From assembly GCA_049997875.1 (NCBI GenBank), contig JBEKRC010000001.1:108609-172608 (forward strand): a DNA stretch of 64,000 nt, written 5' to 3'. The position numbers and the translations under genes were made by a program. Positions 1 through 64,000 of the stretch are shown piece by piece. The notes beneath the pieces were generated by a model. That model was given only the letters and a program-made list of their open reading frames with translations, was not told where the DNA came from and ran no database searches. This DNA is from Minisyncoccia bacterium. Its GTDB lineage: Bacteria; Patescibacteriota; Minisyncoccia; UBA6257; 2-01-FULL-56-20. Within the stretch, counting starts at the first letter, position 1. Every line of letters starts with the position of its first letter.

Positions 1-169
1 TGGCCACGAGGTATTCGTAATACTTCATAATTTTCACAAAAATGCCGGCACCATGATTTAGGATGTCGGGTTCTACGCGCGAGACGTAAACTTGGTAGAT
101 TGGACCGCTCGCGTATTTCTCCGCCCACGGAAACTGCTCCTTGAAGCCTGCCAACTTCGTCGGGGGCAT
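1..169 (-). CDS. Partial CDS (N-terminal 56 aa; gene continues beyond window start): hypothetical protein MPPTKLAGFKEQFPWAEKYASGPIYQVYVSRVEPDILNHGAGIFVKIMKYYEYLVA...
   Basis: Open frame on the minus strand from an ATG (complement of 167-169) running off the window edge with no stop. Family not recognised. Confidence 0.3.
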   Translation of the reverse strand, partial: MPPTKLAGFKEQFPWAEKYASGPIYQVYVSRVEPDILNHGAGIFVKIMKYYEYLVA

Positions 170-426
170 TAAGGTAGGACTTGGGCAATAACAATCAGTA
201 CCGAGTTTTGCGGCGAGTGCGTTTTGTGTAATCACTGAACTACCTCCTGTGGCGTCACGCCACCTCAGCAAGCGTCACGCTTGCCAGTTTGGATTTGTCG
301 AAGAACTAATCGACTAGTTATATATTGTCACATACAAATGGCATTGTCAATCGAATCGAACATGCTGCTCATAGGGAAAGGATCGTTCGATACAAATATC
401 ATTGCATGCTCTCCCGTACAAGCGAT

Positions 427-455
427 TTGCCTCCCTGCCGCGCGCGCGTTACAAT
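427..455 (+). promoter_or_regulatory. Candidate sigma70-like promoter for dcd (TTGCCT -17 nt- TACAAT)
   Basis: -35-like TTGCCT and -10-like TACAAT separated by 17 nt, about 10 nt upstream of the dcd start. Confidence 0.3.
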
Positions 456-465
456 TTTTCTACCA

Positions 466-1052
466 TGATCCTCTCGGACCGCGATATCAAGAAAGCACTC
501 AAGGCGGGACGCATCAAGATCACGCCGGCGCCGGATTTCAAAACCCAGCTTGGCTCGTGCTCGCTTGACCTGCGGCTCGGCAACGAGTTCCGCGTGTTCC
601 GCCGCACTCACGTGCCGCACATAGACACCCAGGATATGAAACAGGCGGCGGCCCTTATGGAGGATGTCGTGGTTCCGAAAGGCGGCTCTTTCGTGCTCCA
701 CCCCCAAGACCTCGTGCTTGCGACCACGCTTGAATGGCTTGAAATCGGGGACGATCTCGTGGGACGAATTGAAGGAAGAAGTTCTCTCGGACGCCTCGGC
801 GTCATCGTCCACGGCACGGCGTCCATTTTTGATCCCGGCTGGCGCGGGAAGCCCGTGATGGAACTCGGCAACCTTGGCGTTGTGCCGGTACTTCTCTATC
901 CCGGCATGCGGGTGTGCGCTTTCACGTTTGAAGAAGTGTCAAGCAAGGTGGAAGTTCCCTATTATATGAAGAAGGGCGGGAAATACGCCGGGCAGAAAAA
1001 ACCGCTCGCATCAAAGCTTTCGCAAGAAACAAGAGCAAAAAAGCGGAAATGA
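466..1052 (+). CDS. dcd: dCTP deaminase
   Basis: Protein MILSDRDIKKALKAGRIKITP...GRIEGRSSLGRLGVIVH matches the dCTP deaminase/dUTPase fold with the characteristic N-terminus. The internal Met of track ORF 402-1052 was chosen as the start. Confidence 0.85.
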
Positions 1053-1723
1053 GTAGCGGCGGGTATGAGATAGAAATTAAGTGCCTCCTTGGAAACCGCG
1101 AGAATGCGGAACGCCTTGAAGCGCAGATGAAAAAGCTGGATCCGAAGCTTCGGAAAATCGGCTCACACAAACAGCTCAATCATTACTTTGAAGGGAATGG
1201 CGACGCGAAGGCTGTCGCAAAGGTCATTGCCGACGAAAAAGACCGAAAAGATTTTCTTGATCTTGCAAAAAGAGCAAAAGATTTTTCCCTGCGCACGCGG
1301 GAAGCGGACGGGAAGGTGCTCTTGGTCCTCAAGGCGACCATTGACGACACGACGAGTGCGAATGGAACCGCGCGCCGCGAATTTGAATGCGAAGTGGCGA
1401 TGCCGCTTTCAAAACTTGACGAGGCTGTCCTCGGTGCCGGTTTTACCTACCAGGCCAAATGGTCACGCGAGCGGATGGAGTACAAATTTTTCGACGCCAA
1501 CGTGACGATAGATAAGAACGCCGGCTATGGCTACCTCGCCGAATTTGAAATCATAGCGAGCGATCCCTCCCACGCGGACGGCGCGAAGGCGAAACTTCGC
1601 GAAATAATAAAAAATGTAGGGCTTGAGGAACTCAACCAGGCGCGCCTGGAACGTATGTTCGCTCATTACAACGCGCACTGGCCGGAGTATTATGGCACCG
1701 AAAAAACCTTCGTGATAGAGTAG
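1049..1723 (+). CDS. CYTH-domain protein (triphosphate tunnel metalloenzyme-like)
   Basis: The N-terminal YEIEIKCLL resembles the CYTH EIERKFLV signature. It is about 220 aa and overlaps the dcd stop by 4 nt (ATGA), suggesting co-transcription. Confidence 0.5.
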   Translation: MSSGGYEIEIKCLLGNRENAERLEAQMKKLDPKLRKIGSHKQLNHYFEGNGDAKAVAKVIADEKDRKDFLDLAKRAKDFSLRTREADGKVLLVLKATIDDTTSANGTARREFECEVAMPLSKLDEAVLGAGFTYQAKWSRERMEYKFFDANVTIDKNAGYGYLAEFEIIASDPSHADGAKAKLREIIKNVGLEELNQARLERMFAHYNAHWPEYYGTEKTFVIE

Positions 1724-1735
1724 TGACATAGAACC

Positions 1736-2737
1736 ATGGCGAACGTTCCCGCAGGTGCGCGGCATCCCGAATATCAATATCTTGACCTTCTCCGCGACAT
1801 CCTTGACCATGGCGTGAAGCAGGTAGACAAGGGAATCGGCTCCGTCACCTGGAGCGTCTTCGGCCGCCAAATGCGGTTTGATCTTTCGGAAGGATTTCCG
1901 CTCCTCACCACAAAAAAAGTATTTTGGAAGGGAATCATCTATGAACTCGCGTGGTTCTTGTCCGGCCAGTCCAACATCAAATACCTCGTGGACGCGAATG
2001 TCCACATCTGGGACGATTACCCTTACAAAATTTATCGGGAAAAAATGGACAAGGGCGAGCTTCCGCCGCTTACGAAAGAAGAATTCATCGCTAAAATCGC
2101 AGGCGACGCGGTGTTCGCAAAGCAGCACGGGAATCTGAAACATATCTACGGAGAAATGTGGCGCCGTTGGCCCGCAAAGAACGGCCGGACGATTGACCAG
2201 GTGCAGTGGCTTGTAAACGAACTCAAAAAAGATCCGGATGCCCACAACGCACTCGTGAATTCCTGGAACCCGGAGTACCTCTATGAAATGGCGCTGCCCC
2301 AGGAAGCATGCCGCTTCCCCATTTGCCACAACATGTATCAATGCAACATAAAGAATGGCAAACTTTCGCTTCATCTTTACCAGCGCACGGCCGACATGTT
2401 CCTTGGCGTTCCATTCAACATCGCGAGCTATGCGCTCCTGACCATCATCCTTGCCCGGGTAACAGGCAATGAGCCGGGAGAATTCGTCCACACCTTCGGC
2501 GACGCTCATATTTATGAAAATCATTTTGATGCGGTCAAAGAACAGCTCGCGCGCGAACCGAGGCCGTTCCCTACGGTAATGCTCGCTCCCGCGGTAAAAA
2601 CAATTGACGACTTCAAGCCGGAGCACGTAACGCTCACGGGCTACGACCCTCACCCGCCGATCAAGGCGGAACTGGCACCCATCGGCGGCCTCGCCACGGA
2701 TTCCTGGCGGGAATACACCAAGAAAAAAGCCGACTAG
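1736..2737 (+). CDS. thyA: Thymidylate synthase ThyA (long form with an insertion of about 50 aa)
   Basis: Carries the HPEYQYLDLLRDILDHG motif, the catalytic-region CRFPICHNMYQ, and DMFLGVPFNIASYALLT. At 333 aa it has an insert, as in the Lactobacillus-type long ThyA. Confidence 0.9.
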   Translation: MANVPAGARHPEYQYLDLLRDILDHGVKQVDKGIGSVTWSVFGRQMRFDLSEGFPLLTTKKVFWKGIIYELAWFLSGQSNIKYLVDANVHIWDDYPYKIYREKMDKGELPPLTKEEFIAKIAGDAVFAKQHGNLKHIYGEMWRRWPAKNGRTIDQVQWLVNELKKDPDAHNALVNSWNPEYLYEMALPQEACRFPICHNMYQCNIKNGKLSLHLYQRTADMFLGVPFNIASYALLTIILARVTGNEPGEFVHTFGDAHIYENHFDAVKEQLAREPRPFPTVMLAPAVKTIDDFKPEHVTLTGYDPHPPIKAELAPIGGLATDSWREYTKKKAD

Positions 2738-2916
2738 TCCGTCAACACCCTTTCCACACTTTTCCCACACGCTTTCCCCACCCACACCTCTCGCGCTGGT
2801 TCCGTTCACGTTGCCCCTACTTTCAAGGGTTTCGTCTCTTGTGAACGTTGTCATAATCGTGCTAACGTAAGGCAGGTTTCCCTGCGGCAGTTACAACTCA
2901 ATTCACGGAGGTACGT

Positions 2917-3423
2917 ATGCGAAAGAAATTCAAAGCTATTCTTGCCTTGATTGCTCTCGGCATTCTCTTCGGACTCCAATACCACGCGCTACAGGCGCCG
3001 GGAGTCCAACAGAGGCTTTACGCCGACATCCACGATACGCCCGCCATCGTGTTCTATCCGATTGTCATCGCGCTTTTCCTCTCGTTCGTAGGCCCGACGA
3101 CGTACCTGCTCCTCAATGAGAAGCGATGGAGACAGAATGCTACCGAGCACAGCGTCATGAACGCAAAGATAGTGGCGAGCAGCCTGTGGTGCGTCGGCGG
3201 CAAGCCAATGATCACGGACGAAGGCACGACGGTGCGCTTCAACCACTTCTCGTGGCCCAGCAGGTCATTCATCCTACCGGTGCGGCCGGGGCATCCTGAC
3301 ATCACGCGATTCGGCAAACTCCACGAGGGCAATACCGTTGAGTTTGAGGCGCTCCCCGAAGTCATGGAGTGCTCCCTTGAACACGAGCTTTGCGGTTATC
3401 TCCGGATCAGGTCAGTGTCCTAG
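2917..3423 (+). CDS. Hypothetical membrane protein (2 predicted TM helices)
   Basis: 168-aa ORF with an N-terminal hydrophobic segment (ILALIALGILFGL) and a second TM segment (IVFYPIVIALFLSFVG). A purine-rich stretch (GGAGGTACGT) sits upstream of the ATG. Confidence 0.5.
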   Translation: MRKKFKAILALIALGILFGLQYHALQAPGVQQRLYADIHDTPAIVFYPIVIALFLSFVGPTTYLLLNEKRWRQNATEHSVMNAKIVASSLWCVGGKPMITDEGTTVRFNHFSWPSRSFILPVRPGHPDITRFGKLHEGNTVEFEALPEVMECSLEHELCGYLRIRSVS

Positions 3424-3462
3424 GTTTCCGCATTCGCCCAACGTCCACACAGGAGGTTTTTG

Positions 3463-3546
3463 ATGAATTCTGACTCGTTCTTTTTGCTGCTTGCGGTGCT
3501 CTGGTTTATCCTGCGCTTCCTCGGTGCAAGCGCCGTTCTGGCTTAG
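3463..3546 (+). CDS. Candidate 27-aa hydrophobic micropeptide MNSDSFFLLLAVLWFILRFLGASAVLA
   Basis: A perfect AGGAGG Shine-Dalgarno sits 7 nt upstream of the ATG, and the product is a single TM-like helix. It is too short for the ORF track. Confidence 0.3.
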   Translation: MNSDSFFLLLAVLWFILRFLGASAVLA

Positions 3547-3638
3547 CTCATTGCCATTCTTTCTAACGGCGTCCTACCTCTCGCGCCGCCACAGAAGATA
3601 GGTAATAAATTCCTCTTAGTCACCCCATACTACTTTAC

Positions 3639-3670
3639 GGCCCGGGACACGCAATACCCGGGCCCTTTTC
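3639..3670 (+). terminator. Rho-independent terminator-like hairpin (GGCCCGGG-loop-CCCGGGCC followed by TTTT)
   Basis: A GC-rich 8-bp stem plus a T-tract on the plus strand, downstream of the 2917-3546 genes. Confidence 0.5.
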
Positions 3671-3741
3671 ATATCCAAAATCTGCACGCATAGCGCAGCC
3701 ATCACTGGGGCTCGTCGGGGTGAGTACCCTATGCGAGAGGG

Positions 3742-4251
3742 CTATCTCCGTTCGTAGATATTAAAGGTATAGTCGTATTGATTCTCTGCGTCTTTTTTGT
3801 GAAACTCCGATTGGGCGAGCCGCCACTCGGCCCCGCCGAACTTGGGAAAAAACGCATCACCCTCAAAAATGCTGTGTATCTTCGTGAGGTAGATCGTGTC
3901 GGCTTTCGGAAGCGCTTCTTTGTAGGTGAGTGCTCCTCCTATGACGAAAATTTCTTCTCCTCCTCCTCCTTTTGCCTTTCCCGCAAGACGCAATGCCTCA
4001 TCAAGAGTCCCTGCCATGCGATACCCTTTTATTTCACGGTCCGGCTGCATCGTGATCACAATATTCGTCCGCCCGGAAAGCGGTTTACCGATGGACTCAA
4101 ACGTTTTCCATCCCATGATGACCGGGTGGCCCATGGTGATATCTCTGAAATGTGCGAAATCCGCGGGGAGATACCACGGGATTTTTCCGCGCGATCCGAT
4201 CACCCGGTTCTCGCTCATCGCTGCAATAAGGGATATTTTCGCGCGCGTCAT
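3742..4251 (-). CDS. folA: Dihydrofolate reductase
   Basis: ISLIAAMSENRVIGSRGKIPWYLPADFAHFRDITMGHPVIMGWKTFESIG is the classic DHFR N-terminal core. An internal Met (MTRAK) was chosen as the start, so the track ORF is N-terminally over-extended. Confidence 0.85.
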   Translation of the reverse strand: MTRAKISLIAAMSENRVIGSRGKIPWYLPADFAHFRDITMGHPVIMGWKTFESIGKPLSGRTNIVITMQPDREIKGYRMAGTLDEALRLAGKAKGGGGEEIFVIGGALTYKEALPKADTIYLTKIHSIFEGDAFFPKFGGAEWRLAQSEFHKKDAENQYDYTFNIYERR

Positions 4252-4297
4252 TCTTGAACTCATCTCAAAAGTATACTCCACCAAATAGCGTGATAGA

Positions 4298-5284
4298 ATG
4301 GATGCTATGGCGATACTCATTTCCGGCTCTCTTGCGTACGACTACATTATGGATTTTTCGGGCCGCTTCCGCGATTACATCATGCCCAAGAACATCCATC
4401 TTTTGAATGTCTGCTTTCCGATACGCGAACTTGTAAAAAGCCGCGGCGGGACGGCGGGCAACATCGCCTACACGCTGAAACTCCTCGGGAGCGAGCCCGT
4501 AATCGTTTCGGTGCTTGGCAAAGACGGCGGAGAATATCTTATTCATCTGCGGCGTTTGGGAATCGGCACCCGCTACATCGCGCAAGACAAAAGCCGCTTT
4601 ACGGCTTCGGCGCACATCGTGACCGACAGGGACGACAACCAGGTCGCCGCGTTTTTTAGCGGCGCAGATCCAAAACTCACGCCGCCCATTCCGCGCATCG
4701 CGCGCATCTTGCGCGTTCCGCATGCACACACGACGACGAACAAAAGCGGCGCGCTCGCCATCATCTCGCCTTCGCATCCGCACACCATGCGGCGGCATAT
4801 GCGCGAGTGCGCGGCGCACGGCATCCCCGCAATCTTTGACCCGGGCCAGTGGTCTTCATCCCTTACCGGCGCCGCGTTTAGGGAAATGGTACGGACTTCA
4901 GCCATTACCATCGGCAACGACTATGAGATAAAGCTGCTCATAGAACGGACCGGCTGGAGCATGCGCGACGTTTTGAAAAAAACCAGGGTGCTTATCACCA
5001 CGTTTGGCGAGAAGGGATCGGCTATCGCGACCGCGAAAGGAGTCATGCGGGTAGCGCCCGCAAAGCCGCGCCGCGTCACGGACCCTACCGGCGCGGGAGA
5101 CTCCTATCGCGCTGGATTTTTGGCAGGACTTGAGCGACAATATGACCTAACAACCTGCGGCCGGATGGGAAGCGTCGCCGCGAGTTTCTGCATTGAACAC
5201 GCGGGGACGCAGGCGCACCGTTTCACTAAAAATGAATTCCGCGCGCGGTTCAAAAAAACGTACGGCGCCGAAGTAAAAATATGA
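4298..5284 (+). CDS. PfkB-family carbohydrate/nucleoside kinase (likely adenosine kinase, given ahcY downstream)
   Basis: Glycine-rich region GGTAGNIAY and the C-terminal [17 protein letters not shown] anion-hole motif are typical of ribokinase/PfkB kinases. The stop overlaps the ahcY start (ATGA). Confidence 0.75.
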
Positions 5285-6687
5285 AACGCGATTACAAAAT
5301 AAAAAATAGTGCGCTCGCCGGCTGGGGGAGAAAAGAAATTGAAATGGCGGAAAAGGAAATGCCCGGACTCATGGCGCTCCGGAAGCGCTACGCCGCACGG
5401 AAGCCTCTCAAGGGCGTCCGGATCACGGGATCGCTCCATATGACGGTCCAAACAGCGGTGCTTATAGAAACGCTCGCAGCACTTGGCGCCAAGGTGCGCT
5501 GGTCAAGCTGCAACATTTTTTCCACGCAGGACCACGCGGCCGCGGCCATCGCAAAAACCGGTATCCCGGTCTTTGCTTGGAAAGGGGAAACGCTCGTGGA
5601 ATACTGGGAGTGCCTGGATCGCGCACTGGACTTCGGGAATGGCAAGGGACCGGACCTTATCGTGGACGATGGAGGCGACGCGACGCTTATGGTGCATCTG
5701 GGCGCGGAGGCGGAAAACGATCCCGCCATCCTCCGGGCACGGCGCGCAAACATGTCCGCCGACGAAATAGAACTCATAAAGCGGCTCAAAATAATTTATA
5801 AAAAGAATCCCACGCGCTGGACGAAAGCGGCGAAAAAGATACGGGGCGTTTCAGAAGAAACCACGACGGGCGTCCACCGCCTCTACGAGCGCCTCGCGCG
5901 GAACGAACTCCTATTCCCTGCGATCAACGTGAACGACTCCGTGACCAAGAGCAAGTTTGACAACATCTACGGCTGCCGCCATTCCCTGATTGACGGCCTG
6001 AACCGCGCGACCGACGTCATGATCGGCGGGAAAACCGCCGTCGTGTGCGGCTACGGGGACGTCGGCAAGGGATCGGCCCAATCGCTCCGCGGGCAGGGCT
6101 GCCGCGTGATCGTCACGGAAATTGATCCCATCTGCGCCCTGCAAGCGGCAATGGACGGCTATGAGGTCGCGGCCGTGGAAGACACATTGGGGAAAGCCGA
6201 CATCTACGTGACCGCTACCGGCGACAGGGATGTGATCACGCTGGAACACATGAAAAAAATGAAGGATCAGGCGATCGTGTGCAACATCGGCCACTTTGAG
6301 AACGAAGTACAGGTGGGCCGCCTCAATGCGGCGCGCGGCGTGAAAAAAGAAACCGTGAAACCGCAGGTGGATAAATATATTTTCTCCGACAAGCGCGAAA
6401 TATACGTTTTGGCCGAAGGGCGGCTCGTGAACCTCGGCTGCGCGACCGGCCATCCAAGCTTCGTCATGAGCAACAGTTTTTCAAACCAAGTGCTTGCACA
6501 GCTCGCCTTATGGAAAAATCGCTACGAGATCGGCGTGTACCGGCTACCGAAAGAAATTGACGAAGAAGTGGCCCGTCTTCATCTCGGGAAGATCGGCGCG
6601 AAACTTACCAAACTCACCAAGGCCCAAGCCGCCTATCTTAACGTCCCTCAAGGCGGCCCTTACAAGCCCGACTATTATCGTTATTAA
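5281..6687 (+). CDS. ahcY: S-adenosyl-L-homocysteine hydrolase (adenosylhomocysteinase)
   Basis: [28 protein letters not shown] and a [11 protein letters not shown]-binding motif; about 468 aa. Confidence 0.9.
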
Positions 6688-6694
6688 GACCGCG

Positions 6695-7372
6695 CTACAA
6701 AGACAAATTTGTCCCTACTTCAAGCAAATAAGGGTTGGATCCGCCGTCTTTCGTCGTCACATCGCCGCTCCCACCATTGGAAAATTTCCTGCTTTCCATG
6801 AACGCGCTAAGTTTAAAACTTGTGTTGCCCGGGATGTACCCGTAGAACAAGGCGCAGTTTGAGAGCGAAACCGACGAGCTTGCCGCATTGCAGTTGCCTG
6901 CTTGATTTATGGGATCGAGAGGCTCCTGCCCAAGAGGGGCTCCCGACGAGATGTTCGCAAGGTCGACTGGGACCCAGCCGCTCCCCGGATACGAAGGCGT
7001 TGACGTTGGAATGCCGATGGACCGAGTGGTGGTTGCCGTGGTACTCGCTGCCGTGCCGCCTGCCGTCAAGAACCAATCTTTGCAAAAAGTAGTGCCCGGA
7101 AACGTCCACATTCCCGTGCTGCTGACCGTGGAAAATGTAGAGGTGCCGATACTGATATAACAGGTGCCTGCCGAGCCGAGATTGGGAGTCGCCACGTCCG
7201 TGAGATAAAGCGCGACGGCGGTTCGCAGGGTCCCCATGTCGGAAATGCGATTGGAATCCCTTGCCTGACGCAATAATTCCGCGGGATTCAGGGCTAAAAT
7301 AATCACCACCGACAAGACCGCGATGATCGCGATGACAATTAAGAGTTCAATAAGGGTAAATCCTTTTTTCAT
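6695..7372 (-). CDS. Type IV pilin/pseudopilin with an N-terminal prepilin methylation motif
   Basis: MKKGFTLIELLIVIAIIAVLS is the canonical class III signal (G/FTLIE). The C-terminal part is rich in Thr, Ser and Gly. Confidence 0.8.
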   Translation of the reverse strand: MKKGFTLIELLIVIAIIAVLSVVIILALNPAELLRQARDSNRISDMGTLRTAVALYLTDVATPNLGSAGTCYISIGTSTFSTVSSTGMWTFPGTTFCKDWFLTAGGTAASTTATTTRSIGIPTSTPSYPGSGWVPVDLANISSGAPLGQEPLDPINQAGNCNAASSSVSLSNCALFYGYIPGNTSFKLSAFMESRKFSNGGSGDVTTKDGGSNPYLLEVGTNLSL

Positions 7373-8376
7373 AGTTTTTGATAAAAACGGCGGCCGGCAA
7401 ACAATCTGAAGGCAAGGTAAGAAACAAGAAGATCAAAGACAATGGCTGCGAGCGTTGCCGCGAGAAACCAAGGGAGCATACTGTCCCTTGCGGCGAACGC
7501 TTCGCCGTACGGCTGCTGCGTTACAATCCCCCAGTGAAATTGTGGCAACGGCTCATACGCCACAATGCTCTTTCCGGCGCGGTCCGAGTCATAGTCCACC
7601 CTCGTCCCCGCATTGCCCGCAAGCGCAGCTTGCACTTCCGGCATAAACGAATAATTGACCACTTCTCCGGTTTGCGAAGAAAACTTCGGATGCGCAATGA
7701 GGTCACCCTTAGTGTCAACAATATAGGCGAATCCATACGTCCCGAGGGAAAGATCTATCCCGAACTCCAAAAAGTTGTGCGCGGGGATCTGAAGAACCAA
7801 GAAGCCGCTGATCGCCCCTTGGTTCCTTACCGGCACCGCGATGCCTACGACATTGATCCGCGGCGAAGAAAGCCTCTGTACCACATTTGAAACATAAAAA
7901 CCTTCCCCGGCTCCGGTACGCAACGTTTTATACCAGTCGCTGCTTGTGGCGCTGGATCCCAAGCCGCCCACGAGCATCGGATATGCCGCCCGCTGAATCC
8001 CATCGGGGCCGTAAAGGGTAACCCTGTCAATAAATGTGTCATAAAATTCCGGCTCGTTTCCAAGATCGCTCACGGCCAGCGCCGCGTCCGCAAAGCGTCC
8101 GGCCGCGACATCGCCCGAAATCTGACTGGACGACGCCATTGCCTCTGCCACTGAAATAAGGCGATTGAGCTTTACCTCCAAGGCGCTCGCCGCGAGATTG
8201 GTGATCGTCTGCTGTTCGGCAAGTGTTTGTGCCGTCAGATTCTCATATGTGTGATACCACAACGTGCCGATCGCTACGGGCACCGAGAGAAGCACAACAA
8301 AAACGAGGATCGCGACCCAAAACGCTCGCTGCTCTGTGAGAGATAAACTAACCACAACTTTATTGTAGTCAATCAT
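7369..8376 (-). CDS. Membrane-anchored Cache-like (dCache_1-type) extracytoplasmic sensor domain protein with no cytoplasmic output domain
   Basis: An N-terminal TM helix (WVAILVFVVLLSVPVAIGTLW) is followed by a periplasmic domain of about 280 aa containing the Cache-like motif GFAYIVDTKGDLIAHP, then a C-terminal TM helix. The start was taken at the internal Met (MIDYNKVV), not the ORF-track start at 8724. The gene overlaps the pilin gene by 4 nt. Confidence 0.6.
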   Translation of the reverse strand: MIDYNKVVVSLSLTEQRAFWVAILVFVVLLSVPVAIGTLWYHTYENLTAQTLAEQQTITNLAASALEVKLNRLISVAEAMASSSQISGDVAAGRFADAALAVSDLGNEPEFYDTFIDRVTLYGPDGIQRAAYPMLVGGLGSSATSSDWYKTLRTGAGEGFYVSNVVQRLSSPRINVVGIAVPVRNQGAISGFLVLQIPAHNFLEFGIDLSLGTYGFAYIVDTKGDLIAHPKFSSQTGEVVNYSFMPEVQAALAGNAGTRVDYDSDRAGKSIVAYEPLPQFHWGIVTQQPYGEAFAARDSMLPWFLAATLAAIVFDLLVSYLAFRLFAGRRFYQKL

Positions 8377-8915
8377 GCCGCATAATCCAAAGGTATTGTG
8401 CACACCCTGGACATAGTTGCGGTTGATATGCTGTAATACAGGCAGTAAGAGTACGTACTGGTTCGCCGTCAAAAGGAGTGGGCTATGCGTATTGATATTG
8501 GTGGCATCGGGCGCCTCCTGAAGTCTTGGAGGGCCGCCCGAAAACGGGTGGGGATCGAGAATGAATTGTGGCTGGCTCGGCTTGAGCTTGTCGAATCTCA
8601 GGCAGCTCTCGCTTCCCAGGAAAAAAGAAAGATTGGGAGGCGATGGAATGATCGAAGAATCCTGGAAGAGTACGAGAGCAACGTCGATCAGGCGAGGAGG
8701 AAAATTGAGTCTCTCGAACGGCAACTCGAAATTAAAGACCTCCTCGCGGCCTAATTCCGGCGACGAGAAGATTGCGAAGGGGGCGCGCGGAAGATCAGCA
8801 ATGCTTATCTACCTACACGAACGCGCCCCATTCAATTTCCCATCCCCAAAAATCGCTCGCCGCGAGCGCTCGTGCGGCGCCGTCTTCGTCCGAATCCTTG
8901 CCCAGGGCGCCGTTC

Positions 8916-9434
8916 TTAAATAACCTTCGCGTAGAGAACGCCGTCTAAAAATGTTTTGCCCTTTTTACTATGTTTTCTCAGTAAACCTTCATAGATGAAT
9001 CCCGACTTCTCCAGAACTCTTATCGACGCGTTGTTGAACGGAAATGCAAATGCATAAATCCTTTTGAGGCCCAACGCGCGGAATCCGAACTTGGAGAAAA
9101 TTTTTACCGCTCGCGTCATGATGCCTTTGTTCCAATATTTTCTCGCGAGCCAGTAGCCGAGTTCGGCTTTGTGGTCTTCTATTTTATTAAACCCGAGGGA
9201 ACCGGCCACTTCGCCGTCTATGTCGATGACAAAACTGATCCTTTGTCGCTTCCTTTTTTTCGCTTCATTGAGATTCTTTTTGATCCATTGTTTTGCGTCT
9301 TCAAGGGTATAGGGATGCGGAATCAAAAGCGTCTTCCTCGCAATCATTTTGTCATTGATGTTCCGCGCCAAGGATACCTCGTCGCCCTTCCTGAACGGGC
9401 GCAGGGTAAACAATTTATCTTTGAGGATCGGCAT
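8916..9434 (-). CDS. GNAT-family N-acetyltransferase (RimJ/RimL-like)
   Basis: 172 aa with RPFRKGDEVSLARNIND...ELGYWLARKYWNKGIMTRAVK...AFAFPFNNASIRVLEKSGF, a typical GNAT acetyl-CoA binding core. Confidence 0.8.
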   Translation of the reverse strand: MPILKDKLFTLRPFRKGDEVSLARNINDKMIARKTLLIPHPYTLEDAKQWIKKNLNEAKKRKRQRISFVIDIDGEVAGSLGFNKIEDHKAELGYWLARKYWNKGIMTRAVKIFSKFGFRALGLKRIYAFAFPFNNASIRVLEKSGFIYEGLLRKHSKKGKTFLDGVLYAKVI

Positions 9435-9693
9435 GACCCAATTATATATCCGACAAGATAAAAATCGCAGGGTGCCTCAGTAGAAGCAGCGAAAGCCGTG
9501 AGGGGGCGATCGAAAATGCTGATTCCCATACCACTGGTCGCTTCACAAGGTGGCCACCCCACCGTGCTACTCACTATATGGCGGGTAATCTTATTGGATG
9601 CTAAATAACGCACTTTGGCCGCTGATCGCTCCGTTGAAGAATAGAACAATGCTATAGTAGCCACCGCCCGTGAGATTCAGGGGAACTTGCCAT

Positions 9694-9858
9694 TCATAGC
9701 TGCCAGTATTGTTGTCGCTCGTGTATATCGGAGCCGAGCCGATCTCTATGCCACAAGCGGGTATTTTTGTGCGCCTCATAATACCAAATCCCGCCGACAA
9801 TCAAAATGCCCACGACGATAAGGACGACAACAACCGGCGCAAAACCTTTTCGGTTCAT
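9694..9858 (-). CDS. Candidate small membrane protein MNRKGFAPVVVVLIVVGILIVGGIWYYEAHKNTRLWHRDRLGSDIHERQQYWQL (54 aa)
   Basis: An ATG followed by a strongly hydrophobic helix. The ORF is not in the track (<60 aa). An overlapping frame (9591-9800) continues downstream, so a frameshifted longer gene is possible. Confidence 0.3.
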   Translation of the reverse strand: MNRKGFAPVVVVLIVVGILIVGGIWYYEAHKNTRLWHRDRLGSDIHERQQYWQL

Positions 9859-10066
9859 TTATGTCAATTATATCAGATAAAGGTTTGGCCACCGTCAGGG
9901 GTATCTTGTACGCGCTCCATAAAATATGGATAAAAAATGCCGAATACCTGGGTTCTAATAACGCACGATCGGGTGCCTTGGTAGAGGACGTCAGAACTCT
10001 TTTTGAAGGAATGGCCAGCAAATGGTGAGCCCGGCAGGTTCGGTTCTACCAAGGAATCGTTGGAAT

Positions 10067-11911
10067 TTACCGAAAGCTGAAGCCGCTCAGCATCTCATCG
10101 TAGATGCTATTATATTTATTGAAATCACCCGTTCCAAATACCGTTATGTCAAAATCGTATAAATTTGCTCCATGTGACCATACAGTCCCGATGGAACGGC
10201 ATGGCACGAAATCCCCAGAGTTCATAATCGGACAGCCAGCGCCGCCAGAATAAACCATCTCGTCCTCGAACTGCATGGCGTTGTTCCCAGCAACGGTCGT
10301 AGTTGATTCCATAAAGGATCTTTTTAAGGCCGTGTACACTTTCTGTTTCGACGAAATGTAAGTCGCAAGCGAGACCTGATATACACTCATGGTAAATTGC
10401 GCTCCCGAACTAGCCATTTCATCATCTGTCATCCCGCTTTCTTTGAAATAGGCGCAATCTGAACACATGGTACTGCCTCCAACATATTCTATTCCGGCGG
10501 GTAACCGAATCGCATAGCCGTACTGAGAGTTCTGGTACACCATTGTTATCGATGAGACAACTTTATCCATAACCTGATTCTCCGCGCTTAGTACGTCCGG
10601 GGCTGAATTAGGGGCATTAGGGATCAGGGTCGTTGCATACGTGATGCCAATAAGAAAAACAGATCTATCGGCTTGAAAAGCGGTGAATTTTAGATTGTCT
10701 TGATTTGTAATTGATATGGCGCGGGCAGGGTACCCGGCAAAGGTCGTGGTAGTCACTTCAATAGAATTTCCGGCATTCACGTAGGACGTAAGAAGTTTTT
10801 TTACGTAGGCTACCGCATCGTCAAGATTGTTCGTTGCGGACAAGGCCTCAATCAAGAGTACGGGATCGGAAGATTTCGGGATTACTTCTGAAAAGATGTA
10901 ATTATTTTGTGAATATAGCGGGGGCAGTACCACGGAAACTGATCCCAAAGAAGACGTTGCCGAACCAAGAAAAGTGGTTTGTCCGTCCCAGATCGATTGG
11001 TCGCTAAGATCATTATCAAGTTGTTGGATAAGTGCCGCGTCAGTCTCGCGAGGACCCGACACGACTATGTGCGTATAATTTAACGTACTGACGCTCCCCT
11101 GGCCACTAATAAGTGCAGTGGATAACGGAGCGGAAAAGAAAATAATAATGATGGAAATCAGAATTGGCGCAATTAGTCCGACGATGCCACTCCCGATAAA
11201 TAGTCCTTTCCCTTTATTTGCTTGCGCGCTAGTAAGATTTGGTTTCGCTGCTCTAAGGTTTTGATAAAGCACGTAAGAATAAACAATAGCAAACGATTGA
11301 AAAAGTACATCCAACAGGGCCGTTGCCACTGAGTGTGCAACGTTTCCTACTAATATTGCGACAGGGATCTGGATCGCAACGCCCACAAGGATCGTAAATA
11401 ACATAAGGAGTACGAATCTGCCTAGAATGGCCCACCAGTACCCTTCAACATACCCACGACTTTGCACCATGGCATTCATGCCGCGCTTTCCTTCGAGTAA
11501 AAGTGCATAAGTTGAAAATGCAATCCATATCGAAAATAAAATGCCCGGGATAATGAAAACAACAAAGCCCCCCATTACGACGAAGAGTATGAGAATGCCA
11601 AGCCATACGATGGGCCACAGCAATGCCAGCGCTTTTTTATAAGATTCCCACACGCCACTTTTTTCGTGGACAGCAAAGATGATTGCCGAAGATGCGACCA
11701 ATACTAATACACATGCACAGAGGCTTATTATCAAACCTAGAACAAAACCCCCGCCGTTTAGGTTGAGGAACATGCCTCCGATGAAAATTAGCATCAGAGG
11801 CAAAACAACAATGCCCGCGATATCCCAAAAACGATCTTTGTAGATTTGCCACGACGCCCGAAATAGTGAGGAAATTGGGTCTAGGCGAGGCAAGTTTTCG
11901 GGGACATCCAT
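10067..11911 (-). CDS. Hypothetical polytopic membrane protein with a large C-terminal extracytoplasmic domain (614 aa)
   Basis: The N-terminal 250 aa or so contain about 6 hydrophobic helices. The C-terminal region is Ser/Thr/Asn-rich with paired Cys residues. GC is visibly lower than in flanking genes. Confidence 0.6.
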   Translation of the reverse strand: MDVPENLPRLDPISSLFRASWQIYKDRFWDIAGIVVLPLMLIFIGGMFLNLNGGGFVLGLIISLCACVLVLVASSAIIFAVHEKSGVWESYKKALALLWPIVWLGILILFVVMGGFVVFIIPGILFSIWIAFSTYALLLEGKRGMNAMVQSRGYVEGYWWAILGRFVLLMLFTILVGVAIQIPVAILVGNVAHSVATALLDVLFQSFAIVYSYVLYQNLRAAKPNLTSAQANKGKGLFIGSGIVGLIAPILISIIIIFFSAPLSTALISGQGSVSTLNYTHIVVSGPRETDAALIQQLDNDLSDQSIWDGQTTFLGSATSSLGSVSVVLPPLYSQNNYIFSEVIPKSSDPVLLIEALSATNNLDDAVAYVKKLLTSYVNAGNSIEVTTTTFAGYPARAISITNQDNLKFTAFQADRSVFLIGITYATTLIPNAPNSAPDVLSAENQVMDKVVSSITMVYQNSQYGYAIRLPAGIEYVGGSTMCSDCAYFKESGMTDDEMASSGAQFTMSVYQVSLATYISSKQKVYTALKRSFMESTTTVAGNNAMQFEDEMVYSGGAGCPIMNSGDFVPCRSIGTVWSHGANLYDFDITVFGTGDFNKYNSIYDEMLSGFSFR

Positions 11912-12021
11912 TGCTTCTAGTATAACAAAAAATCCGGTGTCTTTTCTTTTTATAGAAGGTTCAATTCCAGTTAGGGGCTATGCTCTGCAAGCCCCATAAA
12001 ATATGACTTGAAAAATCTCCG

Positions 12022-12093
12022 GGTGCCTAACCGGGATTGAACCGGTATCGTTCCGGCCACAGCGGAAAGCTTTACCATTAAGCTATAGGCACC
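12022..12093 (-). tRNA. tRNA-His (anticodon GUG) with an encoded G-1:C73 pair
   Basis: The reverse complement folds as a cloverleaf: an 8-bp acceptor stem (GGTGCCTA/TAGGCACC) consistent with the His-specific G-1, a D arm GCT/AGC, an anticodon stem TTCCG/CGGAA with loop CUGUGGC, and a T arm ACCGG-TTCAATC-CCGGT. No CCA is encoded. Confidence 0.85.
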
Positions 12094-12387
12094 ATCAACT
12101 TTCTACACTCCTCATCATAATGATGTATCAGAAAATGGCAATTATGGCAAAGCCACGCCAAATCGCTTAGATTGTTGTTCTGCTTATTTTTGTCCATGTG
12201 ATGTACGGCAAGGATCCTAAAATCTTTTGTCCCACACAACTTGCAGATCGCAGCAACGCCGCCTCGTTAAATAATATTTCGATAAGAATTTTCACCGTGA
12301 ACAAATTTTGCAATTCACATACGGCATCGGAAGGAATTTTACCAAACAATCATTAAAAAAATATAAAATTTGTTATAATTAGTAGGC

Positions 12388-13002
12388 GTGAGTACTCTTG
12401 TCGCCGATATAGGGCTTCTCGCAAGCCAAAACCTCTTTTTGGCTTATTTTATTATCTACATCGCGACGATCTTCCTTGGGAACATTTCCGCATTCGCAAG
12501 CTTCTGGATCGTCTTCCAGGGATATTTCGGCATGTGGGGCGTTCCATTCCTTATTCTCACGATTTTCCTTGCCGATGTAACCGGCGACCTCCTTTGGTAT
12601 GCCTTGGGACGCGCGACGCGCGACACGAAGTTCGGGCGCTGGATCAAGCACCGCCTGCCATCATGGCACGGGAGAGTAGAAAGGGCATTTGAACGCAACG
12701 GCAAGCGGTGGATCATTCTGTCAAAATTTTTCTATGCATCGGCGTTCCCCGTCATCTTTTCCGCAGGGTGGAGCAGGATGGAATTCAAGAAATTCTTCCA
12801 CAATTCGGTGCTCTCCGTCGTGATCTGGCTTCCCATCCTCCTCGGCCTTTCCTACGGCCTCATCTCCGGCCTCGCGCCGCTCCGCGCCGTCGCCATATTC
12901 CGCAACTTTGAACTCGCCTTCTTCATCGGCCTTGTTCTCTTCCTTCTCTTGGATTATTTCATCGCGAAGTTCATCGAGAAGGCGTTCCGCAGGGAGGATT
13001 GA
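12388..13002 (+). CDS. DedA/VTT (SNARE-associated) family membrane protein
   Basis: 204 aa with multiple TM helices and a DedA-like topology and motifs (GDLLWYALGR...WIILSKFF). A TATAAT -10 element lies just upstream (about 12376-12381). Confidence 0.65.
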   Translation: MSTLVADIGLLASQNLFLAYFIIYIATIFLGNISAFASFWIVFQGYFGMWGVPFLILTIFLADVTGDLLWYALGRATRDTKFGRWIKHRLPSWHGRVERAFERNGKRWIILSKFFYASAFPVIFSAGWSRMEFKKFFHNSVLSVVIWLPILLGLSYGLISGLAPLRAVAIFRNFELAFFIGLVLFLLLDYFIAKFIEKAFRRED

Positions 13003-13035
13003 TTCCCACGGCCCTTTCTTTTATAATTTTCACGC

Positions 13036-14865
13036 ATGTCCAATCTCACCAAAAACATCCTCTGGGCGATCCTCACGCTCGTCGTGATCGCACTACTCTT
13101 CTCGCTGTTTGCTGGTTCGGGAACATCGCCGCAAACTTTGAGTTTGAACCAACTCGTGGACAAGATCAACGCAGGGCAGGTCACGAAGGTCATCGTGAAC
13201 GGCAACGACCTTACGGTAACACTTAAAGACGGCAGCACCGCTGCCTCCAAGAAGGAAAGCGAATCCGGCATCTCGGAGACCCTGAAGAATCTTGGCGTTG
13301 CCCCGCAGGCGCTCCAAAACGTTGACCTTGAAGTGCAGGATCAGTCGGGCTGGCAGTTCTGGGCGGGTATTCTGATCCCCACCCTCCTGCCGCTGCTCGC
13401 CATCGGCTTTATTTTCTGGCTCATGTTCCGGCAGGCGCGTACGGGCGTGAATCAAGCGTTCAACTTCGGACGCTCCAACCTTCGTCTTTCCACCTTCAAA
13501 GACAAAGTCATGTTCAAAAATGTCGCGGGGCTCAAGGAGGCGAAAGAGGAACTTATTGAGGTGGTTGATTTCTTAAAAAATCCTAAAAAGTTTCTTGACT
13601 TGGGCGCGCGGATCCCCCGCGGCATATTGCTCATGGGGCTGCCGGGAACCGGAAAGACATTGGTGGCGCGTGCCGTCGCGGGCGAGAGCGGCGTGCCGTT
13701 TTTTTACATTTCCGCATCGGAATTCGTGGAGATGTTCGTGGGCGTGGGCGCCTCGCGCACCCGCGATGCCTTTATGACGGCCAAACGGGCGGCTCCCGCG
13801 ATTCTCTTTATTGATGAAATCGACGCGGTCGGCCGCCAGCGCGGTGCGGGCCTCGGCGGCGGCAACGACGAGCGGGAGCAGACGCTCAATCAAATTCTTG
13901 TTGAGATGGACGGGTTTGACCGCGATACGCGCGTGATCGTCCTTGCCGCCACGAACCGGCCGGACATTTTGGATCCGGCGCTCCTCCGTCCCGGCCGTTT
14001 TGACCGCCGCGTTATCCTCGATCTCCCCGATCTCAATGACCGCGAGGCGATCCTCAAGATCCACTCGGAAGGAAAAGTATTGGACAAGAACATTGACCTC
14101 CGCAAGGTCGCCATCCGCACGCCCGGCTTCTCCGGCGCGGACCTTGCGAACCTCATGAACGAGTCCGCGATTATAGCCGCGCGCACCAATAAAAAAGCTA
14201 TCGGACAGAACGATCTCTTTGAAGCAGGGGAAAAGGTAATCCTTGGCCCCGAACGGAGAAGCCGCGTGATCTCGCAAAAAGAAAAGGAGATCACTGCCTA
14301 CCATGAAGGTGGCCACGCGCTCGTCGCGGCCGCGATGAAGAACGCCGACCCGGTGCAAAAGGTTTCCATCATCAGCCGCGGATTTGCGGGCGGCTACACG
14401 ATGAAGCTCCCCATCGAGGACCAACACTTGAAGACGCGCAGCCAATTCCTTGCCGATCTCGCCATGATGATGGGCGGATACGCGTCGGAGAAGCTTACGT
14501 TCGGCGACGTCTCCACGGGCGCCTCCAATGACCTTAAAGAGGCCTCCGATCTCGCGCGGCGGCTCGTCACAAAATACGGCATGAGCGAGCTCGGACCCAT
14601 GACGTTCGGTAAAGCCGAAGAGCTCATCTTCCTTGGCCGCGAAATCGCCACCGAAAAAAATTATTCCGAAAAGGTGGCGGCCGAAATTGACGCGCAGGTG
14701 CACGGCTTCATCTCTCATGCATACGCAACGGCGGAGAAAATCCTCAAGGCACACAAGCCTGCGCTCAAAAAGATCGCGGATACGCTTATGCAAAAGGAAA
14801 CGCTGGAACAGGACGAATTCTATAACCTTTTGAAGCCATTCAAGATCAAGCCGATCAGTGCATAA
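13036..14865 (+). CDS. ftsH: ATP-dependent zinc metalloprotease FtsH
   Basis: An N-terminal TM helix, the AAA+ Walker [18 protein letters not shown], a second-region of homology, and the HEGGHAL zinc-binding motif; 609 aa. Confidence 0.95.
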
Positions 14866-14920
14866 CCCTATTTGGTATAATATTCATAAAGGCCGAAAAT
14901 AATCACTCTCCCTTATTATC

Positions 14921-15088
14921 ATGTGGAAGCAATGGGTTAATGTTGTGTTGGGAATTCTCGTCATCCTGTTCGCATATATGGGAACAGGCGGCACGTGGGT
15001 GGCCATTGCGGGACTTCTTGTGGCCGTCCTTGCGCTCTGGGCTGCGCTTGAAAAGAAAGGCGGTCCGGCTGGCGGAGCCAAGATGTAA
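14921..15088 (+). CDS. Candidate small two-helix membrane protein (55 aa) MWKQWVNVVLGILVILFAYMGTGGTWVAIAGLLVAVLALWAALEKKGGPAGGAKM
   Basis: ATG-initiated ORF with two hydrophobic helices, immediately downstream of ftsH and upstream of a strong hairpin. It is too short for the ORF track. Confidence 0.35.
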   Translation: MWKQWVNVVLGILVILFAYMGTGGTWVAIAGLLVAVLALWAALEKKGGPAGGAKM

Positions 15089-15098
15089 CGCTATTCGC

Positions 15099-15162
15099 AG
15101 AAATAGAAAGCTCCTTCCAGCTCGCGCGCAGACGAGTTCGCTGGAAGGAGCTTTCTATTTCT
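15099..15162. terminator. 23-bp perfect inverted repeat (AGAAATAGAAAGCTCCTTCCAGC ... GCTGGAAGGAGCTTTCTATTTCT) with an 18-nt loop; bidirectional terminator-like hairpin between convergent genes
   Basis: Exact reverse-complement arms are seen directly. The element lies between the plus-strand ftsH/small ORF and the minus-strand cobO-like gene. Confidence 0.55.
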
Positions 15163-15182
15163 ACTGCCCGTATTGATGGCGG

Positions 15183-15710
15183 TTAAAACTCCACCGTGAA
15201 CTTCGCGCGCTCGCCCTTCGCGAACGGGTGCTTTATTTCCTTCATCTCGGTCGCGAGGTCGGCGGCATCAATGAATTCTTTGGGAGCGCCGCGCCCGCTC
15301 AATATCAAAATTTTGTCTTCCGGAAAATCTTTTATTGCCGCGAGCACTTCTCCCGCCGCAAGAAGCCCGAGCGATGCCGCGACGTTCACCTCGTCCAGCG
15401 CGATAAGATGCCACCTGCCGGATTGTTTTTCTTCAATGAAAGTGTTGAGTGCGTTCCGCGCCGCCTCCTTGTGCTTTTCAATCGGCAGCTTGTCACCAGA
15501 GATCCCCACGAACCCCAGCCCCATTTTCCGTATTTCAAATTTCTCCTTCGGGATGCCGAGCAGCTTTGTAAATTCATCCTCGCCCGAAATCCACGGCCCC
15601 TTGATGAACTGGATCATAAGCGCCGGTTTCCCGCGCCCCGCGACGCGCACCATCTGGCCAAGCGACGCCGTCGTTTTCCCTTTCCCGTCCCCCGTGAAAA
15701 CGATGATCAT
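15183..15710 (-). CDS. cobO: Cob(I)alamin/corrinoid adenosyltransferase (CobO/CobA/BtuR family)
   Basis: MIIVFTGDGKGKTTASLG P-loop and a conserved FIKG motif; 175 aa. Confidence 0.75.
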   Translation of the reverse strand: MIIVFTGDGKGKTTASLGQMVRVAGRGKPALMIQFIKGPWISGEDEFTKLLGIPKEKFEIRKMGLGFVGISGDKLPIEKHKEAARNALNTFIEEKQSGRWHLIALDEVNVAASLGLLAAGEVLAAIKDFPEDKILILSGRGAPKEFIDAADLATEMKEIKHPFAKGERAKFTVEF

Positions 15711-15711
15711 G

Positions 15712-15783
15712 TGGGCATACCAGGATTCGAACCTGGAACCGGACGTGTATAAGACGTCTGCTCTGCCGTTGAGCTATATGCCC
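15712..15783 (-). tRNA. tRNA with anticodon UAU (formally tRNA-Ile reading AUA)
   Basis: The reverse complement GGGCATATAGCTCAACGGCAGAGCAGACGTCTTATACACGTCCGGTTCCAGGTTCGAATCCTGGTATGCCCA folds cleanly. It has a 7-bp acceptor stem, a D arm GCTC/GAGC, an anticodon stem GACGT/ACGTC with the 7-nt loop C-U-U-A-U-A-C (U33 present), and a T arm CCAGG-TTCGAAT-CCTGG. Confidence 0.7.
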
Positions 15784-16376
15784 TACTTCCCTACTATAGT
15801 ATCAAACCGATCCATCGCTTGCCCCGCCTGCGCGTTGAAATTATTGATCGCGTTCACGTCGGTGTTGATCTGGTTCACAAGCGCCTGCACCTCGACATTC
15901 GTGCCGCCTCTGCCCGTAAACCGATCCTGCAATATCTGGAGCAACCGGCCAAGATCGCCGCTGTAATTGATGAGTTGATTGATGAGCGCGAGGCGATTAG
16001 AGATTGACTCCAGCGCCGCCTGCCGCGCGTTGAAGTCGGAGATGTCGGAGAGTGCCTTCGTCATTTCCTCAATCTGCCCCGAAAGCTCCACCGCCTGGTC
16101 GCGGATCTCCTGACTTTGGGTAACAAGTCCCGTCGTAAGCGTGAGCGCGTTCGCATAGTCCTGTTTTTCGTCCATCGTGTTCACTTGTTCAAGGGTCGCG
16201 GTGGACTGGTTGGAAAGGTTCACGATGTTCTGCGCAATGATGGCGCCCTGTGTCCGCGCATTGACGAAATTCTGCGGTACGGCGCCGCTCCCCTGCACAA
16301 ACCTCGCGACGGCATACCCGATCGCCACGATGGCAACAAAACCTAAAACGATCTTGGTCTTGCGGGAGCTCCACAT
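15783..16376 (-). CDS. Hypothetical membrane-anchored coiled-coil protein
   Basis: An N-terminal TM helix (IVLGFVAIVAIGYAV) is followed by a Gln/Asn/Ala-rich region with heptad-like periodicity. The start was taken at the internal Met (MWSSRK). Confidence 0.5.
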   Translation of the reverse strand: MWSSRKTKIVLGFVAIVAIGYAVARFVQGSGAVPQNFVNARTQGAIIAQNIVNLSNQSTATLEQVNTMDEKQDYANALTLTTGLVTQSQEIRDQAVELSGQIEEMTKALSDISDFNARQAALESISNRLALINQLINYSGDLGRLLQILQDRFTGRGGTNVEVQALVNQINTDVNAINNFNAQAGQAMDRFDTIVGK

Positions 16377-16504
16377 TTTATTACAATGTATTCTACGGAA
16401 AAAGTTTGAAAAACGCAAGGTAGAATGCTACATTATTATTACGTTTCCGGCGCGTTATAGTTGCAACGAGTATTGTGACAAGGCACCCGGGAACAGCGCG
16501 CGGT

Positions 16505-16575
16505 GCGGGTATCGTATAATGGCATTACCTCAGCTTTCCAAGCTGATGACAGGGGTTCGATTCCCCTTACCCGCT
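16505..16575 (+). tRNA. tRNA-Gly (anticodon UCC)
   Basis: Acceptor stem GCGGGTA/TACCCGC, anticodon stem TCAGC/GCTGA with loop UUUCCAA, T arm AGGGG-TTCGATT-CCCCT, and discriminator U (typical for Gly). No CCA is encoded. Confidence 0.85.
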
Positions 16576-16789
16576 CAATTTCAAGGGCTATGCGGTGGAA
16601 AGATTTTTGAGCAAGATAGATTTTATCGAGTTTGTTTTTATCCGGGCGCATTCCACTTATGGTGACAGGGCAAGGGGATGACGATGGAAAGTATTATTTG
16701 AGTTACCCCCATCGTCCAGTCGCCGGAGTGATCCATTCATGGAAACGCCGGATTTGACGTTAAGGTTTAGTCCCTGCTAAATTGAACTT

Positions 16790-17374
16790 GTGCGCAAAAT
16801 TACCACAAGGAAATTCATCGTTTTCAAGAAGCCCAGTCTCCGCACACCGATTTTAAAGGAATTGAGAGAGCGTTTCAGCCCAAGATATTTTAGCGTGGGA
16901 CACATAAGCGACAAAACGCTCCGCTCGATTTTTGAGGCAGCTCGCTGGGCGCCATCAGGGTACAATCATCAACCTTGGTTTTTTTATTGGACGCGGAAGG
17001 GCAGCCTTGCGCATAAAAAAATAGTTTCCTGTTTGCCCGAACGCAATCATTGGGCGAAAACAGCTCCGGTATTTATAGTTTCATGCTATCTACCGAAATC
17101 CGAGCGTGGAACGAACCGATATGCGAGACACGACCTTGGAGGAGCAGTAATGTCGATGATCATTCAGGCGCAATCACGCGACATCTATGCACGACAAATA
17201 GGAATCTTTAACGAGCCGAAGCTCAGAAAATTACTTCGCATTCCCAAGGAACACCTCCCATTCGTAATTATCGCAATGGGAAAGTTGGGCAATTACTCAA
17301 CTATCGACAAGACACTACTGAAGCGAGAGCTACAGAAGAGAACTCGAAAGGCGGTTATTGCAAGAAAGATATAG
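16790..17374 (+). CDS. Nitroreductase-family protein
   Basis: SPRYFS...AARWAPSGYNHQPWFFY is the conserved nitroreductase N-terminal motif. The gene lies in a lower-GC segment next to tRNA-Gly. Confidence 0.75.
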   Translation: MRKITTRKFIVFKKPSLRTPILKELRERFSPRYFSVGHISDKTLRSIFEAARWAPSGYNHQPWFFYWTRKGSLAHKKIVSCLPERNHWAKTAPVFIVSCYLPKSERGTNRYARHDLGGAVMSMIIQAQSRDIYARQIGIFNEPKLRKLLRIPKEHLPFVIIAMGKLGNYSTIDKTLLKRELQKRTRKAVIARKI

Positions 17375-17545
17375 GTATGAGATTGGCAATGAAAGGTGAT
17401 GATTTTGGGCGAGACAAGAGATTTTAACATCGTCCAAGCCTGGGGAGTGAAAAGTGAGAGTTGCTTGACACAAAAACTTGTCGGTACTACCCTCTTCCTA
17501 GGATTCCAGTAACATTCAAAGTCCGTGCAGAGGAGGTGTAATCCA

Positions 17546-17767
17546 GTGGATATTCCAAAAGACAAAACGTACCCCATTGATAGTGTCCAATGCAATAAGT
17601 GTGGAGGGCTTGGCTGTGAGGCGTGCGAAGATCGTGGGTGGCTGACTCCCCGAAGCAATCCGGGAGGGCGGCGATGCGAAAATCAGAACTGCAGACAACC
17701 GCTCCCTCCGTCACACGTTGCCGTCTACTGCTCTAATGAATGTGCCTTCGCCGATGCCCTTAACTAA
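17546..17767 (+). CDS. Small Cys-rich (zinc-ribbon-like) protein
   Basis: A GAGGAGGTG Shine-Dalgarno precedes a GTG start. The product contains four CxxC/Cx4C pairs (CNKCGGLGCEAC ... CENQNC ... CSNEC). The ORF track gives an earlier alternative start at 17525. Confidence 0.4.
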   Translation: MDIPKDKTYPIDSVQCNKCGGLGCEACEDRGWLTPRSNPGGRRCENQNCRQPLPPSHVAVYCSNECAFADALN

Positions 17768-17793
17768 GACGGAGAAGAAGGAGGAATAATTGC

Positions 17794-18096
17794 ATGGAAC
17801 CAGGCACTGAAACCGGAAAAAGTATCACGCTCAGCCTTACTTTCTCCCCCGAGGGATACCGCGAGTTGCAAGAACTCCAGAACGTCACGGGGCTTCCCAC
17901 AAGGGCGTTGTTATTCAGGCACGCATTGCGATGGCTCCAATGGACTTGCGAGGAAGTCATAACCAAGGAAGGGAAAATCCTTCTCCAACGGGAAGGAGAA
18001 GAAGACCCAGTAGAGGTCGTGTTTCCCCCCTGGCTCAACATTGATCCTCAAGACCTCGAACGACTACTTGTCGATGAGCCGCCCTCTCCTCCGTAG
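17794..18096 (+). CDS. Hypothetical 100-aa protein
   Basis: A strong AGGAGGAATAATTGC-ATG ribosome-binding site. Product is MEPGTETGKSITLSLTFSPEGYRELQELQ...; no family recognised. It sits in a lower-GC region. Confidence 0.45.
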   Translation: MEPGTETGKSITLSLTFSPEGYRELQELQNVTGLPTRALLFRHALRWLQWTCEEVITKEGKILLQREGEEDPVEVVFPPWLNIDPQDLERLLVDEPPSPP

Positions 18097-18461
18097 AAGG
18101 CGGCTTTTCCATTAATCAAACAGGTTTTCATACTGTCCAGCCACCAGATCATTTTTATCCTCAACATTTCTCGGTCATTAAATCCGGGATCGCAAATTTG
18201 CTGCCTTTTTCTCCGAAAAAGGACCCTGATATCAGATACCAACCCGCTCCAATTGTATAAAAATAAAACAGCACCCGACACAAAGTGGGGTGCATGTTCT
18301 AATTTCGCTCGATATGCCCGAGCATGAGCAAGTTGGCGCTATGCCAACGGTTCCGGCGGAAGCCGGAGAAAAAAACCTTTCGTACATGCCAAACTACCGC
18401 ATTTAGTTTAGCACGCTACGCCGTCCCGCCGGCTTATATTGTGGACAATCTCTGGACAACG

Positions 18462-19643
18462 TCAGATCTTGATGCGAATAAAGTGCCGTTTTCCTACCCT
18501 AACCGCTTCCCCACCCTTTAACGTGAGTTCCTCTTGTGGGTTCTTGATAACTTTTCCGCCAACCTCAAATCCCCCTTGTTCAATCAACCGCCGCGCCTCG
18601 CCTTTACTTTTCATCACCCCGGAAGCAACCACAAGATCAAGCGCCAAAATTTTTGCTCTTTTTATTTTCAACTCCGGGACGTCGTCCGGGATCTCTTTTT
18701 TGGAGAATGTCCTGTCAAAATATTCTTGCGCCGCCGCCGCCTGTTTTTCTCCGTGGTAGAGTTTCACGATCTCAAGCGCGAGCCGCTCCTTGAGTGCTTT
18801 TGGTTTTAGCGTTTTCTTTAGTTTTCCAATTTCATCTTCCGAAAGTCCGGTACAAAACATAAAATATTTCGTAACGAGCGAATCGGGCAATGACATTGTC
18901 TTCCCAAACATGTCCGCTGGCACGTCATCCAGGCCAATGTAATTCCCATAGGTTTTTGACATTTTCTTCTTTCCGTCAAGCCCCTCAAGCAGCGGCACGG
19001 TCAGAATATCCTGCTCGGGCATGCCGAAGCGCTTCTGCACCTGCCGCCCCATAAGCAGATTGAAAAGCTGGTCCACTCCGCCGAGCTCAACGTCCGCCTT
19101 CACCTGCACGGAATCGTACCCCTGGAGAAGCGGGTAGAGCATTTCCAACATGGTTACGTCAATATTCTCCGCGAGGCGCTTTTTGAAATCGGCGCGGCGG
19201 AGAACCTGCTGGATGCTTGCGATGGCCGCAAGCTGCATGATCTCCGGAAGCCCCATATGGCCGAACCATTCGTTATTATGAAAAATTTCCGCTTTTTTCA
19301 TATTAATCACTTTTCCCGCATGGCGGAGATATTCTTTTTCGTTATGTTTCACCTCTGCGGACGAAAGCATCTTTCGCGTCTCTGAACGGCCCGAAGGGTC
19401 GCCGACTTGCGCGGTGAAATCACCGATGATAAGCACCACCGTGTGCCCCAAATCCTGGAACGCGCGAAGTTTTCGCAAGACGACCGCGTGGCCCAAGTGT
19501 AGGTCGGGCGAGGTCGGATCAATACCAAGCTTCACGCGCAGCTTTTTTCCAGACGCGAGCGCGGCGCGAAGGTGATTTTTTTTAATCACATCTTCCACAT
19601 CGCGCGAAAGGAGTTCTTTGATTTTCTCATCCGTGCCGCTCAT
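18462..19643 (-). CDS. tyrS: Tyrosine--tRNA ligase
   Basis: The HIGH-class motif PTSPDLHLGHAV, the KMSKT (KMSKS) motif and a C-terminal S4-like domain; 393 aa. Confidence 0.9.
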   Translation of the reverse strand: MSGTDEKIKELLSRDVEDVIKKNHLRAALASGKKLRVKLGIDPTSPDLHLGHAVVLRKLRAFQDLGHTVVLIIGDFTAQVGDPSGRSETRKMLSSAEVKHNEKEYLRHAGKVINMKKAEIFHNNEWFGHMGLPEIMQLAAIASIQQVLRRADFKKRLAENIDVTMLEMLYPLLQGYDSVQVKADVELGGVDQLFNLLMGRQVQKRFGMPEQDILTVPLLEGLDGKKKMSKTYGNYIGLDDVPADMFGKTMSLPDSLVTKYFMFCTGLSEDEIGKLKKTLKPKALKERLALEIVKLYHGEKQAAAAQEYFDRTFSKKEIPDDVPELKIKRAKILALDLVVASGVMKSKGEARRLIEQGGFEVGGKVIKNPQEELTLKGGEAVRVGKRHFIRIKI

Positions 19644-19687
19644 TACAAAAACTTTACCACGAAAACGCTTCTGTTAAAATCTAACGT

Positions 19688-20545
19688 ATGGGAGTACTCC
19701 TCGCTATTACCGCCTTGCTCTCGTGGGGCCTCGGCGATTTTCTGATCCAGCGAAGCACGAGGAGGTTCGGTGATTGGGTAGCGCTATTTTACATTACCGC
19801 ATTCGGGGCCATCATTTTATTCCCCTTTGCCTATCCAGGCCTTAGGGCTGCCATTCACAACCACCCGCTTTTGCTGTTGATTGCCTGCCTCGTCCTTTTG
19901 TTCGCCGCGCTGTTTGATTTTGAAGCGATGCGCATCGGCAAACTCTCCGTGGTAGAGCCGATTTTCGCTTTTGAGATACCGGTTACCGCATTCCTGGCGG
20001 CATATTTTATCAAAGAGCTGCTTACACCAGGGCAGGTTTTTTTCACGGCAACTTTAATAGCGGGAATCTTCCTCGTTTCTGCCCGCTCGCCTTCTTACCT
20101 TAAAAACATCCGCCTTGAAAAGGGTACGTGGTATGCCGTGCTCGGCACTATTGGCTTGGGAGCATCCAGTTTTCTTTTCGGCTTGGGAGCGCGAGAGACA
20201 AATCCTCTTGTGATCAATTGGATCACAGACGCCTTTATCGCGATAGTATCCATACTTTACTTGGCATTGACCTCTCGGCTCGGAGGGATTTGGTCCGATT
20301 TTAGAAATAATAAGCGGCTGATCCTGAATGTCAGTTTCTTTGACAAGCTCGCGTGGGTTACATTTTCTTATGCGACGCTTTTTATCCCCATCGCGGTTGC
20401 GACCGGCATCAGCGAGGGGTATATCGCGTTCGCGGCGGGGCTGGGACTTATGTTCAATAAAGAAAAACTCAGGCTCCACCAATGGATCGGCCTTCTCCTC
20501 GCGATAGCATCCGTGATCGTCCTCGCGCTTACGACCGCCGGATAA
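19688..20545 (+). CDS. EamA/DMT-superfamily transporter
   Basis: About ten hydrophobic helices and EamA-like repeats (LSWGLGDFLIQR...); 285 aa. Confidence 0.75.
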   Translation: MGVLLAITALLSWGLGDFLIQRSTRRFGDWVALFYITAFGAIILFPFAYPGLRAAIHNHPLLLLIACLVLLFAALFDFEAMRIGKLSVVEPIFAFEIPVTAFLAAYFIKELLTPGQVFFTATLIAGIFLVSARSPSYLKNIRLEKGTWYAVLGTIGLGASSFLFGLGARETNPLVINWITDAFIAIVSILYLALTSRLGGIWSDFRNNKRLILNVSFFDKLAWVTFSYATLFIPIAVATGISEGYIAFAAGLGLMFNKEKLRLHQWIGLLLAIASVIVLALTTAG

Positions 20546-20556
20546 CTAGAACCCGG

Positions 20557-21156
20557 TTATTTTGAATTCTTGATGATCTCGTCAATCACGCCGTAAGCTT
20601 TCGCTTCGTCTGCAGAAAGCCAGAAGTCGCGGTCAGTGTCCTTCTCGATTTTCGCGAGCGGCTGCCCGGTGTGCTTGGAAAGCAGTTCATTGAGCCGCTG
20701 TTTTGTTTTTACGATTTGTTTCGCCGCAATCTCAATCTCAATCGCCTGGCCTTCCGCGCCGCCCATCACCTGGTGAAGCAAGATCTGCGAATTCGGCAGC
20801 GCAAGCCGCTTGCCCTTCTGGCCTGCCGCGAGCAAAAACGCGCCCATGGACGCCGCGATCCCCACGCACATGGTGGAAACATCGGACTTTACAAATTGCA
20901 TCGTATCATAGACCGCCATCCCTGCCGTGACCGAGCCGCCGGGGCTGTTGATATAAAGCTTGATGTCTTTTTTCTGATCCTCATGGTCCAAAAAAAGCAG
21001 CTGTGCGATCACCGTGTTCGCCACGGCGTCGCTGATTGGCCCGCCAAGGAAAATGATGCGCTCTTTAAGAAGGCGCGAGTAGATATCGTAGGCACGTTCG
21101 CCAAACTGCGACTTTTCGATAACCGTCGGGATGAGATATTGGTTCTCTGGTTCCAT
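20557..21156 (-). CDS. clpP: ATP-dependent Clp protease proteolytic subunit
   Basis: [20 protein letters not shown] and a [17 protein letters not shown] catalytic Ser region; 199 aa. Confidence 0.9.
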
Positions 21157-21211
21157 GGATTTGTAAATATTATACGCTTGTTCTTGTTACATTACTTATT
21201 TAGGGCGGGAG

Positions 21212-21266
21212 CCCTGTGTGGTTCGGCGGCAGCCCTTCTTAGTACTGACGCCGAACCACACAGGGT
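21212..21266. terminator. 17-bp inverted repeat (CCCTGTGTGGTTCGGCG ... CGCCGAACCACACAGGG) between the H+-PPase gene stop and the clpP start
   Basis: Exact reverse-complement arms with a 21-nt loop; a candidate transcript 3' structure. Confidence 0.4.
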
Positions 21267-21276
21267 GACCATCTTA

Positions 21277-23283
21277 TTATAAGAATGGTACGAGCAACAA
21301 AGCAATAATGTTGATGATCTTGATGACGGGATTGATTGCCGGCCCTGCGGTGTCCTTATACGGATCGCCCACGGTGTCGCCGGTGACCGCGGCCTTGTGC
21401 GTTTCCGAACCCTTGCCGCCCAAGTTGCCCTCCTCAATATACTTCTTCGCGTTGTCCCACGCCGCGCCGCCGGAGGTCATGGAAACCGCGACGAAAAGTC
21501 CGGTGACGATGGAGCCCACGAGCAGTCCGCCGAGCGCGAGCGGCCCGAGAAGGAACGCCACCGCAATCGGCACGAGCACGGGCAGAAGCGCGGGCACGAT
21601 CATTTCTCTGATTGCGGCCGCCGTAACAATATCAACGCTCTTTGCGTAATCTGGCTTCGCGCTTCCCTCCATGATCCCCGGAATTTCCCTGAACTGCCGA
21701 CGCACTTCGTTCACGATACCGCCCGCCGCTTTGCCAACCGCGCGCATAGAGAGGGATGCAAAGAGGTACGGGATCATGCCGCCGAGCAAGAGCCCCACTA
21801 TAATTTTCGGATTGGAGAGATCAAATTGTATGGCGGCACCGCCATGTTTGTTTTGCAAATCTTGAACGTATGCCGAGAAGAGAACGACCGCCGCAAGCCC
21901 TGCCGAACCGATCGCGTAGCCCTTTGTAACTGCCTTCGTCGTGTTCCCTACCGCATCAAGCGCATCGGTCACCTTGCGCACTTCGTCCGGCAATCCGGCC
22001 ATCTCCGCGATGCCGCCGGCGTTGTCCGTGATCGGACCGAAGGCATCAATCGCAACCACAATGCCCGCCATGGAAAGCATGCTCATCGTGGCGAGCGCGA
22101 TGCCGTACAAGCCGGTGGTTGCATACGCCGTGAGGATTCCCGCGACGATCACGATGACCGGCAGCGCGGTTGATTCCATTCCCACCGAAAGCCCGGTGAT
22201 GATATTTGTGCCGTGCCCCGTCGTTGATGCTTCGGCGATAGAGCGTACCGGCCGGAATTTCTTTGAAGTGTAATATTCTGTGATCAAAACGATGAGTCCC
22301 GTCACCAAGATCCCCACGAGCATTGGGTAGAAAAGCTGCGCGAAGTTCAAACCGTTCCCCGCGCCGCTCGTCGCCGCCGCGTAACCGTCCGACAAGAACC
22401 AGAAGCCGATGAGAGAAATCACGCTCGCGGCGATAAGTCCTTTATAGAGCGCACCCATGATTGACTGGCTCTTGCCGAGCCGTACGAAGAAGATGCCGAG
22501 GATGGAACTCACGACGGAGATGCCGCCGATCACAAGTGGCAAAAGCACTGCACTCTCCGACCCAGGGAACATCAAACTTCCTAGAATCATCACGGCGACC
22601 GCCGTGACGGCGTACGTTTCAAAAAGGTCCGCAGCCATGCCGGCGCAGTCGCCGACATTGTCGCCGACGTTGTCCGCAATCACCGCCGGATTCCGGGGGT
22701 CATCTTCCGGAATTCCCGCTTCAACTTTGCCGACAAGATCCGCGCCGACATCGGCGCCTTTCGTAAAGATGCCGCCGCCCAGTCGCGCGAAGACCGATAT
22801 CAAACTTCCGCCGAATCCCAATCCGATGAGCGCCCGCACATCGTGCGTAATCGCATAGAAACCGGAAACGGAAATAAGCGCGAGTCCGACGACGAGGAGT
22901 CCCGTTACCGTCCCGCCCTCGAACGCAATGCCGAGCGCCTGTTTGAGCCCCGACCTTGCCGCCTCCGCGGTCTTCACGTTCGCGCGCACCGACATGTTCA
23001 TGCCGATATACCCCGCGAGCGCCGAGGCAAAGGCGCCAATGATGAACCCCGCCATCGTCGTCACATTCAAGAACACGCCGATCAAAATCGCAACGACGAC
23101 CGCCACGATTGCAACGGTTTTGTACTGACGATTCAAGTATGCCTTCGCGCCTGTTTGGATCGCGCGCGCGATCTCCTGCATTTTTTCGTTGCCCGCAGGC
23201 GCCTTCCCAATTTTCCAGATCAACGCCGCTGCGCACACGACCGCGAGCACCCCAGCCCCTAATGCAAACGTTATCGCCGACAT
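21277..23283 (-). CDS. hppA: Membrane-bound proton/sodium-translocating pyrophosphatase (V-PPase)
   Basis: 668 aa with about 16 TM helices. Conserved PPase motifs include [19 protein letters not shown] and [19 protein letters not shown]. Confidence 0.9.
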
Positions 23284-23287
23284 ATTT

Positions 23288-24559
23288 TTATATTATAGCG
23301 TCCTTTTCATCGTCGTCCTCCTCGGGAGCCGCGATCTGGTCCGTTTCCATCGTTCCCGCCACGCCGCCCTCCTGCGTTTCCTCGGGCCGCGACTGCGACC
23401 GCACGTCAATCTTCCATCCGGTAAGCTTCGCCGCGAGCCGCACATTCTGCCCGCCCTTTCCGATTGCCAAGCTCAGCTGGTTCTCCGGCACGTACGCGCG
23501 CGCTTCGCGCCGTGGAAGGATCTCCACTCTTTCCACTTTTGCCGGCGAGAGGGCGTTTGCAATAAACCTTTCCGGATCTTCCGACCATTCCGCGATGTCA
23601 ATTTTTTCGTTGCCCAACTCGTTGTTCACTGCCATCACGCGCGTCCCCCGCTGGCCAACCAGCGCGCCAACCGGATCAATCCCTTCTGCACTGGAAAACG
23701 CTGCCACTTTCGTGCGATTCCCCGGCTCACGCGCAATGGCTTTGATTTCAATCGCGCCTTCCGCAAGTTCCGGCACCTCCATGCGGAAAAGCTCGGTCAC
23801 GAACTTCGGATGCGAACGCGAAAGAATGATTCCCGGAAGCCGCGTGTCTTCCTGCACCGCAAGCACGAGGAAACGCAAGCGTTCACCGGAACGGTAATGC
23901 TCCGTAGGAATTGATTCGTTTGCAAACATCACGCCGACCGTCCGCCCAAGATCAATGAACACATTTCCCCGCTCAAACCGCTGCACAACGCCGCTCACGA
24001 TCTGGCCTTCCTTGCCGCGCCATTCGCTCAAGATTGAATCGCGCTCCGACTCGCGCAGCTTTTGCAGAATTACCTGCTTCGCCGTCTGAGCCGCAATTCT
24101 CCCGAAATCATCGTGCGTTTCAAGTTCAAACGTGATTTCGTCCCCAACCTGCGCTCCCTTCTTTATCTTCCGTGCCTCTTCTAAAGTAATGTGTCGCTCC
24201 GGATTGAACCGCGGGAGTTTTTCCTCTTCGGTCGTGGCTTCCTGGCCCGCGCGTCCTTTTTTCTCCTCCTTCTTTTCCTCTACTTTCTTCTCCTCCACTT
24301 TTTCTCCACCCTCTGCTTCTTCCGCGTCAGACACAAAACGCACGGTGTTTTCGTCAACCACCGTTTTCGTCTGCCAAAATTTCAGCTCGCCGGTCGCTTG
24401 ATCCAGCTTGCATTTTACGACCTCGCCGCGCTGGCCATACTCCCTTTTGTACGCTGCCGCAATGGACGCTTCAATAACCTCAAGAACATCCTCGGGCTTC
24501 AGTCCTTTTTCTTCCGCTACCTGCTTCAACGCTTTTGATAACTCCTTTATGTTAAGCAT
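23288..24559 (-). CDS. nusA: Transcription termination/antitermination factor NusA, with a K/E-rich insertion and an acidic C-terminus
   Basis: N-terminal NusA domain, an S1-like region and two KH regions ([21 protein letters not shown]; [20 protein letters not shown]); 423 aa. Confidence 0.85.
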
Positions 24560-24629
24560 TTCTTTAAAAAAGCCCGCTCACAAGCGGACCACGAATACCT
24601 CTCCATAGTATTCCCGCTCTTGCCGCCCG

Positions 24630-25028
24630 TCAAGGGCTAATATTCTCATAATGCCGGACGTCCGATACCTTGCCGTTGGAACTTATATCAATAGCAATAA
24701 GATCAATCCGCCATCCTTTTTCCTCGTCAATCAGCTCCGGATGCTGCCTTGCAAAAAATTCGCAGGTCCGGCTTATTTTCCTGAACTTTGCCGCCGTCAA
24801 ATTATCTTCTGGTGTAAGTGCAAACTGGTTAAACTCGCCGTAAACTTCTCCTGTCGCAAAAGATTTTACTTCGCAAAATACCAGAGTCCCATCCGGCGAC
24901 ATGGCGATAATATCAATTTCATCCGCCTTCCTACGATAATTTCGTTCTAATATTTCCCACTGGTTTTGAACAAGATATCCGCAAGCTATTTCCTCACCTG
25001 ATTTCCCAACTTCGCTTTTGTTTTTCAT
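24630..25028 (-). CDS. yraN: YraN-family (UPF0102) endonuclease-fold protein
   Basis: GEEIACGYL...GEIDIIA...LVFCEVK matches the UPF0102/YraN pattern; 132 aa. Confidence 0.75.
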   Translation of the reverse strand: MKNKSEVGKSGEEIACGYLVQNQWEILERNYRRKADEIDIIAMSPDGTLVFCEVKSFATGEVYGEFNQFALTPEDNLTAAKFRKISRTCEFFARQHPELIDEEKGWRIDLIAIDISSNGKVSDVRHYENISP

Positions 25029-25095
25029 AAATTTTTTAGAATTTTTTAATGGTAAATATGTTATGTTTTACCCACAAACATTAATAATTGGTTTT

Positions 25096-25551
25096 ATGAC
25101 AAACATCGAAGAAAATAGGCTAAGCTATGAATTTATCCGTGGCCTCATTGTCGGAGAGGGCTGTTTCACATTTTGCGGCGCAGGGATTGGTCCACAAAAA
25201 TCTAAGATTCCAACATTCGCTCTTGCTATGTCTGAAGTAGATAGTAATCTCATAACCTTAGTCAGAGACAGGCTTACGCTAAAAAATAAAGTCTATAATT
25301 ACGGCCCTAGGAAAAGCAAAGATCAGTATTCACGCATGGGAAGAGCCGTCTTAATGGTTAGAGATTTTGGACAACTAAAGAATGTGATTGTTCCACTTTG
25401 CTATAAAAAACTTCATGGAAATAAGGCGAAGCAATTTGAGGAATGGATGGAAAAAATTGGAAGCGAACCATATGTTCAGGAAAGCTACAGATTTATTTAT
25501 AAAATTTATAAAGCTGGATTTTATGAAAATATTCACAAATATGATTTTTAA
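25096..25551 (+). CDS. LAGLIDADG-family homing endonuclease (single-motif type), free-standing
   Basis: LSYEFIRGLIVGEGCF matches the LAGLIDADG consensus (LAGFIDGDGSF) at the expected distance from the N-terminus. A downstream basic helix region (VIVPLCYKKLHGNKAKQFEEW) resembles I-CreI-like enzymes. GC is about 30%, against about 57% in the flanks. The start was chosen at the internal ATG (MTNIEEN); the track ORF begins at 25018. Confidence 0.6.
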   Translation: MTNIEENRLSYEFIRGLIVGEGCFTFCGAGIGPQKSKIPTFALAMSEVDSNLITLVRDRLTLKNKVYNYGPRKSKDQYSRMGRAVLMVRDFGQLKNVIVPLCYKKLHGNKAKQFEEWMEKIGSEPYVQESYRFIYKIYKAGFYENIHKYDF

Positions 25552-25642
25552 TTTGTTCTCCGCGAAACAAGATTGTTAAACATTTTTGTTTGTCATGAGG
25601 AAAATTAAGCTTATCGGGTTATTTGATTAAATAATAATTAAT

Positions 25643-25790
25643 CTGGCAATGCGGCAAAATGCAATCCGGCAAGTAATCCGGCAAAAACCGGCAAAGATTC
25701 CGGCAAACAAAGATTAAATTTTTAATAATTGCCGGAAACAGGATTTGCACAGCATAGTAACATCGTTGAATTGCCGGATTAAAAGCCTGC
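25643..25790. repeat. Array of short CCGGCAA direct repeats (four full copies spaced 10-12 bp, plus degenerate copies) and two inverted TTGCCGG copies, immediately upstream of the DksA/TraR-like gene
   Basis: Read directly: ...TGGCAATGCGGCAAAATGCAATCCGGCAAGTAATCCGGCAAAAACCGGCAAAGATTCCGGCAAACAAAG...TTGCCGGAAACAGG...TTGCCGGATTAAAAG, followed by a TAGAAT -10-like element. Confidence 0.5.
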
Positions 25791-25799
25791 TAGAATGTT

Positions 25800-26138
25800 A
25801 TGACCATGGAAGCTAACCAACTTGAGAAGTATAAGAGGGAACTTGAGAAAGAGCGACTGCTCCTTCTCGCCGAGATCAAGCAAAACGAGCGGCCCGTTGA
25901 TTTTGGCAACGAAACGAATCGCCCCGAGGAAGAAACTGACGAGGTAGAGGAGATCGGCAATCAGATGGCGGTTGCCCAGGATCTGAAGAACCGCCTGGCA
26001 GAGATTGATGCCGCGCTTGCGAAAATCTACAACGGGAAATATGGTGCCTGCGAGCAGTGCGGTAGAACAATTGAGACTGCCGTGCTTGACGTAGACCCGG
26101 AATCCCGCTTCTGCAAGCATTGCAAATCAGGAAAATAA
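25800..26138 (+). CDS. DksA/TraR-family C4-type zinc-finger protein
   Basis: A coiled-coil N-terminal part and a C-terminal CEQCGRTIE...CKHC four-Cys zinc finger; 112 aa. Confidence 0.7.
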   Translation: MTMEANQLEKYKRELEKERLLLLAEIKQNERPVDFGNETNRPEEETDEVEEIGNQMAVAQDLKNRLAEIDAALAKIYNGKYGACEQCGRTIETAVLDVDPESRFCKHCKSGK

Positions 26139-26168
26139 TGCAAGGAACCTTTTATAAGTTTTTAATCG

Positions 26169-27728
26169 GTGGCATGGTATGAGTGGGGGGTGACCACCAA
26201 AAATCTTGCGAAGATTTATTCCGCGGAACTTGAGGGTATCAACGCCAAACTCATAGAAGTGGAGATTGACCTCAACGTCGGCCTTCATTCTTTCAATATC
26301 GTCGGCCTTGCCGACAAGGCACTCAATGAAGCGAAGGAGAGGGTCAACTCTGCGATCAAAAACTGTGGCGCGAAACCGCCGAACCGAGAGAACAGAAGGA
26401 TCACCATTAATCTCGCCCCTGCCGACATACAAAAAACGGGCTCGCACTATGATCTTGCGATCGCGCTCGGTTATTTGCTCGCAACAAAACAGATACAGAG
26501 AATTGAGACCGGTGATAAAGTTTTCGTCGGCGAGCTTGCGCTTGACGGCAGGCTGCGCCCCGTGAATGGCGCGCTCAACATTGCGCAAATGGCGCGCAAC
26601 ATGGGTTTCAAATATTTTTTTCTCCCGAAACAAAATGCGAATGAAGCATCGGCAATATGCGGGATAGAAATAGTTCCGCTGGAAAATCTCGGGGAGGCCA
26701 TCGCCATACTTGAAGGGCGGCAAACGAGCGGCGCGCAAAGTCCCGCCCCTTCCGATCCGCACAAAGAGAGAATTGAAACATTCCCCGATTTTTCAGAGGT
26801 CATAGGCCAAGAAAACGCAAAACGCGCGCTCGCGATCGCCGCGGCAGGCAATCACAACCTGCTTATGATCGGACCGCCCGGCGTAGGGAAAAGCATGCTC
26901 GCGCAAGCGCTCGCCGGCATTTTGCCGAAACTCACGGTCCCGGAAGCAATAGAGATCACGAAAATCTGGAGCGCGGCGGGACTGAGCCGCGGCCAGCTTA
27001 TCCGCCACCGACCGTTCCGCGCGCCGCACCAAACCGCATCAATCGCTGCGCTCATCGGCGGCGGCCAGGATCCGAAACCGGGCGAGATAAGCCTCGCGCA
27101 TCGCGGGGTGCTTTTCCTGGACGAACTTCCGGAGTTTCAGAAAAATCTTCTTGAAGCGTTGCGCGAACCAATGGAGGCGGGATCAATCCATGTCATGCGC
27201 GCAAAGCAAAGCTTCCTTTTCCCGGCGCGGTTCGCGCTCGTGGCCGCGATGAATCCGTGTCCCTGCGGCTATTACGGCGACGCGGAAAAAGAATGCAAAT
27301 GCGCCGCATACGAGGTGATTAAGTATCGGAAAAAAATTTCAGGCCCCCTCTTAGATCGCATCGATCTGCAAATCACGGTAGGGCGCATAAAGATAGGAGA
27401 ACTGCGGAAAGGGGACCGTGAGGGGCCCGCAAGCCCCGCGATCCGAGAGCGCATTGAAACGGCGCGGGACGTGCAGCGAGAACGGTTCAAGCGGCTCAAC
27501 ATCGCGACGAACGCCGAGATGAGTTCGCGGGAAACACGGCTGCTCATCCGCCTTGGGCCGCCCGCGGAAAAGTTTCTCACAACGCTTGAGAGAAGCCGCA
27601 TCTCCCCGCGCGGCTATTACCGCATCCTCAAGGTCGCACGGACGATTGCCGACCTTGAAGGAAGCGGCTGCGTCTCCGCAGAGCACGTCGCCGAAGCGTT
27701 CAGTTACCGCCTGCGGGAGGAAGTTTAA
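26169..27728 (+). CDS. comM: YifB/ComM-family Mg-chelatase-like AAA+ ATPase (competence-associated)
   Basis: N-terminal Lon-protease-like domain, Walker A IGPPGVGKSM, Walker B VLFLDELPEF, and C-terminal ChlI-like motifs; 519 aa. Confidence 0.85.
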   Translation: MAWYEWGVTTKNLAKIYSAELEGINAKLIEVEIDLNVGLHSFNIVGLADKALNEAKERVNSAIKNCGAKPPNRENRRITINLAPADIQKTGSHYDLAIALGYLLATKQIQRIETGDKVFVGELALDGRLRPVNGALNIAQMARNMGFKYFFLPKQNANEASAICGIEIVPLENLGEAIAILEGRQTSGAQSPAPSDPHKERIETFPDFSEVIGQENAKRALAIAAAGNHNLLMIGPPGVGKSMLAQALAGILPKLTVPEAIEITKIWSAAGLSRGQLIRHRPFRAPHQTASIAALIGGGQDPKPGEISLAHRGVLFLDELPEFQKNLLEALREPMEAGSIHVMRAKQSFLFPARFALVAAMNPCPCGYYGDAEKECKCAAYEVIKYRKKISGPLLDRIDLQITVGRIKIGELRKGDREGPASPAIRERIETARDVQRERFKRLNIATNAEMSSRETRLLIRLGPPAEKFLTTLERSRISPRGYYRILKVARTIADLEGSGCVSAEHVAEAFSYRLREEV

Positions 27729-27764
27729 AACTCCCCCTTCTGCACACTGGTATAATAGAAGACA

Positions 27765-29387
27765 ATGATCGCAAAAGCTCTCCGACGGATTGAAGATGTC
27801 ACTGCGCCGTTTTGGCAATGGTGTGCCGGCTTCCTCGGCATTCTTTTCGTCAGGTTTTTTCTAGAAAACCTTTCAAGCCCCGCGCCCAGTTTCCCGGGAA
27901 CGCCTGACGCCGCAACGCTCGTCCATTATTTTCTCTTCTACGTGACGATTTTCATCTCCTTCTCTCTTGTTCTTTACCTATTCATTCCGGACCTCACAAA
28001 GATCACAAAATTCTTATTCTTCGGTTTGCCGATTATTTGGCTTCCTCCCATTGTTGACCTCATCGTTTCGCACGGCGGGGGATACCACATAGCCTACATA
28101 TTCCCGGAAAACATAGGGGCGCTTTGGAATGACTTTCTGCGAATGGGAGGCTCCTCACCGCTCGGGGGGGTAACCCCCGGACTCCGTGCGGAACTTATTG
28201 CAATTCTCGCCGGTTCCCTGGCGTACGCGTTCGTAAAAACGAAGAGTGTTATCAAATCGATTGGTGCCGCTTTCTCCATGTATCTTGTGTGGTTTTTCCT
28301 ATTTGTCTTTCCTGCCCTCATCGCCGCGGCAGCCCGCTTGTGGGCCGGAGGATCGCCCGTGGCGCCATTGCTCTCTTCTCTCACGTCGGGATTCCTGTCT
28401 TCGCATCTTCTCCCAAATTTCATCAAGCCAAATCTTCTCCCTTCCTATGTGCACGCAACAGAAATCGGGTTTAACATCGGAACAGCCGCCATCTTTTACC
28501 TTTTTGATTTCATTCTTATCGCATACTGGGCATTCCTTTGTAACCCCAGGACGGTCGCGGCGCTCGTTCACAACGTGCGCCCCGGAAGAACCGCGTATTA
28601 CCTCGGCATGATCGTGCTCGGCGTAATCATAGCGGAGAAACTGGGGCCTGCCTCGGCCTTCACGAGTTGGGTTGACTTCGTACTTTTCCTCGTTCTCCTT
28701 CTCGCGTATTTCTCCGCATTCCTCTTTGCCGTTGGCATGAACGACCTTGCCGACGTGAAAATCGATCGGATAAGCAACAGCCATCGGCCACTTCCGTCCG
28801 GCATACTTAGAGAAGCAGACATTGCGAACAGCAACGTCTTCTTTCTTACCTCCTCGCTCATAGGCGGATTTATCTCGGGTTACTGGACGCTCTTCGCCAT
28901 CGCGGTTTTCACTGCGGCGTATTATATCTACTCGGCCCCCCCGCTGCGCCTGAAGCGCATTCCTTTTATCTCCACTTTCCTTATCGCAATCGCAACGCTC
29001 GGAACGCTCATGGCGGGTTTTTATTTTGCCGACGCGAACAAGTTGGTGTCCGATTTTCCGATCCGGCTTGTCGCACTCATTCTCATTTGCATTACGCTCG
29101 CCGTGAATTTCAAGGACATCAAGGACGTTGCGGGGGATCGCGCGGACAATGTTTGGACGATTCCCGTCATCTTTGGCGAGGAGCGCGGAAAACAGATCGT
29201 GGGTATTCTCCTCGCGGCGGCGTTCCTCGCCGTTCCCGTGATCCTCGCGAACTGGCTTCTCTTTCTGCCGTCGCTTGCGGCCGCAATCCTCGGCTACATA
29301 TTCAGCATCGCGAAAAACTACCGCGAGTGGAAAATTTTCGTGCTCTATTTCTTATATCTCGCAGTTGTCGGCGCAATCCTTCTTTAA
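27765..29387 (+). CDS. UbiA-family prenyltransferase with an extra N-terminal polytopic membrane domain of about 260 aa
   Basis: Two Asp-rich UbiA motifs: NDLADVKIDRISNSHRPLPSG at about aa 325, and DIKDVAGDRADNVWTIPV later. In ordinary UbiA enzymes the first motif lies at about aa 60-70. The full 540 aa are hydrophobic throughout. Confidence 0.7.
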   Translation: MIAKALRRIEDVTAPFWQWCAGFLGILFVRFFLENLSSPAPSFPGTPDAATLVHYFLFYVTIFISFSLVLYLFIPDLTKITKFLFFGLPIIWLPPIVDLIVSHGGGYHIAYIFPENIGALWNDFLRMGGSSPLGGVTPGLRAELIAILAGSLAYAFVKTKSVIKSIGAAFSMYLVWFFLFVFPALIAAAARLWAGGSPVAPLLSSLTSGFLSSHLLPNFIKPNLLPSYVHATEIGFNIGTAAIFYLFDFILIAYWAFLCNPRTVAALVHNVRPGRTAYYLGMIVLGVIIAEKLGPASAFTSWVDFVLFLVLLLAYFSAFLFAVGMNDLADVKIDRISNSHRPLPSGILREADIANSNVFFLTSSLIGGFISGYWTLFAIAVFTAAYYIYSAPPLRLKRIPFISTFLIAIATLGTLMAGFYFADANKLVSDFPIRLVALILICITLAVNFKDIKDVAGDRADNVWTIPVIFGEERGKQIVGILLAAAFLAVPVILANWLLFLPSLAAAILGYIFSIAKNYREWKIFVLYFLYLAVVGAILL

Positions 29388-29399
29388 TAGCGCGATCTG

Positions 29400-30515
29400 T
29401 TATGTCTTCGCGAACGGATTCTGCGCTCCGTATACCTCAAAGTGCACGTGGCAGCCGGTTGCATCGCCGGTCTCGCCCATAAGCCCGATGACCTGTCCTT
29501 GCTTCACGTAATCTCCGATCTGCACCAGTATTTTTTCCAAGTGAGCATAGCGCGTGCGTACGCCGTCGCCGAAGGGATGCTCTATAAAAACAAAATTGCC
29601 GTAGCCCTCGTTCCAGCCGCCGATAGTGTCCGGGATGGCATCGTCGGGAACGACGAGCCCCTCGGCCGCGGCAACCACCGGAGTCCCGCACGAATTTGCA
29701 ATATCAACCGCGTTGTAGTGATGGAGGATCCCCCAATCGTAGCCGTTGGTAGGCATGATGAAATCCCCGTTGAGGTCCGGGAGCACGGAAGCGCTCGCGA
29801 GAATGGCAGCGTCCGTGCCGCCAGGTATGATAACCGGCGTTCCTGCATCAAGCGAACCGAAATTCACGCCCTGATTAAACTGCACTATTTTATCTTGAGG
29901 GATCCCGAACGAATCGGAGATTGACTCAAGCGTATCTCCGCTCTTTGTCTGGTACACCACGCCGGAGGTCGGCAATATTTTCAATTTCGTGCCGACCGCA
30001 AGCGCGGCAGCTCTCACGTCGGGGTTCGCGCTCACAATGGTATCAACCGAGATGCCGAAATTGGAGGCGATCTGTGAAAGCGTGTCTCCTTTTTGAACCA
30101 CATACGAGATCATGCCCGACCGGTCAAACGCGGGGCCGATCGGTGTTCCCGTGTCCTTTATCGCAGCATTATCGGAACTTTCGGAGGGAGCGATTTCTGC
30201 AGCTGCCGAGACAGAGCCAGAGCCGGGATCCCCGGGAAAAGTGGCACTGCCTGAATCTGTAGGAGCTACCCCGTCATTCGCGAGAAGCGCCGCGGCCGTC
30301 CCCTCAAACCCCGCGCCTTCGGCATTTGCGACGAAAGACGGAGAAGAGGCAGGGCCTCCGAGAACCCCCCGTTCCTCCGCGGGTCCGGTCTTCCCCGAAA
30401 ACCAGGCGCTTGCAAGAAGACACCCCATAACCAAAAAAGCAGCCACGGTTAATGGCTTATCTTTCCCATATAATTGTTTTACTATCGTACTAATAGAGAT
30501 AAGCATAGCATACAT
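29400..30515 (-). CDS. LysM-domain M23-family peptidoglycan metalloendopeptidase
   Basis: Two LysM repeats (YVVQKGDTLSQIASNFGISVDTIVSANP; YQTKSGDTLESISDSFGIPQDKIVQFN) and a C-terminal M23 domain (GNFVFIEH...HLE...TGCHVHFEV). An N-terminal signal anchor is present. The start is uncertain because it overlaps the pcrA start. Confidence 0.8.
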   Translation of the reverse strand: MYAMLISISTIVKQLYGKDKPLTVAAFLVMGCLLASAWFSGKTGPAEERGVLGGPASSPSFVANAEGAGFEGTAAALLANDGVAPTDSGSATFPGDPGSGSVSAAAEIAPSESSDNAAIKDTGTPIGPAFDRSGMISYVVQKGDTLSQIASNFGISVDTIVSANPDVRAAALAVGTKLKILPTSGVVYQTKSGDTLESISDSFGIPQDKIVQFNQGVNFGSLDAGTPVIIPGGTDAAILASASVLPDLNGDFIMPTNGYDWGILHHYNAVDIANSCGTPVVAAAEGLVVPDDAIPDTIGGWNEGYGNFVFIEHPFGDGVRTRYAHLEKILVQIGDYVKQGQVIGLMGETGDATGCHVHFEVYGAQNPFAKT

Positions 30516-32448
30516 GGCAGCTCAAAATCAACCAAACAAGGTTTTCTCCCTAAATCCCGCCCAGAAAGCGGCTGCCGAAGCGCCCATTTCCCCTTTATTA
30601 ATAGTGGCCGGGGCCGGAACCGGGAAAACTAGGACATTAACGAGCCGCATCGTGCACCTTGTGGAAACCGGGGTTCCGCCGGAGAGGATATGCGCGATCA
30701 CCTTCACCAACAAGGCGGCGCAAGAGATGAGGGAACGGGCGACGAAGAGCTCCGCGGGCGGCCGCGGCGAGCCATTCATCGGCACGTTCCACTCGCTCGG
30801 AGCTCGGATACTGCGGAAGGAATGCCGGGCGGTCGGCCGGACGCCGAACTTTGTGATCTTTGACGACCACGACTCTTTTGATCTTGTAAAAAAGATCGTG
30901 AAGGGGTTTGCGAAAAGCGAAGCGGGCAAAAAGGACACGCCGGCATTTTTCGCGGGGAAAATCTCCCTAATCAAAAACCTTGACGATGCGCTTCGGTCCC
31001 TTAAGGAAACGGCTGAGCGAAAGAAGCTCATTGAAAATGTTTTTGAAAGATACGAGGCAGCGCTCCGCGCAAACAACGCGTTTGACTTTGACGACCTCAT
31101 TGAAAAGCCGGTTGCGCTTTTTAGGCAACGGCCAGAAATTCTTGAAACATATCAGATGAAATTTGACGCAGTTCTCGTTGACGAGTACCAAGACATCAAT
31201 CCGAAGCAATACGAACTTGTGAAGCTCCTTGTCGGCCGACACAACAATTTGAGCGTAGTGGGGGACGACGAACAGACCATCTATAGCTGGCGATACGCGG
31301 ATATAAAAATGTTTCTTGATTTTGAGAAGGAGTGGCCCGCCGCGAAAATATTCTTCCTTGAAGAAAATTATCGCTCCACGGGGAATATTATCCGCGCCGC
31401 GCAAGCGGTCGCGGAGAACAACCGCTGGCGCGCACCGAAAAAATTGTGGACGCAGAAGCCGGAAGGGGAGCGCGTTGCGCTTTTTGAGGCATGGGGCGAG
31501 AACGACGAAGCGGAGTGGATCGCAGAAGAGATCCGAAAAATAAAACGGCGCGACGCGCTGGCAGAAGTCGCGATCCTGTACCGGACAAACGCGCAGTCGC
31601 GCGCGATAGAACAGGCGCTTATCCGCCACGATATGCCGTATCAAATTTTCGGCGGACTGAAATTCTACGAACGGCGCGAGGTAAAAGACGTGCTCGCCGC
31701 GCTCCGTGTAGCCGCGAATGACCGCGACTCGCTCGCGCGCGAGCGCTTGGAAAAAAATCTTTCCAAGAAAAAGTTTGCCGCGTTCAAAGAAAGGATCGCG
31801 CCCATGGAGCGTCGCAAGCCCCTGGACATCATCAATATTTTCCTTGAAACCTTCGGCTATTTTGACTACTTAGAAGAGGGTTTTATGAACGCCGACGAGC
31901 GGGAGGAGAACATCGCAGAGCTTATACGTTTTGCCTCGGAATTTGAAAATCTGCCGGATTTCCTTGAAAAAACAAGCCTTTTGCAGGCAACCGACGTTGA
32001 AGCGGCAACTGCGGGCGGGACGGCAGCCATGGGCGGAGCGGTGACGAGCGGAACCGCGGCGGGCAGGGCGGGAAGGGCGCGCGCGAAACGAAGCCGTGGT
32101 AATGACGACAAAAAAGAAAAGGTAAATCTGATGACGATCCACCTTGCGAAGGGACTTGAGTTTGAAAACGTGTTCGTCGCTGGCGTGGCTGAAGGGCTGC
32201 TGCCACATGTCCGGTCAATGGACGACGAACTTTCGCTTGAGGAAGAACGCCGGCTGATGTATGTCGCGATGACCCGTGCGAAAGAAAAATTACATCTTAG
32301 TTTTTATGGCATGCCGTCGCGGTTCATCGCGGAGATTCCAGAGGAGTGTCTCGCGCTTACCGATATCACCAATGGCACCGATGGCACGGGTGCAACGATT
32401 GTTGTGGACGACGAAGATGAGCTTGAAGAAAAAATAATAGAAATTTGA
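30514..32448 (+). CDS. pcrA: ATP-dependent DNA helicase, UvrD/PcrA family
   Basis: Walker A AGAGTGKT, helicase motifs (FDAVLVDEYQD; VGDDEQTIYSWRYAD), and the C-terminal LMTIHLAKGLEF and YVAMTRAKEKL motifs. It contains an Ala/Gly/Thr/Arg-rich low-complexity insertion. Confidence 0.9.
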   Translation: MAAQNQPNKVFSLNPAQKAAAEAPISPLLIVAGAGTGKTRTLTSRIVHLVETGVPPERICAITFTNKAAQEMRERATKSSAGGRGEPFIGTFHSLGARILRKECRAVGRTPNFVIFDDHDSFDLVKKIVKGFAKSEAGKKDTPAFFAGKISLIKNLDDALRSLKETAERKKLIENVFERYEAALRANNAFDFDDLIEKPVALFRQRPEILETYQMKFDAVLVDEYQDINPKQYELVKLLVGRHNNLSVVGDDEQTIYSWRYADIKMFLDFEKEWPAAKIFFLEENYRSTGNIIRAAQAVAENNRWRAPKKLWTQKPEGERVALFEAWGENDEAEWIAEEIRKIKRRDALAEVAILYRTNAQSRAIEQALIRHDMPYQIFGGLKFYERREVKDVLAALRVAANDRDSLARERLEKNLSKKKFAAFKERIAPMERRKPLDIINIFLETFGYFDYLEEGFMNADEREENIAELIRFASEFENLPDFLEKTSLLQATDVEAATAGGTAAMGGAVTSGTAAGRAGRARAKRSRGNDDKKEKVNLMTIHLAKGLEFENVFVAGVAEGLLPHVRSMDDELSLEEERRLMYVAMTRAKEKLHLSFYGMPSRFIAEIPEECLALTDITNGTDGTGATIVVDDEDELEEKIIEI

Positions 32449-33338
32449 TGACGTCAAAAAAATCGCTCGGCCAACATTTTCTAAGAACCCGACTGGTCGC
32501 GAACAAAATCACCGACACGATCCGGCCGGAACGCGGTGAAATTATTTTTGAGATTGGCCCGGGGCATGGAGAGCTCACCCGACCGCTCGCGGAGATCTGT
32601 CGCGCTCGCGGGTGCGCGCTTATTGCCATAGAAAAGGACCGGCAGCTTGCGTTAAAACTCCAAGCGCAATCTTGGACAAAAGAAATAGAAATCATCACGG
32701 GTGACGTGCTCACGGTTTTCGCGTCCGGGCGCGCAAGTGAAATCTTCCGCGGCAAGCCATACAAAATTGTCGGCAACATCCCATACTATCTCACCGGACA
32801 TCTCCTACGGATCATAGGCGAACTCACGCCAAGACCCGCGCGCTGCATCCTCATGCTTCAGAAAGAAGTCGCGGAGCGGCTTGCGGCGAAGCCACCGATG
32901 ATGAACCGGCTGGCCGCAAGCGTGCAATTCTGGGCAAAACCGGAAATCCTCGGCATTGTCCCGAAGGAAAACTTTGCGCCGGCGCCAAAGGTGGACTCGG
33001 CGATACTATCGCTTGACGCGAAAGATGCAAAAAGGAAGCAGAATGTTTCCGACGGCGCGACCGAAGCGGCGACTGAGGGAGCGGCCGAAGCCACGGCGGA
33101 AGCCATTGCCGAAACCGCCGCGGAAGCAAGCCGCTATTACGCGGTCGTCCGCACGCTTTTCGCACAACCGAGGAAAACCGTCCTCAACAACCTCGCGGCA
33201 AAGAACCCATTGGTACAAAAAGGCGAGATAGCAAGCGCCCTGCGCGCGATCGGTATAATGCCCGACTTGCGCCCTCAAGATCTCTCCGTGGAAAAAATCG
33301 CGGCAATCGCCGAAATCACGGAAATCGCGTTTTCTTGA
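32445..33338 (+). CDS. rsmA: 16S rRNA (adenine1518/1519-N6)-dimethyltransferase RsmA/KsgA
   Basis: LGQHFL... and a FEIGPGHGELT SAM-binding motif. It carries an Ala/Glu/Thr-rich insertion (EAATEGAAEATAEAIAETAAEAS). Overlaps the pcrA stop by 4 nt. Confidence 0.85.
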   Translation: MMTSKKSLGQHFLRTRLVANKITDTIRPERGEIIFEIGPGHGELTRPLAEICRARGCALIAIEKDRQLALKLQAQSWTKEIEIITGDVLTVFASGRASEIFRGKPYKIVGNIPYYLTGHLLRIIGELTPRPARCILMLQKEVAERLAAKPPMMNRLAASVQFWAKPEILGIVPKENFAPAPKVDSAILSLDAKDAKRKQNVSDGATEAATEGAAEATAEAIAETAAEASRYYAVVRTLFAQPRKTVLNNLAAKNPLVQKGEIASALRAIGIMPDLRPQDLSVEKIAAIAEITEIAFS

Positions 33339-33368
33339 CAACGCCATTGCGCTATAATTGGAATATCA

Positions 33369-35552
33369 ATGAACATCAAGAAGTTGATCACTTCTTTTCT
33401 TATCCTAGCTGCGCTTGCCGCTTCGTCGGCGCTGCTCCTGTCAAACGAAAATTGGTTCTCCTCTTCTCGCAGTCCCGCGGCGCAGGTCTCGTTAGGTAAC
33501 GACGAAAGCGCGCCGCCGATCGCGAGCAATAATGCCTTTCTACCAACGACCCCGCAAGGTGCGGGCATCACGCAAGACGAAAACGACGATTCCGCCGCCG
33601 TAGACGACCCCAACAATCTCACCGGCGTGGTCGTCAATTCTTTCATGAACAACATTCTTGCCTCAAACCCTTCGGGACCGCAGCAAAACGCCAATGGCGA
33701 TGACACGCTCACCTTCAACCCCAACGAGGACCAGATGACGGGCGCGCTTGCCCAGAGCGCCACGCTTCAGCACTTATACATCCCGAATTGGGATCTTGAC
33801 GCGCTTGAACAAAAACTCAATATCGCGACCACCTCTTCCCCCGATGATATCGCGAACTACAGCGATGCCCTCAACGGCATTTTTAATAAAAATTTCGTGA
33901 GTTCCGGCGTTCTTACCATTGCGAACGGGGATAACGCCGATATAGGCAGCGCTCCTCTCATGGCATCCTCAACCGACGCCGCCCTCGCGGCCACTGCCCA
34001 GCTTCGAACGCCCGCGAATCTCGTGGACTTCCAAAAAAGTCTGGTAAAGGTACTTGTGTATCAGAAAAACGCCCTCGCTCTTATTGAAGGCACAAGTGGC
34101 GACCCCGTCAGGGCATCGCTCATCTTCCAAGCCCAGGAACCGAGGTACAACGCCGCCCTGCAGGATTTTGAGAATGAACTGCAAAAGGCGCAATCCAGTG
34201 GAACATTTTCGTTCGGTAATGTTCCCGCGCGCAGCGGCACCGGATGGTCCGCCGCGGTTCTGGGCCTCATTGGGATACGAACCGCGTATGCCCAATGGCC
34301 GACGTTTGACTTTAGTGTTTTCGCGAACCAAATAGAGCAGTTCATTAAAACCATCCTTCTTCAGATCGTGAAGAACTCTCTGATCAGCTTCATTCAGCAT
34401 AAAATAGTAAGTTGGATATCCAATCCCAAAAATCCAAAGTTCATCCAGCAGTGGGGAGGGGAGTTATCAAACGCGTTCGTGGCAGCGGCCAACAGTACGC
34501 TTTCACAAATAAGCCCGAACCTTTCCCCGTCGTTCGGACCCTTAGTAGGCTCTGCGCTTAAACCCCAAAAGAGTGCGGTATCCGGCATCCAATCAACTTT
34601 AGATAACGACTTAGCGAACCTCGGGACAAACCAACAAAATTTCTACAACAACTTCAGCCAGGGAGGCTTTGATGCATATTTTGACCTTTTTAAACCGGAC
34701 AACAACTTCTTCACTGCATTTATGGATACGCAGGATGCCATGCTTGCCGCCGGCGGCAAGTCGGCGCAAACCGCACAAACGAAGGCGGTTGCCGGCCAAG
34801 CCAGCCGCGGCAACCAACTTTGCAGCGACGGTAGCAATCCTTACGCAACCCACATGGGTTGCGACGAAGGATCTCTCGCAACCACCACCTACGGCAATGA
34901 GTGTATGTCCATCGGCGGCACCCCGCTCGGCCCCCCGGACAAAGTTAACAACGGGGGACTTTGCGCCAACGGTGACGATCCTACCGTCACGTCCCCGGAC
35001 CAAGTAACAAAGGCGATTCAAAGCGCAGGCCTCAAAAGTCCCATTGACCTTATCGTGAACGGCGACGACGTTACAGGACTCGTGATCGCGATGACAGAAT
35101 CGGTTCTGACGAACCTTGTGAACCAAGGCCTCAATGCTGTGGAAACTGGCCTTTCCGGCGCACAGAACCCGTCGCCCGCGACCGTCGCCGCAGATAACGC
35201 AGCGGTGAACGGCACCGTAGCCAGCAGCACGCCGCCGGCACAACCCGTCACCTGCATGCCGAAATCGCAATCGGCCACGATCGCGCTCGGAAGCAGCAAT
35301 CAGGCCTATGTTACGTTCGAGGTCACCGGCGGCGTCATGACGGCAACCAGCACAAACCCAACGTATACCTGGACCGCAAACTGGCCAGTTGGAGGAGCGT
35401 GGGGAGTGTGGGGAAGCACGGGGACGGGAACCGGAAGCACCTTCTCGGTGACTTTCACCGCGAATACCGCGGGGACGTACAACTATACCGCTACCGTGAC
35501 CGCTTCGCCGGGCGGCAGCGACTTCTGCCAGGTCCAAATTACGGCATACTAG
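33369..35552 (+). CDS. Large secreted or membrane-anchored hypothetical protein (727 aa); first gene of the T4SS-like operon
   Basis: An N-terminal signal/TM segment (ITSFLILAALAASSALLL), a long Asn/Gln/Ser-rich body, several Cys pairs, and a C-terminal Thr/Gly-rich beta-rich region. No family recognised. Confidence 0.6.
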   Translation: MNIKKLITSFLILAALAASSALLLSNENWFSSSRSPAAQVSLGNDESAPPIASNNAFLPTTPQGAGITQDENDDSAAVDDPNNLTGVVVNSFMNNILASNPSGPQQNANGDDTLTFNPNEDQMTGALAQSATLQHLYIPNWDLDALEQKLNIATTSSPDDIANYSDALNGIFNKNFVSSGVLTIANGDNADIGSAPLMASSTDAALAATAQLRTPANLVDFQKSLVKVLVYQKNALALIEGTSGDPVRASLIFQAQEPRYNAALQDFENELQKAQSSGTFSFGNVPARSGTGWSAAVLGLIGIRTAYAQWPTFDFSVFANQIEQFIKTILLQIVKNSLISFIQHKIVSWISNPKNPKFIQQWGGELSNAFVAAANSTLSQISPNLSPSFGPLVGSALKPQKSAVSGIQSTLDNDLANLGTNQQNFYNNFSQGGFDAYFDLFKPDNNFFTAFMDTQDAMLAAGGKSAQTAQTKAVAGQASRGNQLCSDGSNPYATHMGCDEGSLATTTYGNECMSIGGTPLGPPDKVNNGGLCANGDDPTVTSPDQVTKAIQSAGLKSPIDLIVNGDDVTGLVIAMTESVLTNLVNQGLNAVETGLSGAQNPSPATVAADNAAVNGTVASSTPPAQPVTCMPKSQSATIALGSSNQAYVTFEVTGGVMTATSTNPTYTWTANWPVGGAWGVWGSTGTGTGSTFSVTFTANTAGTYNYTATVTASPGGSDFCQVQITAY

Positions 35553-35555
35553 CGC

Positions 35556-38183
35556 ATGAAAAAGGAAACCTCTGTGCGGAAAAACTTGCTAAGAATTGTC
35601 GCTGTCTCGTCCCTATTGATCCTTTTTGCATCCCTCGTGCCGATCCATCTCGCGCGCGCCAATTGGCTCACGGAAGGCCTCGGTCAAATCATAGACTTCA
35701 CCTACACGGTCATTGGGAAGATTGTTTTTATAATTGGCTTCTTGTTTGCCTTCATTGTTGGCATAGTCATAGCCATTGAGGCATGGATTGTCGGAGTCAT
35801 CCTCAACATGAACAATGGCGTCTTTGATGCGGCGGTGGTACAAACCGGCTTCCAGGTCAGTCTCTCTATCGCCAACATGGGGTTCGTGCTGGGAATCATC
35901 ATCATCGCAATCGCGACCATATTAAAAAGGGAAACCTACGGCATAAAGCAACTGCTGTGGAAACTGGTGGTCGCGGCAATCCTCGTGAACTTCAGCTTAG
36001 TCATCATGGCCCCCATTTTTGGATTCGCTAACAACCTCACGTTATATTTCCTAAACTGCGTTAACCCGGGCGGAGGAGGGTGTGGCGGGAATGGAAGCGC
36101 CCTTACGAGTGATGCTGATTTCGCAAAGGCAATCGCAGGCGCATTCAACCCCCAAAAGAGCTTCTTGTCCCTCAACACCCTTAACGCTACTTCAAGTACG
36201 CAAGTCCAGCCCGGGCCGGCCGTTACGGGCTTCTTTGGGACTGTTGGAGGAGATATCAGCAAAATTCTCGTTCCCATCTTCTCGGTCCTCTTCATAGCAG
36301 CCACGCTTGTGGTAATGGCTATTGTGCTCGCCGTTTTTGCATTCATGCTACTTGTTCGTTATGTGTATATCGCGATACTCGCGGTACTTGCGCCGTTCGC
36401 ATGGCTCATGTGGGTTTTCCCCAAAACAAAGCATCTTTGGGACCAGTGGTGGGACACCTTTATTAAATGGACTATGTTCGCGCCCATTGTCGTTTTCTTC
36501 ATGTATCTCGCGGTGGCAACGGCGACCCAGATGAGTTCCGGGAATACCACCGGCACCCAAACTTTCGCGGTCTATACCGCCGCTAACAGCAACACGCTTT
36601 GGGCAACAATTTCCCAATTCTTTGGCAATCTGCTTACCCCCATCATCCAAAACGCCCTAAATGAATTCGTCCTTGTCGGTCTCATGGTTGGCGGCATGAT
36701 CGCGGCGGAGAAGATGAGCATCATGGGCGCGAGCGCCGCGGTAGGTGCGGCGAAGTCGGTGGGCAACGCCGCGAAGGGCTACGTAGGAAAACAAACCAAG
36801 AAGGGTGCGCGGTATACATACCAGCATGCTAGAATCCCATTCACCCAGGTTACTGGCACAAGAGTAAGCGAAGCGTTGCAAAGAAGCAGAATCCCACTCG
36901 TTTCGGCAGCCGGAAGAAAGGTGGCAGGTCTTACGGAAGCAGGAGGGAAAGATCTCGTGGCTAAGGCCGCAAAAGATCTTGATGTGGACGGCATGAGTAA
37001 AGAAAAATTGGTTCGGGCGACAGAAGGAGCGAGAGGAAATGACAACACGCTCGCGCTCATTCAGCGAGCTCAGAAGGAAGGGTGGCTGGGTTCGCTTAGA
37101 AGGGTGGGCGGAGAAAAGGACCTCAGCACCTGGATGCAAAAGAATCAGCAAACCTTTAAGGACTACGATCACGGGAAGCTTCAGGGCGATGTTAACGATT
37201 CTCTTATGTCGAACGAGATCATGAGGAAGATTGCCGCAGCGCAGGGGAAGGCTGAGGGCACCGCGCGAGTGGCCGATACACAGGGAATTCTAGGAACGGC
37301 AGGGGCCGACGTCTCCGCGCGAACATTGCAAGAGACCAGCAATACCTTAGAAAAGGATATAGCAACGGCCAAGGGAAATGCACAGGCTTCTGCCCAGATT
37401 ACCGACGCCCACGGAATTTTGGGAACCATGAATGCCACGGTATCAGCCCAAGAATTGAAAAAGGCGAGCGAGGCTTTCCTGGAAGACATTGGGAAGGTAA
37501 ATCTTAATGCTCTCGACGACAGGGATATAATCAACTTCAGGGGACTGCATATGAGCGTTGCCGGCCTTAAACAGGAAAAGAAGGATGCGCAGGCCGATAT
37601 AGTTATGGCAGATTTGGCGATGGATGGCGCCGCAAGAACCGGGACGATGAACTTCCAAGGAAATAACGTCGCAATAGCAGACGTTGAAAGGAAGGTGGCT
37701 GATGCAAAAACGGCCGCAAACGATGCAATGCGTCATGCCGCAGACACTACAACGGTTGATGGGATGGCGGGCACAGCTGGAGACCTTATGCGCAGAGAAG
37801 CGGAAAAATTCTTCGCTGGTAAAGATAGAGCCAATTTCGCAAGGGCGCATCCCGAGGACATCTTTGGTGGGGTGCCCAAATTCGGCCTTTCCGAGCAGGC
37901 GATTGGCGCCCTGAGCCAGGCGGTTGCGCACGGTATCGCCATAAAAAATCCGCAGCTGACGCCCTCCGTGGTGAGTAAGCTTGACAACAAAGAAGCCCTT
38001 GACCGTTTCGACAACCGCTATAGAGCTGCCATTAATAGTGCCCCAATAAGCCAAGCCGACAAAGATATTTTGCTCAGGCGCCACGAACAGACTATGATTA
38101 GGCGCTACTATGTAGATGTCGGCGGTGGAGGCGGAACGAGCTCTACGCCCGCACCTGCCCCAGGTCCCTCGGGAACACCCTAG
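35556..38183 (+). CDS. VirB6/TrbL-like polytopic membrane protein with a C-terminal hydrophilic repeat-containing extension of about 500 aa
   Basis: The N-terminal 380 aa or so contain about 8 hydrophobic helices, with an architecture like VirB6/TrbL. The C-terminal half is Ala/Gly/Lys/Asp-rich and carries internal 40-aa repeats (...DTQGILGTAGADVSARTLQE... / ...DAHGILGTMNATVSAQELKK...). The call rests on topology and operon context; no diagnostic motif was seen. Confidence 0.5.
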   Translation: MKKETSVRKNLLRIVAVSSLLILFASLVPIHLARANWLTEGLGQIIDFTYTVIGKIVFIIGFLFAFIVGIVIAIEAWIVGVILNMNNGVFDAAVVQTGFQVSLSIANMGFVLGIIIIAIATILKRETYGIKQLLWKLVVAAILVNFSLVIMAPIFGFANNLTLYFLNCVNPGGGGCGGNGSALTSDADFAKAIAGAFNPQKSFLSLNTLNATSSTQVQPGPAVTGFFGTVGGDISKILVPIFSVLFIAATLVVMAIVLAVFAFMLLVRYVYIAILAVLAPFAWLMWVFPKTKHLWDQWWDTFIKWTMFAPIVVFFMYLAVATATQMSSGNTTGTQTFAVYTAANSNTLWATISQFFGNLLTPIIQNALNEFVLVGLMVGGMIAAEKMSIMGASAAVGAAKSVGNAAKGYVGKQTKKGARYTYQHARIPFTQVTGTRVSEALQRSRIPLVSAAGRKVAGLTEAGGKDLVAKAAKDLDVDGMSKEKLVRATEGARGNDNTLALIQRAQKEGWLGSLRRVGGEKDLSTWMQKNQQTFKDYDHGKLQGDVNDSLMSNEIMRKIAAAQGKAEGTARVADTQGILGTAGADVSARTLQETSNTLEKDIATAKGNAQASAQITDAHGILGTMNATVSAQELKKASEAFLEDIGKVNLNALDDRDIINFRGLHMSVAGLKQEKKDAQADIVMADLAMDGAARTGTMNFQGNNVAIADVERKVADAKTAANDAMRHAADTTTVDGMAGTAGDLMRREAEKFFAGKDRANFARAHPEDIFGGVPKFGLSEQAIGALSQAVAHGIAIKNPQLTPSVVSKLDNKEALDRFDNRYRAAINSAPISQADKDILLRRHEQTMIRRYYVDVGGGGGTSSTPAPAPGPSGTP

Positions 38184-38204
38184 CCAGTTCCCTCCACAGA
38201 AACC

Positions 38205-39389
38205 ATGATTACTATCACAACACAACAGGCACGGAACCGATGGGATTATCTTACTGAAGCCCTCCGCTTCGCTCTATTTTCCGATGTGAACGCTGACTTC
38301 ATTATGAAAACCTGCGAGCAGGAACATCTCCCCTTAGAGAAAGGACTGGACGTCCTTGCGATTTCTGGCTATGTGCTTCTTGGTTTCCTTCATCCGGAAG
38401 ACCTCGCCGGCGAACTAAAAGATGAATTGAATCTGGACATCAAGATCTGCACCCCTATCGCGGCCGCGATAAACTCAAGGGTTTTTTCACCTTTGAGGCA
38501 AGACATAGACAAAGTTTACGAACCCCTAAGTAAGTTGGCTGCAGGTCCGAAAATAATCCGAGATGTCGGTCCCGTACCCATGGCGGCGAAACCAGCAGCG
38601 CCCATTGCGCCCGCGCCAAAGGCGGAACCTGTGCCCACACCAAAAATGTCCGACGTAGGATGGTCGCAAGCGATGCCGAAACAGCCGGCGGTGAAATTGG
38701 GCCAAGCCGCAACGCCGCCGCCAGTGGTGCCAAGAGCACCAGCGGCGCCCGCGCCTCTCACCCCAACTACAATACCACCTACGCGGGGACCCATTGGTGA
38801 GTTTGAGCGACTCGCAGTGAAGCGCAGCGAGGGAATTGTGCCTCCTGCTCCACTTTCCGGTACTCCGAAGCCATCTGTTCCGCCCATCCCGCCTGCGCCA
38901 TCACGGCCCGCAACTCCTGTCGCGCCACCTCCGGGACCCGCGCCGTTGATCCTCCATGAAGACACATCAGCCAAGCCGCAACAGCGGGCGCCGGATTTCC
39001 ATTTTGATCTTCCCTCGGAAAAATTTACTGCGCAAAAGGGGTCCGCGTCGTTACCGATAAGGCCAGCAGTGGTTGAATTCGGCAAGGTGCCTCCGCCGCC
39101 CGCACCAAAAACGGTCGTCTCAACGCCGCGCGTTGTCCACTACACGGAATACAAATCTCCTTCGCCAGAAAATCCCACGCCTTCAGGTCCCGCAGCGCAA
39201 AGAAAAATAACCGAGCTTACCGCAACGCCATCGACGCAACCATCAACCTCGTTAAAGACGCCGGTGCTGCCCACGCCGTTGAAGGCGCTTCCCTCCGAAC
39301 CGACTGCGCCGGAGCTCCCCATGCCGCCGAAATTTCCGACCACGCCAACTCCGCCGGTACCACCGCCTCCACCATCAAAAAATAATTGA
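38205..39389 (+). CDS. Proline-rich hypothetical protein (394 aa)
   Basis: An N-terminal region of about 100 aa is followed by an extended Pro/Ala/Thr-rich low-complexity region (PAAPAPLTPTTIPPT...PPVPPPPPSKNN). No signal peptide is evident. Confidence 0.5.
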   Translation: MITITTQQARNRWDYLTEALRFALFSDVNADFIMKTCEQEHLPLEKGLDVLAISGYVLLGFLHPEDLAGELKDELNLDIKICTPIAAAINSRVFSPLRQDIDKVYEPLSKLAAGPKIIRDVGPVPMAAKPAAPIAPAPKAEPVPTPKMSDVGWSQAMPKQPAVKLGQAATPPPVVPRAPAAPAPLTPTTIPPTRGPIGEFERLAVKRSEGIVPPAPLSGTPKPSVPPIPPAPSRPATPVAPPPGPAPLILHEDTSAKPQQRAPDFHFDLPSEKFTAQKGSASLPIRPAVVEFGKVPPPPAPKTVVSTPRVVHYTEYKSPSPENPTPSGPAAQRKITELTATPSTQPSTSLKTPVLPTPLKALPSEPTAPELPMPPKFPTTPTPPVPPPPPSKNN

Positions 39390-39479
39390 CGGGATGGCGG
39401 ACGGCGGACAAAAACGGACGAAGGAATCCTCCGGTTCCTGCCGGGGCTTTGGCGGCAAACTTGGGCTATAATATAGTGA

Positions 39480-40010
39480 ATGCAATTCCAGGTCCCGCAA
39501 TTTATAGATACGGAGGATAAGATCGTGGGGCCCTTGTCGCTCCGGCAATTCATTTACATCGGCATCGGCGCGGGCATCTCCGCCTTGCTTTATTTCATAC
39601 TCCAGACGTGGCTGTGGGCTATTCTTTCATTCTTCCTTGTGGGCGGCGCCATTGCGATCTCATTCGTAAAAATTGAAGGGAGGCCGCTTCCCAAAATCAT
39701 CCTCTCGGCATTCTCCTTCTATTGGAACCCGCAAACGTACGTGTGGCAGCCGGAACATCCGGCGGTCCAAAAGCATAAGACGCCCCCGGAAGCGAAGCCG
39801 ATCAAAAGCAGCGTTCTTGAGAAGATCGCCATGGGCATGGCGCTCCACAAGAGCTGGGAAAAGGTCCAGGTGGGGGTAAAACCGAAGGCAAAGGAGCCCC
39901 AGAAGAAGCCCCAGAAGAAGCTCAAAGAACAAAAAGTGAGCGGCCATTACGAGATCTTCCGAAAGCTCGCCGGCGACCGCGAAGCGGCGCGGAGAGTGGA
40001 CTACCGCTGA
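39480..40010 (+). CDS. PrgI/VirB3-like small membrane protein
   Basis: MQFQVPQFIDTEDKIVGPLSLRQFIYIGIGAGISALLYFIL plus a second TM helix fits the two-helix PrgI/VirB3-like architecture. It sits immediately upstream of the VirB4 homologue. Assignment is by architecture and position. Confidence 0.5.
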   Translation: MQFQVPQFIDTEDKIVGPLSLRQFIYIGIGAGISALLYFILQTWLWAILSFFLVGGAIAISFVKIEGRPLPKIILSAFSFYWNPQTYVWQPEHPAVQKHKTPPEAKPIKSSVLEKIAMGMALHKSWEKVQVGVKPKAKEPQKKPQKKLKEQKVSGHYEIFRKLAGDREAARRVDYR

Positions 40011-40032
40011 TAATGATGAGAAAATACAAACG

Positions 40033-40710
40033 ATGGCGTCAAAACAGGATCTTGGCAATTCCCTTGACCTTGTAAGCATCAAGGAGATCAGGAACAACAC
40101 GGCCATTCTTAAGGACGGCAGTATGCGGCAGGTCGTCCTTGTGGGCGGCGTGAACTTCGCGCTCAAATCGGAATCGGAACAAAATCTCCTCACGGGAGGG
40201 TACCAAAATTTTTTGAATGGCATTGAGTTCCCGCTGCAGATCGTGGTGCACTCGCGGAAGGTGAATATTGACAAATACGTGCAAGGGCTCCTCGCGCGGA
40301 AAGAGGCGGAACAAACCGCGCTGCTCCGGAGCCAGATTGACGAATACGTTGAATTCATAAAGGGATTTGTGGAAAAGAACGCGATTATGGAAAAGACGTT
40401 TCTTGTGGTCGTTCCTTTTTATCCACTGAGCATTGTGTCAACAAAAAAAGCCGTGGGCTTTCTCCCGTTCTTTAAAAAGAAACAGGACAAGGAGACGGAA
40501 ACAAAGGACGCAGCCGAGACCGAGCGCATCTTCCAGGAAAATCTGGCGCAGCTCATCCAGCGCACGAGCCAGATCACAACCGGGCTTCTCGGCATGGGGC
40601 TTGAGGCAACCGTCTTGAACGACGAAGCGCTCGCGGAACTTTTCTACAACTTCTACAATCCGCAGACCATTGAACGAAAGGATATGGCCCTGCCGAAAGA
40701 AGAAAAATGA
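40033..40710 (+). CDS. VirB4-family N-terminal domain (5' part of a split or frameshifted VirB4 gene)
   Basis: The 225-aa product ends 4 nt into the next ORF (ATGA overlap, different frame). The downstream ORF lacks roughly 200 aa N-terminal to its Walker A compared with full-length VirB4/TrbE proteins of about 800 aa. Confidence 0.45.
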   Translation: MASKQDLGNSLDLVSIKEIRNNTAILKDGSMRQVVLVGGVNFALKSESEQNLLTGGYQNFLNGIEFPLQIVVHSRKVNIDKYVQGLLARKEAEQTALLRSQIDEYVEFIKGFVEKNAIMEKTFLVVVPFYPLSIVSTKKAVGFLPFFKKKQDKETETKDAAETERIFQENLAQLIQRTSQITTGLLGMGLEATVLNDEALAELFYNFYNPQTIERKDMALPKEEK

Positions 40711-42446
40711 ACAATATGCCCGAGAATCACAATCAACTCAAAGATATAAAACAAATCATCGCGCCAGCGGGAGCGCAGGTGTTCCCCAACTACCTCAAAA
40801 TCGGCGACAAGGTTGCGAAGACCTTTTTTATACTTTCTTACCCCCGCTACCTTGCGACTGGCTGGTTTGAGCCGCTTATCAACCTCCCCAACCTTTTTGA
40901 CGTTTCCATTTTTGTAAATCCGATTGATACGGGCACGGCGCTCAAAAATCTCCGCAAGAAGGCCGGCCAGCTGGAGTCGCAGCTGAATGACGAGGAGGAC
41001 AAGGGTCTCGTGCGCAATCCGATGCTGGAGACCGCCATCAAAGACGTGGAGGGGTTGCGCGATTCCCTCCAGGAATCGCAGGAGAAACTTTTTGACACCG
41101 GCGTCTACATCACGATCTACGCGGACACCCAGGACGACCTCGTGCGGTTGGAGAGCAAGCTCGTGAGCATGATGGAAGCGAAGCTCATTTATCTGAAACC
41201 GGCGCTTTTTGAACAGCTGGAAGGGCTTTTCTCGGTCCTTCCGCTCAACGAGGACAAATTGCAGATATATACGCCGATGAACACAAGCCCGATTTCCTCT
41301 TTTTTCCCGTTCGTTTCGGAGGACCTCTCCTCAAATCAGGGAATTATGTACGGCATTAATTTGCACAACAGCAACCTCGTGATCTTTGACCGCTTTTCGC
41401 TGGAGAACGCGAACCAAGTGGTGTTCGCAAAATCCGGCTCCGGCAAGTCGTACACTACAAAACTGGAGATCATCCGCTCGCTCATGGCGGGCGTGGACAT
41501 GGTGATCGTGATTGACCCGGAGAACGAATATCAGCGACTCGCCGAAACCTTCGGCGGCAGCATGTTCAACATCTCGCTTTCGGCGCACGAGCACATCAAC
41601 CCGTTTGACCTCCCGCTCGTCCCCGAGGGTGAAACGCCGTCCGACGTCCTCCGGTCGCACATTGTGACGCTCGCGAGTTTGATCAAGCTTATGTTGGGGA
41701 AAATCACCCCCGAAGAGGACGCTATCCTTGACCGCGCGATCACGGAAACCTACGCCTCGCGCGAAATCGTCGTTGGATTGGATTTCGCGGGAAAAGAACC
41801 GCCACTTCTGGGAGACCTCGCCACCGTTCTTCGCAACCTTGAGGGGGGCAGGGGCATGTCGGAGAAACTCTACAAATACACCGAAGGAAGCTTCGCGGGG
41901 CTCCTGAACCAGCCGACCAACATTGACGTCAATAACCGCCTCATCGTCTTCTCCATCCGCGACCTTGAGGAAGAGCTGCGTCCCATCGGGATGTTCGTCG
42001 TCCTCAACTTCATCTGGAGCCTGATCCGCGCGAAACTCGCAAAGCGGCTGCTCTTCATTGACGAGGCGTGGATCATGATGAAGAATGACGACTCGGCCAC
42101 GTTCCTTTTCGGCCTCGTGAAACGCGCACGGAAATATTTTCTCGGCGTTTCCACGATCACGCAGGACGTGGAGGACTTCCTGCGCTCTCCCTACGGGCGT
42201 CCCATCATCACGAATTCATCTCTGCAAATGCTTTTGAAGCAGGCACCGGCGACGATTGACATCGTGGCGAAAGCGTTCGACCTTACGGATGCGGAAAAGA
42301 ACTTCCTTTTGAGCGCGGAGGTGGGTACCGGAATCTTCTTTGCCGGCAAGCGCCATGTCGCGATCCAGATCGTGCCGTCTTATTTTGAAGACCAGATTAT
42401 CACCACGAATCCGGAGCAGCTATTGGAGGAGAAAAAAGACCTGTAA
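40707..42446 (+). CDS. VirB4/TrbE/CagE-family type IV secretion ATPase (C-terminal ATPase part)
   Basis: Walker A VVFAKSGSGKSYTTK, Walker B RLLFIDEAWIMM, and flanking VirB4-like conserved blocks (NSNLVIFDRF; HINPFDL; GVSTITQDVEDF). Confidence 0.8.
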   Translation: MNNMPENHNQLKDIKQIIAPAGAQVFPNYLKIGDKVAKTFFILSYPRYLATGWFEPLINLPNLFDVSIFVNPIDTGTALKNLRKKAGQLESQLNDEEDKGLVRNPMLETAIKDVEGLRDSLQESQEKLFDTGVYITIYADTQDDLVRLESKLVSMMEAKLIYLKPALFEQLEGLFSVLPLNEDKLQIYTPMNTSPISSFFPFVSEDLSSNQGIMYGINLHNSNLVIFDRFSLENANQVVFAKSGSGKSYTTKLEIIRSLMAGVDMVIVIDPENEYQRLAETFGGSMFNISLSAHEHINPFDLPLVPEGETPSDVLRSHIVTLASLIKLMLGKITPEEDAILDRAITETYASREIVVGLDFAGKEPPLLGDLATVLRNLEGGRGMSEKLYKYTEGSFAGLLNQPTNIDVNNRLIVFSIRDLEEELRPIGMFVVLNFIWSLIRAKLAKRLLFIDEAWIMMKNDDSATFLFGLVKRARKYFLGVSTITQDVEDFLRSPYGRPIITNSSLQMLLKQAPATIDIVAKAFDLTDAEKNFLLSAEVGTGIFFAGKRHVAIQIVPSYFEDQIITTNPEQLLEEKKDL

Positions 42447-43318
42447 TGGCCGAGGCGGCGACACAACCAAAATCAGAATCTGCGCCTCCCGCGGGCGGAG
42501 GTGCGGCGCGATCCCAGCCGAAAATCACGCTTACCGAGGGACTTCTCATCGGAGGCGGTCTTACTGTGGTGTGTGTCATCAATCTCATACCGATTGCTGG
42601 TGACATAACGGCGCCCGTCGCCGGCGGATTGATGTTTTTTTACCTTTATATGAAAGGATTAAGGGGAACTAATGTCGTCGCTACCAATATAGTCGGTTAT
42701 GCCGCCGGGATGTTCCCGATTGTCCAGGCACTTCCAACCCCACTCGTTGCCTGGGTTGTCGTGATAATTATTGACCGGATGCCCGTGGTTGAAAAAATCG
42801 CCGAGAAGGCAGAAGTGGTAACGGGAGGAGGCGAGGCGGGTGCCCTCGGCGGAGCCGCAGCGGAGGGTGCGGCAGTAGAAGGTGCAGCGGTTGAGGGAGC
42901 GGCCGCGGGAGGGGCGGCGGGAGCTACCGCCGCTGCAGAAGGAGTGCCAGCCGGAGCCGCAGGTGGCGCGCCCTCGGCGCAAACTGGCATCTCCGAAGGC
43001 GGTGCCACAGGACCACCGCCCGGCACGGAAGGACCCACGACGCCGGAAGCGGGAGGCCCCTCGCCGATAGCCGGCGAAGAAATGCCCCCGGGAGAAGCAG
43101 GAGCAACAGAAGAAGGGGCCGGCAAAGAAGCGGAAGCGGAAAAAGAATATCGAGAAATCGAGGCGGCGGCGGCACCTGCAATGGTCCCACCGGTGGAAGC
43201 GGCTATAAAGGAAGAATTCCCATCGGAGGCGGCGGGGATCCAGGCCCTTACTGAAAAGGCGAAGGAAACACAAGCAACTGAGGATAAGGCAGAGGACGAA
43301 GAAGAACCTGCGAGCTAG
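42446..43318 (+). CDS. Membrane protein with an Ala/Gly/Glu-rich low-complexity C-terminal half
   Basis: 2-3 N-terminal hydrophobic helices, then GGGEAGALGGAAAEGAAVEGAAVEGAAAGGAAGATAAAEG... and an acidic tail. Its start codon overlaps the VirB4 stop. Confidence 0.5.
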   Translation: MAEAATQPKSESAPPAGGGAARSQPKITLTEGLLIGGGLTVVCVINLIPIAGDITAPVAGGLMFFYLYMKGLRGTNVVATNIVGYAAGMFPIVQALPTPLVAWVVVIIIDRMPVVEKIAEKAEVVTGGGEAGALGGAAAEGAAVEGAAVEGAAAGGAAGATAAAEGVPAGAAGGAPSAQTGISEGGATGPPPGTEGPTTPEAGGPSPIAGEEMPPGEAGATEEGAGKEAEAEKEYREIEAAAAPAMVPPVEAAIKEEFPSEAAGIQALTEKAKETQATEDKAEDEEEPAS

Positions 43319-43346
43319 GTCGCATGCCGCGTGTGATACAATATAA

Positions 43347-44048
43347 GTGAAGGCTGCTATGAAAAAAGAATTATTTGGTGTTCTTTGCGTCGCCACGCTT
43401 TTCGCTCTCCTCGGATGGGTCCGCGGGGTAGCGGATGCCCAAACCTCCGGTTCGCAGGTCTTCATCACGTGGCAAGCCGTTGGCAGCTATGTGCCAGCTT
43501 CTTATAAAGACAAAGCTCTGCCGGGACCTACCTCCTTAATCCTCGCGTCCGTTCAGGTCGTTTCACAGGGGAAGCTCGTTGATCTTAAAAACCAGCTTGT
43601 GTACTGGTACCAAGACGGCACTTATTTGAGCGGCGGGACGGGGGCGCAAAGCATCACGTTCACGCCGGGCGTTTCTCCGCCCGACACCACGGAATTGAAA
43701 GTGGAAATCCCGAATTACAGCGGCGGGACGCTCCTGCACGCAGTGGACATCCCCATTGTACAGCCCGTCATTGTAATCAAAACCCCGTATTTGAACAATC
43801 AATTCTCCGATAACCCGCTCACGCTCACGGCGTTGCCATACTTCTTCAATGTGCCTTCTCCTTCAGCACTTGTACTCTCATGGTCGGTAAACGGACAGAC
43901 AGGAGCCAGTGCGGAAAACCCGTACGAAGCGCAAATTACTCTTCCGCAGGGCACTTCCGCGGGGACGACGCTCAGTGTCGCGCTTACCGCACAAAATCCT
44001 CTTGATGCCACCTCGGCAACCGCTTCAAAAGTCCTTACGTATGAATAA
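43347..44048 (+). CDS. Secreted hypothetical protein (signal peptide; 233 aa)
   Basis: MKKELFGVLCVATLFALLGWVRGVADAQ is a signal peptide. The body is Thr/Ser/Gly-rich and beta-rich. Confidence 0.5.
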   Translation: MKAAMKKELFGVLCVATLFALLGWVRGVADAQTSGSQVFITWQAVGSYVPASYKDKALPGPTSLILASVQVVSQGKLVDLKNQLVYWYQDGTYLSGGTGAQSITFTPGVSPPDTTELKVEIPNYSGGTLLHAVDIPIVQPVIVIKTPYLNNQFSDNPLTLTALPYFFNVPSPSALVLSWSVNGQTGASAENPYEAQITLPQGTSAGTTLSVALTAQNPLDATSATASKVLTYE

Positions 44049-44376
44049 AATGAATAGCTTAGCGGTACAATTCACCGTTTCTTCAAATCTCCCGGGTAAC
44101 TATGCCACCTCAACCGGCTTTGGGGGCTTTGTCGCCAATTTCTATTCCCTTGCGCTCCTTTTCGCGGGAATCCTTGCCTTCGGCGCGATCGTCTACGGCG
44201 GCATTAAGTATGCGGTGAGTCGCGGCAACCCCTCGGCCGAGAGCGAGGGAAAAAGCTGGGTCACGAACGCGCTCCTCGGGCTCCTGCTCCTGGCCGGCGC
44301 GTACATCATCCTCTATACCATTAATCCGCAGCTCGTTACCCTTAAAATCGCGACACCGGCACAATCACAACCATGA
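44041..44376 (+). CDS. VirB2/TrbC-like two-helix pilin candidate (111 aa)
   Basis: Starts at ATGAATAAAATGAATAGC. It has two hydrophobic helices (FYSLALLFAGILAFGAIVYGGI and WVTNALLGLLLLAGAYIILYTI) separated by a short polar loop, which is the VirB2-like hairpin topology. The track ORF 43909-44376 is N-terminally over-extended. Confidence 0.45.
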   Translation: MNKMNSLAVQFTVSSNLPGNYATSTGFGGFVANFYSLALLFAGILAFGAIVYGGIKYAVSRGNPSAESEGKSWVTNALLGLLLLAGAYIILYTINPQLVTLKIATPAQSQP

Positions 44377-45653
44377 GAAGGCGTATTCTTATCGTTATTG
44401 TCGTTCTTGTTATCGCAGGGGCCGCGGCAATACTCTATCTTCTTCTTTCCAAACAATCTTCCGTTTCTACGACGCCGTCCGGTACGTCGGGCGCTTTGCC
44501 TCAAACAGGAACCCAGTCGGGAACCCCGGGAAACGCCGCCGGGGGTACTGTGGTAACCTTTCCCGGCACCGGGATAACCGGCGCAGGTGCTGCCGTAAAA
44601 TTCGGGGTGGTATCAAACGAGCCGGTTTTTGACTATTTCGTGGACGCAAAAAATAACGCACTAGCCATTGAACCTGACGGGAAAATCGCGTACATCACGA
44701 ACGGCGAGGTGAGCTACCTCAATTCCAACACGATCCAAAACCTAATCAGCGCCGATTTCTCCTATGATGGCGCGAAGGTAGTAGTGAACTTCGGTGATAC
44801 AACAAACCCACAAACCAGTGTTTTTGACGTCGCCGCAAAGGCGTGGGCGCCCCTTCCCTCGGGAATTATTTCGCCCGTCTGGTCTCCGATTGATTACCAT
44901 CTCGCGTACCTGGAGGCCGCGACCGGGACCACCACCTTATTCCTGATTGACGGATCAAAGGCGGGCAGCAAGCCGACGCAGCTTGCGACATTCAGCGCCG
45001 TTGATCTCTCCCTTAGATGGATTGATAAAAACCGGCTCATGGTCTACGGCAAGCCCAGCGCCTACGCGGACCCCTCGGCGTGGATTTTTAATCTCACCTC
45101 AAAGGCTGTCACGCCGATCATAAGCGAAACGCCGGGGCTTGAAATAACGTGGATGAAGGCGCCCACCACCACCACTGGTATCTCCTTCTTTAGCGGCCAA
45201 GGAGGAAGGGGAGGAAGTGTGCACCTTATAAACATAACGGGCGCCGTGACTAAGGACCTTAGCTTCTTCACGCTCGCCTCAAAATGCGTTTTCAACTTTG
45301 AGGCTGTGGCGGCCGTTCCTTCTGCTGTTTTAGCCACGACGACCGCCACTTCCACTGCCGCAACCCCCGTTTCGCCTGCGCCCGTCCTCGCGCTCTACTG
45401 CGCCGTGCCCCGTGCCGGGCAGGACCTTCTCGCCTTTAGTCATCTCCCCGACGATTATGAACAGATGGCATTGTTCACCCTGGACGACATTTATCGCATT
45501 GACACCACAAACGGCGCGCTTGTTGACGCGCTCGCCGGGCAGAATATAGATGTCTCGGACCCAAAGGTGTTTGGCGCAGCCCTCTTCTTCGTCAACCGCT
45601 ATGATCAAAAACTCTACGGGCTCTCGCTCGGCACTTCCACCGCCGCGCAATAG
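44373..45653 (+). CDS. N-terminally membrane-anchored extracytoplasmic protein (426 aa), possibly a beta-propeller
   Basis: A TM helix (ILIVIVVLVIAGAAAILYLLL), then a Thr/Gly-rich linker, then repeats with weak TolB-like character (IEPDGKIAYI; PVWSPIDYHLAYL). It is the last gene of the co-directional operon. Confidence 0.5.
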   Translation: MRRRILIVIVVLVIAGAAAILYLLLSKQSSVSTTPSGTSGALPQTGTQSGTPGNAAGGTVVTFPGTGITGAGAAVKFGVVSNEPVFDYFVDAKNNALAIEPDGKIAYITNGEVSYLNSNTIQNLISADFSYDGAKVVVNFGDTTNPQTSVFDVAAKAWAPLPSGIISPVWSPIDYHLAYLEAATGTTTLFLIDGSKAGSKPTQLATFSAVDLSLRWIDKNRLMVYGKPSAYADPSAWIFNLTSKAVTPIISETPGLEITWMKAPTTTTGISFFSGQGGRGGSVHLINITGAVTKDLSFFTLASKCVFNFEAVAAVPSAVLATTTATSTAATPVSPAPVLALYCAVPRAGQDLLAFSHLPDDYEQMALFTLDDIYRIDTTNGALVDALAGQNIDVSDPKVFGAALFFVNRYDQKLYGLSLGTSTAAQ

Positions 45654-45658
45654 GACTG

Positions 45659-46093
45659 CTACGAAAGCGGCTTTATAACCACATAACGCTCTTTGCCCTC
45701 TCCCGAACTCTCGGTCGTCACCTCGGGATGCAACGCGAGCTCCGTATGCACAATTCTCCGCTCATATGAGTTCATCGCGGGAAGCGGCACCGCATTTTTC
45801 GTCGTGACCGCTTTCTTCGCCGCCGCGCGCGCAAGCTCGGCGATCAGGTTCTCGCGCTCCTGCCGGTAATTGTTCACGTCAAGAAAAAAGAGGTCAATTT
45901 GATTCTTCTTCGCAATCATTTGGAAAAGATGGTTCACGCTCTCTACGATGGCGGCGAGGTTTTCTTTAAGAAGATTCCCGCCGTCGTAGATGAAGAGCGA
46001 ACCACGTTTTTCCTCCGGCTTCATTTCCAACCGATAATCGCGGAATCCCATTGCCTCCACGATATTTTTGGCAATCGCTTCCCAGCTCTCCAT
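45659..46093 (-). CDS. jag: Jag/KhpB-like R3H-domain RNA-binding protein
   Basis: A C-terminal R3H motif (ERRIVHTELA), a KH-like N-terminus, and the conserved position downstream of yidC. Confidence 0.75.
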   Translation of the reverse strand: MESWEAIAKNIVEAMGFRDYRLEMKPEEKRGSLFIYDGGNLLKENLAAIVESVNHLFQMIAKKNQIDLFFLDVNNYRQERENLIAELARAAAKKAVTTKNAVPLPAMNSYERRIVHTELALHPEVTTESSGEGKERYVVIKPLS

Positions 46094-46134
46094 TTCAAGG
46101 TACTATTCCATACTCCCGCGCCGAAATCAAGCCT

Positions 46135-46183
46135 GACCAGCACCACTTTTGCGTTTGCAGAAAATGCAAAAGTGGTGCTGGTC
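46135..46183. terminator. 18-bp perfect inverted repeat (GACCAGCACCACTTTTGC ... GCAAAAGTGGTGCTGGTC) between yidC and jag
   Basis: Exact reverse-complement arms with a 13-nt loop, in the intergenic spacer of the yidC-jag operon. Confidence 0.4.
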
Positions 46184-46195
46184 GGGCCTCTCCCG

Positions 46196-46915
46196 CTACA
46201 CCGCCGCGGTCTCCCCTTTTTTGAAATGCTTGTTGATGATCAGTTGTTGCCCTACGGAGAAGAGTGACGTGACAAGCCAGTAGAGACCGACGGCGGCGGG
46301 CAAGCTGTAAAAAATAAAAATGGTGACGAGAGGCCCGATGAAGACCATCTGCCGCGCCATCTTTTCCGCGGGGGAAAGCGGCGCATTGCTCTTGGGGTCC
46401 CGATAGATGGCAAGGCGCGCCTGCAGGTACTGGGCGAGTGCGGCGAGCAGGATGAGGATAATGCTCGGGGCCGCGAGATTGATGGCGCCGAGGAAAAGAG
46501 GGTTGATGGCCTGCGGCACCGCTACAAAGGAATACAGCCCCGCGAGTTCCCCTGGCGCGAGCGCAGAACGCACCACCCAGTAGAGAGCGATCATGATCGG
46601 CAGTTGGATGACGAGAAGGATGATGCTTGAGAAGGGACTTACTCCGTGCTCCTTATAAAGTTCCATCAGCGCCTGCGCCTGCTTTTCTCTGTCGTTTTTG
46701 TGCAACTCCTGAATCTTTTTAATTTTCGGCTGGATGCGTTGCATCAGCATCTGCTGTTTGGCGCCTTTGTGGAATAATGGATACAGCACCAAGCGGATAA
46801 GAATGGTGACAAATATTATGGCAATCCCAAGATCGCGGAACGAGATCGTCTCGTAAAAATAAACGAGAAGATTAAGAATGGGTCGGTAAAGGATGGCTTG
46901 ATAGAGATAGCTCAT
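46196..46915 (-). CDS. yidC: Membrane protein insertase YidC/Oxa1 (short Gram-positive-type form)
   Basis: 239 aa with 5 TM helices and the conserved YidC core (ILIRLVLYPL...QKMQRIQPKIKKIQE...). It sits in the conserved rnpA-yidC-jag order. Confidence 0.85.
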   Translation of the reverse strand: MSYLYQAILYRPILNLLVYFYETISFRDLGIAIIFVTILIRLVLYPLFHKGAKQQMLMQRIQPKIKKIQELHKNDREKQAQALMELYKEHGVSPFSSIILLVIQLPIMIALYWVVRSALAPGELAGLYSFVAVPQAINPLFLGAINLAAPSIILILLAALAQYLQARLAIYRDPKSNAPLSPAEKMARQMVFIGPLVTIFIFYSLPAAVGLYWLVTSLFSVGQQLIINKHFKKGETAAV

Positions 46916-47244
46916 GGTCGGTGATTGGCTGTTGCGCGAGGAGGGAGGGCCCGACGCAAAAGTTCCTTAAATTGCTGTTTGGTGAGGGTATTGATTTTGG
47001 GAGTGAGGATGACAAGGAAATCGGTGCCCGCGCCGCCGGCCGCGAGGAGCGTTGCTTTCGTCTGCCGCTTCCAAAAATTCCTCTTCGCGGCGTTCTTGTG
47101 CACGGAGGCGTTTGCGATGACTCCAATCCTAATTTTCTCTTGTATGTTCGGCTTTGTTTTTAATACAAAGTATGGCGTTGACGCCGTTCCCCATCGCCCC
47201 GCCCTAAAATCCCGGCTCGGCAACCGTGATGGTTTAGAAAGCAT
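46912..47244 (-). CDS. rnpA: Ribonuclease P protein component
   Basis: RIGVIANASVHKNAAKRNFWKRQ matches the RnpA motif. Position between rpmH and yidC. Confidence 0.8.
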   Translation of the reverse strand: MLSKPSRLPSRDFRAGRWGTASTPYFVLKTKPNIQEKIRIGVIANASVHKNAAKRNFWKRQTKATLLAAGGAGTDFLVILTPKINTLTKQQFKELLRRALPPRATANHRP

Positions 47245-47249
47245 CGCTG

Positions 47250-47384
47250 TTAGACGCTGATTCGCCGCCTCCTTTTTGCCCTGCGCCGTGCGAGAACGCG
47301 CCGCCCGCCTGGCACCCGTTGCCGCCGCAAAAATCCGTGCGTCCTTTTCCTTTTTTTCTTTTTCGGGCTGTAGGTAAACGACAT
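47250..47384 (-). CDS. rpmH: 50S ribosomal protein L34
   Basis: [44 protein letters not shown] (44 aa). The start was taken at the internal Met of the over-extended track ORF 47250-47555. Confidence 0.85.
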
Positions 47385-47506
47385 CTTGAAGAGTTTATCA
47401 CGGGATTTAAAAATGTGCCAGCGAGCTGTGGGGCCCTTAGAACAGGTTGTGCACATCCCATCCACAAACGGCGCGGTTTGACTTTTTGACGGGAGGGGCG
47501 TAAGGG
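47385..47506. promoter_or_regulatory. rpmH-dnaA divergent intergenic region: candidate oriC/dnaA promoter region with degenerate DnaA-box-like 9-mers
   Basis: Contains CCATCCACA (7/9 to TTATCCACA) and GTTTATCAC. Conserved rpmH | dnaA synteny. Confidence 0.35.
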
Positions 47507-48877
47507 TTGATAATGAACAACAATATGGATCTCGAAAAACTTTGGCAATCAACATTGGGAGAGATGGAGATCCAGCTCACAAAGGCGAACTTCTCGATGT
47601 GGCTCAGGGGCAGCAAGCCTATAGAACGCGAAGAGGGCACTTTGTACGTCACCCTGCCGAATAATTTCGCCAAATCCTGGGTTGAGGACAAGTACCGAAA
47701 AAATATCCTTGGGATATTGCGCAATATGGACAGCTCAATCAAAAAAGTGGAGTTCGTCATAGGCCAGCAGGCGCCCGTACCCCAAAAGAGCATGGCGGGC
47801 ACAAACGACCTTGCTACGCTTGTTCCGGCAGAATTGGATTTCAATAAGGCAGACCCTGAAACCAATTTAAACCCCCGCTATACCTTCTCCACGTTTGTGG
47901 TGGGGCCCTCCAACGAACTTGCGTGCACCGCGGGGAAGTCCATCGCGGAGCATATCGGAAAATATAATCCGTTTTTTGTGTACGGCGGCGTGGGAATCGG
48001 GAAAACGCACCTCATCCAGGCGATCGGCAACGAGATCGTCGCGAGGAACGGGAAGAGGGTGAAGCCGAAATATGTCCCCTCTGAGCAGTACACCCGCGAA
48101 GTGGTGTGGGGATTGCGCAACGACCGGATCGAAAGTGTGAAGAAAAAATACCGCGACGTTGACGTGCTCATCATAGACGATATCCAATTTATTGGCGGGA
48201 AGGAAAAAACCGAAGAGGAGTTCTTCCACACCTTCAACGCGCTGTACGAAGGAGGTAAACAAATTATCATCTCTTCCGATCGGCCCCCGCAGTCCCTCCC
48301 TACGCTTGAGGAGCGCCTGCGGTCCCGTTTTGAGGGTGGTTTCGTCGCGGACATCGGCTACCCGGAATACGAGATGCGAGTGGCCATCGTCCGGAGCAAG
48401 CTTTCGGAGGCGAACCGCAGCCTTGACGAAGACATCATTGACCTCCTCGCGCGCCGCCTCAGGAAAAATATCCGCGAGCTTGAGGGAATATTAAAAAAGT
48501 TGCTTTTCCTTCAGGAACAAAAAGGGGTTGAAATCACAAAAACGTTTGTAGAGGAAATCATAGAAAAATCGACCAAGAACGTTTCGAAGCGGGTGAGCGA
48601 TGCCCAAATACTGAAGGCGGTCGCCGAATTCTTCGGCGTTTCCCTTGAGGACATCATAAGCCACAACCGCAGAAAGGAGGTGGTAGAGCCGCGCCAGATC
48701 GCCATGTACCTACTTCGGGAAATCTCGGAGCTTTCCTACCCATATATTGGGGAGAAAATGGGGAGAGACCACACCACCGCCATCCACTCCTATGAAAAAA
48801 TCAACCAGGAAATCAACAGAAGCGCCATACTTAACCAAAAGATATTAACAATCAAAGATATGATTTATAAAGGCTGA
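47507..48877 (+). CDS. dnaA: Chromosomal replication initiator protein DnaA
   Basis: N-terminal domain, AAA+ Walker [11 protein letters not shown], Walker [10 protein letters not shown], and the C-terminal DNA-binding helix-turn-helix ([27 protein letters not shown]). An alternative start at 47525 (MDLEKLW) is possible. Confidence 0.9.
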
Positions 48878-48967
48878 TACTAAGTAAAGTTCCGCTATCC
48901 ACAAAAATTAAAAATACATTAATAATAGAATCTTAATGTTTTAATAATGTCTTAATATAATTACCCT
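48878..48967. promoter_or_regulatory. dnaA-dnaN intergenic AT-rich region with a near-consensus DnaA box (CTATCCACA at 48895-48903): candidate oriC/DNA-unwinding element
   Basis: About 80% AT over 70 bp (AAAAATTAAAAATACATTAATAATAGAATCTTAATG...) adjacent to an 8/9 DnaA box. Confidence 0.45.
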
Positions 48968-50080
48968 ATGAAATTTATCGCAATACGATCAAACATCAAA
49001 GAAGCCGTTTCCACAATCGAGCGCGCCGCCGGCGAGAACGCAAACCTTCCTATTTTAAAAAACGCGCTTATCACGGTTGGAAGCGACGGGATTGTTTTTG
49101 CCGCGACAAACCTTGAGATCGCGATTACCTGTCGCGTGTCCGGAAAGGTGATTGAGGGCGGAAGCGTTTCCGTACCGCTCGCACCCTTCGCGAGCCTCAT
49201 CACCAATCTCCAAAGCGACCGTTTGAATTTCAGCAAGAAGGGCAACGCGCTTGAGGTAAAAACGGACAACTACAGCGCCGTGCTGCAGGGATTACCCAGT
49301 GAAGATTTCCCCATAACCCCCCAGATAAAAACCTCTGACGAGTACTTTGCTATAACGGGTGCGCTTTTTAAGGAGGCGATTCAGCAAGTCGCCGTAGCGG
49401 CGCAACCGTCCGATTTCCGGCCGGAGCTTAATGCCGCCCTTTTTGACTTTTCCTTGGACAACCTCAAACTTACGGTAACCGACGGTTTCCGGCTTGCCGA
49501 AAAGACAATCCCGCAGAACCTTTTTACCGCAAAATTTAAGGAAGCGTTTAGAATGCTCATTCCTCTTAAGACCAGCCAAGAGGTGCTTCGGATGGTGAGC
49601 GATACCGAAACCGTGCGGGTGTTTCGTGACGAGAACCAGATTCTTGTGAAGACCGAGCGCGCCGAACTTATCTCGCGGCTCGGCGAAGGGAACTTCCCGG
49701 ATTATTCGCAACTTGTGCCCAAAAAATTCGCTACCGAAGCAGTTGTGTCGCGCGAGGAACTTGCGAACGCGGTGAAGCTTGCTGCGATATTCGGGCAAAA
49801 AAACAGCGAAGTGAAACTGGCGATGCACCCGGGGAAGAAAGCGGTGGAGATAAGTTCGGCGGACCAATCGCTCGGTGAGAACGCCTATCTTCTCCCCGCG
49901 AAAATAAAGGGGGCGGCGGCCGAGGCGTTCTTTAACTGGCGTTACCTCGTGGACCCCGTCAAAGCGATGAAAACGGAAGAAATTTTTATAGGGCTCCAAG
50001 AAGAGACCAACCCGGCCCTTCTCCGGCCGGTGGGCGACAGTTCTTATTTCTATATTTTAAAGCCCATCCTAAAGTCTTAG
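48968..50080 (+). CDS. dnaN: DNA polymerase III beta subunit (sliding clamp)
   Basis: 370 aa. The three-domain clamp pattern begins MKFIAIRSNIKEAVSTIERAAGEN...LPILKNALI. Confidence 0.9.
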   Translation: MKFIAIRSNIKEAVSTIERAAGENANLPILKNALITVGSDGIVFAATNLEIAITCRVSGKVIEGGSVSVPLAPFASLITNLQSDRLNFSKKGNALEVKTDNYSAVLQGLPSEDFPITPQIKTSDEYFAITGALFKEAIQQVAVAAQPSDFRPELNAALFDFSLDNLKLTVTDGFRLAEKTIPQNLFTAKFKEAFRMLIPLKTSQEVLRMVSDTETVRVFRDENQILVKTERAELISRLGEGNFPDYSQLVPKKFATEAVVSREELANAVKLAAIFGQKNSEVKLAMHPGKKAVEISSADQSLGENAYLLPAKIKGAAAEAFFNWRYLVDPVKAMKTEEIFIGLQEETNPALLRPVGDSSYFYILKPILKS

Positions 50081-52542
50081 TGGTAAACGATTGTGTCGGC
50101 CTTCCCTGAGCTGCCCGAAGAATCTACGGCTTGCACTTCAAGCAGGTTTTGCCCGCCAATGACTTGCGGAGTGAATGACCAGTTGAACATGTAGTTGGTT
50201 CCAAAAGAGCCAGAGAAATCGCGGGCCAGAAGCCCGTTCCAGAGTACGGAGATTTTCGTGATCGCCTCGGCGGCCGTTATTTCCGCAGAAACTGCGATTT
50301 CGTTCGCCACGAAACTTCCCGCCGACGGGGTGACGATGGAAACGCGGGGAGGATTGCTCGTGAGCGGGGAGTTCGCGGGTACGACACCGGACGGCGCGGT
50401 TGACACCGGATGATTGTAACTCCCGAAGTTGGGAAGGTTTTCTGCGGCCCACGTAAGAAGGGCGGTTTCCCAGTTGTGGAACTGGGGATCCGCGGCAGGA
50501 TTCGTGGGAGGCGGTCCGGCCGGGTCGTCCCTGTCGACGTAATACAGAATAGTGTGGAGTTGGTCGTTCGCGAGATAGTTTCCTGCGAGGATCGGCTTCG
50601 CCGCGTTTACAGGGTCAGGTTTTGCGAAAGTTTCAATAGGTTGGCTTTGGAGCGCCTGCGCCATGAACGCATGCCACATAGGGACCGCGGCGAGGATGCT
50701 TGATCCGTTCCGCTGCATGGGCGTGTTGTCGTTGTTCCCCGCCCAGACGCCGACGACGAGGGACGGCGTGTAGCCGACCGTCCACGCGTCGCGGTAGTCG
50801 TTGGAAGTGCCGGTCTTCATGGCTACGTCGTATCCCGGGAACACCGTAAGGTTCAAGCTGTTTTGGAAAAGACCGCTCCGCGCCTCTGCGTCCGAAAGAA
50901 TGTCGTTTACCAGGCGGACGGACTGTGGGTCGGCGACTCGGGTAGATTGGTCAACGTATGATTCAAGCAAGTTTCCATTAGGATCTTGCACTCGGAGAAT
51001 CATCGCTTGGTTATGTTTGATCCCATCTTGCGCAAGTGCGGAGTAGGCCTCGGTGAGGTCGGCAAGACGCACTGCGCCGCCCCCTAAAACAAGAGAGAGG
51101 CCGTAGGAATCGGGGCTTGTGAGCGTGGCGAGCCCGAAGTTATATGCGTTCTGGACCGCATTTTTTATGCCGACAAGATAAAGGGCTTCCACCGCGGGCA
51201 CGTTCACGGACTGTGCGAGCGCGTCGCGCATTGAAATCGGGCCCTGGAATGTTGTCTCAAAATCCTGCGGGTGAAAGCACCGCGGGTCATTGTTCGTGAA
51301 GTCAGGGATCGCGGGACACGCGGGGTTGGTGCTGAATTCCGTGGGGACATCAAAGAGTGTTGTCGAGGGCGTGTACCCCTTTTGGAATGCCGTGAGATAC
51401 ACAAAGGGTTTGAGCGACGAGCCGGGCTGGCGGAGCCCCTGGGTGGCGACGTTGAAGTTTGGCTCGAATTTGCAATTTACCCCCGGCGTGCAGCCCAAGG
51501 GGAGCGACGAGGTCGCAAAATAATCGCGCGACCCCACCATTGCGAGTACCTGCCCCGTTTTTGGGTCCTGCGCGACGAGCGCGGCGTTGTAGCCCTGATA
51601 GAGCGCCTGGTTTTGTGCCGCACCCTGTTCCACGGCTGTTTCTGCTTTCTGTTGCAGATTCCAGTCAAGCGTGGTTATTACCTTAAGCCCGCCCTGGCTT
51701 ACAAGATTCTCCCCATATTTTTGGACGAGATAATCCTCTACCGCCATTACAAAGTGCGGCGCCTTGATGGTGCCCGTGGACTGCGGTTCAAAAGTTATCT
51801 TGTAGGCGAGCGCCGCGGTGAACTCTGGTTTCGTGATTTTCCCCAGTTCGTACATTTTCTGGAGTACGAGTTGCTCACGCTTTATAAGATCACTCACGTG
51901 GCTTCCCCAAGGCGAGTAGTACGTTGGCGCCTGGGGGATTGCGGCGAGGAGGGCGCTCTGCGCGAGGTTGGTGTTTTGCACCGGTTCGCCGAAATACGCC
52001 TCGCTCGCCTCCTCCACGCCGGAAATTGTGGCACCGTACGGGACCTCGTTCAGGTAAAGACCGAGGATTTCGTCCTTTGAGTAATATTCATTGAGTTTTA
52101 TCGCGAGGATGAGCTCTTTTATTTTTCGCGTGACAGTTTGGTCCAAAGTGAGGAACGCGGTCCGCGCGAGCTGTTGGGTAATGGTGGAGCCGCCCTGTGC
52201 GAAGGAGCCCGAAGTGATATCCACGAGGAATGCGCGCGCGATGCCTTTCCAGTCAAACGCGGGCTCGTTGTAGAAATTTTCATCCTCTATCGCGATCGTC
52301 GCGTCTTTGAGGGTTTGCGGGATTTGGTCAAAGGGCACCACCGTCCTCCGCTCGCCGGAGTTGATCTCGTAGAGCAGCACGGTGCCGGTGCGGTCATAGA
52401 TTTTTGTGGACTGGCTGATCTGCCGGCTTGAAATCTCCTCTATGGAGGGGAGCGTTTTCGCGAAATAAATAACTATGAGGGAAAGGACAATAATCCCCGC
52501 GGATACCGCGATGCCCACAGTCACGAGCCAGCGCCGCAGCAT
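50077..52542 (-). CDS. ponA: Bifunctional class A penicillin-binding protein (transglycosylase/transpeptidase, PBP1A-like) with a C-terminal beta-rich extension
   Basis: GT51 motifs (IAIEDENFYNEPAFDWKGIARA; GGSTITQQLAR), transpeptidase SxxK (SSLKP), SxN and KTGT motifs, and an N-terminal TM anchor (start taken at MLRRWLV). About 150 extra C-terminal residues. Confidence 0.85.
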   Translation of the reverse strand: MLRRWLVTVGIAVSAGIIVLSLIVIYFAKTLPSIEEISSRQISQSTKIYDRTGTVLLYEINSGERRTVVPFDQIPQTLKDATIAIEDENFYNEPAFDWKGIARAFLVDITSGSFAQGGSTITQQLARTAFLTLDQTVTRKIKELILAIKLNEYYSKDEILGLYLNEVPYGATISGVEEASEAYFGEPVQNTNLAQSALLAAIPQAPTYYSPWGSHVSDLIKREQLVLQKMYELGKITKPEFTAALAYKITFEPQSTGTIKAPHFVMAVEDYLVQKYGENLVSQGGLKVITTLDWNLQQKAETAVEQGAAQNQALYQGYNAALVAQDPKTGQVLAMVGSRDYFATSSLPLGCTPGVNCKFEPNFNVATQGLRQPGSSLKPFVYLTAFQKGYTPSTTLFDVPTEFSTNPACPAIPDFTNNDPRCFHPQDFETTFQGPISMRDALAQSVNVPAVEALYLVGIKNAVQNAYNFGLATLTSPDSYGLSLVLGGGAVRLADLTEAYSALAQDGIKHNQAMILRVQDPNGNLLESYVDQSTRVADPQSVRLVNDILSDAEARSGLFQNSLNLTVFPGYDVAMKTGTSNDYRDAWTVGYTPSLVVGVWAGNNDNTPMQRNGSSILAAVPMWHAFMAQALQSQPIETFAKPDPVNAAKPILAGNYLANDQLHTILYYVDRDDPAGPPPTNPAADPQFHNWETALLTWAAENLPNFGSYNHPVSTAPSGVVPANSPLTSNPPRVSIVTPSAGSFVANEIAVSAEITAAEAITKISVLWNGLLARDFSGSFGTNYMFNWSFTPQVIGGQNLLEVQAVDSSGSSGKADTIVYH

Positions 52543-52938
52543 CGTCACCCCTTTTCGTCGGTGCATGACCTCTATTATCAAACGAAAACGGCCTTCTCCG
52601 CAATGTTTTCGCGGAGAAGGCCGTTTTTCGCTCACTCATCAAGCCCGCCGTGGCCTTCCTCTTTGCTGGCATCTTCCGTTTCTTCCTCCGGCGCTTCTTC
52701 GATGTCTACTTCCGGCTCGTCGTTGTTGTCTACGTCTGATTCGCTGGCATCTTCGTCGCTCAACGGGCGGAACGCACAACTAAAAGTTTTTAGTTCAATT
52801 GCCATCGCGGCTATAATTCAACGACCTTTCTTTTTTTGTTCCCATCAGTATAGGGGAGCTCTTCTTCGTGTCAATCCCAGTAATCCCCAGGCATTCTAAC
52901 AAAAAAGGCATTAAAACCTTATTAAGCCAGACGGTGCA

Positions 52939-53400
52939 CTAGCGGCCGCACGCCATAATGGCGAGCGCAAGCGCGTCGCTCGCGTCGTCAATGACCGCGA
53001 GGCCCGGTTTTTTAAGGATAAGGCGGACCATTTTAAGTACGGCCGTTTTGTCGGCGAAACCGTAGCCAGTGATCCCCAGTTTTACTTCGTTTGGTGCATA
53101 TTCCTTTATGGGGAGGCCGGCCTCCTGGGCGACAAGAAGGATCGCGCCGCGCGCCTGGGCCACCGCCATCGCGGTTTTCTGGTTCTTCGCGAAAAAAAGC
53201 TTTTCAATGCCGAGCGTGGTGGGCTGATATTTTTTGATCAGAGCATTCACTTCCTTTTTTGCCTCCGCAAGTGCCGGCGCGTCGTCATCACTTTTGATTT
53301 TCAAAATTCCCGCTGCGAGATAAATGAGTTCGCTGCCCTTGTGCTCTACAAGACCGTAGCCGATCCTCCGTGTCCCCGGGTCAATGCCAAGCGCGATCAT
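52939..53400 (-). CDS. ruvC: Crossover junction endodeoxyribonuclease RuvC
   Basis: MIALGIDPGTRRIGYGLVE, with catalytic Asp/Glu positions conserved. Immediately downstream of yebC. Confidence 0.85.
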   Translation of the reverse strand: MIALGIDPGTRRIGYGLVEHKGSELIYLAAGILKIKSDDDAPALAEAKKEVNALIKKYQPTTLGIEKLFFAKNQKTAMAVAQARGAILLVAQEAGLPIKEYAPNEVKLGITGYGFADKTAVLKMVRLILKKPGLAVIDDASDALALAIMACGR

Positions 53401-53411
53401 GCTGCGCACCG

Positions 53412-53966
53412 TCATGCGGCGTTCGTGAAAACATTCTGCACGTCGTCGTTGTCTTCAAGCGCTTCCACCAGCGCGAGCAATTTCTTGGCATCGTCCTCGG
53501 AAATTTCCTGTGGGAACTTTGCTTTCCATTCGCGTTCGGCGCCCTTAGTCTCGCTGCCGCCCACGGGTGGGTCAAATGCCCAACGGACACTGCCGGCCTC
53601 CGCCCACTTCCCGCCGTGTTCTTTCAATATGGTTTTGATCTCCTGTACGATGCGGTTTTTGTTGTCGCCGATCGCTTCAATTATGATCGCGATGCCGCCG
53701 GGGCCGTAGGCCTCAAAAACAAGTTCCTCAAGGTTCACGCCCGATTCGGCCGCACGCTTGATTGCGCGCTCAATATTCTCCTGCGGTACGCTTGCTTCTT
53801 TCGCTTTTGTAACCGCGGTCCGGAGCCGCGGATTGAAATCCGGGTTCGGCTCCGATTTGGCCGCCGCCGAGATCGCCGCGAGGAGCTTCCCAAAAACCCT
53901 TCCCCGTTTCTCGTCGGTGATTTCTTTTTTATGCTTTATGCCCGCCCAGTGAGAATGTCCCGACAT
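53412..53966 (-). CDS. yebC: YebC/PmpR-family probable transcriptional regulator
   Basis: MSGHSHWAGIKHKK...RGRVFGKL is the hallmark YebC N-terminus (internal Met chosen as start). In the conserved yebC-ruvC arrangement. Confidence 0.85.
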   Translation of the reverse strand: MSGHSHWAGIKHKKEITDEKRGRVFGKLLAAISAAAKSEPNPDFNPRLRTAVTKAKEASVPQENIERAIKRAAESGVNLEELVFEAYGPGGIAIIIEAIGDNKNRIVQEIKTILKEHGGKWAEAGSVRWAFDPPVGGSETKGAEREWKAKFPQEISEDDAKKLLALVEALEDNDDVQNVFTNAA

Positions 53967-54003
53967 TGCATTACCATCATAGCGCTTGTTAAAATCAATG
54001 GGA

Positions 54004-55686
54004 ATGGCTGACCTCACGCAAGACAACCTTCAAACGAGACTGACGAAGCTCCGGCGCGAGGGCGAAGAACGCGCCGCGGAGCGGCTCGCGAAAAAGCTCG
54101 GCCTCCCTTACGTGGACGTCGCCAAGATGCCGGTTTCGCTTGACGCGGTGAAGATTATCCCGGAGGACAAGGCGCGAAAGGCCCGGGTGGCGAGCATTGA
54201 GTTGAGATCAAAAAAGCTAGCCGTGGCGGTAGTGGACCCCGAGTTTTCCGCGGCGAAGGTGCTTATTGCGGAATTGAAGGCGGAGCAATACGAGGTGAAA
54301 ATGTTTGTGGCGTCCCCTTCCGGTTTGGAAGTGGCATGGCAGTTGTATAAATTCGTAAAACCGGCGTCCGCGGGGATTACTGGCAAAGTGGTCATTACCG
54401 AAAAGAGGATCAAAGAGCTCACGGAGCGCCTTGCGAACCTGGATGCCATTCGCAAAGAATTTGCCGGGCTGGATTTTGAAAACGTATCGCCGGTCGCGAT
54501 AATTGAAATTATACTCGGGGGGGCGCTTACGATGCGCACGTCGGACATTCACACAGAAGCGGGGGAAAAAGCGGCGAAGATCCGTTTCCGGATAGACGGC
54601 ATCCTCCATGATGTCTTTGATGGCATACCGTTCCGCGCCTACCACGCGCTCGTATCGCGCATTAAACTTCTTTCGGAAATGAAGCTTAATGTCCGCGACG
54701 AAGCACAGGATGGAAGGTTCACGATTGTCATCGCGGGGAAGGAGGTGGAGATGCGTGTGGCGTTGATGCCCGCCGAATTCGGCGAAGCCATCGTTATGAG
54801 GATCCTCGATCCATCCGCGACGAAGGTCGGGCTTCCGGACCTCGGGCTTCGTGAAGATAACCTGACGCTCGTCACGCGCGAACTCGCCCGTCCGAACGGG
54901 CTCATCCTGAACACCGGGCCCACGGGCTCCGGGAAAACGACGACGCTCTATGCGTTCCTCCGCACGCTGAACAGCCCCGACATCAAGATCATCACGCTGG
55001 AAGACCCCATTGAGTACCGCATTGAAGGGATTGAGCAGACGCAGGTGAACGACGAATCGGGATATACCTTCGCAAGCGGTCTCCGCGCCATTGTCCGGCA
55101 GGACCCCGACGTGATCCTCGTGGGGGAGGTGCGTGACCTTGAGACGGCAGACATCGCTATGCAGGCGGCGCTTACGGGCCACATGGTGCTTTCCACGCTC
55201 CACACAAACGATGCGGTGGGCGCCGTGCCGCGGCTCATCAATCTTGGCGTGAAGGCAGTAAGCATCGGACCGGCGCTCACGCTCGCGATTGCGCAGCGCT
55301 TGGTGCGCGTGCTCTGTCCTGACTGTAAAAAACGCGCGGAGCCGGACGATGCGCTCAAGGCGAGGATTAAAAAATTCCTTGACGGATTGCCGGCCAAGGT
55401 GGATAAATCAAAATACCAGAATTATTCGGTGTACGAGGCCGCGGGCTGTACAAAGTGCAACGGCATCGGGTATAAAGGTCGGGTAGGGATCTTTGAATTT
55501 TTGGAAGGAGGGCCGGACCTTGAGACGACGATCCTTAAGGAAGCGTCGGAGGTCGCGCTTCGCGCGGTGGCCGAACGGCAGGAAATGGTCACCATGCAGC
55601 AAGATGGCATTCTGAAGGTACTTGAAGGGAAGACGACGTGGAGCGAGGTCACAAGTGTGACCGGTCAAATAGAATGGGCGGGGTAG
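54004..55686 (+). CDS. pilB: Type IV pilus assembly / type II secretion ATPase, GspE/PilB family
   Basis: N-terminal GspE_N-like domain, Walker A NTGPTGSGKTTTL, Asp/His boxes, and a tetracysteine motif (CPDC...CTKC). The start is uncertain (54004 chosen rather than 53986, which collides with the yebC start). Confidence 0.8.
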   Translation: MADLTQDNLQTRLTKLRREGEERAAERLAKKLGLPYVDVAKMPVSLDAVKIIPEDKARKARVASIELRSKKLAVAVVDPEFSAAKVLIAELKAEQYEVKMFVASPSGLEVAWQLYKFVKPASAGITGKVVITEKRIKELTERLANLDAIRKEFAGLDFENVSPVAIIEIILGGALTMRTSDIHTEAGEKAAKIRFRIDGILHDVFDGIPFRAYHALVSRIKLLSEMKLNVRDEAQDGRFTIVIAGKEVEMRVALMPAEFGEAIVMRILDPSATKVGLPDLGLREDNLTLVTRELARPNGLILNTGPTGSGKTTTLYAFLRTLNSPDIKIITLEDPIEYRIEGIEQTQVNDESGYTFASGLRAIVRQDPDVILVGEVRDLETADIAMQAALTGHMVLSTLHTNDAVGAVPRLINLGVKAVSIGPALTLAIAQRLVRVLCPDCKKRAEPDDALKARIKKFLDGLPAKVDKSKYQNYSVYEAAGCTKCNGIGYKGRVGIFEFLEGGPDLETTILKEASEVALRAVAERQEMVTMQQDGILKVLEGKTTWSEVTSVTGQIEWAG

Positions 55687-55910
55687 CTGACTCAAACCTG
55701 GGGGCAAATTCCTCGTGAAAGGACTTGAAACCCTTCTATCCGGAGATAAAAGGGACTAGAATTACTCAAAGGAGAGAACCAGCCGGAACCGGTTCATCCT
55801 GAAATTTTAGAAATAATTCCCGCCCCCAGATTTGAATCAGTTACAGAGCGCTGGTGATATGTTAGCATATAACCATTTCTTTGTCAAGTACCCCTACATT
55901 GCGAACTTTT

Positions 55911-56912
55911 ATGAAGAAAACAAACGGCAATTTCGGCAAGGACGACCTTACCATTGACCTCACGCTCCGTCCCAAAAGCTGGGACGAGTACGTTGGGCAG
56001 GAAAAAATTAAAAGGAACCTGCGCGTGATTCTTGAAGCCGCGAAGAAGCGCAACGAGGCCGCCGACCATCTTTTGTTCTCCGGTCCTGCGGGGCTCGGGA
56101 AGACCACGCTCGCATATCTCGTTGCCAGCGAGCTCGGCGGCACGGTGAAAACCACTTCCGGCCCGGCGCTTGAAAAGACGGGCGACCTTGCAGCGATTCT
56201 CACCAATCTTAATCCCGGCGAAGTGCTCTTTATTGACGAAGCACATCGGGTGAATCCGATGATAGAGGAGGTACTCTATCCGGCGATGGAGTCGCGGAAA
56301 TTGCACCTCGTGGTAGGGAAGGGCCCCTCCGCACGGACGCTTTCACTTGATCTGCCGCCGTTCACGCTGATTGCCGCAACGACGCGCGAAAATCTCCTTT
56401 CCCAGCCGCTCCGGTCGCGGTTCGGCGCAACCCTGCGCCTTGGGTATTACAACGTAGATGACATCAAAAAGATACTGAACCGCTCGGCGAAAATTTTAAA
56501 TATTGCCGCAACGCCGGAAGCGATTGAGATTCTCGCAAACGCCTCCCGCGGCACGCCGCGGGTGGCGAATCGGCTCCTCCGGCGCGCCCGCGACTTCGCC
56601 GAAGTGCATGGAGAGAAAACGATTGACGGCGCAGCGGCCAGGAAGACGCTTGAGATGCTTGAAATCGACGAGGTAGGGCTTGAGCCCAATGACCGCCGCC
56701 TTTTGATGACGATCATTGAAAAATTCAGTGGTGGGCCGGTGGGGATCAACACGCTCTCCGCTGCGCTTTCTGAGGAAAAGGGTGTGATTGAAGATATTTA
56801 TGAACCGTTTTTGATGACGCTCGGCTTCCTTCAGCGCTCTTCCGCGGGCCGCATCGTGCTCCCCGCCGCTTACAAACACCTGAAGATTCGGGGCAAGGAG
56901 GAGCTGCTGTAG
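55911..56912 (+). CDS. ruvB: Holliday junction branch-migration ATPase RuvB
   Basis: LRPKSWDEYVGQEKIK..., Walker A GPAGLGKTTLA, Walker B VLFIDEAHR, and a C-terminal winged helix. The ATG at 55911 was preferred over the TTG at 55881. Confidence 0.9.
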   Translation: MKKTNGNFGKDDLTIDLTLRPKSWDEYVGQEKIKRNLRVILEAAKKRNEAADHLLFSGPAGLGKTTLAYLVASELGGTVKTTSGPALEKTGDLAAILTNLNPGEVLFIDEAHRVNPMIEEVLYPAMESRKLHLVVGKGPSARTLSLDLPPFTLIAATTRENLLSQPLRSRFGATLRLGYYNVDDIKKILNRSAKILNIAATPEAIEILANASRGTPRVANRLLRRARDFAEVHGEKTIDGAAARKTLEMLEIDEVGLEPNDRRLLMTIIEKFSGGPVGINTLSAALSEEKGVIEDIYEPFLMTLGFLQRSSAGRIVLPAAYKHLKIRGKEELL

Positions 56913-57087
56913 CCACACGCAGGTCTGCTTTGCGGAACCCTCTCCGGGCTCGCAAAAATCCGGCTCGCTCATGTACGAAAAAATGCCGCCCTGGTCACTA
57001 CTCCCGGGCACCCGGCATTTTTTCTATTCGCTCGCGGATTTTTTACTCGTCCTCCGCGCGGTTCCGCAAAGCAGACCTGCGTGTGGC
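56912..57087. repeat. Long imperfect palindrome of about 176 bp: 28-bp perfect outer arms (GCCACACGCAGGTCTGCTTTGCGGAACC ... GGTTCCGCAAAGCAGACCTGCGTGTGGC) with partially complementary inner segments (for example GAAAAAATGCCG ... CGGCATTTTTTC)
   Basis: Exact outer arms were read directly at 56912-56939 and 57060-57087. The interior is a degenerate palindrome. It sits between the ruvB stop and the LTD gene. Confidence 0.6.
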
Positions 57088-57222
57088 TGCCGTCTTTTTT
57101 AGGGTCACAAATCGCGACATAATTTTCTTCCTCAAAGAGCTTTCCCCTTCTTCAGGCGGCTCAATAATGAGTCGTCCTTATTTAACTTCTTTTTAATCTC
57201 TGGGTAGTAGGATTGTTTCTAA

Positions 57223-57795
57223 ATGGTCCTCATCAACGAATGGCTGCCGAATCCGGTAGGCGCGGACGCGGCAGGAGAGTGGGTTGAACTTTGGAACGGC
57301 GGCGGCACGGCGGTGGATTTGAAGGGGTGGGTTTTGAAAACCGAGAACGGCAAAAAATTTTCGCTCACAGGGCAGCGCATCTCCGCGCACGGCTATCTGG
57401 TGCTAAAAAGAACCGTAACGAAGCTGTCCCTGCGGAACACGGATGGGGGACTTGCGCTCTATGATGCGGGCGGCGCATTGGCGGACCGGGGGAATTTTGA
57501 CGGCAGCGCGCCGGAAGGGCAAAGCTTTTCCCGCGCCGATTACGCAATGGGACCAGCGCAGCATTTCGCATTCGCGGATCCAACGCCGGCCGCGCCGAAT
57601 GCGACCGCGCGCAGCGCGGTTGTGGTCCGCGGCTATCCCGCCGCCGTCCCGCTGAACCGCGGGTTCACAAACGCCGCATTTTCCACGATAATGGTGGGAA
57701 CTGCGGTGTTGCTCGCAGGACTCATCATTTATGCCATTAAGGCGAACGAGGACCTATCAAAGCTTTTCTTCGGAAGGGACAAAAACGCTCGGTGA
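57223..57795 (+). CDS. Lamin-tail-domain (LTD) protein with a C-terminal TM anchor
   Basis: LINEWLPNPVGADAAGEWVELWNGGGTAVDLKGWVL matches the LTD signature. A C-terminal hydrophobic helix (IMVGTAVLLAGLIIYAI) is present. Confidence 0.7.
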   Translation: MVLINEWLPNPVGADAAGEWVELWNGGGTAVDLKGWVLKTENGKKFSLTGQRISAHGYLVLKRTVTKLSLRNTDGGLALYDAGGALADRGNFDGSAPEGQSFSRADYAMGPAQHFAFADPTPAAPNATARSAVVVRGYPAAVPLNRGFTNAAFSTIMVGTAVLLAGLIIYAIKANEDLSKLFFGRDKNAR

Positions 57796-58216
57796 AGAAC
57801 TTGCGAAGAAGATATTAAAAAAAGCAGGGCGCAGGAAGAGTGCCGCAATCTTTGCGCTCAAAGGAGACCTCGGCGCCGGGAAGACAACTTTCGTGCAGGG
57901 ATTTTTTAAAGGGCTCGGCATGAAGAAGCGCGCATCAAGCCCGACCTTTGTTATTATGCGGCGCTATGCGTTGCCGCGCGTGTGTGCGCATAAAGGACTT
58001 GCAAATGTATTTCATGCGGATGCCTACCGGTTGAAAGGCGCAAAGCATTTTGCGGCGATCGGCTTTAAAGAAATTCTCGCGGACCCGCGCAACGTCGCGC
58101 TCATTGAATGGGCGGAACGCATAAAAAATATTTTGCCGAAAGACGCTGTTTGGCTCGCGTTCCGGCACGGGAAGCACGAAAACGAAAGGCATATTATGAT
58201 AAATGGTAACGCATGA
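57731..58216 (+). CDS. tsaE: tRNA threonylcarbamoyladenosine biosynthesis protein TsaE (YjeE ATPase)
   Basis: Walker A LKGDLGAGKTTFVQG and the conserved ...SPTF... and HADAYRL motifs. The annotated start overlaps the LTD gene by 65 nt, so the true start may be a downstream non-ATG codon. Confidence 0.75.
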   Translation: MPLRRTRTYQSFSSEGTKTLGEELAKKILKKAGRRKSAAIFALKGDLGAGKTTFVQGFFKGLGMKKRASSPTFVIMRRYALPRVCAHKGLANVFHADAYRLKGAKHFAAIGFKEILADPRNVALIEWAERIKNILPKDAVWLAFRHGKHENERHIMINGNA

Positions 58217-59151
58217 AAAAGCTTCTTCTTGTTGACGCGAATTCCCTTATCCACCGCTCGTTCCACGCGCTGCCGCCGTTCACGGGGCCCAAGGGCGAAC
58301 CGACCGGCGCGATCTACGGCGTCGCGAGCATCTTATTGAAGTTGTGGCGCGAGGAGAGGCCGGATTACGCAGCGGCGCTGTTTGATCGGCCGGAGCCGAC
58401 CTTTCGCGACAAAATGTATGCGGAATACAAAGCGCAACGTCCGCCCGCGCCCGATGCCCTTATCTCCCAAATTATTGAAGCGCACAAACTTTTCAGCGCG
58501 TTCGGAATACCGACGTTTGAGGTGCCGGGGTTTGAGGCGGACGATCTTATCGCCACCTTTGCCGAACATTTTAAGAAAGAGAACGACGTGCAAATTGTGA
58601 TCCTGACCGGCGATCGCGACACACTCCAACTTGTGGAGGAGGAAAAGATCGTAGTGAGGACGTTCAATAAAGGCATAAGCGACACGACGGTCTACGACGA
58701 AAAAGCGGTGCGTGAGAAGTATGGCCTCGCGCCCACACAGCTTATTGATTACAAGGCGCTTGTGGGTGATCCATCGGACAACGTGAAGGGCGTGCCGGGC
58801 GTGGGGCCGAAGACGGCCACGGAACTCCTTCAAAAGTTTGGGAGCGTGAAGGATGTATATGCACGCCTCGCGAGTGATTCAACATTGGGGAGCAAGTTAA
58901 ACACGCACAAAAAAGATATGGAGCTTTCGGAAAAGCTCGTCACGCTTGAACGTCATGTGCCGATGCAAGCGCCCGCGCTTGAATCGCTCGCCACAAAAAA
59001 AGAGCCGCCCGATGCGAGAACGTACTTTGCGGCAATGAAATTTGCGACGCTTCTCGCGCGGCTCGGCGGTACGGAGACGCCGACCGCTCTCACGGCGGCA
59101 AGAACTGCGAAACGGACGAGGGGCAATCAAGGGACGATTTTTGATATATAG
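58213..59151 (+). CDS. Stand-alone 5'-3' exonuclease (Pol I N-terminal FEN-like domain)
   Basis: LLLVDANSLIHRSFHA..., the acidic-cluster motifs (EADDLIAT; TGDRDTLQLV), and an H3TH motif (GVPGVGPKTATELL). At 312 aa there is no polymerase domain. Confidence 0.8.
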   Translation: MKKLLLVDANSLIHRSFHALPPFTGPKGEPTGAIYGVASILLKLWREERPDYAAALFDRPEPTFRDKMYAEYKAQRPPAPDALISQIIEAHKLFSAFGIPTFEVPGFEADDLIATFAEHFKKENDVQIVILTGDRDTLQLVEEEKIVVRTFNKGISDTTVYDEKAVREKYGLAPTQLIDYKALVGDPSDNVKGVPGVGPKTATELLQKFGSVKDVYARLASDSTLGSKLNTHKKDMELSEKLVTLERHVPMQAPALESLATKKEPPDARTYFAAMKFATLLARLGGTETPTALTAARTAKRTRGNQGTIFDI

Positions 59152-60507
59152 ATGTATAATAGAAAAGACTTGGACAAAGGGCTTTCAAAACTCAAAAGCA
59201 TCATAGCGCGGCAGGAGTTCCAGGTAGTTTGGATTTTGTTCGCGGTCGTCGCCGCGGCGTTCGTGCTTGATGTTGTTACCATGCCGAGCGGCTTTTTTGT
59301 GTACATGAAAGGCGGGTTGTTGCTTGTGGTCCTTACGCTCGCGGGCGCCACGGCGTACCAGGCGGCATCGGTCAGCCGGGACGCGGAAGTTGAGCGGGGC
59401 GAGCTTAAAAGCATGCTCGCAAGCATAGACGATGCCCTCATAGTTTATGACAAGGGCTTCAGGGTGAATTTTTTCAACCCGGCCGCCGAGCGCCTTTTTG
59501 AAATTCCCGCAGGCACCATCTTAGGGCACGTGCTTACGCCGCAGGACGTTGAGCGGCCCGCGTGGCGCACGTTTGTTCAGATTGTCTTTCCTTCACTCGC
59601 CCCGCGCGTCGTCGTGCGTTCGGCCGAGGGGGAGTATCCGCAGGTGGTTGATGTGTCGTTTGCGAATCCGCAGCTTGAGTTCCGCGTGACGACGGCGCCG
59701 ATCAACGGCGAGAACGGGCTGCCGTTCGGGTTTATGAAAATTGTCCGCGACCGCACCGCGCAAACTGCGGTCATGCGCTCGCAGGGCGAGTTTGTGACGG
59801 TTGCGTCCCATCAGCTCCGCGGCCCCGTCACCGACATCAATTGGGCGCTCCAATCCCTTGTCCATGCGACGGAACTTACCGAGACCAATAAGCTTATTGT
59901 GGACAACGCCCTTGCTGCGAGCCAAGGGCTCTTGCGCAGAATAGAAAACCTGCTCAACATCGCAAAGATGGAGGGAGGGCGGTTCGGCTATACGTTTCGC
60001 GAGGCGGACATTGCGGAGTTCCTCGGAAAAATTTTGGCGGATGTTTTGCCTGCTGCCCGGAAGGCAGGCGTGAAGCTGTATTTTGATCGTCCGTCGGGGA
60101 GCTTGCCCCGCGTCATGGTAGATGAGGAGCACCTTTCGCTCGCTATCGTGAACATTTTGGAAAATGCCATCCGGTACAACGTGGAAAATGGCGAGGTGAC
60201 TATAAAGGTGGATGCCATACCCGGCAGGCCGTTCCTTGAGGTTAGCGTGAAGGATACCGGCATCGGTATTCCTCCCGAGGCGGTGGGGAAGCTGTTCACC
60301 AAGTTCTATCGGGCGGACAATGCCGTAAAATTGCAAACGGAGGGATCCGGCCTCGGCCTTTGTATCACAAAGAGCATCGTGATGGCGCACGGCGGCGAAA
60401 TTTGGGTTGAATCGGAGCTCAACCGCGGCACGACGGTGCGTTTTACGCTGCCCACCGACCCGAGTTTGGTACCCCAGCACGAGGCGGGCATGGAAGAATT
60501 TTCCTGA
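59152..60507 (+). CDS. Sensor histidine kinase (2 TM, PAS-like, HisKA, HATPase_c); no response regulator adjacent
   Basis: Two N-terminal TM helices, a PAS-like region, the H-box VASHQLRGPVTDI, and N/G boxes (NILENAIRYN; DTGIGIP; GSGLGLCITKSIV). Confidence 0.8.
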   Translation: MYNRKDLDKGLSKLKSIIARQEFQVVWILFAVVAAAFVLDVVTMPSGFFVYMKGGLLLVVLTLAGATAYQAASVSRDAEVERGELKSMLASIDDALIVYDKGFRVNFFNPAAERLFEIPAGTILGHVLTPQDVERPAWRTFVQIVFPSLAPRVVVRSAEGEYPQVVDVSFANPQLEFRVTTAPINGENGLPFGFMKIVRDRTAQTAVMRSQGEFVTVASHQLRGPVTDINWALQSLVHATELTETNKLIVDNALAASQGLLRRIENLLNIAKMEGGRFGYTFREADIAEFLGKILADVLPAARKAGVKLYFDRPSGSLPRVMVDEEHLSLAIVNILENAIRYNVENGEVTIKVDAIPGRPFLEVSVKDTGIGIPPEAVGKLFTKFYRADNAVKLQTEGSGLGLCITKSIVMAHGGEIWVESELNRGTTVRFTLPTDPSLVPQHEAGMEEFS

Positions 60508-60556
60508 CACCGCTCACACACTTGCGCGGCGGCTGGAAAGCGTGCACAATCAAGAC

Positions 60557-62209
60557 ATGAAGGACGCAAAATATATTTTTGTGGTAGGCGGCGTGATGTC
60601 GGGGGTTGGCAAGGGCGTCGCTTCGGCATCCATCGGAAAGATCTTGCAGTCGCGCGGCCTTGAGGTGACCTCCGTGAAGATTGACCCTTATGTGAACGTT
60701 GACGCAGGCACCATGAACCCCACCGAGCACGGTGAGGTTTTTGTTTTGGACGACGGCACCGAGTGCGACCAGGACATGGGGAATTATGAAAGATTCCTTA
60801 ACCGCGACTTGACAGGCGCGAGCTATATGACGACAGGGAGCGTGTACCAGGCAGTGATTAACCGCGAACGGAGCATGGGGTATGGAGGGAAGTGCGTGAG
60901 CGTGGTGCCCCACATCCCGCTTGAGGTGATCGATCGGATTGAGCGCGCCGGGCATCGCGCGAAGGCGGACCTGGTTATTGTTGAAGTGGGCGGCAGCGCC
61001 GGCGAGTACGAGAACATCCTTTTCCTTGAGGCCGTCCGGATGCTTCGGATAAAAAAGCCGAAGGACGTGCTCCTTGTCCTTGTGAGTTATCTGCCTATCA
61101 TGAACGACGAGAACGAGCTCAAAACGAAGCCTACCCAGCATGCCGTGCGTGCTTTGAACTCCGTAGGGTTGCAGCCGGACATCATCCTCGCGCGCGCAAA
61201 GTATCCGCTTGACGAAAAAAGAAAGGAGAAGATCGCATTCAATTGCAGCGTCCGCAAACAGGACGTTATTTCGGCGCCGGATGCCGCGAGCTTGTACGAC
61301 GTGCCGGTAAATTTTGAAAAAGATCACCTTGGCGACCTTGTCCTTGAGAAACTTGGGTTGCGGATGCGCAAAAGGGACCTTCATGAATGGCGGCGGCTCG
61401 CGGCGCGCATCCATAATGCAAAACAGGTCGTGAAGGTCGGCATTGTGGGAAAATATTTTTCAAGCGGGAAGTTCGTCCTCGCTGATTCGTATATTTCCGT
61501 CATTGAAGCAATCAAGCATTCCGCAGCACATTGGAAGGTGAAGCCGGTCATTGAATGGTTGGAGTCGGAGCAATTTGAGAAAGGGAAGCGGGCGCTCCAG
61601 AAGCTTGATGGATACGGCGGCATCATTGTCCCCGGCGGTTTCGGAAGGCGTGGCATTGAAGGAAAGCTCGCCGCCATCCGTTATTGCCGCGAGAACAAGA
61701 TCCCGTACCTTGGGCTCTGTTACGGCATGCAGCTTGCAGTTGTGGAATTCGCACGCGACGTTCTGAAGCTCCACGGCGCGAATACGACGGAGATTGATCC
61801 GCGCACGAAATATCCCGTGATTGATATTCTGCCGGAACAAAAGAGGCTTATGGAAGAAAAAAGGTACGGGGGTACGATGCGGCTCGGCGCGTATCCGGCG
61901 GTCCTCACAAAAGGCACGATCGCGGAGGCGGCCTACGGCCGGGCAAAGATCTCCGAGCGGCACCGCCACCGCTACGAAGTGAATCCCGTCTTTATCAAAC
62001 GGTTGGAACACAAAGGGATGGTGTTTTCGGGCCAGTCGCCCGACCGGCGCCTGATGGAGGTGATGGAGCTGCCTCGCGAGAAACATCCGTTCTTTATGGG
62101 CTCGCAATTCCATCCCGAACTCAAATCACGGCCGCTTGACCCGCATCCCTTATTCCGCGAGTTCATGAAGGCCGCCGCAAAACGAAGGATCAAAGAAGGA
62201 AAATCTTGA
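60557..62209 (+). CDS. pyrG: CTP synthase
   Basis: MKDAKYIFVVGGVMSGVGKGVASASIG..., the glutamine amidotransferase motif GLCYGMQ, and the GHRHRYE motif. The internal ATG was chosen as the start over the track ORF at 60407. Confidence 0.9.
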   Translation: MKDAKYIFVVGGVMSGVGKGVASASIGKILQSRGLEVTSVKIDPYVNVDAGTMNPTEHGEVFVLDDGTECDQDMGNYERFLNRDLTGASYMTTGSVYQAVINRERSMGYGGKCVSVVPHIPLEVIDRIERAGHRAKADLVIVEVGGSAGEYENILFLEAVRMLRIKKPKDVLLVLVSYLPIMNDENELKTKPTQHAVRALNSVGLQPDIILARAKYPLDEKRKEKIAFNCSVRKQDVISAPDAASLYDVPVNFEKDHLGDLVLEKLGLRMRKRDLHEWRRLAARIHNAKQVVKVGIVGKYFSSGKFVLADSYISVIEAIKHSAAHWKVKPVIEWLESEQFEKGKRALQKLDGYGGIIVPGGFGRRGIEGKLAAIRYCRENKIPYLGLCYGMQLAVVEFARDVLKLHGANTTEIDPRTKYPVIDILPEQKRLMEEKRYGGTMRLGAYPAVLTKGTIAEAAYGRAKISERHRHRYEVNPVFIKRLEHKGMVFSGQSPDRRLMEVMELPREKHPFFMGSQFHPELKSRPLDPHPLFREFMKAAAKRRIKEGKS

Positions 62210-62210
62210 T

Positions 62211-63020
62211 TTGGCGCCGACCATGATCATATTTCTCTACGGGCCCGACGACTATCGCCGGTTCCAAAAGAAAAAAGAGATCATTGCGGAGTTCAGGAAA
62301 AAACATTCCGCGCTCGGGCTCGGTTTTTTTGATCTTGCGGCGGACGGAGCCCTTGATGACCTTTCTGAATTCGTGCGGAGCCGATCCATCTTTGCGGATG
62401 CCAAGCTCGCCGTTTTGGAAAATGTTTTTGAACTTGGCGCGGACGCGGCCGAAACATTGCTGAAGCCGCTCGCCGCGGAGAAAAGCGTTACCGCCCTCGT
62501 TTCGGGAAAAGATAAGCCCGTAAAAGCATTCGCGTTTTTGCTCGCAAAGCCGTCGCTCGCGCAGAAATTTGAAAATCTTTCGGGGGCCGCGTGGCATACC
62601 TTCGTAAGGTCAGAAGCGGAGAAGATGGGCTTGAACATAAGCGACGCCGCCGCGGCGTTTCTCGGAACAATTTACGAAGGGAACTCGTGGGCGCTTGTCA
62701 CCGAACTTCAAAAACTGTGCGCTCTCAGAGCGCTTTCCCGGCGCGAGGCTATCATTGAGAAGAAGGACCTGGACGCGCTAGACCTTGAAGCCGCGCCGAA
62801 TTATTGGGCGCTCATAAATGGCATGAAGAGCTACGATGCGCGGACCCGCCTCTCGGCGCTTGAAAATTTGTTTGCCATGAATGATCCGCCGCCGAAGATA
62901 TTCAATATCCTTGCCGCGCAGGCCGGTGAAAAGATCCCGCGCATGGCGGCGTACGATCTGGCGGTAAAATCCGGGAAGCTGGACTACGAAGAGGCCCTTC
63001 TGGATTTAATCCTCGCTTAA
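62211..63020 (+). CDS. holA: Probable DNA polymerase III delta subunit (HolA-like)
   Basis: The N-terminus IIFLYGPDDYRR resembles HolA (LYGEE). The rest is alpha-helical, at 269 aa. Weak similarity only. Confidence 0.45.
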   Translation: MAPTMIIFLYGPDDYRRFQKKKEIIAEFRKKHSALGLGFFDLAADGALDDLSEFVRSRSIFADAKLAVLENVFELGADAAETLLKPLAAEKSVTALVSGKDKPVKAFAFLLAKPSLAQKFENLSGAAWHTFVRSEAEKMGLNISDAAAAFLGTIYEGNSWALVTELQKLCALRALSRREAIIEKKDLDALDLEAAPNYWALINGMKSYDARTRLSALENLFAMNDPPPKIFNILAAQAGEKIPRMAAYDLAVKSGKLDYEEALLDLILA

Positions 63021-63043
63021 TAAGAGGTTGCTAGGATTGGGGA

Positions 63044-63577
63044 ATGCCTCTTCCTCCCGCCGGAATTCCGGCTGAAATCGTTGAGCGCCGGATTTTACTC
63101 ATCCGTGGGCGTAAGGTTATGTTAGATCGCGATTTGGCCGAACTCTACGGAGTACCCACCTTCCGGCTCAATGAAGCAGTAAAACGCAATACGCGCCGTT
63201 TTCCAGAAGATTTTATGTTCCAGCTTGTGGAAGGGGAAGTTAAATCTTTGACATCGCAATTTGCGATGTCAAAGCCGGGCCGTGGCGGTCGTCGCACGCT
63301 GCCGTATGTTTTTACGGAGCAAGGGATAGCGATGCTTTCCTCCGTTTTAAATAGCGAGAGGGCAATTGCGGTAAATATCCTTATCATGCGTGTATTTGTG
63401 AAATTGCGAGAATTAATGGCGTCGCATCAGGAACTCGCGCGCAGGGTGGAGGAACTTGAACGAAAATATAGAGCGCACGGCGAGACGATTAACGATATTT
63501 TTAGAGCGATCAAAGATCTTCTCGCGCCACCAGAGGATAAAAAAGGCGAAAAACCGATGGGATTTTTGCCGGAATAG
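63044..63577 (+). CDS. ORF6N-domain (KilA-N-related) protein, phage-associated DNA-binding family
   Basis: IRGRKVMLDRDLAELYGVPTFRLNEAVKRNTRRFPEDFMFQLVEGE closely matches the ORF6N domain consensus. The C-terminal part is coiled-coil. Confidence 0.7.
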   Translation: MPLPPAGIPAEIVERRILLIRGRKVMLDRDLAELYGVPTFRLNEAVKRNTRRFPEDFMFQLVEGEVKSLTSQFAMSKPGRGGRRTLPYVFTEQGIAMLSSVLNSERAIAVNILIMRVFVKLRELMASHQELARRVEELERKYRAHGETINDIFRAIKDLLAPPEDKKGEKPMGFLPE

Positions 63578-63589
63578 GACACAAGATCC

Positions 63590-63610
63590 AAGGTCGCGAT
63601 TTGCGACCTT
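63590..63610. terminator. Perfect 21-bp palindrome AAGGTCGCGATTTGCGACCTT between convergent genes (ORF6N plus-strand, rpsT minus-strand)
   Basis: Self-complementary sequence read directly. A second small palindrome, TCACAATTTGTGA, lies at 63632-63644. Confidence 0.4.
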
Positions 63611-63654
63611 GTTCGCCATTACAATTGGAAGTCACAATTTGTGATATCCAATTC

Positions 63655-63912
63655 CTACCGCGCGATCAATTTGGTGAGGCGGGATTTCAAACGGTCCGCC
63701 TTGTTTTTTTCAATTACCTTTGTCTTTGCCGCCTTATCAAGCGCCTTAAAGACCGCGGGCAGCATTTTTTGCGCCTCTTCAATTTTCTTCCCGAGGACCA
63801 GCTTTCGGTAGCCGGTCACCGCTTTCTTGTAATTTTCCTTTTTGATAACATTCCTCGCGCGCCGCGTCCGGTTCTGCCGCAGCGCCTTTTTTGCGGATGA
63901 TGTGATGGGCAT
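63655..63912 (-). CDS. rpsT: 30S ribosomal protein S20
   Basis: MPITSSAKKALRQNRTRRARN...KNKADRLKSRLTKLIAR is typical of S20 in basic composition and N-terminus; 85 aa. Confidence 0.85.
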   Translation of the reverse strand: MPITSSAKKALRQNRTRRARNVIKKENYKKAVTGYRKLVLGKKIEEAQKMLPAVFKALDKAAKTKVIEKNKADRLKSRLTKLIAR

Positions 63913-64000
63913 TGGTGGTTAGTATAACGAGAAACCCAGATTTCACAAGGGGCTTGACAGATAATGATAGCTAGAGTATAATTTTGTTGTAGTTCTTTAA

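Follow-up and report, generated by a model that had tools for sequence, protein, structure and literature searches.

How do bacteria keep the isoleucine codon AUA apart from the methionine codon AUG? Among the problems of the genetic code this separation is a classic; the bacterial textbook answer to it is lysidine, with TilS regarded as essential and nearly universal. Another answer is found in the eukaryotic cytoplasm, where tRNA-Ile(UAU) has pseudouridines at positions 34 and 36 and its UAU anticodon reads AUA. Eukaryotic genes for this tRNA have an intron that is reportedly needed for the modification (PMC11912914). For bacteria, TilS was present in 98.18% of the 1,093 genomes of one survey, and k2C was described as “evolutionarily stable across bacteria” (Diwan and Agashe, 2018). 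Bacterial tRNA-Ile genes in which the UAU anticodon is encoded have been described as well. In Mycoplasma mobile, UAU is encoded and TilS is absent, and it was shown experimentally that U34 is unmodified, that IleRS carries Arg865, at the site of W905 in E. coli, and that AUG is rejected by the ribosome (PMC3575796). Bifidobacterium and Neorickettsia also have a tRNA-Ile with the TAT anticodon and no tilS, and the adaptation there was attributed to an IleRS of the eukaryote type (PMC3575796). In Lactobacillus casei and L. plantarum, Cyanothece PCC 7424 and Ferrimonas balearica, tilS and tRNA-Ile(UAU) occur together (PMC3575796). The same anticodon has been obtained in a suppressor of a tilS deletion in Bacillus subtilis, in which a change of G34 to U in tRNA-Ile1 sustains AUA decoding without lysidine (Kohrer et al., 2014; PMC3919564).

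As for the distribution of such genes, the record of 2013 comprised nine species without tilS, from three clades, together with a few that have both systems and 371 unassigned metagenomic TAT tDNAs (PMC3575796), and tRNA-Ile(UAU) was reported in nineteen species of tRNADB-CE in 2014. A preprint on IleRS of 2026 continues to refer to “rare cases”, with M. mobile as the only one cited. It has also been proposed by Taniguchi that UAU decoding preceded lysidine and goes back to LUCA (PMC3575796). No CPR bacterium is named in the survey of Diwan and Agashe (2018) under “candidate”, Saccharibacteria or Parcubacteria, and our full-text search, with subscription-only papers and supplements outside its reach, found no literature linking CPR to tRNA-Ile(UAU) or to the loss of tilS. 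The gene type is already known in bacteria, and it is its phylogenetic scale that is under-appreciated.

Here, we examine a tRNA gene on a stretch of 64,000 nt (the window), which is chromosomal DNA of an ultra-small member of the CPR/Patescibacteria (“Minisyncoccia bacterium”, formerly Parcubacteria). Our main reading, to which we assign a probability of about 0.8, is that the gene would encode a functional minor tRNA-Ile, whose encoded UAU anticodon reads AUA and which replaces tRNA-Ile2(CAU) together with TilS. The features under discussion are listed in Table 1.

Table 1. Location of the tRNA-Ile(UAU) gene and its neighbours in the window.
Feature	Position	Strand	Evidence and remarks
tRNA-Ile(UAU) gene, 72 nt	15712-15783	minus	ARAGORN (15711-15783, anticodon tat) and Rfam RF00005
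Anticodon loop C32-U33-U34-A35-U36-A37-C38	15747-15753	minus	Sequence and Rfam structural alignment
197-aa ORF upstream of the tRNA, without a Pfam family	15783-16376	minus	L001 gene call (9335-9928), transferred to window coordinates
cobO/btuR-type corrinoid adenosyltransferase	15183-15710	minus	Pfam PF02572, 1.2e-47
ftsH	13036-14865	plus	Pfam M41, AAA and FtsH_ext; convergent with the tRNA, 847 nt apart
tRNA-Gly(UCC)	16505-16576	plus	ARAGORN and Rfam

In a search of the window, Rfam RF00005 matched the gene over the full model, from 15783 to 15712, with 70.8 bits (gathering score 29, E = 1.8e-13), and all the stem pairs in the alignment are standard. The RNA reads GGGCAUAUAGCUCAACGGCAGAGCAGACGUCUUAUACACGUCCGGUUCCAGGUUCGAAUCCUGGUAUGCCCA, in which U34, A35 and U36 correspond to positions 15751, 15750 and 15749, respectively. 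The variable loop has 5 nt and CCA is not encoded. When folded alone, the RNA reaches −27.3 kcal/mol, with a z-score of −4.2 relative to 200 shuffles. The first-pass annotation of the window had described a canonical cloverleaf with the loop C-U-U-A-U-A-C and the anticodon UAU; its coordinates and its loop are exact. It had also named another fold, another anticodon or an intron as grounds on which this reading could fall, and ARAGORN gives the anticodon tat without an intron. Unlike the intron-containing eukaryotic tRNA-Ile(UAU) genes, the window gene has no intron, and its body is of the bacterial Ile2 type. Note that the strand had been left unstated; the gene lies on the minus strand.

The canonical tRNA-Ile2(CAU)/lysidine system requires C34, whereas T34 is present at this position in the window. 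The same 72 nt, T34 included, recur with 100% identity in nine independent assemblies (ENA, JGI and Logan), and therefore an error of sequencing or assembly at position 34 is ruled out.

At first sight, the surroundings of the gene look like those of a phage, because three tRNAs stand isolated within 5 kb and not all on one strand. The tRNA is moreover wedged between two open reading frames without a spacer: the last G of the TAG stop codon of the 197-aa ORF is position 1 of the tRNA, and the ATG of the cobO-type gene begins 1 nt past A73. Could the gene then be a pseudogene, the passenger of a phage or another mobile element, or an artefact at position 34? A megablast search with 16 kb found no similarity to deposited phages, and the genes around the tRNA are core chromosomal ones according to Pfam and PHROGs, namely ftsH, tyrS (TyrRS), the H+-pyrophosphatase gene, nusA, dnaA-dnaN, the gene of a class A PBP, pilB, ruvB and pyrG. 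The high Rfam score and the identity of the tRNA in nine assemblies also speak against such an origin, as do the compensatory covariation across 15 genomes with FtsH proteins only 55–84% identical and the synteny with ftsH that is conserved across CPR, both of which are described below. Consequently, a phage or mobile origin is ruled out, and the whole set of explanations, whose probability we put close to nil, is already refuted.

Part of the local arrangement recurs in other genomes. Homologues of the 197-aa ORF adjoin the UAU tRNA in the loci L056 and L083, and the pairing with tRNA-Gly(UCC), at a distance of about 0.7–1.2 kb from tRNA-Ile(UAU), is conserved in the same two loci. The exact cobO-type protein is present on 17 contigs, and a tRNA-Arg(CCG) gene is found in the flanks of the window. 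A promoter and terminator scan around the tRNA gave three promoter-like sites where 1.6 were expected and no terminators, and is therefore uninformative.

To which family does this tRNA belong? A species-level genome collection was scanned with a pattern that keeps the D-arm and the T-loop of the window tRNA, leaves the stems free and allows Y at position 34. Among the matches listed there are 119 tRNAs, of which 14 have the anticodon UAU and 105 have CAU. All of the 14 listed UAU matches come from CPR, whereas 104 of the 105 listed CAU matches come from other bacteria (Fisher p = 2.5e-17); that all UAU genes are from CPR holds only for this body type, with its D-arm and T-loop fixed by the pattern. 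The listed UAU matches comprise Levyibacteriota (a closed chromosome), Daviesbacteria, Azam-, Niyogi- and Portnoybacteria, Parcubacteria/Paceibacterota, “Saccharibacteria” and the “Patescibacteria group”, together with one MAG that has no label and shares 84% identity with the window in FtsH. The listed CAU matches belong to Chloroflexota, Sphingomonadales, Myxococcota, Peptococcaceae and others. Labels aside, the UAU genomes form a deeply diverged set, because their FtsH proteins are 55–84% identical to one another, compared with 46–50% identity to that of E. coli.

In an alignment of 15 UAU tRNAs (the window and the 14 listed), 99.7% of the cells are paired and 15 of 21 pairs show compensatory changes, a level reached in 0 of 500 shuffles; the D-stem, positions 32–37 and the T-loop are fixed by the pattern and hence uninformative for covariation and for the comparison. 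The gene is a genuine bacterial tRNA-Ile(UAU), both conserved and covarying.

Several positions outside the fixed ones distinguish the two sets. Among the matches listed, all UAU tRNAs (15/15) have C at position 38, which is not fixed by the pattern, and all CAU tRNAs (105/105) have A there. The pair U31-A39 is present in 14/15 of the listed UAU tRNAs and in 0/105 of the listed CAU tRNAs, which have G31-C39 or A31-U39 instead. C5 occurs in 0/15 against 89/105 of the same listed sets, and the pair 5-68 is A-U in the window tRNA and G-C in 13/15 members of the UAU family among the matches listed. The E. coli TilS reportedly uses the acceptor pairs C4-G69 and C5-G68; the window tRNA has the former, while A5-U68 takes the place of the latter.

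The rest of the body is shared. The UAU and CAU sets have in common C4-G69, A73, mostly C29-G41, G45-G46-U47-U48 and a 7-nt D-loop AACGGYA, and the window tRNA is up to 85% identical to a tRNA-Ile2(CAU), that of an Anaerolineae member of the Chloroflexota (L076). It therefore resembles the Chloroflexota tRNA-Ile2(CAU) genes that are accompanied by TilS (L046, L062, L076 and L084) in its body and in its job, AUA as isoleucine, but differs from them in having U34 instead of C34, C38 instead of A38, U31-A39, and A5-U68 instead of C5-G68. On the simplest reading of these sequences, the CPR gene would be an orthologue of tRNA-Ile2 in which C34 has changed to U. This also sets it apart from the B. 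subtilis suppressor, a laboratory mutant of the major tRNA-Ile1(GAU), whereas the window gene appears to be a natural and conserved derivative of the Ile2 lineage.

When metagenome contigs were scanned with a pattern that leaves the D-loop free, at least 121 UAU tRNAs were found, of which, among the matches listed, 68 have C at position 38, 39 have A and 14 have U. These figures rule out that C38 marks bacterial UAU tRNAs universally, and therefore several UAU families exist in the environment. The first-pass annotation had called an encoded UAU rare and restricted to a few reduced genomes. This remains valid for cultivated bacteria only and does not apply to CPR, in view of the 14 of 14 listed UAU matches and the at least 121 metagenomic tRNAs.

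In E. coli, the identity set of tRNA-Ile consists of A73, C4-G69, U12-A23, C29-G41, A35, U36, A37 and A38. The window tRNA has all of them except A38, which is replaced by C38 here and in 15/15 members of the UAU family among the matches listed. Since A38 is not defining for UAU systems, the difference would mean an altered recognition of the loop by IleRS and not that the tRNA falls outside the isoleucine family; C38 being outside the E. coli identity set, charging by IleRS is what we infer.

If the tRNA were not an isoleucine tRNA, AUA would have been reassigned, for example to methionine as in many mitochondria, or another synthetase would charge the tRNA. The departure from the E. coli IleRS element A38 could be taken in this sense, and altered genetic codes are known in some CPR clades (PMC8629427). 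However, the codons themselves argue otherwise. AUA is used 138 times in 26 Pfam-validated genes, that is, 12.1 per 1000 codons and 16.7% of the isoleucine codons, in a window with 53% G+C. When eight conserved genes are aligned with their E. coli orthologues, 31 AUA positions face I, V or L in 61% and M in 6%; in the same alignments, M is faced by AUU/AUC in 6% and by AUG in 23%. Moreover, of 67 positions with AUA in related CPR orthologues, 32 face AUC or AUU of the window and only one faces AUG. Thus the codon-usage check that had been suggested for AUA found the codon frequent and isoleucine-like in two alignment tests. In addition, MetRS needs C34, and the remaining isoleucine identity elements are present in the window tRNA. 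A screen of 250,000 genomes with Codetta found sense reassignments of arginine codons only, and none of AUA (PMC8629427). Because the two codon tests agree and Codetta gives no AUA reassignment, it is well supported by sequence comparison that AUA means isoleucine in this lineage, and a reading other than isoleucine is strongly disfavoured, to the point of being extremely improbable.

Is the lysidine route then absent? About 84 kb of the species was available, made up of the window and two flanks of a genome of about 0.9 Mb. Pfam, phmmer with the E. coli TilS, the SGGxDS motif and a TilS profile found no tilS gene and no PP-loop protein in it; the Pfam scan covered 30 large ORFs of the window and its flanks, to which two 10-kb contig extensions were added. 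The TilS profile, built from Chloroflexota and E. coli TilS proteins, had no match in 140 kb of species sequence (about 84 kb non-redundant), in 91 kb of CPR loci or in 740 kb of metagenome UAU loci. The eight tRNAs in the 84 kb include none with a CAU anticodon, and no tRNA-Ile2-type body with CAU occurs in reliably CPR genomes among the matches listed. In the same 84 kb, no IleRS gene (ileS) was found by Pfam or by phmmer with the E. coli IleS. Three IleRS candidates from the 740 kb of metagenome UAU loci proved to be ValRS and LeuRS.

The profile does find TilS near CAU genes. Among the matches listed, it identified six TilS genes in CAU loci, whereas the 135 UAU loci gave no match (6/105 vs. 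0/135; one-sided hypergeometric p of about 0.006). Only one listed CAU contig, L037, is labelled “Patescibacteria”, and it has tilS beside the tRNA. In body type, its tRNA agrees with the tRNAs of Chloroflexia L057 and Armatimonadota L096, from each of which it differs by 2 nt, and because of this body type the contig would be either misbinned or a TilS-retaining exception. Whichever it is, TilS is associated with CAU and not with UAU.

The protein families compiled by Meheust et al. (2019) for 2321 CPR and 1198 non-CPR bacterial genomes (Supplementary Data 1; PMC6744442) provide figures for the whole lineage, counted as genomes with a given family. TilS (K04075/PF01171) is found in 123/2321 CPR vs. 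866/1198 non-CPR genomes, MnmG in 5/2321 vs. 897/1198, TruA in 5/2321 vs. 958/1198 and TadA-like proteins in 158/2321 vs. 873/1198, compared with 1495/2321 vs. 948/1198 for MnmA and 1942/2321 vs. 995/1198 for TsaD (PMC6744442). It should be noted that detection in this dataset is imperfect, as TilS is recovered in 72% of non-CPR bacteria against 98% in Diwan and Agashe (2018). The TilS family is flagged there as “depleted” in CPR, without discussion in the text of the paper (PMC6744442). As a group, CPR is largely without TilS and MnmG. The TilS counts uphold the core of what had been proposed from the sequence at first, namely an encoded tRNA-Ile(UAU) that reads AUA and bypasses the CAU/lysidine route.

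A TilS-family protein is nevertheless present in about 5% of CPR genomes (PMC6744442). The UAU tRNA might accordingly be an auxiliary reader of AUA in a genome that keeps tilS and tRNA-Ile2(CAU), all the more as less than 10% of the genome was inspected (about 84 kb of 0.9 Mb) and both systems coexist in Lactobacillus casei, Cyanothece and Ferrimonas (PMC3575796). We consider such redundancy improbable. The UAU tRNA itself has the body of tRNA-Ile2 (the AACGGYA D-loop, G45-G46-U47-U48, C4-G69 and A73), and this suggests a replacement and not an additional gene. No CAU tRNA with this body is found in the reliably CPR matches listed, and in the CAU contig L037 the tRNA has the L057/L096 body type and tilS beside it. 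No TilS lies near the 135 listed UAU loci, and AUA usage is high in the genes of the window. In L. casei and the like, UAU is proposed to be redundant with lysidine, whereas the lineage-level data for CPR argue for the absence of TilS.

No tilS lies near the window tRNA, unlike the situation in Chloroflexota CAU loci: a TilS gene (PF01171, PF09179 and PF11734) is located 240–320 nt upstream of tRNA-Ile2(CAU) in three of these and 1.9 kb upstream in a fourth. The UAU tRNA is instead linked to ftsH: among the matches listed, the two genes adjoin each other in 8 of the other 14 CPR genome loci, and ftsH is present in 25 of the 56 listed metagenome UAU loci of at least 5 kb. In some CPR loci, the tRNA begins 4–10 nt past the ftsH stop codon, and the gene upstream of ftsH in UAU loci is rpsA, not tilS or hpt. 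Among the 89 CAU loci listed for this comparison, ftsH is near the tRNA in a single one, where the tRNA lies upstream and not downstream of ftsH. The order tilS-tRNA-lipB-lipA-ftsH is seen in one CAU locus. Descent of the ftsH linkage from an ancestral tilS-tRNA-ftsH cluster is a weak possibility; its inheritance in unchanged form was rejected, given that only 1/89 of the listed CAU loci has ftsH, with the tRNA on the other side.

For the mechanism of decoding, that of M. mobile appears, by analogy, to be the best-supported one for the tRNA-Ile(UAU) of CPR. In both cases an encoded UAU tRNA-Ile would read AUA in a lineage depleted of TilS, with A37 available for t6A and a reduced genome; Bifidobacterium and Neorickettsia share with the window the bacterial tRNA-Ile gene with the TAT anticodon. 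M. mobile is a single species of Tenericutes, whereas the gene type of the window recurs across deeply diverged CPR lineages. In M. mobile, the state of U34, the role of IleRS and the rejection of AUG are experimental results, which would carry over to the window by analogy.

Applied to the window, the scheme would run as follows. The tRNA would be excised from a transcript that carries the 197-aa ORF, the tRNA and cobO, and CCA would be added post-transcriptionally. A37 would be converted to t6A, as TsaD occurs in nearly all CPR. U34 would lack an xm5 group, since MnmG is absent from CPR, and would probably be unmodified as in M. mobile. In a genome presumably without tilS and without tRNA-Ile2(CAU), this U34 would pair with the A of AUA, and the IleRS of the lineage would be adapted to U34 and C38. 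The departure from the A38 that E. coli IleRS uses may mean a changed interaction between IleRS and the loop or a tuning of the discrimination between AUA and AUG. The ribosome and the competition with tRNA-Met would limit misreading of AUG, possibly together with the conserved C32/C38 and U31-A39 signature of the anticodon arm.

It had been claimed in the first-pass annotation that a UAU anticodon needs a special modification of U34 to avoid misreading of AUG. This is contradicted by M. mobile, where U34 is unmodified and the ribosome is credited with the discrimination (PMC3575796), and by the presence of MnmG in only 5/2321 CPR genomes. An alternative is that the tRNA has the same role but carries a modified U34, through 2-thiolation by MnmA, a pseudouridine or another modification of CPR, so that fidelity would come from the tRNA and not from the ribosome. 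MnmA is kept in most CPR (1495/2321; PMC6744442), pseudouridines are found in eukaryotic tRNA-Ile(UAU) (PMC8007984), and an unmodified UAU anticodon binds both AUA and AUG when it is placed on ribosomes of E. coli (PMC3575796). The invariant C38 and U31-A39 could then be recognition elements for a modification enzyme. To our knowledge, however, all known substrates of MnmA have U35, whereas the window tRNA has A35. In addition, our analysis identified no candidate U34-modifying enzyme, MnmG is absent from CPR, and U34 is unmodified in the only bacterial tRNA-Ile(UAU) that has been analysed chemically (PMC3575796). A modified U34 is a serious but unlikely alternative, and we keep to an M. mobile-like mechanism as the preferred one.

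The gene also fits a broader tendency. CPR lack tRNA-Arg(ACG), as was noted by the authors of Codetta (PMC8629427). In view of this missing tRNA, the family counts given above and the tRNA-Arg(CCG) in the flanks of the window, decoding in CPR appears to rely on additional tRNA genes and on only a few enzymes that act on wobble bases, and a UAU tRNA fits in with such a strategy. The UAU state appears normal across much of CPR. We lean slightly towards the more general proposal that much of CPR has replaced tRNA-Ile2(CAU) and TilS by tRNA-Ile(UAU), the sampled family being marked by C32/C38 and U31-A39, the loss of C5-G68 and the linkage to ftsH, and that MnmG, TadA and TruA were lost alongside.

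If this is true, CPR would be by far the largest bacterial group that decodes AUA without lysidine, which would contradict the description of k2C and TilS as “evolutionarily stable across bacteria” (Diwan and Agashe, 2018) and would probably explain many of the 371 metagenomic tDNA-Ile(TAT) of 2013. The “universal” status of TilS, and its standing as an antibacterial target, would need to be qualified. In the annotation of genomes, a tRNA(TAT) in the absence of TilS would be the normal state of CPR and not a sign of an incomplete MAG. The question raised by M. mobile, how a tRNA with U34 avoids AUG, would gain many natural replicates with C38 and U31-A39 as positions that can be mutated, and cultivable Saccharibacteria could be used for such tests if they carry the same gene family. 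Finally, the UAU state in CPR may be derived, or it may be ancestral as in the proposal of Taniguchi for LUCA, and the idea that UAU came before lysidine would become testable phylogenetically.

In CPR bacteria, the 3' side of ftsH is a habitual site of tRNA-Ile(UAU). Among the matches listed, linkage to ftsH was found for 9 of the 15 UAU genome loci, including the window, for 25 of the 56 metagenome UAU loci of at least 5 kb, and for 1 of the 89 CAU loci. According to Lin (2014), as cited in PMC11947777, the 5' side of ftsH is occupied by tilS-hprT in B. subtilis-type genomes, and ftsH is regulated by the TilS-HprT complex. In Chloroflexota, the gene for the substrate tRNA-Ile2(CAU) is located directly downstream of true tilS, so that the genes for the enzyme and its substrate are neighbours.

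Coordinates of ftsH, tilS and tRNA features in the window, its flanks and related contig loci
Feature	Locus	Positions
ftsH with tRNA-Ile(UAU)	window	13036-14865 with 15712-15783
ftsH-UAU tRNA linkage, other genome loci	L030, L050, L053, L056, L064, L074, L087, L107	
ftsH-UAU tRNA linkage, metagenome loci	36 among L142-L261	
tilS by tRNA-Ile2(CAU)	L046	1556-3325
tilS by tRNA-Ile2(CAU)	L062	1307-3142
tilS-tRNA-lipB-lipA-ftsH order	L076	1976-7537
tilS by tRNA-Ile2(CAU)	L084	3509-6955
tilS by tRNA-Ile2(CAU)	L057	3-671
tilS by tRNA-Ile2(CAU)	L037	1-711
Flank tRNAs Arg(CCG), Arg(UCU), Phe(GAA), Pro(UGG), Val(UAC)	L138; L140	18869-18941; 4650-5426

Among the matches listed, a CAU Ile2-type tRNA occurs on just one contig labelled 'Patescibacteria', L037 (DATLAB010000026.1), and upstream of this tRNA lies a TilS fragment. 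The tRNA shares its body type with those of the Chloroflexia locus L057 and the Armatimonadota locus L096, differing from each by 2 nt, and the contig is either misbinned or from a rare CPR genome that retains TilS. The 'Candidatus Saccharibacteria' labels of three further loci (L074, L053 and L083) look doubtful: FtsH of L074 is 71% identical to that of the Minisyncoccia window, FtsH of L053 is 71% identical to that of the Portnoybacteria locus L064, and L083 has the synteny of hyp197 (the 197-aa ORF upstream of the tRNA), TyrRS and tRNA-Gly in common with the window.

On the minus strand of the window (15183-16376), the tRNA is set between two ORFs with zero spacers. Its G1 (15783) is also the last G of the TAG of the upstream ORF, and the ATG of cobO (15710) is 1 nt past the discriminator base A73 (15712). 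Once the tRNA 3' end is processed, cobO would be almost leaderless. At several other CPR loci, such as L047, L050, L030 and L122, 1-10 nt separate the UAU tRNA from the flanking ORFs. The metagenome contig L193 carries a tandem pair of tRNA(UAU) genes (1022-1075 and 1169-1222), both with U38 and with different acceptor stems. On the Patescibacteria contig L090 (4699-6398), a CCA-adding enzyme gene (PolyA_pol, HD and tRNA_NucTran2_2 domains) is located 62 nt downstream of tRNA-Ile(UAU).

Elsewhere in the window, a block of large ORFs (727, 875, 394 and 426 aa) without Pfam matches (33369-46915) encloses a TraG/VirD4-like ATPase (40707-42446). The block adjoins the dnaA-dnaN origin region (47507-50080) and probably encodes an apparatus for type IV secretion or of a competence-like kind. 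About 1.2 kb past the right window end, the flank L138 of this species contains a diversity-generating retroelement core (12182-13567), in which an RVT_1 reverse transcriptase is accompanied by the accessory protein bAvd; a hypothetical gene and ruvA flank the core.

As for the other tRNAs, G-1 (12093) of the window tRNA-His(GUG) (12021-12093, minus strand) is genomically encoded and faces C73, as is usual in bacteria, and the flank tRNA-Arg(CCG) is in keeping with the TadA-poor CPR decoding scheme of Shulgina & Eddy.

Follow-up and report, generated by a model that had tools for sequence, protein, structure and literature searches.

Genes, repeats and composition of the locus

The window analysed here, the whole 64-kb stretch of DNA, holds a single LAGLIDADG gene copy. 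The ORF lies on the plus strand at 25096–25551 and encodes 151 amino acids plus a stop codon; its assignment draws on a family of homologues, a family profile and the predicted fold. The reading frame is unbroken. A mechanical ORF listing gives 25018–25551, the start that agrees with the family alignment (151 aa) is the ATG at 25096, and another possible ATG lies upstream at 25063. A protein deposited from the MAG Minisyncoccia bacterium ABSE18_00690 has the same sequence as the product (100% identity). On the minus strand, yraN (24630–25028) is intact and encodes a 132-aa PD-(D/E)xK nuclease of the UPF0102 group; its match to PF02021, at 2.3e-19, spans the entire model (positions 1–80 of 80). 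On the plus strand, an intact 112-aa DksA/TraR-like zinc-finger gene (25800–26138) scores 3.7e-17 against NCBIfam DksA_like and 3.7e-4 against zf-dskA_traR, each under the curated cut-off. It is followed by comM (26169–27728, plus strand), which encodes an Mg-chelatase-like helicase (PF01078 at 1.4e-92, PF13541 at 3.1e-40 and PF13335 at 2.8e-25). YraN is known to work with ComM in natural transformation, which this single-strand nuclease finishes together with the helicase (bioRxiv 10.1101/2024.02.06.579203). Neither consensus sigma-70 promoters nor intrinsic terminators were found in 24800–25900.

The LAGLIDADG motif, FIRGLIVGEGCF (25132–25167, plus strand), spans residues 13–24, with IRGLIVGEG at residues 14–22 and an acidic residue followed by Gly at the motif end. 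The codon of the putative catalytic Glu21 occupies 25156–25158. Across the family alignment G20, E21 and G22 hardly vary, all family-invariant residues are kept in the window ORF, and 124 of the 128 members have Glu or Asp at motif position 8, where the putative catalytic acid stands. In alignment, the counterpart of the motif in the C-terminal domain of I-OnuI is GFTSGEGCF. An AF2 model of the protein (pLDDT 92.2) has an alpha-beta-beta-alpha-beta-beta-alpha core (H11–21, E22–29, E36–46, H47–59, E66–69, E83–88 and H91–102). In a Foldseek search of the PDB, the top 50 matches to this model were exclusively LAGLIDADG proteins (prob 1.00), with bI3 maturase (PDB 2ab5) first and I-OnuI, single-domain I-TnaI and I-AniI also represented; the structural match to I-TnaI (5gkk) extends over the full length, at a TM of 0.56–0.57. 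Taken alone, the window protein falls below every Pfam threshold, which counts against the assignment, but PF00961 (LAGLIDADG_1) is matched by 41 of 44 relatives (best 1.5e-11) and the family profile matches solved LAGLIDADG homing endonucleases in the PDB at E 1.4e-19. Motif, relatives, profile and fold together bear out the preliminary description, which had proposed a LAGLIDADG protein of I-CreI-like layout.

That description had also called the gene free-standing rather than intron-embedded. An Rfam search of 24300–26300 at E<=1, group I and II introns included, returned nothing except one chance match, and a hidden intron or other known RNA was rejected on this ground; the whole window contains only three tRNAs. 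The lack of an intron match and the intact flanking genes class the gene as free-standing.

Non-coding repeats surround the ORF. A palindrome scan and cross-locus comparison of the yraN–LAGLIDADG spacer (25029–25095) revealed two degenerate TGTTT..AAACA palindromes, at 25063–25081 (ATGTTTTACCCACAAACAT) and 25090–25105 (GGTTTTATGACAAACA), the second of which overlaps the start codon. A degenerate 16-bp palindrome, TGTTCTCCGCGAAACA (25554–25569), begins 2 nt past the stop codon. In relatives, the equivalent position holds arrays of intact copies with 5-bp TGTTT/AAACA arms and a species-variable central 6 bp (AGCGCT, CGCGCG, GTCGAC or GCCGGC), giving the variants TGTTTAGCGCTAAACA, TGTTTCGCGCGAAACA, TGTTTGTCGACAAACA and TGTTTGCCGGCAAACA. 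The ORF fills the inter-palindrome spacer exactly: in ∼8 of 13 loci an AAAC arm directly adjoins the ATG, and in ∼9 of 14 a TGTTT arm begins at most 12 nt past the stop. Farther downstream lie an everted repeat, GTTAAACA-TTTT-TGTTTGTCA (25575–25595), that is conserved across relatives, and the conserved box GCTTATCGGGTT (25609–25620), part of a clade-wide box (A)ATGTAGGTTTTTCAAGCTTATCGGGTTTT; the box occurs once in the window and is kept in relatives with and without the LAGLIDADG gene. Upstream of the DksA-like gene, 25643–25777 contains six (C/G/T)(C/T)GGCAA boxes at a spacing of about 11 bp and two inverted TTGCCGG boxes (at 25729 and 25771). Within this array, which is conserved in the gene-less close relative L008, 25666–25700 holds four of the 11 plus-orientation CCGGCAA sequences in the 64 kb.

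The segment from 25029 to 25800 has a GC content of 34.3% (17.9% in the yraN–ORF spacer, 36.0% in the ORF and 35.9% in the downstream non-coding DNA), and its 5-kb flanks have 55.2% and 54.6%. It is the most AT-rich stretch of the whole 64 kb: 771-bp segments average 0.534 GC (sd 0.041), with a minimum of 0.3385 for the segment starting at 24907 and a value of 0.344 at 25029. Base and codon-position statistics place the ORF (GC 0.360, GC3 0.322) 4.7 and 4.2 sd under the 46 other window ORFs, its GC3 being 0.32 vs 0.63 in other window genes (z = −4.2). The low-GC LAGLIDADG ORF beside yraN noted in the preliminary description is thus confirmed, although the figure given there, about 30% GC, was slightly low. 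Nor is the fall abrupt at the left, because yraN itself has only 42.9% GC (GC3 0.41) and is the most AT-rich of the other window ORFs.

The islet is composite. Its final 248 bp (25552–25799), about one-third of the low-GC stretch, are a conserved AT-rich host repeat region that is also present in gene-less relatives and is ∼90% conserved in L008, where the gap at the locus measures 401 bp at 30.7% GC. Equivalent AT-rich gaps of 370–900 bp are present in all relatives. Complete sequences among the relatives are OY970175.1, OY970382.1, OY970354.1 and OY970126.1. The islet does not hold up as a single foreign insert, and the earlier interpretation as a whole is partly supported.

One fixed chromosomal home, patchily occupied

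Together with its homologues the gene forms a family that comprises at least 829 protein clusters, counted at 90% identity, with members of about 140–165 aa, and that is confined to ultra-small CPR bacteria of the Parcubacteria/Liptonbacteria type. It lies divergently beside yraN in all 15 contexts examined. The outer neighbours differ in five of them (loci L089, L094, L095, L096 and L101), and yraN stays in place as the divergent neighbour despite rearrangements to its left and right. The family occupies a single fixed chromosomal site, in the control region rich in repeats that directly precedes yraN. Its base composition is persistently foreign: gene GC is 0.33–0.42 although host loci span 0.32 to 0.57.

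Occupancy of this home is polymorphic. The window and its sister species L007 carry the gene; L008 (NusA 94%) lacks it, as do another 12 relatives that share the yraN-dksA-comM synteny, so that it is missing from 13 of 22 related loci. L007 and L008 both come from metagenome MFD03726. Carriers and empty loci are also paired in L005 and L015 vs L010 and L018, L091 vs L009, and L121 vs L022. Decayed copies were sought in 15 empty loci by relaxed tblastn with 128 family queries, and nothing better than E = 0.05 was found. The empty site foreseen in the preliminary description was found in part: gene-less alleles exist, but three carrier/empty comparisons yielded no clean empty site with a precise junction, an outcome that counts against homing. 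Gene-less alleles instead carry ∼150 bp of alternative sequence, which blurs the boundaries, so the target is not readable from the junctions. In alignment, L008 retains the final 15 nt of the LAGLIDADG ORF, and DNA identity between the window and L008 is 0.52–0.64 over the adjoining ∼200 bp (the yraN 5′ end and the spacer) against a background of ∼0.88.

Intact palindromes occur in nine of 13 empty loci vs one of nine in the first carrier set. This trend is suggestive of a target lost in carriers, but perfect copies stand on both gene flanks in carriers L016, L093 and L103, and the perfect-copy carriers L093 and L103 weaken so simple a reading of the palindromes. In the window and L007 the gene-flanking palindromes are degenerate. 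Wider searches bore on distribution. A 37-nt pattern from the window, run against metagenome contigs for near-identical strains, had no match, and a 20-nt pattern from the L005 clade recovered 10 more loci of the same architecture plus eight chance matches. IMG/VR contained just three LAGLIDADG matches, all distant, and a phage vector was rejected for this reason.

Endonuclease and NusA identities are loosely coupled overall (r = 0.43). L002 and L087 are 91% identical in NusA and 85% in ComM, and their endonucleases 51%; the corresponding NusA and endonuclease values are 72% and 72% for L087/L121 and 81% and 53% for L015/L109. Judged from NJ trees and identity comparisons, the endonuclease tree conflicts with the host tree at these three pairs, and this conflict shows that the gene has, in all likelihood, moved between lineages.

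Sequence comparison also points to constraint and age. Values of dN/dS (0.149 for window–L007, 0.034 for L005–L015) indicate that the gene is under purifying selection; comM values for pairs involving the window were disregarded as an alignment-frame artefact. In L007 a copy of 85% amino-acid identity occupies the same site, and the window–L007 dS of 0.56 falls among those of neighbouring host genes (0.34–0.75). The gene had been described as recently acquired, a claim contradicted by its host-like dS in L007 and by the family being endemic to the clade at this site; in this genome it is an old resident common to sister species, not a recent import. A subclade (P0034, P0035 and the L015 copy) has Lys or Arg at the catalytic position (SKG, as in P0035, or SRG) and is nevertheless held at a dN/dS of 0.034. 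Mean column identity across the family alignment is 52%.

Homing and its alternatives

Our best explanation, which we consider probable, is a free-standing single-domain LAGLIDADG homing endonuclease gene that is site-specific and circulates within this CPR clade. The preliminary description had suggested a selfish element, and the gene does behave like one, in a site-specific manner: it is polymorphic for presence or absence at one fixed site, and its phylogeny is at odds with that of the hosts. The protein would act as a homodimer, dimerisation being suggested by single-domain length only. The dimer would cut a ∼20-bp (pseudo)palindromic site in gene-less alleles, the putative site lying most plausibly within the TGTTT-N6-AAACA array or at the yraN-proximal edge, and recombinational repair off a gene-bearing copy would move the gene in and out. 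Alternatively, the cassette may be exchanged by plain homologous replacement after DNA uptake.

Further observations count against homing. The perfect palindromes that flank the gene in three carriers are awkward if these are the target. The gene co-diverges with the host in sister pairs (dS 0.56 vs 0.34–0.75), and the subclade with Lys/Arg at the catalytic position is still constrained. Constraint on the gene resembles that on host genes, which fits a useful resident gene too.

A more specific proposal is distinctly doubtful: that the palindrome array controlling yraN is what the family has specialised in, the units serving as both cleavage target and landing pad, with spread by transformation-driven cassette replacement. 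Such clean gain and loss would account for the finding of intact copies or none at all. If this were true, expression of the gene would be coupled to competence through its location in the region of the divergent yraN and dksA-comM promoters, the nuclease-dead SKG/SRG variants would be first steps to co-option as array-binding regulators, and a selfish nuclease would sit inside, and be timed by, the host DNA-uptake recombination machinery.

Among the rivals to homing, the one that survives best, possible though rather unlikely, is a domesticated LAGLIDADG-fold DNA-binding protein that is useful to the cell and in which nuclease activity is reduced or irrelevant. Such a protein would serve as a regulator or an architectural factor, with the palindrome array and the divergent promoters of yraN and dksA-comM as its sites of action. 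WhiA and intron maturases are precedents for a LAGLIDADG fold with reduced or irrelevant nuclease activity, WhiA being a nuclease-dead derivative. The SKG/SRG subclade resembles WhiA and the nuclease-dead bI3 maturase in being conserved without the catalytic acid; unlike them, the window protein has its catalytic Glu, lacks an added HTH domain and has no intron on which to act as a maturase. Purifying selection as strong as on host genes, co-divergence with the host in sister pairs and strict linkage to yraN despite rearrangements on both sides would all suit a resident function, as would the constraint on the subclade with a dead catalytic site and the absence of pseudogenes from the 15 empty loci. 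The high residue conservation across the family implies one conserved DNA partner. The exact fit of the ORF between palindromes is a further point in favour: the arms abut it, so that the boxes would mediate its expression and any autoregulation. However, the gene is dispensable, as its absence from more than half of the related loci, L008 among them, attests; its tree conflicts with that of the host, the catalytic Glu/Asp is retained in nearly all members (124 of 128), and its base composition never adjusts to the host.

The gene might otherwise be a decaying relic, once mobile, now functionless and awaiting deletion. The degenerate flanking palindromes in the window and L007 leave no obvious target in the lineage, and the gene has been lost in L008. 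Yet the ORF is intact with every family-invariant residue present, and the window–L007 dN/dS of 0.149 signals continued constraint, which makes this reading improbable. Recent import of the entire 770-bp low-GC block from outside the lineage is very improbable and, on sequence comparison, largely refuted: gene GC and GC3 lie >4 sd under host genes in the lowest-GC stretch of the window, but L007 carries the same gene in the same place at a dS of 0.56, the 248-bp downstream part persists in gene-less L008, all relatives have AT-rich gaps here, and viral contigs yielded no close relatives.

Known systems and the repeat region

Like I-CreI, I-CeuI, I-MsoI and I-TnaI, members of the yraN-side family have one motif per chain and an alpha-beta-beta-alpha-beta-beta-alpha fold; those enzymes, however, are intron-encoded in rRNA genes and only ∼20% identical to the window family. 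Their targets are palindromic or pseudo-palindromic and about 22 bp long. The T-even phage Seg and Mob genes are free-standing homing endonuclease genes that spread by ‘intronless homing’. As with these, the gene lies between conserved genes, is sporadic in relatives and has flanks that differ between carriers and non-carriers. Seg and Mob, however, are GIY-YIG or HNH enzymes that spread in phage co-infection, whereas here a LAGLIDADG enzyme is encoded in a cellular chromosome. Fungal and algal organelle genomes also have free-standing LAGLIDADG ORFs (e.g. PMC5726470, PMC8393795), likewise intergenic and not intronic, but these belong to organelles and have no fixed tie to one neighbour gene or repeat array.

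The closest comparison within CPR bacteria is with I-ShaI and I-KazI, single-domain LAGLIDADG_1 endonucleases from rRNA-gene insertion sequences, of which I-ShaI is a homodimer that cuts its own insertion site (PMC11270868). Host superphylum, Pfam family and the single LAGLIDADG domain are shared. I-ShaI and I-KazI are about 180 aa and lie inside 16S/23S rRNA genes, often in introns; the yraN-side family, in contrast, is about 140–165 aa and free-standing in a protein-gene intergenic region where no RNA element was detected. The CPR LAGLIDADG endonucleases described so far lie in rRNA-gene insertions, and the yraN-tied family is a separate, large group of very small (about 150 aa), free-standing enzymes. 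It offers a natural system for the persistence of homing endonucleases in cellular chromosomes without an intron, in hosts that probably exchange DNA mainly by uptake. Many compact related scaffolds with a probably conserved palindromic target are of interest for meganuclease engineering. The family also draws attention to the elaborate conserved non-coding region before yraN/comM, with its four classes of repeated boxes.

Two further readings of this repeat region were considered. An oriC was rejected: dnaA (47507–48877) and dnaN (48968–50080) lie 21 kb off, plus-strand GC3 skew does not switch at 25 kb, being negative to either side, and becomes positive only beyond ∼46 kb, and 25552–25799 contains no DnaA boxes at one mismatch or fewer. 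The dnaA/dnaN position and the skew change near 46 kb therefore place the array ∼21 kb from the origin region, an origin-proximal location of the kind expected for parS. The 5-6-5 palindrome geometry also fits CRP/FNR-type operators, and a search confined to the 64 kb found no plausible ORF with a ParB-like GERR motif. parS is a 16-bp palindrome of consensus TGTTNCACGTGAAACA (PMC7022226), and the palindrome at 25554–25569 is its best match in the 64 kb, with three mismatches. Between the array and parS the TGTTT/AAACA arms agree, whereas the 6 bp at the centre do not match and change from species to species.

A LAGLIDADG gene in an AT-rich gap

The yraN gene (24630-25028, minus strand) and a DksA/TraR-like gene (25800-26138, plus strand), with comM next at 26169-27728, bound a gap at 25029-25800 that runs exactly from the start of one to the start of the other. 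The gap has 34.3% GC against ~55% in its 5-kb flanks, and the lowest-GC 771-bp window of the 64 kb falls here (0.3385; all windows, mean 0.534, sd 0.041). The low-GC islet of the preliminary description is real, but its figure of about 30% GC was slightly too low, and on the left the reported abrupt drop is in fact gradual, since yraN is AT-rich too (42.9% GC). A single unbroken ORF with its ATG at 25096 encodes 151 aa; the same hypothetical protein, at 100% identity, is already deposited for a metagenome-assembled genome of Minisyncoccia (Parcubacteria-type CPR). The ORF's GC (0.360) and GC3 (0.322) lie 4.7 and 4.2 sd below the 46 other window ORFs.

Direct Pfam, NCBIfam and PHROG scans gave no match for the window protein, and a single-sequence PDB search gave nothing beyond a weak match to the C-terminal domain of I-OnuI (E = 0.007). 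Its identity is settled by the family. An initial homologue search yielded 44 relatives (40-85% identity), 41 of which match PF00961 (LAGLIDADG_1), and the 44-relative profile matched solved LAGLIDADG endonucleases at E = 1.4e-19. An AlphaFold model from the same alignment (pLDDT 92.2) has the order alpha-beta-beta-alpha-beta-beta-alpha, and its best 50 Foldseek PDB matches are LAGLIDADG proteins without exception (probability 1.00). The protein is, as first proposed, of the LAGLIDADG type, with the I-CreI-like layout of one domain and one motif; its family is LAGLIDADG_1. That motif, IRGLIVGEG, aligns with GFTSGEGCF, the second motif of I-OnuI, and puts Glu21 at the catalytic-acid position. 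With one domain per chain, the enzyme would need two identical chains to work, like the homodimers I-CreI, I-TnaI and I-ShaI.

The host repeat region upstream of yraN

Relatives were collected by exact-protein look-up and a ComM scan of species-representative genomes. In all relatives with the yraN, dksA-like, comM arrangement, a long gap of 370-900 bp separates yraN from the dksA-like gene; it is AT-rich (29-42% GC), with the endonuclease gene present or absent. The gap of L008, a close relative without the gene, is 401 bp at 30.7% GC and ~90% identical to window 25537-25799; the final 248 bp of the islet is therefore, judged by this alignment, host-derived.

The architecture of this host region is conserved across relatives. 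First comes an array of TGTTT-N6-AAACA palindromes (16-24 bp) upstream of yraN, nearly missing from the remainder of the 8-15-kb loci, with one to seven near-perfect copies in L011 (5810-6150; an example with seven), L024 (5972-6290), L025 (6097-6250), L018 (5762-5935) and L093 (3492-4085). Each species has its own central 6 bp (AGCGCT, CGCGCG, GTCGAC, GCCGGC). An everted repeat, GACAAACA-N4-6-TGTTTGTC, accompanies a strongly conserved non-coding box of ~30 nt, (A)ATGTAGGTTTTTCAAGCTTATCGGGTTTT (window 25605-25622; L005 ~4005-4045; L109 7037 and 7110; L016 1700 and 1770). The box is kept between species with ComM identity of only ~65%, is duplicated in some loci and has no Rfam match. Finally, six to ten CGGCAA-type boxes recur in both orientations at ~11-bp spacing (window 25643-25777; L008 6467-6600; L005 4060-4215; L121 ~11700-11860). 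Their sequence varies by lineage (CCGGCAA, ATCGGCAAT, CCTGCAAT, GCGGCAA), as though the boxes and a protein that binds them were co-evolving. In the window the palindromes (25063-25081, 25090-25105, 25554-25569), everted repeat and conserved box are degenerate or single, and the CCGGCAA array is full. Relative L017 also has a CCGGCAA cluster within its yraN ORF (6355-6395).

A reading of this region as oriC was rejected. The genes dnaA (47507-48877) and dnaN (48968-50080) lie beside minus-strand yidC in the 46196-50080 region, and plus-strand GC3 skew is negative on either side of 25 kb and positive only beyond ~46 kb, so the repeats lie ~21 kb from the origin. Since the skew flips near yidC-dnaA-dnaN, the origin is probably at ~46-47.5 kb; the dnaA-upstream region, at 54.6% GC, is not AT-rich. 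The chromosomal parS consensus is TGTTNCACGTGAAACA (PMC7022226). Both of its arms are common to the palindromes, which are likewise origin-proximal; their centres depart from parS and vary from species to species, and the 64-kb window shows no ParB gene. The 5-6-5 geometry also suits CRP/FNR-type operators.

The array tracks yraN: in L017, where yraN is inverted, it is still upstream of that gene, and palindromes also flank the endonuclease gene in loci with yraN but without dksA/comM. According to a recent preprint (10.1101/2024.02.06.579203), natural transformation requires YraN, a single-strand endonuclease whose partner in both interaction and co-evolution is the helicase ComM. The gap is therefore a putative shared control region of this transformation nuclease-helicase pair, and the divergent yraN/comM arrangement about it is conserved in the clade. 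The small DksA-like gene is fused into the comM operon, with yraN and comM on either side of the locus (24630-25028, 25800-27728). A TAGAAT hexamer stops 3 nt ahead of its first ATG (25789-25808), with another ATG 6 nt past that one; its mRNA may be leaderless and start at the second.

Distribution, age and probable loss of the gene

In a profile search, 829 clusters pass E <= 1e-5; every one of the best 120 measures 137-175 aa, and they come from Liptonbacteria, Niyogibacteria and other Parcubacteria. The gene lies divergently beside yraN, 34-105 bp off, in 15/15 independent genomic contexts, five of which (L089, L094, L095, L096, L101) have differing genes beyond both. In L016 alone, an additional high-GC 254-aa ORF (~1930-2700) separates it from the DksA-like gene.

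On a NusA+ComM tree, carriers are interleaved with non-carriers: the window and its sister species L007 with L008, L005 and L015 with L010 and L018, L091 with L009. Relatives thus do not all hold the low-GC gene at yraN-dksA. By sequence comparison, the endonuclease tree disagrees with that of the hosts. Between L002 and L087, NusA is 91% and ComM 85% identical, with endonucleases only 51% identical; the L087 endonuclease is 72% identical to the L015 and L121 copies, from hosts that share only 72-73% NusA identity with L087. Overall, endonuclease and NusA identities correlate weakly (r = 0.43), and endonuclease GC keeps within 0.33-0.42 across host loci spanning 32% to 57%. Among the other window ORFs yraN is the most AT-rich (GC 0.43; GC3 0.41 vs mean 0.63), as also in L007 and L008 and not in L002 or L087, and may bear a trace of earlier co-transfer with the endonuclease cassette.

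Recent acquisition, one proposal of the preliminary description, does not survive. L007 shares the gene at dS = 0.56, inside the neighbour-gene range (0.34-0.75), with dN/dS = 0.149; these divergence estimates therefore place it, under constraint, already in the common ancestor of L007 and the window. L008 probably lost it, since its locus still has the final 15 nt of the ORF. Window-L008 DNA identity falls to 0.52-0.64 across ~200 bp by the polymorphism (yraN 5' end and spacer) vs ~0.88 elsewhere; over the same ~200 bp, window-L007 identity is 0.94-0.97. Such a dip would be the expected residue of recombination or co-conversion. No recognisable decayed copy occurs in 15 empty loci: copies are either intact or gone.

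Probable homing, possible co-option and known systems

In the reading with most support, which we consider reasonably probable, the gene codes for a homing endonuclease, stands free and would have one conserved homing site, in the palindrome array upstream of yraN; it would circulate within the clade and be lost by cassette replacement. The ORF occupies an inter-palindrome spacer almost exactly, with an AAAC arm touching the ATG in ~8/13 loci and a TGTTT arm starting <=12 nt after the stop in ~9/14; a predicted homodimer would suit a palindromic target. Carrier/empty comparisons show ~150 bp of alternative sequence instead of a clean insertion junction, and some carriers retain perfect palindromes next to the gene. 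The main rival, a co-opted DNA-binding protein acting on the yraN control region, seems to us unlikely. In its favour are the strict linkage to yraN, constraint similar to that on host genes and the conservation of a dead-site subclade; Arg or Lys replaces the catalytic acid in three family members, including the pair L005 and L015 (dN/dS = 0.034). However, the gene is dispensable and has been transferred between lineages, and the catalytic position is Glu or Asp in 124 of 128 members. Homing could apply in some branches and co-option in others.

By analogy, the protein would work most like the homodimeric I-CreI, I-TnaI and I-ShaI, the last a CPR enzyme (PMC11270868). Described CPR LAGLIDADG enzymes lie inside rRNA-gene insertions (PMC11270868), whereas the yraN-linked family stands free beside a protein gene. 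No intron-like RNA was detected at the locus, in keeping with the original free-standing assignment. Our literature search found no paper on this family, and some homologues are already auto-annotated 'LAGLIDADG family homing endonuclease'. T-even phage Seg and Mob are free-standing genes; the family resembles these, and free-standing LAGLIDADG ORFs of organelles, in population behaviour.

Elsewhere in the window, the second lowest GC (<42% over 771 bp) falls at 11605-12572, a divergent intergenic region with a minus-strand tRNA gene (12022-12092). Plus-strand PrgI-family and TraG-type P-loop ATPase genes at 39480-42446 suggest a type IV secretion or conjugation-like cluster.

Follow-up and report, generated by a model that had tools for sequence, protein, structure and literature searches.

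We conclude that the gene cluster at positions 33369-45653 is a chromosomal type IV secretion system (T4SS)-like system of the ultra-small Patescibacteria, located beside the replication origin. The window, by which we mean the whole 64,000-nucleotide stretch of DNA analysed, comes from a Paceibacteria/Minisyncoccia genome. Taken as a whole, the cluster is best explained, with a probability of roughly 0.8, as the known Patescibacteria T4SS, which would be a minimised monoderm (MPF-FATA) conjugation machinery that has gained a VirB2-like pilin and is without DNA-processing partners. Its function is most likely that of a host-contact conduit and not conjugation. The main finding of the original prediction is correct but already known, because the published Patescibacteria T4SS covers this cluster (Wang et al. 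2023, Cell; Quinonero-Coronel et al. 2025, Microb Genom). These two papers include the TrsD split, the pilin, the absence of a relaxase and the ksgA/rnpA/rpmH/dnaA site, and the descriptions of the system date from 2023 to 2025. We add synteny, accessory-protein families and mosaic variation; what we observed directly is which genes are present, their homologies, the conservation of their order and the mosaic way in which they vary.

The cluster had been predicted to consist of ten co-directional, tightly packed or overlapping genes forming one operon. We found ten plus-strand ORFs at exactly the predicted coordinates, with intergenic distances of -8 to +90 nt and four gene overlaps (Table 1). 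Gene calls made independently on a metagenome contig of identical sequence gave the same products, except that O8 was 229 aa, and seven of the ten proteins carry a signal peptide or transmembrane (TM) segments. The tight, co-directional packing therefore stands, whereas a single transcription unit is doubtful, because -10-like boxes lie 7-9 nt upstream of several internal start codons.

Table 1. Features of the cluster and a nearby hydrolase gene, in window coordinates.
Feature	Coordinates	Strand	Length (aa)	Basis
LysM + M23 peptidase, candidate cell-wall hydrolase	29400..30515	-		Pfam
O1, secreted protein	33369..35552	+	727	signal peptide, orthologues, core profile
O2, extended VirB6/TrbL-like polytopic membrane protein	35556..38183	+	875	hydrophobicity scan, orthologue matches
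O3, no TM segment	38205..39389	+	394	hydrophobicity, orthologues
PrgI/VirB3-like small membrane protein	39480..40010	+	176	PF12666
TrsD-like protein, equivalent of a detached VirB4 N-terminal domain	40033..40710	+	225	NCBIfam
VirB4-family ATPase, C-terminal two thirds with P-loop domain	40707..42446	+	579	NCBIfam, PDB
O7, small membrane protein	42446..43318	+	290	hydrophobic segments, jackhmmer
O8, secreted Ig-like (BiPBP_C/PKD-type) protein	43347..44048	+	233	orthologue matches
VirB2-like T4SS pilin, two hydrophobic helices	44041..44376	+	111	PF18895
O10, N-terminally membrane-anchored TolB-like beta-propeller	44373..45653	+	426	family profile

The prediction of a split VirB4-family ATPase was borne out. 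The VirB4 translation contains Walker A (GSGKS) and Walker B (FIDEAW) motifs, and it matched the NCBIfam CD1110 family (2.3e-115; 386.6 bits against a cut-off of 325) and PDB 4ag5 (1.2e-39). The preceding TrsD-like ORF, which shares its last 4 nt with the beginning of virB4, covers the N-terminal ~200 positions of VirB4 models and matched NCBIfam VirB4_plasma (2.1e-8, profile positions 103-219), TIGR00929 (5.1e-6, positions 20-192) and TrsD/TraD (1.1e-5); its orthologues carry PF26593 TraC-like. Because this 225-aa ORF matches both the N-terminus of VirB4 models and TrsD/TraD, we conclude that VirB4 is genuinely split. TrsD and VirB4 form a single ORF of 768-800 aa at four other loci from relatives (L023, L041, L042 and L045). 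The PrgI/VirB3-like protein expected 5' of VirB4 scored above the gathering threshold of PF12666 (E 7.6e-11; 42.9 bits against a cut-off of 27, Pfam). PrgI was found in 74 of 74 eligible loci and the TrsD-like protein in 75 of 75. More than 8000 VirB4 homologues were detected, and among the best 120, which are 81-100% identical, the named sources are Paceibacterota, Minisyncoccia, Pacebacteria or Patescibacteria-group. By sequence, VirB4 thus appears to belong to a Patescibacteria clade related to MPF-FATA VirB4. Across loci, the median identity of VirB4 was 61% compared with 52% for DnaA, and VirB4 is under the stronger constraint.

The predicted polytopic VirB6/TrbL-like protein with a large C-terminal extension gained support from its orthologues. 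O2 has seven to eight hydrophobic segments in aa 14-389, followed by a hydrophilic, helical C-terminal domain of ~480 aa. The window protein itself had no Pfam or NCBIfam match; TrbL (PF04610, Pfam) was matched by 7 of 47 syntenic O2 orthologues, with a best value of 1.1e-6, and one orthologue (L082) has a precomputed TrbL_3 match, so that O2 is probably a VirB6. The VirB2-like pilin candidate of ~111 aa has two hydrophobic helices and matched PF18895 T4SS_pilin (2.1e-6), although its 28.2 bits exceed the cut-off of 26.6 by a narrow margin. The mechanical ORF begins at 43909, and the 111-aa protein is the gene call on the identical contig. Relatives carry one to four pilin genes at the same position.

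The accessory proteins had been described as lacking recognisable families, a view that did not hold: O8 is Ig-like, O10 is a TolB-like propeller, the O1 family bears PKD or discoidin domains and O7 is conserved. In O1, a signal peptide and a helical region precede a conserved Cys-containing core (aa ~305-600), and the protein ends in an Ig/PKD-like beta domain; its one hydrophobic segment is N-terminal. Syntenic O1 orthologues occurred in 28 of 50 eligible loci, the core profile matched 3840 representative clusters, and the C-terminal domains of family members are PKD or F5/8-type-C (discoidin). An AF2 model of O1 was partly confident (pLDDT 57) and gave no fold match. O1 is a candidate surface adhesin or VirB5-position protein. 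The Pro-rich protein O3, with 32 syntenic orthologues, has a conserved N-terminal domain of ~110 aa ahead of its Pro-rich region; it has no hydrophobic segment and no Pfam or PDB match, and is probably cytoplasmic. O7 combines a conserved N-terminal domain of ~100 aa (two to three TM segments) with a variable, low-complexity acidic/Ala-Gly tail, and a jackhmmer search placed a homologue immediately 3' of virB4 in 57 loci. The N-terminus of O8 is signal-peptide-like; of 65 eligible loci, 45 carry O8, and its orthologues matched BiPBP_C (12 of 50) and PKD (3). O10 has one TM segment (aa 5-23) and two invariant cysteines. Its family profile matched the TolB propeller in the PDB (7e-11) and its orthologues matched PD40/WD40 models, which points to a predicted propeller fold.

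None of the ten proteins had a Pfam, NCBIfam or PDB-sequence match to a VirB8-like (PrgL/TraM) or VirB1-like (PrgK/TraG) protein. With neither component recognised among the cluster's products, how the apparatus would span the envelope is guesswork. A LysM-M23 gene lies ~3 kb 5' of the cluster (Peptidase_M23 7.4e-27, LysM 1.5e-23, Pfam); 12 of 80 loci have a homologue of it no more than 10 kb upstream, often adjoining ksgA. LysM/M23-containing VirB1-like proteins near virB4 are known from the Paceibacteria literature, and this peptidase may stand in for VirB1, a tentative association with the cluster.

We next consider the chromosomal setting. Directly 3' of the cluster are Jag, yidC, rnpA, rpmH, dnaA and dnaN, with the dnaA start 1.9 kb past the cluster end, in line with the predicted position next to yidC-rnpA-rpmH/dnaA. 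The G+C content of the cluster (0.53-0.57) lies inside the 0.43-0.585 span of 2-kb windows, as expected from the claim of a core-like composition. The proposed synteny check was run, and in Paceibacteria the order ksgA-O1-O2-O3-PrgI-TrsD-VirB4-O7-O8-pilin-O10-jag-yidC-rnpA|dnaA-dnaN recurs; order, strand and chromosomal locus were kept in up to 80 related species-level genomes, and synteny persisted down to 54% VirB4 identity. The prediction had seen no VirD4, relaxase or integrase, and our scan of the 40 other window ORFs, including all ORFs of at least 300 aa, agreed: these were housekeeping genes or had no match, and none contained a VirD4, relaxase or integrase domain. The window thus shows the published Paceibacteria layout, with a chromosomal, origin-proximal virB4 and no relaxase among the ORFs scanned nearby; the relaxase, coupling protein (VirD4/TcpA) and integrase of a conjugative T4SS or integrative conjugative element (ICE) were not found among these ORFs, and the cluster does not show the atypical composition and patchy distribution of an ICE. 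A coupling protein may lie elsewhere in the genome, beyond the window, and the literature describes distant VirD4 homologues in many Patescibacteria. These results support a minimal T4SS-like apparatus that is passed on vertically and is, as first proposed, resident and not a recently acquired conjugative element. Published work on the Patescibacteria T4SS arrives at this view as well.

Variation between close relatives is distributed unevenly over the cluster. In sister genomes, PrgI-TrsD-VirB4 tracks the clonal frame, and the flanking blocks (O1-O2-O3N and O7-O10) hold alleles so deeply diverged that their synonymous sites are saturated. The motor genes are very conserved and surface-exposed parts differ deeply between close relatives. 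Three sets of related genomes were compared, and in one of them O2 was the only accessory gene to have been replaced. The variable blocks include two domains that are probably cytoplasmic, the VirB6 C-terminal domain and the O3 N-terminal domain, and variation is therefore not confined to exposed parts. A more far-reaching reading, to which we give slightly less than even odds, is a clonal PrgI-TrsD-VirB4 motor with two exchangeable cassettes (O1-VirB6-O3N and O7/O8-pilin-propeller), whose alleles would be far older than their present genomes and would be exchanged by homologous recombination, breaking sharply where one gene meets the next. If this is true, the epibiont would recognise its host through the envelope and extracellular parts, which might also determine host range, and the host surface would be contacted directly by the T4SS.

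The most likely mechanism is that the two-polypeptide VirB4 ATPase (TrsD-like and P-loop parts) would dock at the membrane via PrgI/VirB3, O7 and the extended VirB6 channel protein, and would power a short pilus or conduit of VirB2-like pilin across the thin wall, possibly aided in its passage by the nearby LysM-M23 hydrolase. O1 (helical and PKD/Ig), O8 (Ig-like) and O10 (TolB-like propeller) would engage the surface of the cell that carries the epibiont, after which macromolecules could pass between host and epibiont. Assembly, pilus formation, host contact and transport are all inferred. For host contact, we count the signal peptide or TM segments of seven of the ten proteins, the Ig-like, PKD, discoidin and propeller domains in O1/O8/O10 family members, and the deeply diverged alleles of the exposed-part blocks compared with the clonal-frame ATPase core. 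Both here and in the literature, a role in DNA uptake or host contact is proposed by analogy. Southlakia epibionticum cannot grow as an epibiont without the orthologous genes (Tn-seq; Wang et al. 2023); T4SS essentiality is demonstrated only in Saccharimonadia (a Saccharibacterium), not in Paceibacteria.

The cluster could instead be a decayed ICE that carries its relaxase, coupling protein and integrase beyond the window or has lost them recently. The VirB4 family (CD1110) is named after conjugative elements, and the plasmids matching VirB4 are mostly conjugative (2105 of 2993). Set against this are the identical gene order and dnaA-side site in dozens of species-level genomes, the native G+C, the scan of the 40 other window ORFs free of mobile-element domains, a VirB4 more constrained than DnaA, and literature relaxases near virB4 in only 15 genomes. 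An ordinary or decayed ICE is effectively refuted by the conserved synteny, and we regard it as extremely improbable. A DNA-import machine like Helicobacter ComB or archaeal Ced, taking up host or environmental DNA as a source of nucleotides or genes, is unlikely. In its favour, VirB2, VirB3, VirB4 and VirB6 without VirD4, VirB11 or a relaxase correspond to the part of ComB that would be required in a monoderm; nucleotide synthesis is absent in Patescibacteria, and reviews have proposed such a role. In addition, comEC is dispensable in S. epibionticum, and therefore another nucleotide route is needed. The same fact also counts against import, because the inner-membrane step of ComB requires ComEC, yet the T4SS is essential and comEC is not. 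Moreover, CedB/CedD models match only the P-loop, far under their cut-offs (3e-8; 32.7 bits against 700), no ComB7-10 or CedA homologues were found in the cluster, and the sequence carries no sign of DNA binding.

Alternatively, the system might inject proteins that subvert the bacterial or archaeal host. Because coupling and relaxase proteins are missing, Wang et al. suggest protein export; Ptl and Brucella VirB are precedents for effector export without a coupling protein, and an arms race with hosts would fit the deeply diverse alleles of the exposed parts. However, no candidate effector or toxin-immunity genes were found in or beside the cluster, where the neighbours are housekeeping genes, and no substrate receptor was recognisable. 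We consider effector export improbable. The apparatus might also serve adhesion only: VirB4 and VirB6 would build a VirB2-type pilus with O1, O8 and O10 and transport nothing. The pilin gene, the pilin arrays of relatives, the adhesin-type PKD, discoidin and Ig domains in O1 and O8 family members and the highly variable exposed modules all suit such an organelle. It is nonetheless very unlikely, given that the same region encodes type IV pilus parts (a PilB-type ATPase and an N_methyl pilin), that type IV pili already give adhesion and motility in Saccharibacteria, and that the retained extended VirB6 channel protein suggests a translocon.

Comparison with known systems places the cluster as follows. 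Archaeal Ced (CedA/A1/A2/CedB) likewise combines polytopic and small TM proteins with a VirB4/HerA-type ATPase and no relaxase, but the match to CedB is confined to the P-loop (32.7 bits against 700), the cluster has no CedA homologue, and Ced lacks the VirB2-like pilin present here. Helicobacter pylori ComB is also chromosomal, with VirB2/B3/B4/B6-type parts and without VirD4, VirB11 or a relaxase; it differs in having a VirB7-10 outer-membrane core, whereas the cluster had no VirB7-VirB10 match in Pfam or NCBIfam, and in operating with ComEC and being non-essential, and no direct sequence affinity between the two was found. The MPF-FATA systems (pCF10 Prg/Pcf, pIP501 Tra, pGO1 Trs and the CTn2/CD1110 family) share a CD1110-level VirB4 and PrgI and TrsD homologues, and the closest plasmid VirB4s are those of monoderm Firmicutes and Actinobacteria (Bacillus, Clostridium, Streptomyces; 30-36% identity). 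Unlike them, the cluster has no detected relaxase, coupling ATPase, VirB8-like protein (PrgL/TraM) or VirB1-family hydrolase; unlike monoderm conjugative T4SSs, it has a VirB2-like pilin and is chromosomally fixed and vertically inherited. From the S. epibionticum system (SEML1_0006-0019), the Paceibacteria copy differs in having one pilin gene instead of an array of six, and in that a LysM-M23 hydrolase gene lies upstream on the other strand, with none directly 3' of virB4. The accessory set O1, O3, O7, O8 and O10 is unnamed in the available portions of Wang et al. 2023 and Quinonero-Coronel et al. 2025. With the S. epibionticum system and those of the phylum-wide survey, the cluster shares VirB4 with a separate TrsD-like protein, PrgI/VirB3, VirB6 and VirB2-like pilin(s), no nearby relaxase or coupling protein, and a chromosomal position beside dnaA/dnaN/rnpA/ksgA/rpmH.

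The ORF check of the window returned the ten tightly packed, co-directional genes exactly where the original prediction had placed them, with intergenic gaps of -8 to +90 nt and four overlaps. The genes called on an identical contig from a metagenome have the same products, with the exception of the eighth, O8, which was called at 229 aa. The prediction had also named a PrgI/VirB3-like protein, a VirB4 ATPase and a VirB2-like pilin, and all three scored above the cut-off of a curated model. VirB4 matched 4ag5 in the PDB at 1.2e-39, and the Walker A and Walker B motifs were visible in its translation. The claim that VirB4 is split was upheld by a separate ORF for its N-terminal part. In four related loci (L023, L041, L042 and L045) this TrsD-like part and VirB4 form one ORF of 768-800 aa (at about 9.3-11.7 kb in L041, L042 and L045), so the split is lineage-specific. 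The VirB6/TrbL-like assignment of O2, an 875-aa polytopic protein, stood through its relatives: the window protein had no direct family-model match, whereas 7 of 47 syntenic orthologues matched TrbL/VirB6 and one matched TrbL_3. Because of these orthologue matches, we regard O2 as an "extended" VirB6.

Features of the window with their coordinates and the observations that define them
Feature	Coordinates	Strand	Observation
463-aa ORF	1463-2854	-	Overlaps thyA on the opposite strand; probably spurious
Pilin-like protein with N-terminal methylation motif	6695-7372	-	Type IV pilus-related
Adjoining dCache-domain protein	7369-8724	-	Type IV pilus-related
614-aa polytopic membrane protein	10067-11911	-	Large C-terminal non-membrane domain; no Pfam match; in a stretch of lower G+C (0.45 vs about 0.54)
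LysM-M23 peptidase gene	29400-30515	-	Upstream of cluster
Upstream neighbours			pcrA, ksgA
Hexamers (TATAAT, TACAAT or TATACT)	33353-33358, 39468-39473, 43338-43343		
T4SS-like cluster	33369-45653	+	Ten genes
PrgI/VirB3-like protein		+	PF12666, 42.9 bits (cut-off 27)
225-aa protein just 5' of VirB4		+	Matches N-terminal ~200 positions of VirB4 models, and TrsD/TraD
VirB4 ATPase		+	CD1110 family, 386.6 bits (cut-off 325)
111-aa two-helix protein		+	T4SS_pilin, 28.2 bits, barely over threshold (26.6)
First block of lost DNA similarity	about 33359-38640/38775		Against two sister genomes
Second block of lost DNA similarity	42446 (or 43267)-45580		Against two sister genomes
Downstream neighbours			jag, yidC, rnpA, rpmH, dnaA, dnaN
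rpmH (L34, 44 aa)	~47250-47384	-	Inside longer mechanical ORF between rnpA and dnaA
PilB/T2SSE-type ATPase	53986-55686	+	Type IV pilus-related
Lamin-tail-domain protein	57223-57795	+	Amid housekeeping genes
ORF6N-domain protein	63044-63577	+	Amid housekeeping genes
Other window genes			ftsH, clpP, nusA, tyrS, H+-PPase, ruvB, pyrG, class A PBP, others

The accessory proteins had been described as lacking any recognizable family. This did not hold when families were assigned with profiles built from syntenic orthologues. O8 (233 aa, with a signal peptide) is predicted to be an Ig-like protein, as BiPBP_C is matched in 12 of 50 family members and PKD in 3 of 50. O10 (426 aa, one N-terminal TM segment) is a predicted TolB-like beta-propeller; its family profile matches TolB structures at 7e-11, and family members match PD40/WD40 models. 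O7 (290 aa) belongs to a family with a conserved N-terminal domain of ~100 aa and 2-3 TM segments, and jackhmmer identified a homologue directly 3' of virB4 at 57 loci, compared with only 3 by tblastn. O3, which has no TM segment, begins with a conserved domain of ~110 aa and continues into a Pro-rich region. O1 (727 aa, with a signal peptide) represents a large family, whose conserved, Cys-containing core (aa ~305-600) recurs in 3840 representative clusters (E up to 1e-3), with PKD/Ig or discoidin/galactose-binding-type domains at the C-termini. O1 lies directly 5' of VirB6, the place that VirB5 occupies in proteobacterial loci. In Bacteroides conjugative transposons a DUF4141 protein adjoins traJ, and three relatives of O1 have DUF4141 matches at the same helix, all sub-threshold. 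O1 might be a "VirB5-position adhesin", and the LysM-M23 peptidase is a plausible stand-in for VirB1.

The original prediction read the cluster as a resident apparatus of native base composition with no VirD4, relaxase or integrase nearby, and this reading is correct in its essentials. Among the surrounding window ORFs that were scanned, we found housekeeping genes and ORFs with no match, and in none of them a relaxase, coupling-protein or integrase domain. The G+C content of the cluster, 0.53-0.57, falls inside the range of the window. We compared synteny in 80 species-representative genomes retrieved via VirB4; the same order and strand, ksgA-O1-O2-O3-PrgI-TrsD-VirB4-O7-O8-pilin-O10-jag-yidC-rnpA|dnaA-dnaN, are seen again in relatives with as little as 54% VirB4 identity. 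The median identity is 61% for VirB4 and 52% for DnaA, so VirB4 is the more conserved of the two. From the recurring arrangement and the conservation of VirB4, we conclude that the cluster is a vertically inherited core locus and not an integrative conjugative element (ICE); a decayed ICE is effectively excluded. The best VirB4 homologues are 81-100% identical and come from Paceibacterota, Minisyncoccia or the Patescibacteria group wherever the source is named. One related locus, L083, is rearranged: at 13290-19569 it has four consecutive T4SS_pilin genes without a propeller gene, and then a tyrosine recombinase, rpsO and pnp in place of jag-yidC-dnaA.

TATAAT, TACAAT or TATACT hexamers end 7-9 nt 5' of the O1, PrgI and O8 start codons, where a Shine-Dalgarno sequence is not visible, and equivalent sites are present in loci L001-L082. 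The same offset was found in relatives for O1 (8/11), PrgI (34/75), TrsD (17/21) and O8 (6/13). This pattern suggests leaderless or near-leaderless mRNAs and a cluster that has several promoters inside it and is not a single operon. A generic promoter scan gave results at chance level.

The cluster varies as a mosaic among close relatives. We compared the window with two sister genomes, L001 (OY970382.1) and L082. The flanking genes and PrgI-TrsD-VirB4 have 87-97% protein identity, except for ksgA, which is 82% identical to L001 and replaced in L082 only; among the conserved residues of this set, 13-30% of the four-fold degenerate sites differ. In contrast, protein identity is 27-53% for O1, O2, O8 and O10 and 56-61% for the pilin, and their four-fold differences are mostly 53-82%, near saturation, with a lower value of 44% for the pilin against L082. 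DNA similarity is lost sharply in two blocks whose edges are close to gene borders. Sharing is also incongruent, as one O7 allele is common to the window and L082 and not to L001. Further, O1, O2 and O8 of the window resemble their counterparts in the sister genomes no more closely than those in genomes with DnaA only 68-73% identical. In a second group of four genomes (L083-L086), O1, O2 and O8 fall into two allele groups that contradict the housekeeping relationships. In a pair (L087 and L088), O2 is the only gene that appears replaced; the remaining accessory proteins have 69-87% identity, with a four-fold divergence of about 0.45, and so provide a baseline for clonal evolution. Replacement of accessory genes is therefore frequent and not universal. 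The simplest reading is that envelope and extracellular modules around a clonal ATPase core undergo recombinational exchange, or are ancient alleles maintained over the long term. As a general property, a clonal motor with exchanged modules has in our estimate slightly less than an even chance of being right, because there are only two informative groups and metagenome assemblies can be strain chimeras. If the pattern is true, a constrained motor with swapped surface modules would allow a test of the idea that the machine touches the host and that host specificity is mirrored by its exposed parts.

Patescibacteria are epibionts with tiny genomes and may represent a quarter of bacterial diversity. 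To our knowledge, few large machines are kept by all of them; the T4SS is among these, and it is essential in the only species tested, a Saccharibacterium. The parts list, with its homology, conservation and mosaic variation, is what we observed. We propose that a two-piece VirB4, with PrgI, O7 and VirB6 as its anchors, would power the building of a short pilin-based conduit across the wall. O1, O8 and O10 would be the exposed part and bind the host, and macromolecules could then pass between host and epibiont. Three sub-hypotheses are live. The machine may import DNA in the manner of ComB or Ced, and authors of a phylum survey speculate on import of DNA or other macromolecules (PMC12102498). 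It may instead export effectors, or serve in adhesion only. Two reviews describe the function of the Patescibacteria T4SS as unknown ("completely unknown").

Taken together, we conclude that the cluster is the already published Patescibacteria T4SS and no new type of system; the observation and main interpretation of the original prediction were correct, but not new. What the window offers is a clean example from the Paceibacteria, complete with its list of parts. The fold assignments of the accessory proteins and the mosaic pattern were not found in the portions consulted of published accounts of this T4SS. One such account found that, for Southlakia epibionticum to grow as an epibiont, the orthologous cluster SEML1_0006-0019 is essential; its authors noted that pilins are present and that coupling and relaxase proteins are missing (Wang et al. 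2023, PMC10633639). The phylum survey gives TrsD as the commonest partner of VirB4, reports PrgI/VirB3, VirB6 and VirB2-like pilins with almost no relaxases, and places the Paceibacteria T4SS near dnaA, dnaN, rnpA, ksgA and rpmH (Quinonero-Coronel et al. 2025, PMC12102498). It also describes the Patescibacteria VirB4 clade as sister to MPF-FATA, the conjugative T4SS class of monoderms (Quinonero-Coronel et al. 2025, PMC12102498). This monoderm ancestry agrees with our tblastn search against plasmids, whose best VirB4 matches share 30-36% identity and come from Streptomyces, Embleya, Bacillus and Clostridium.
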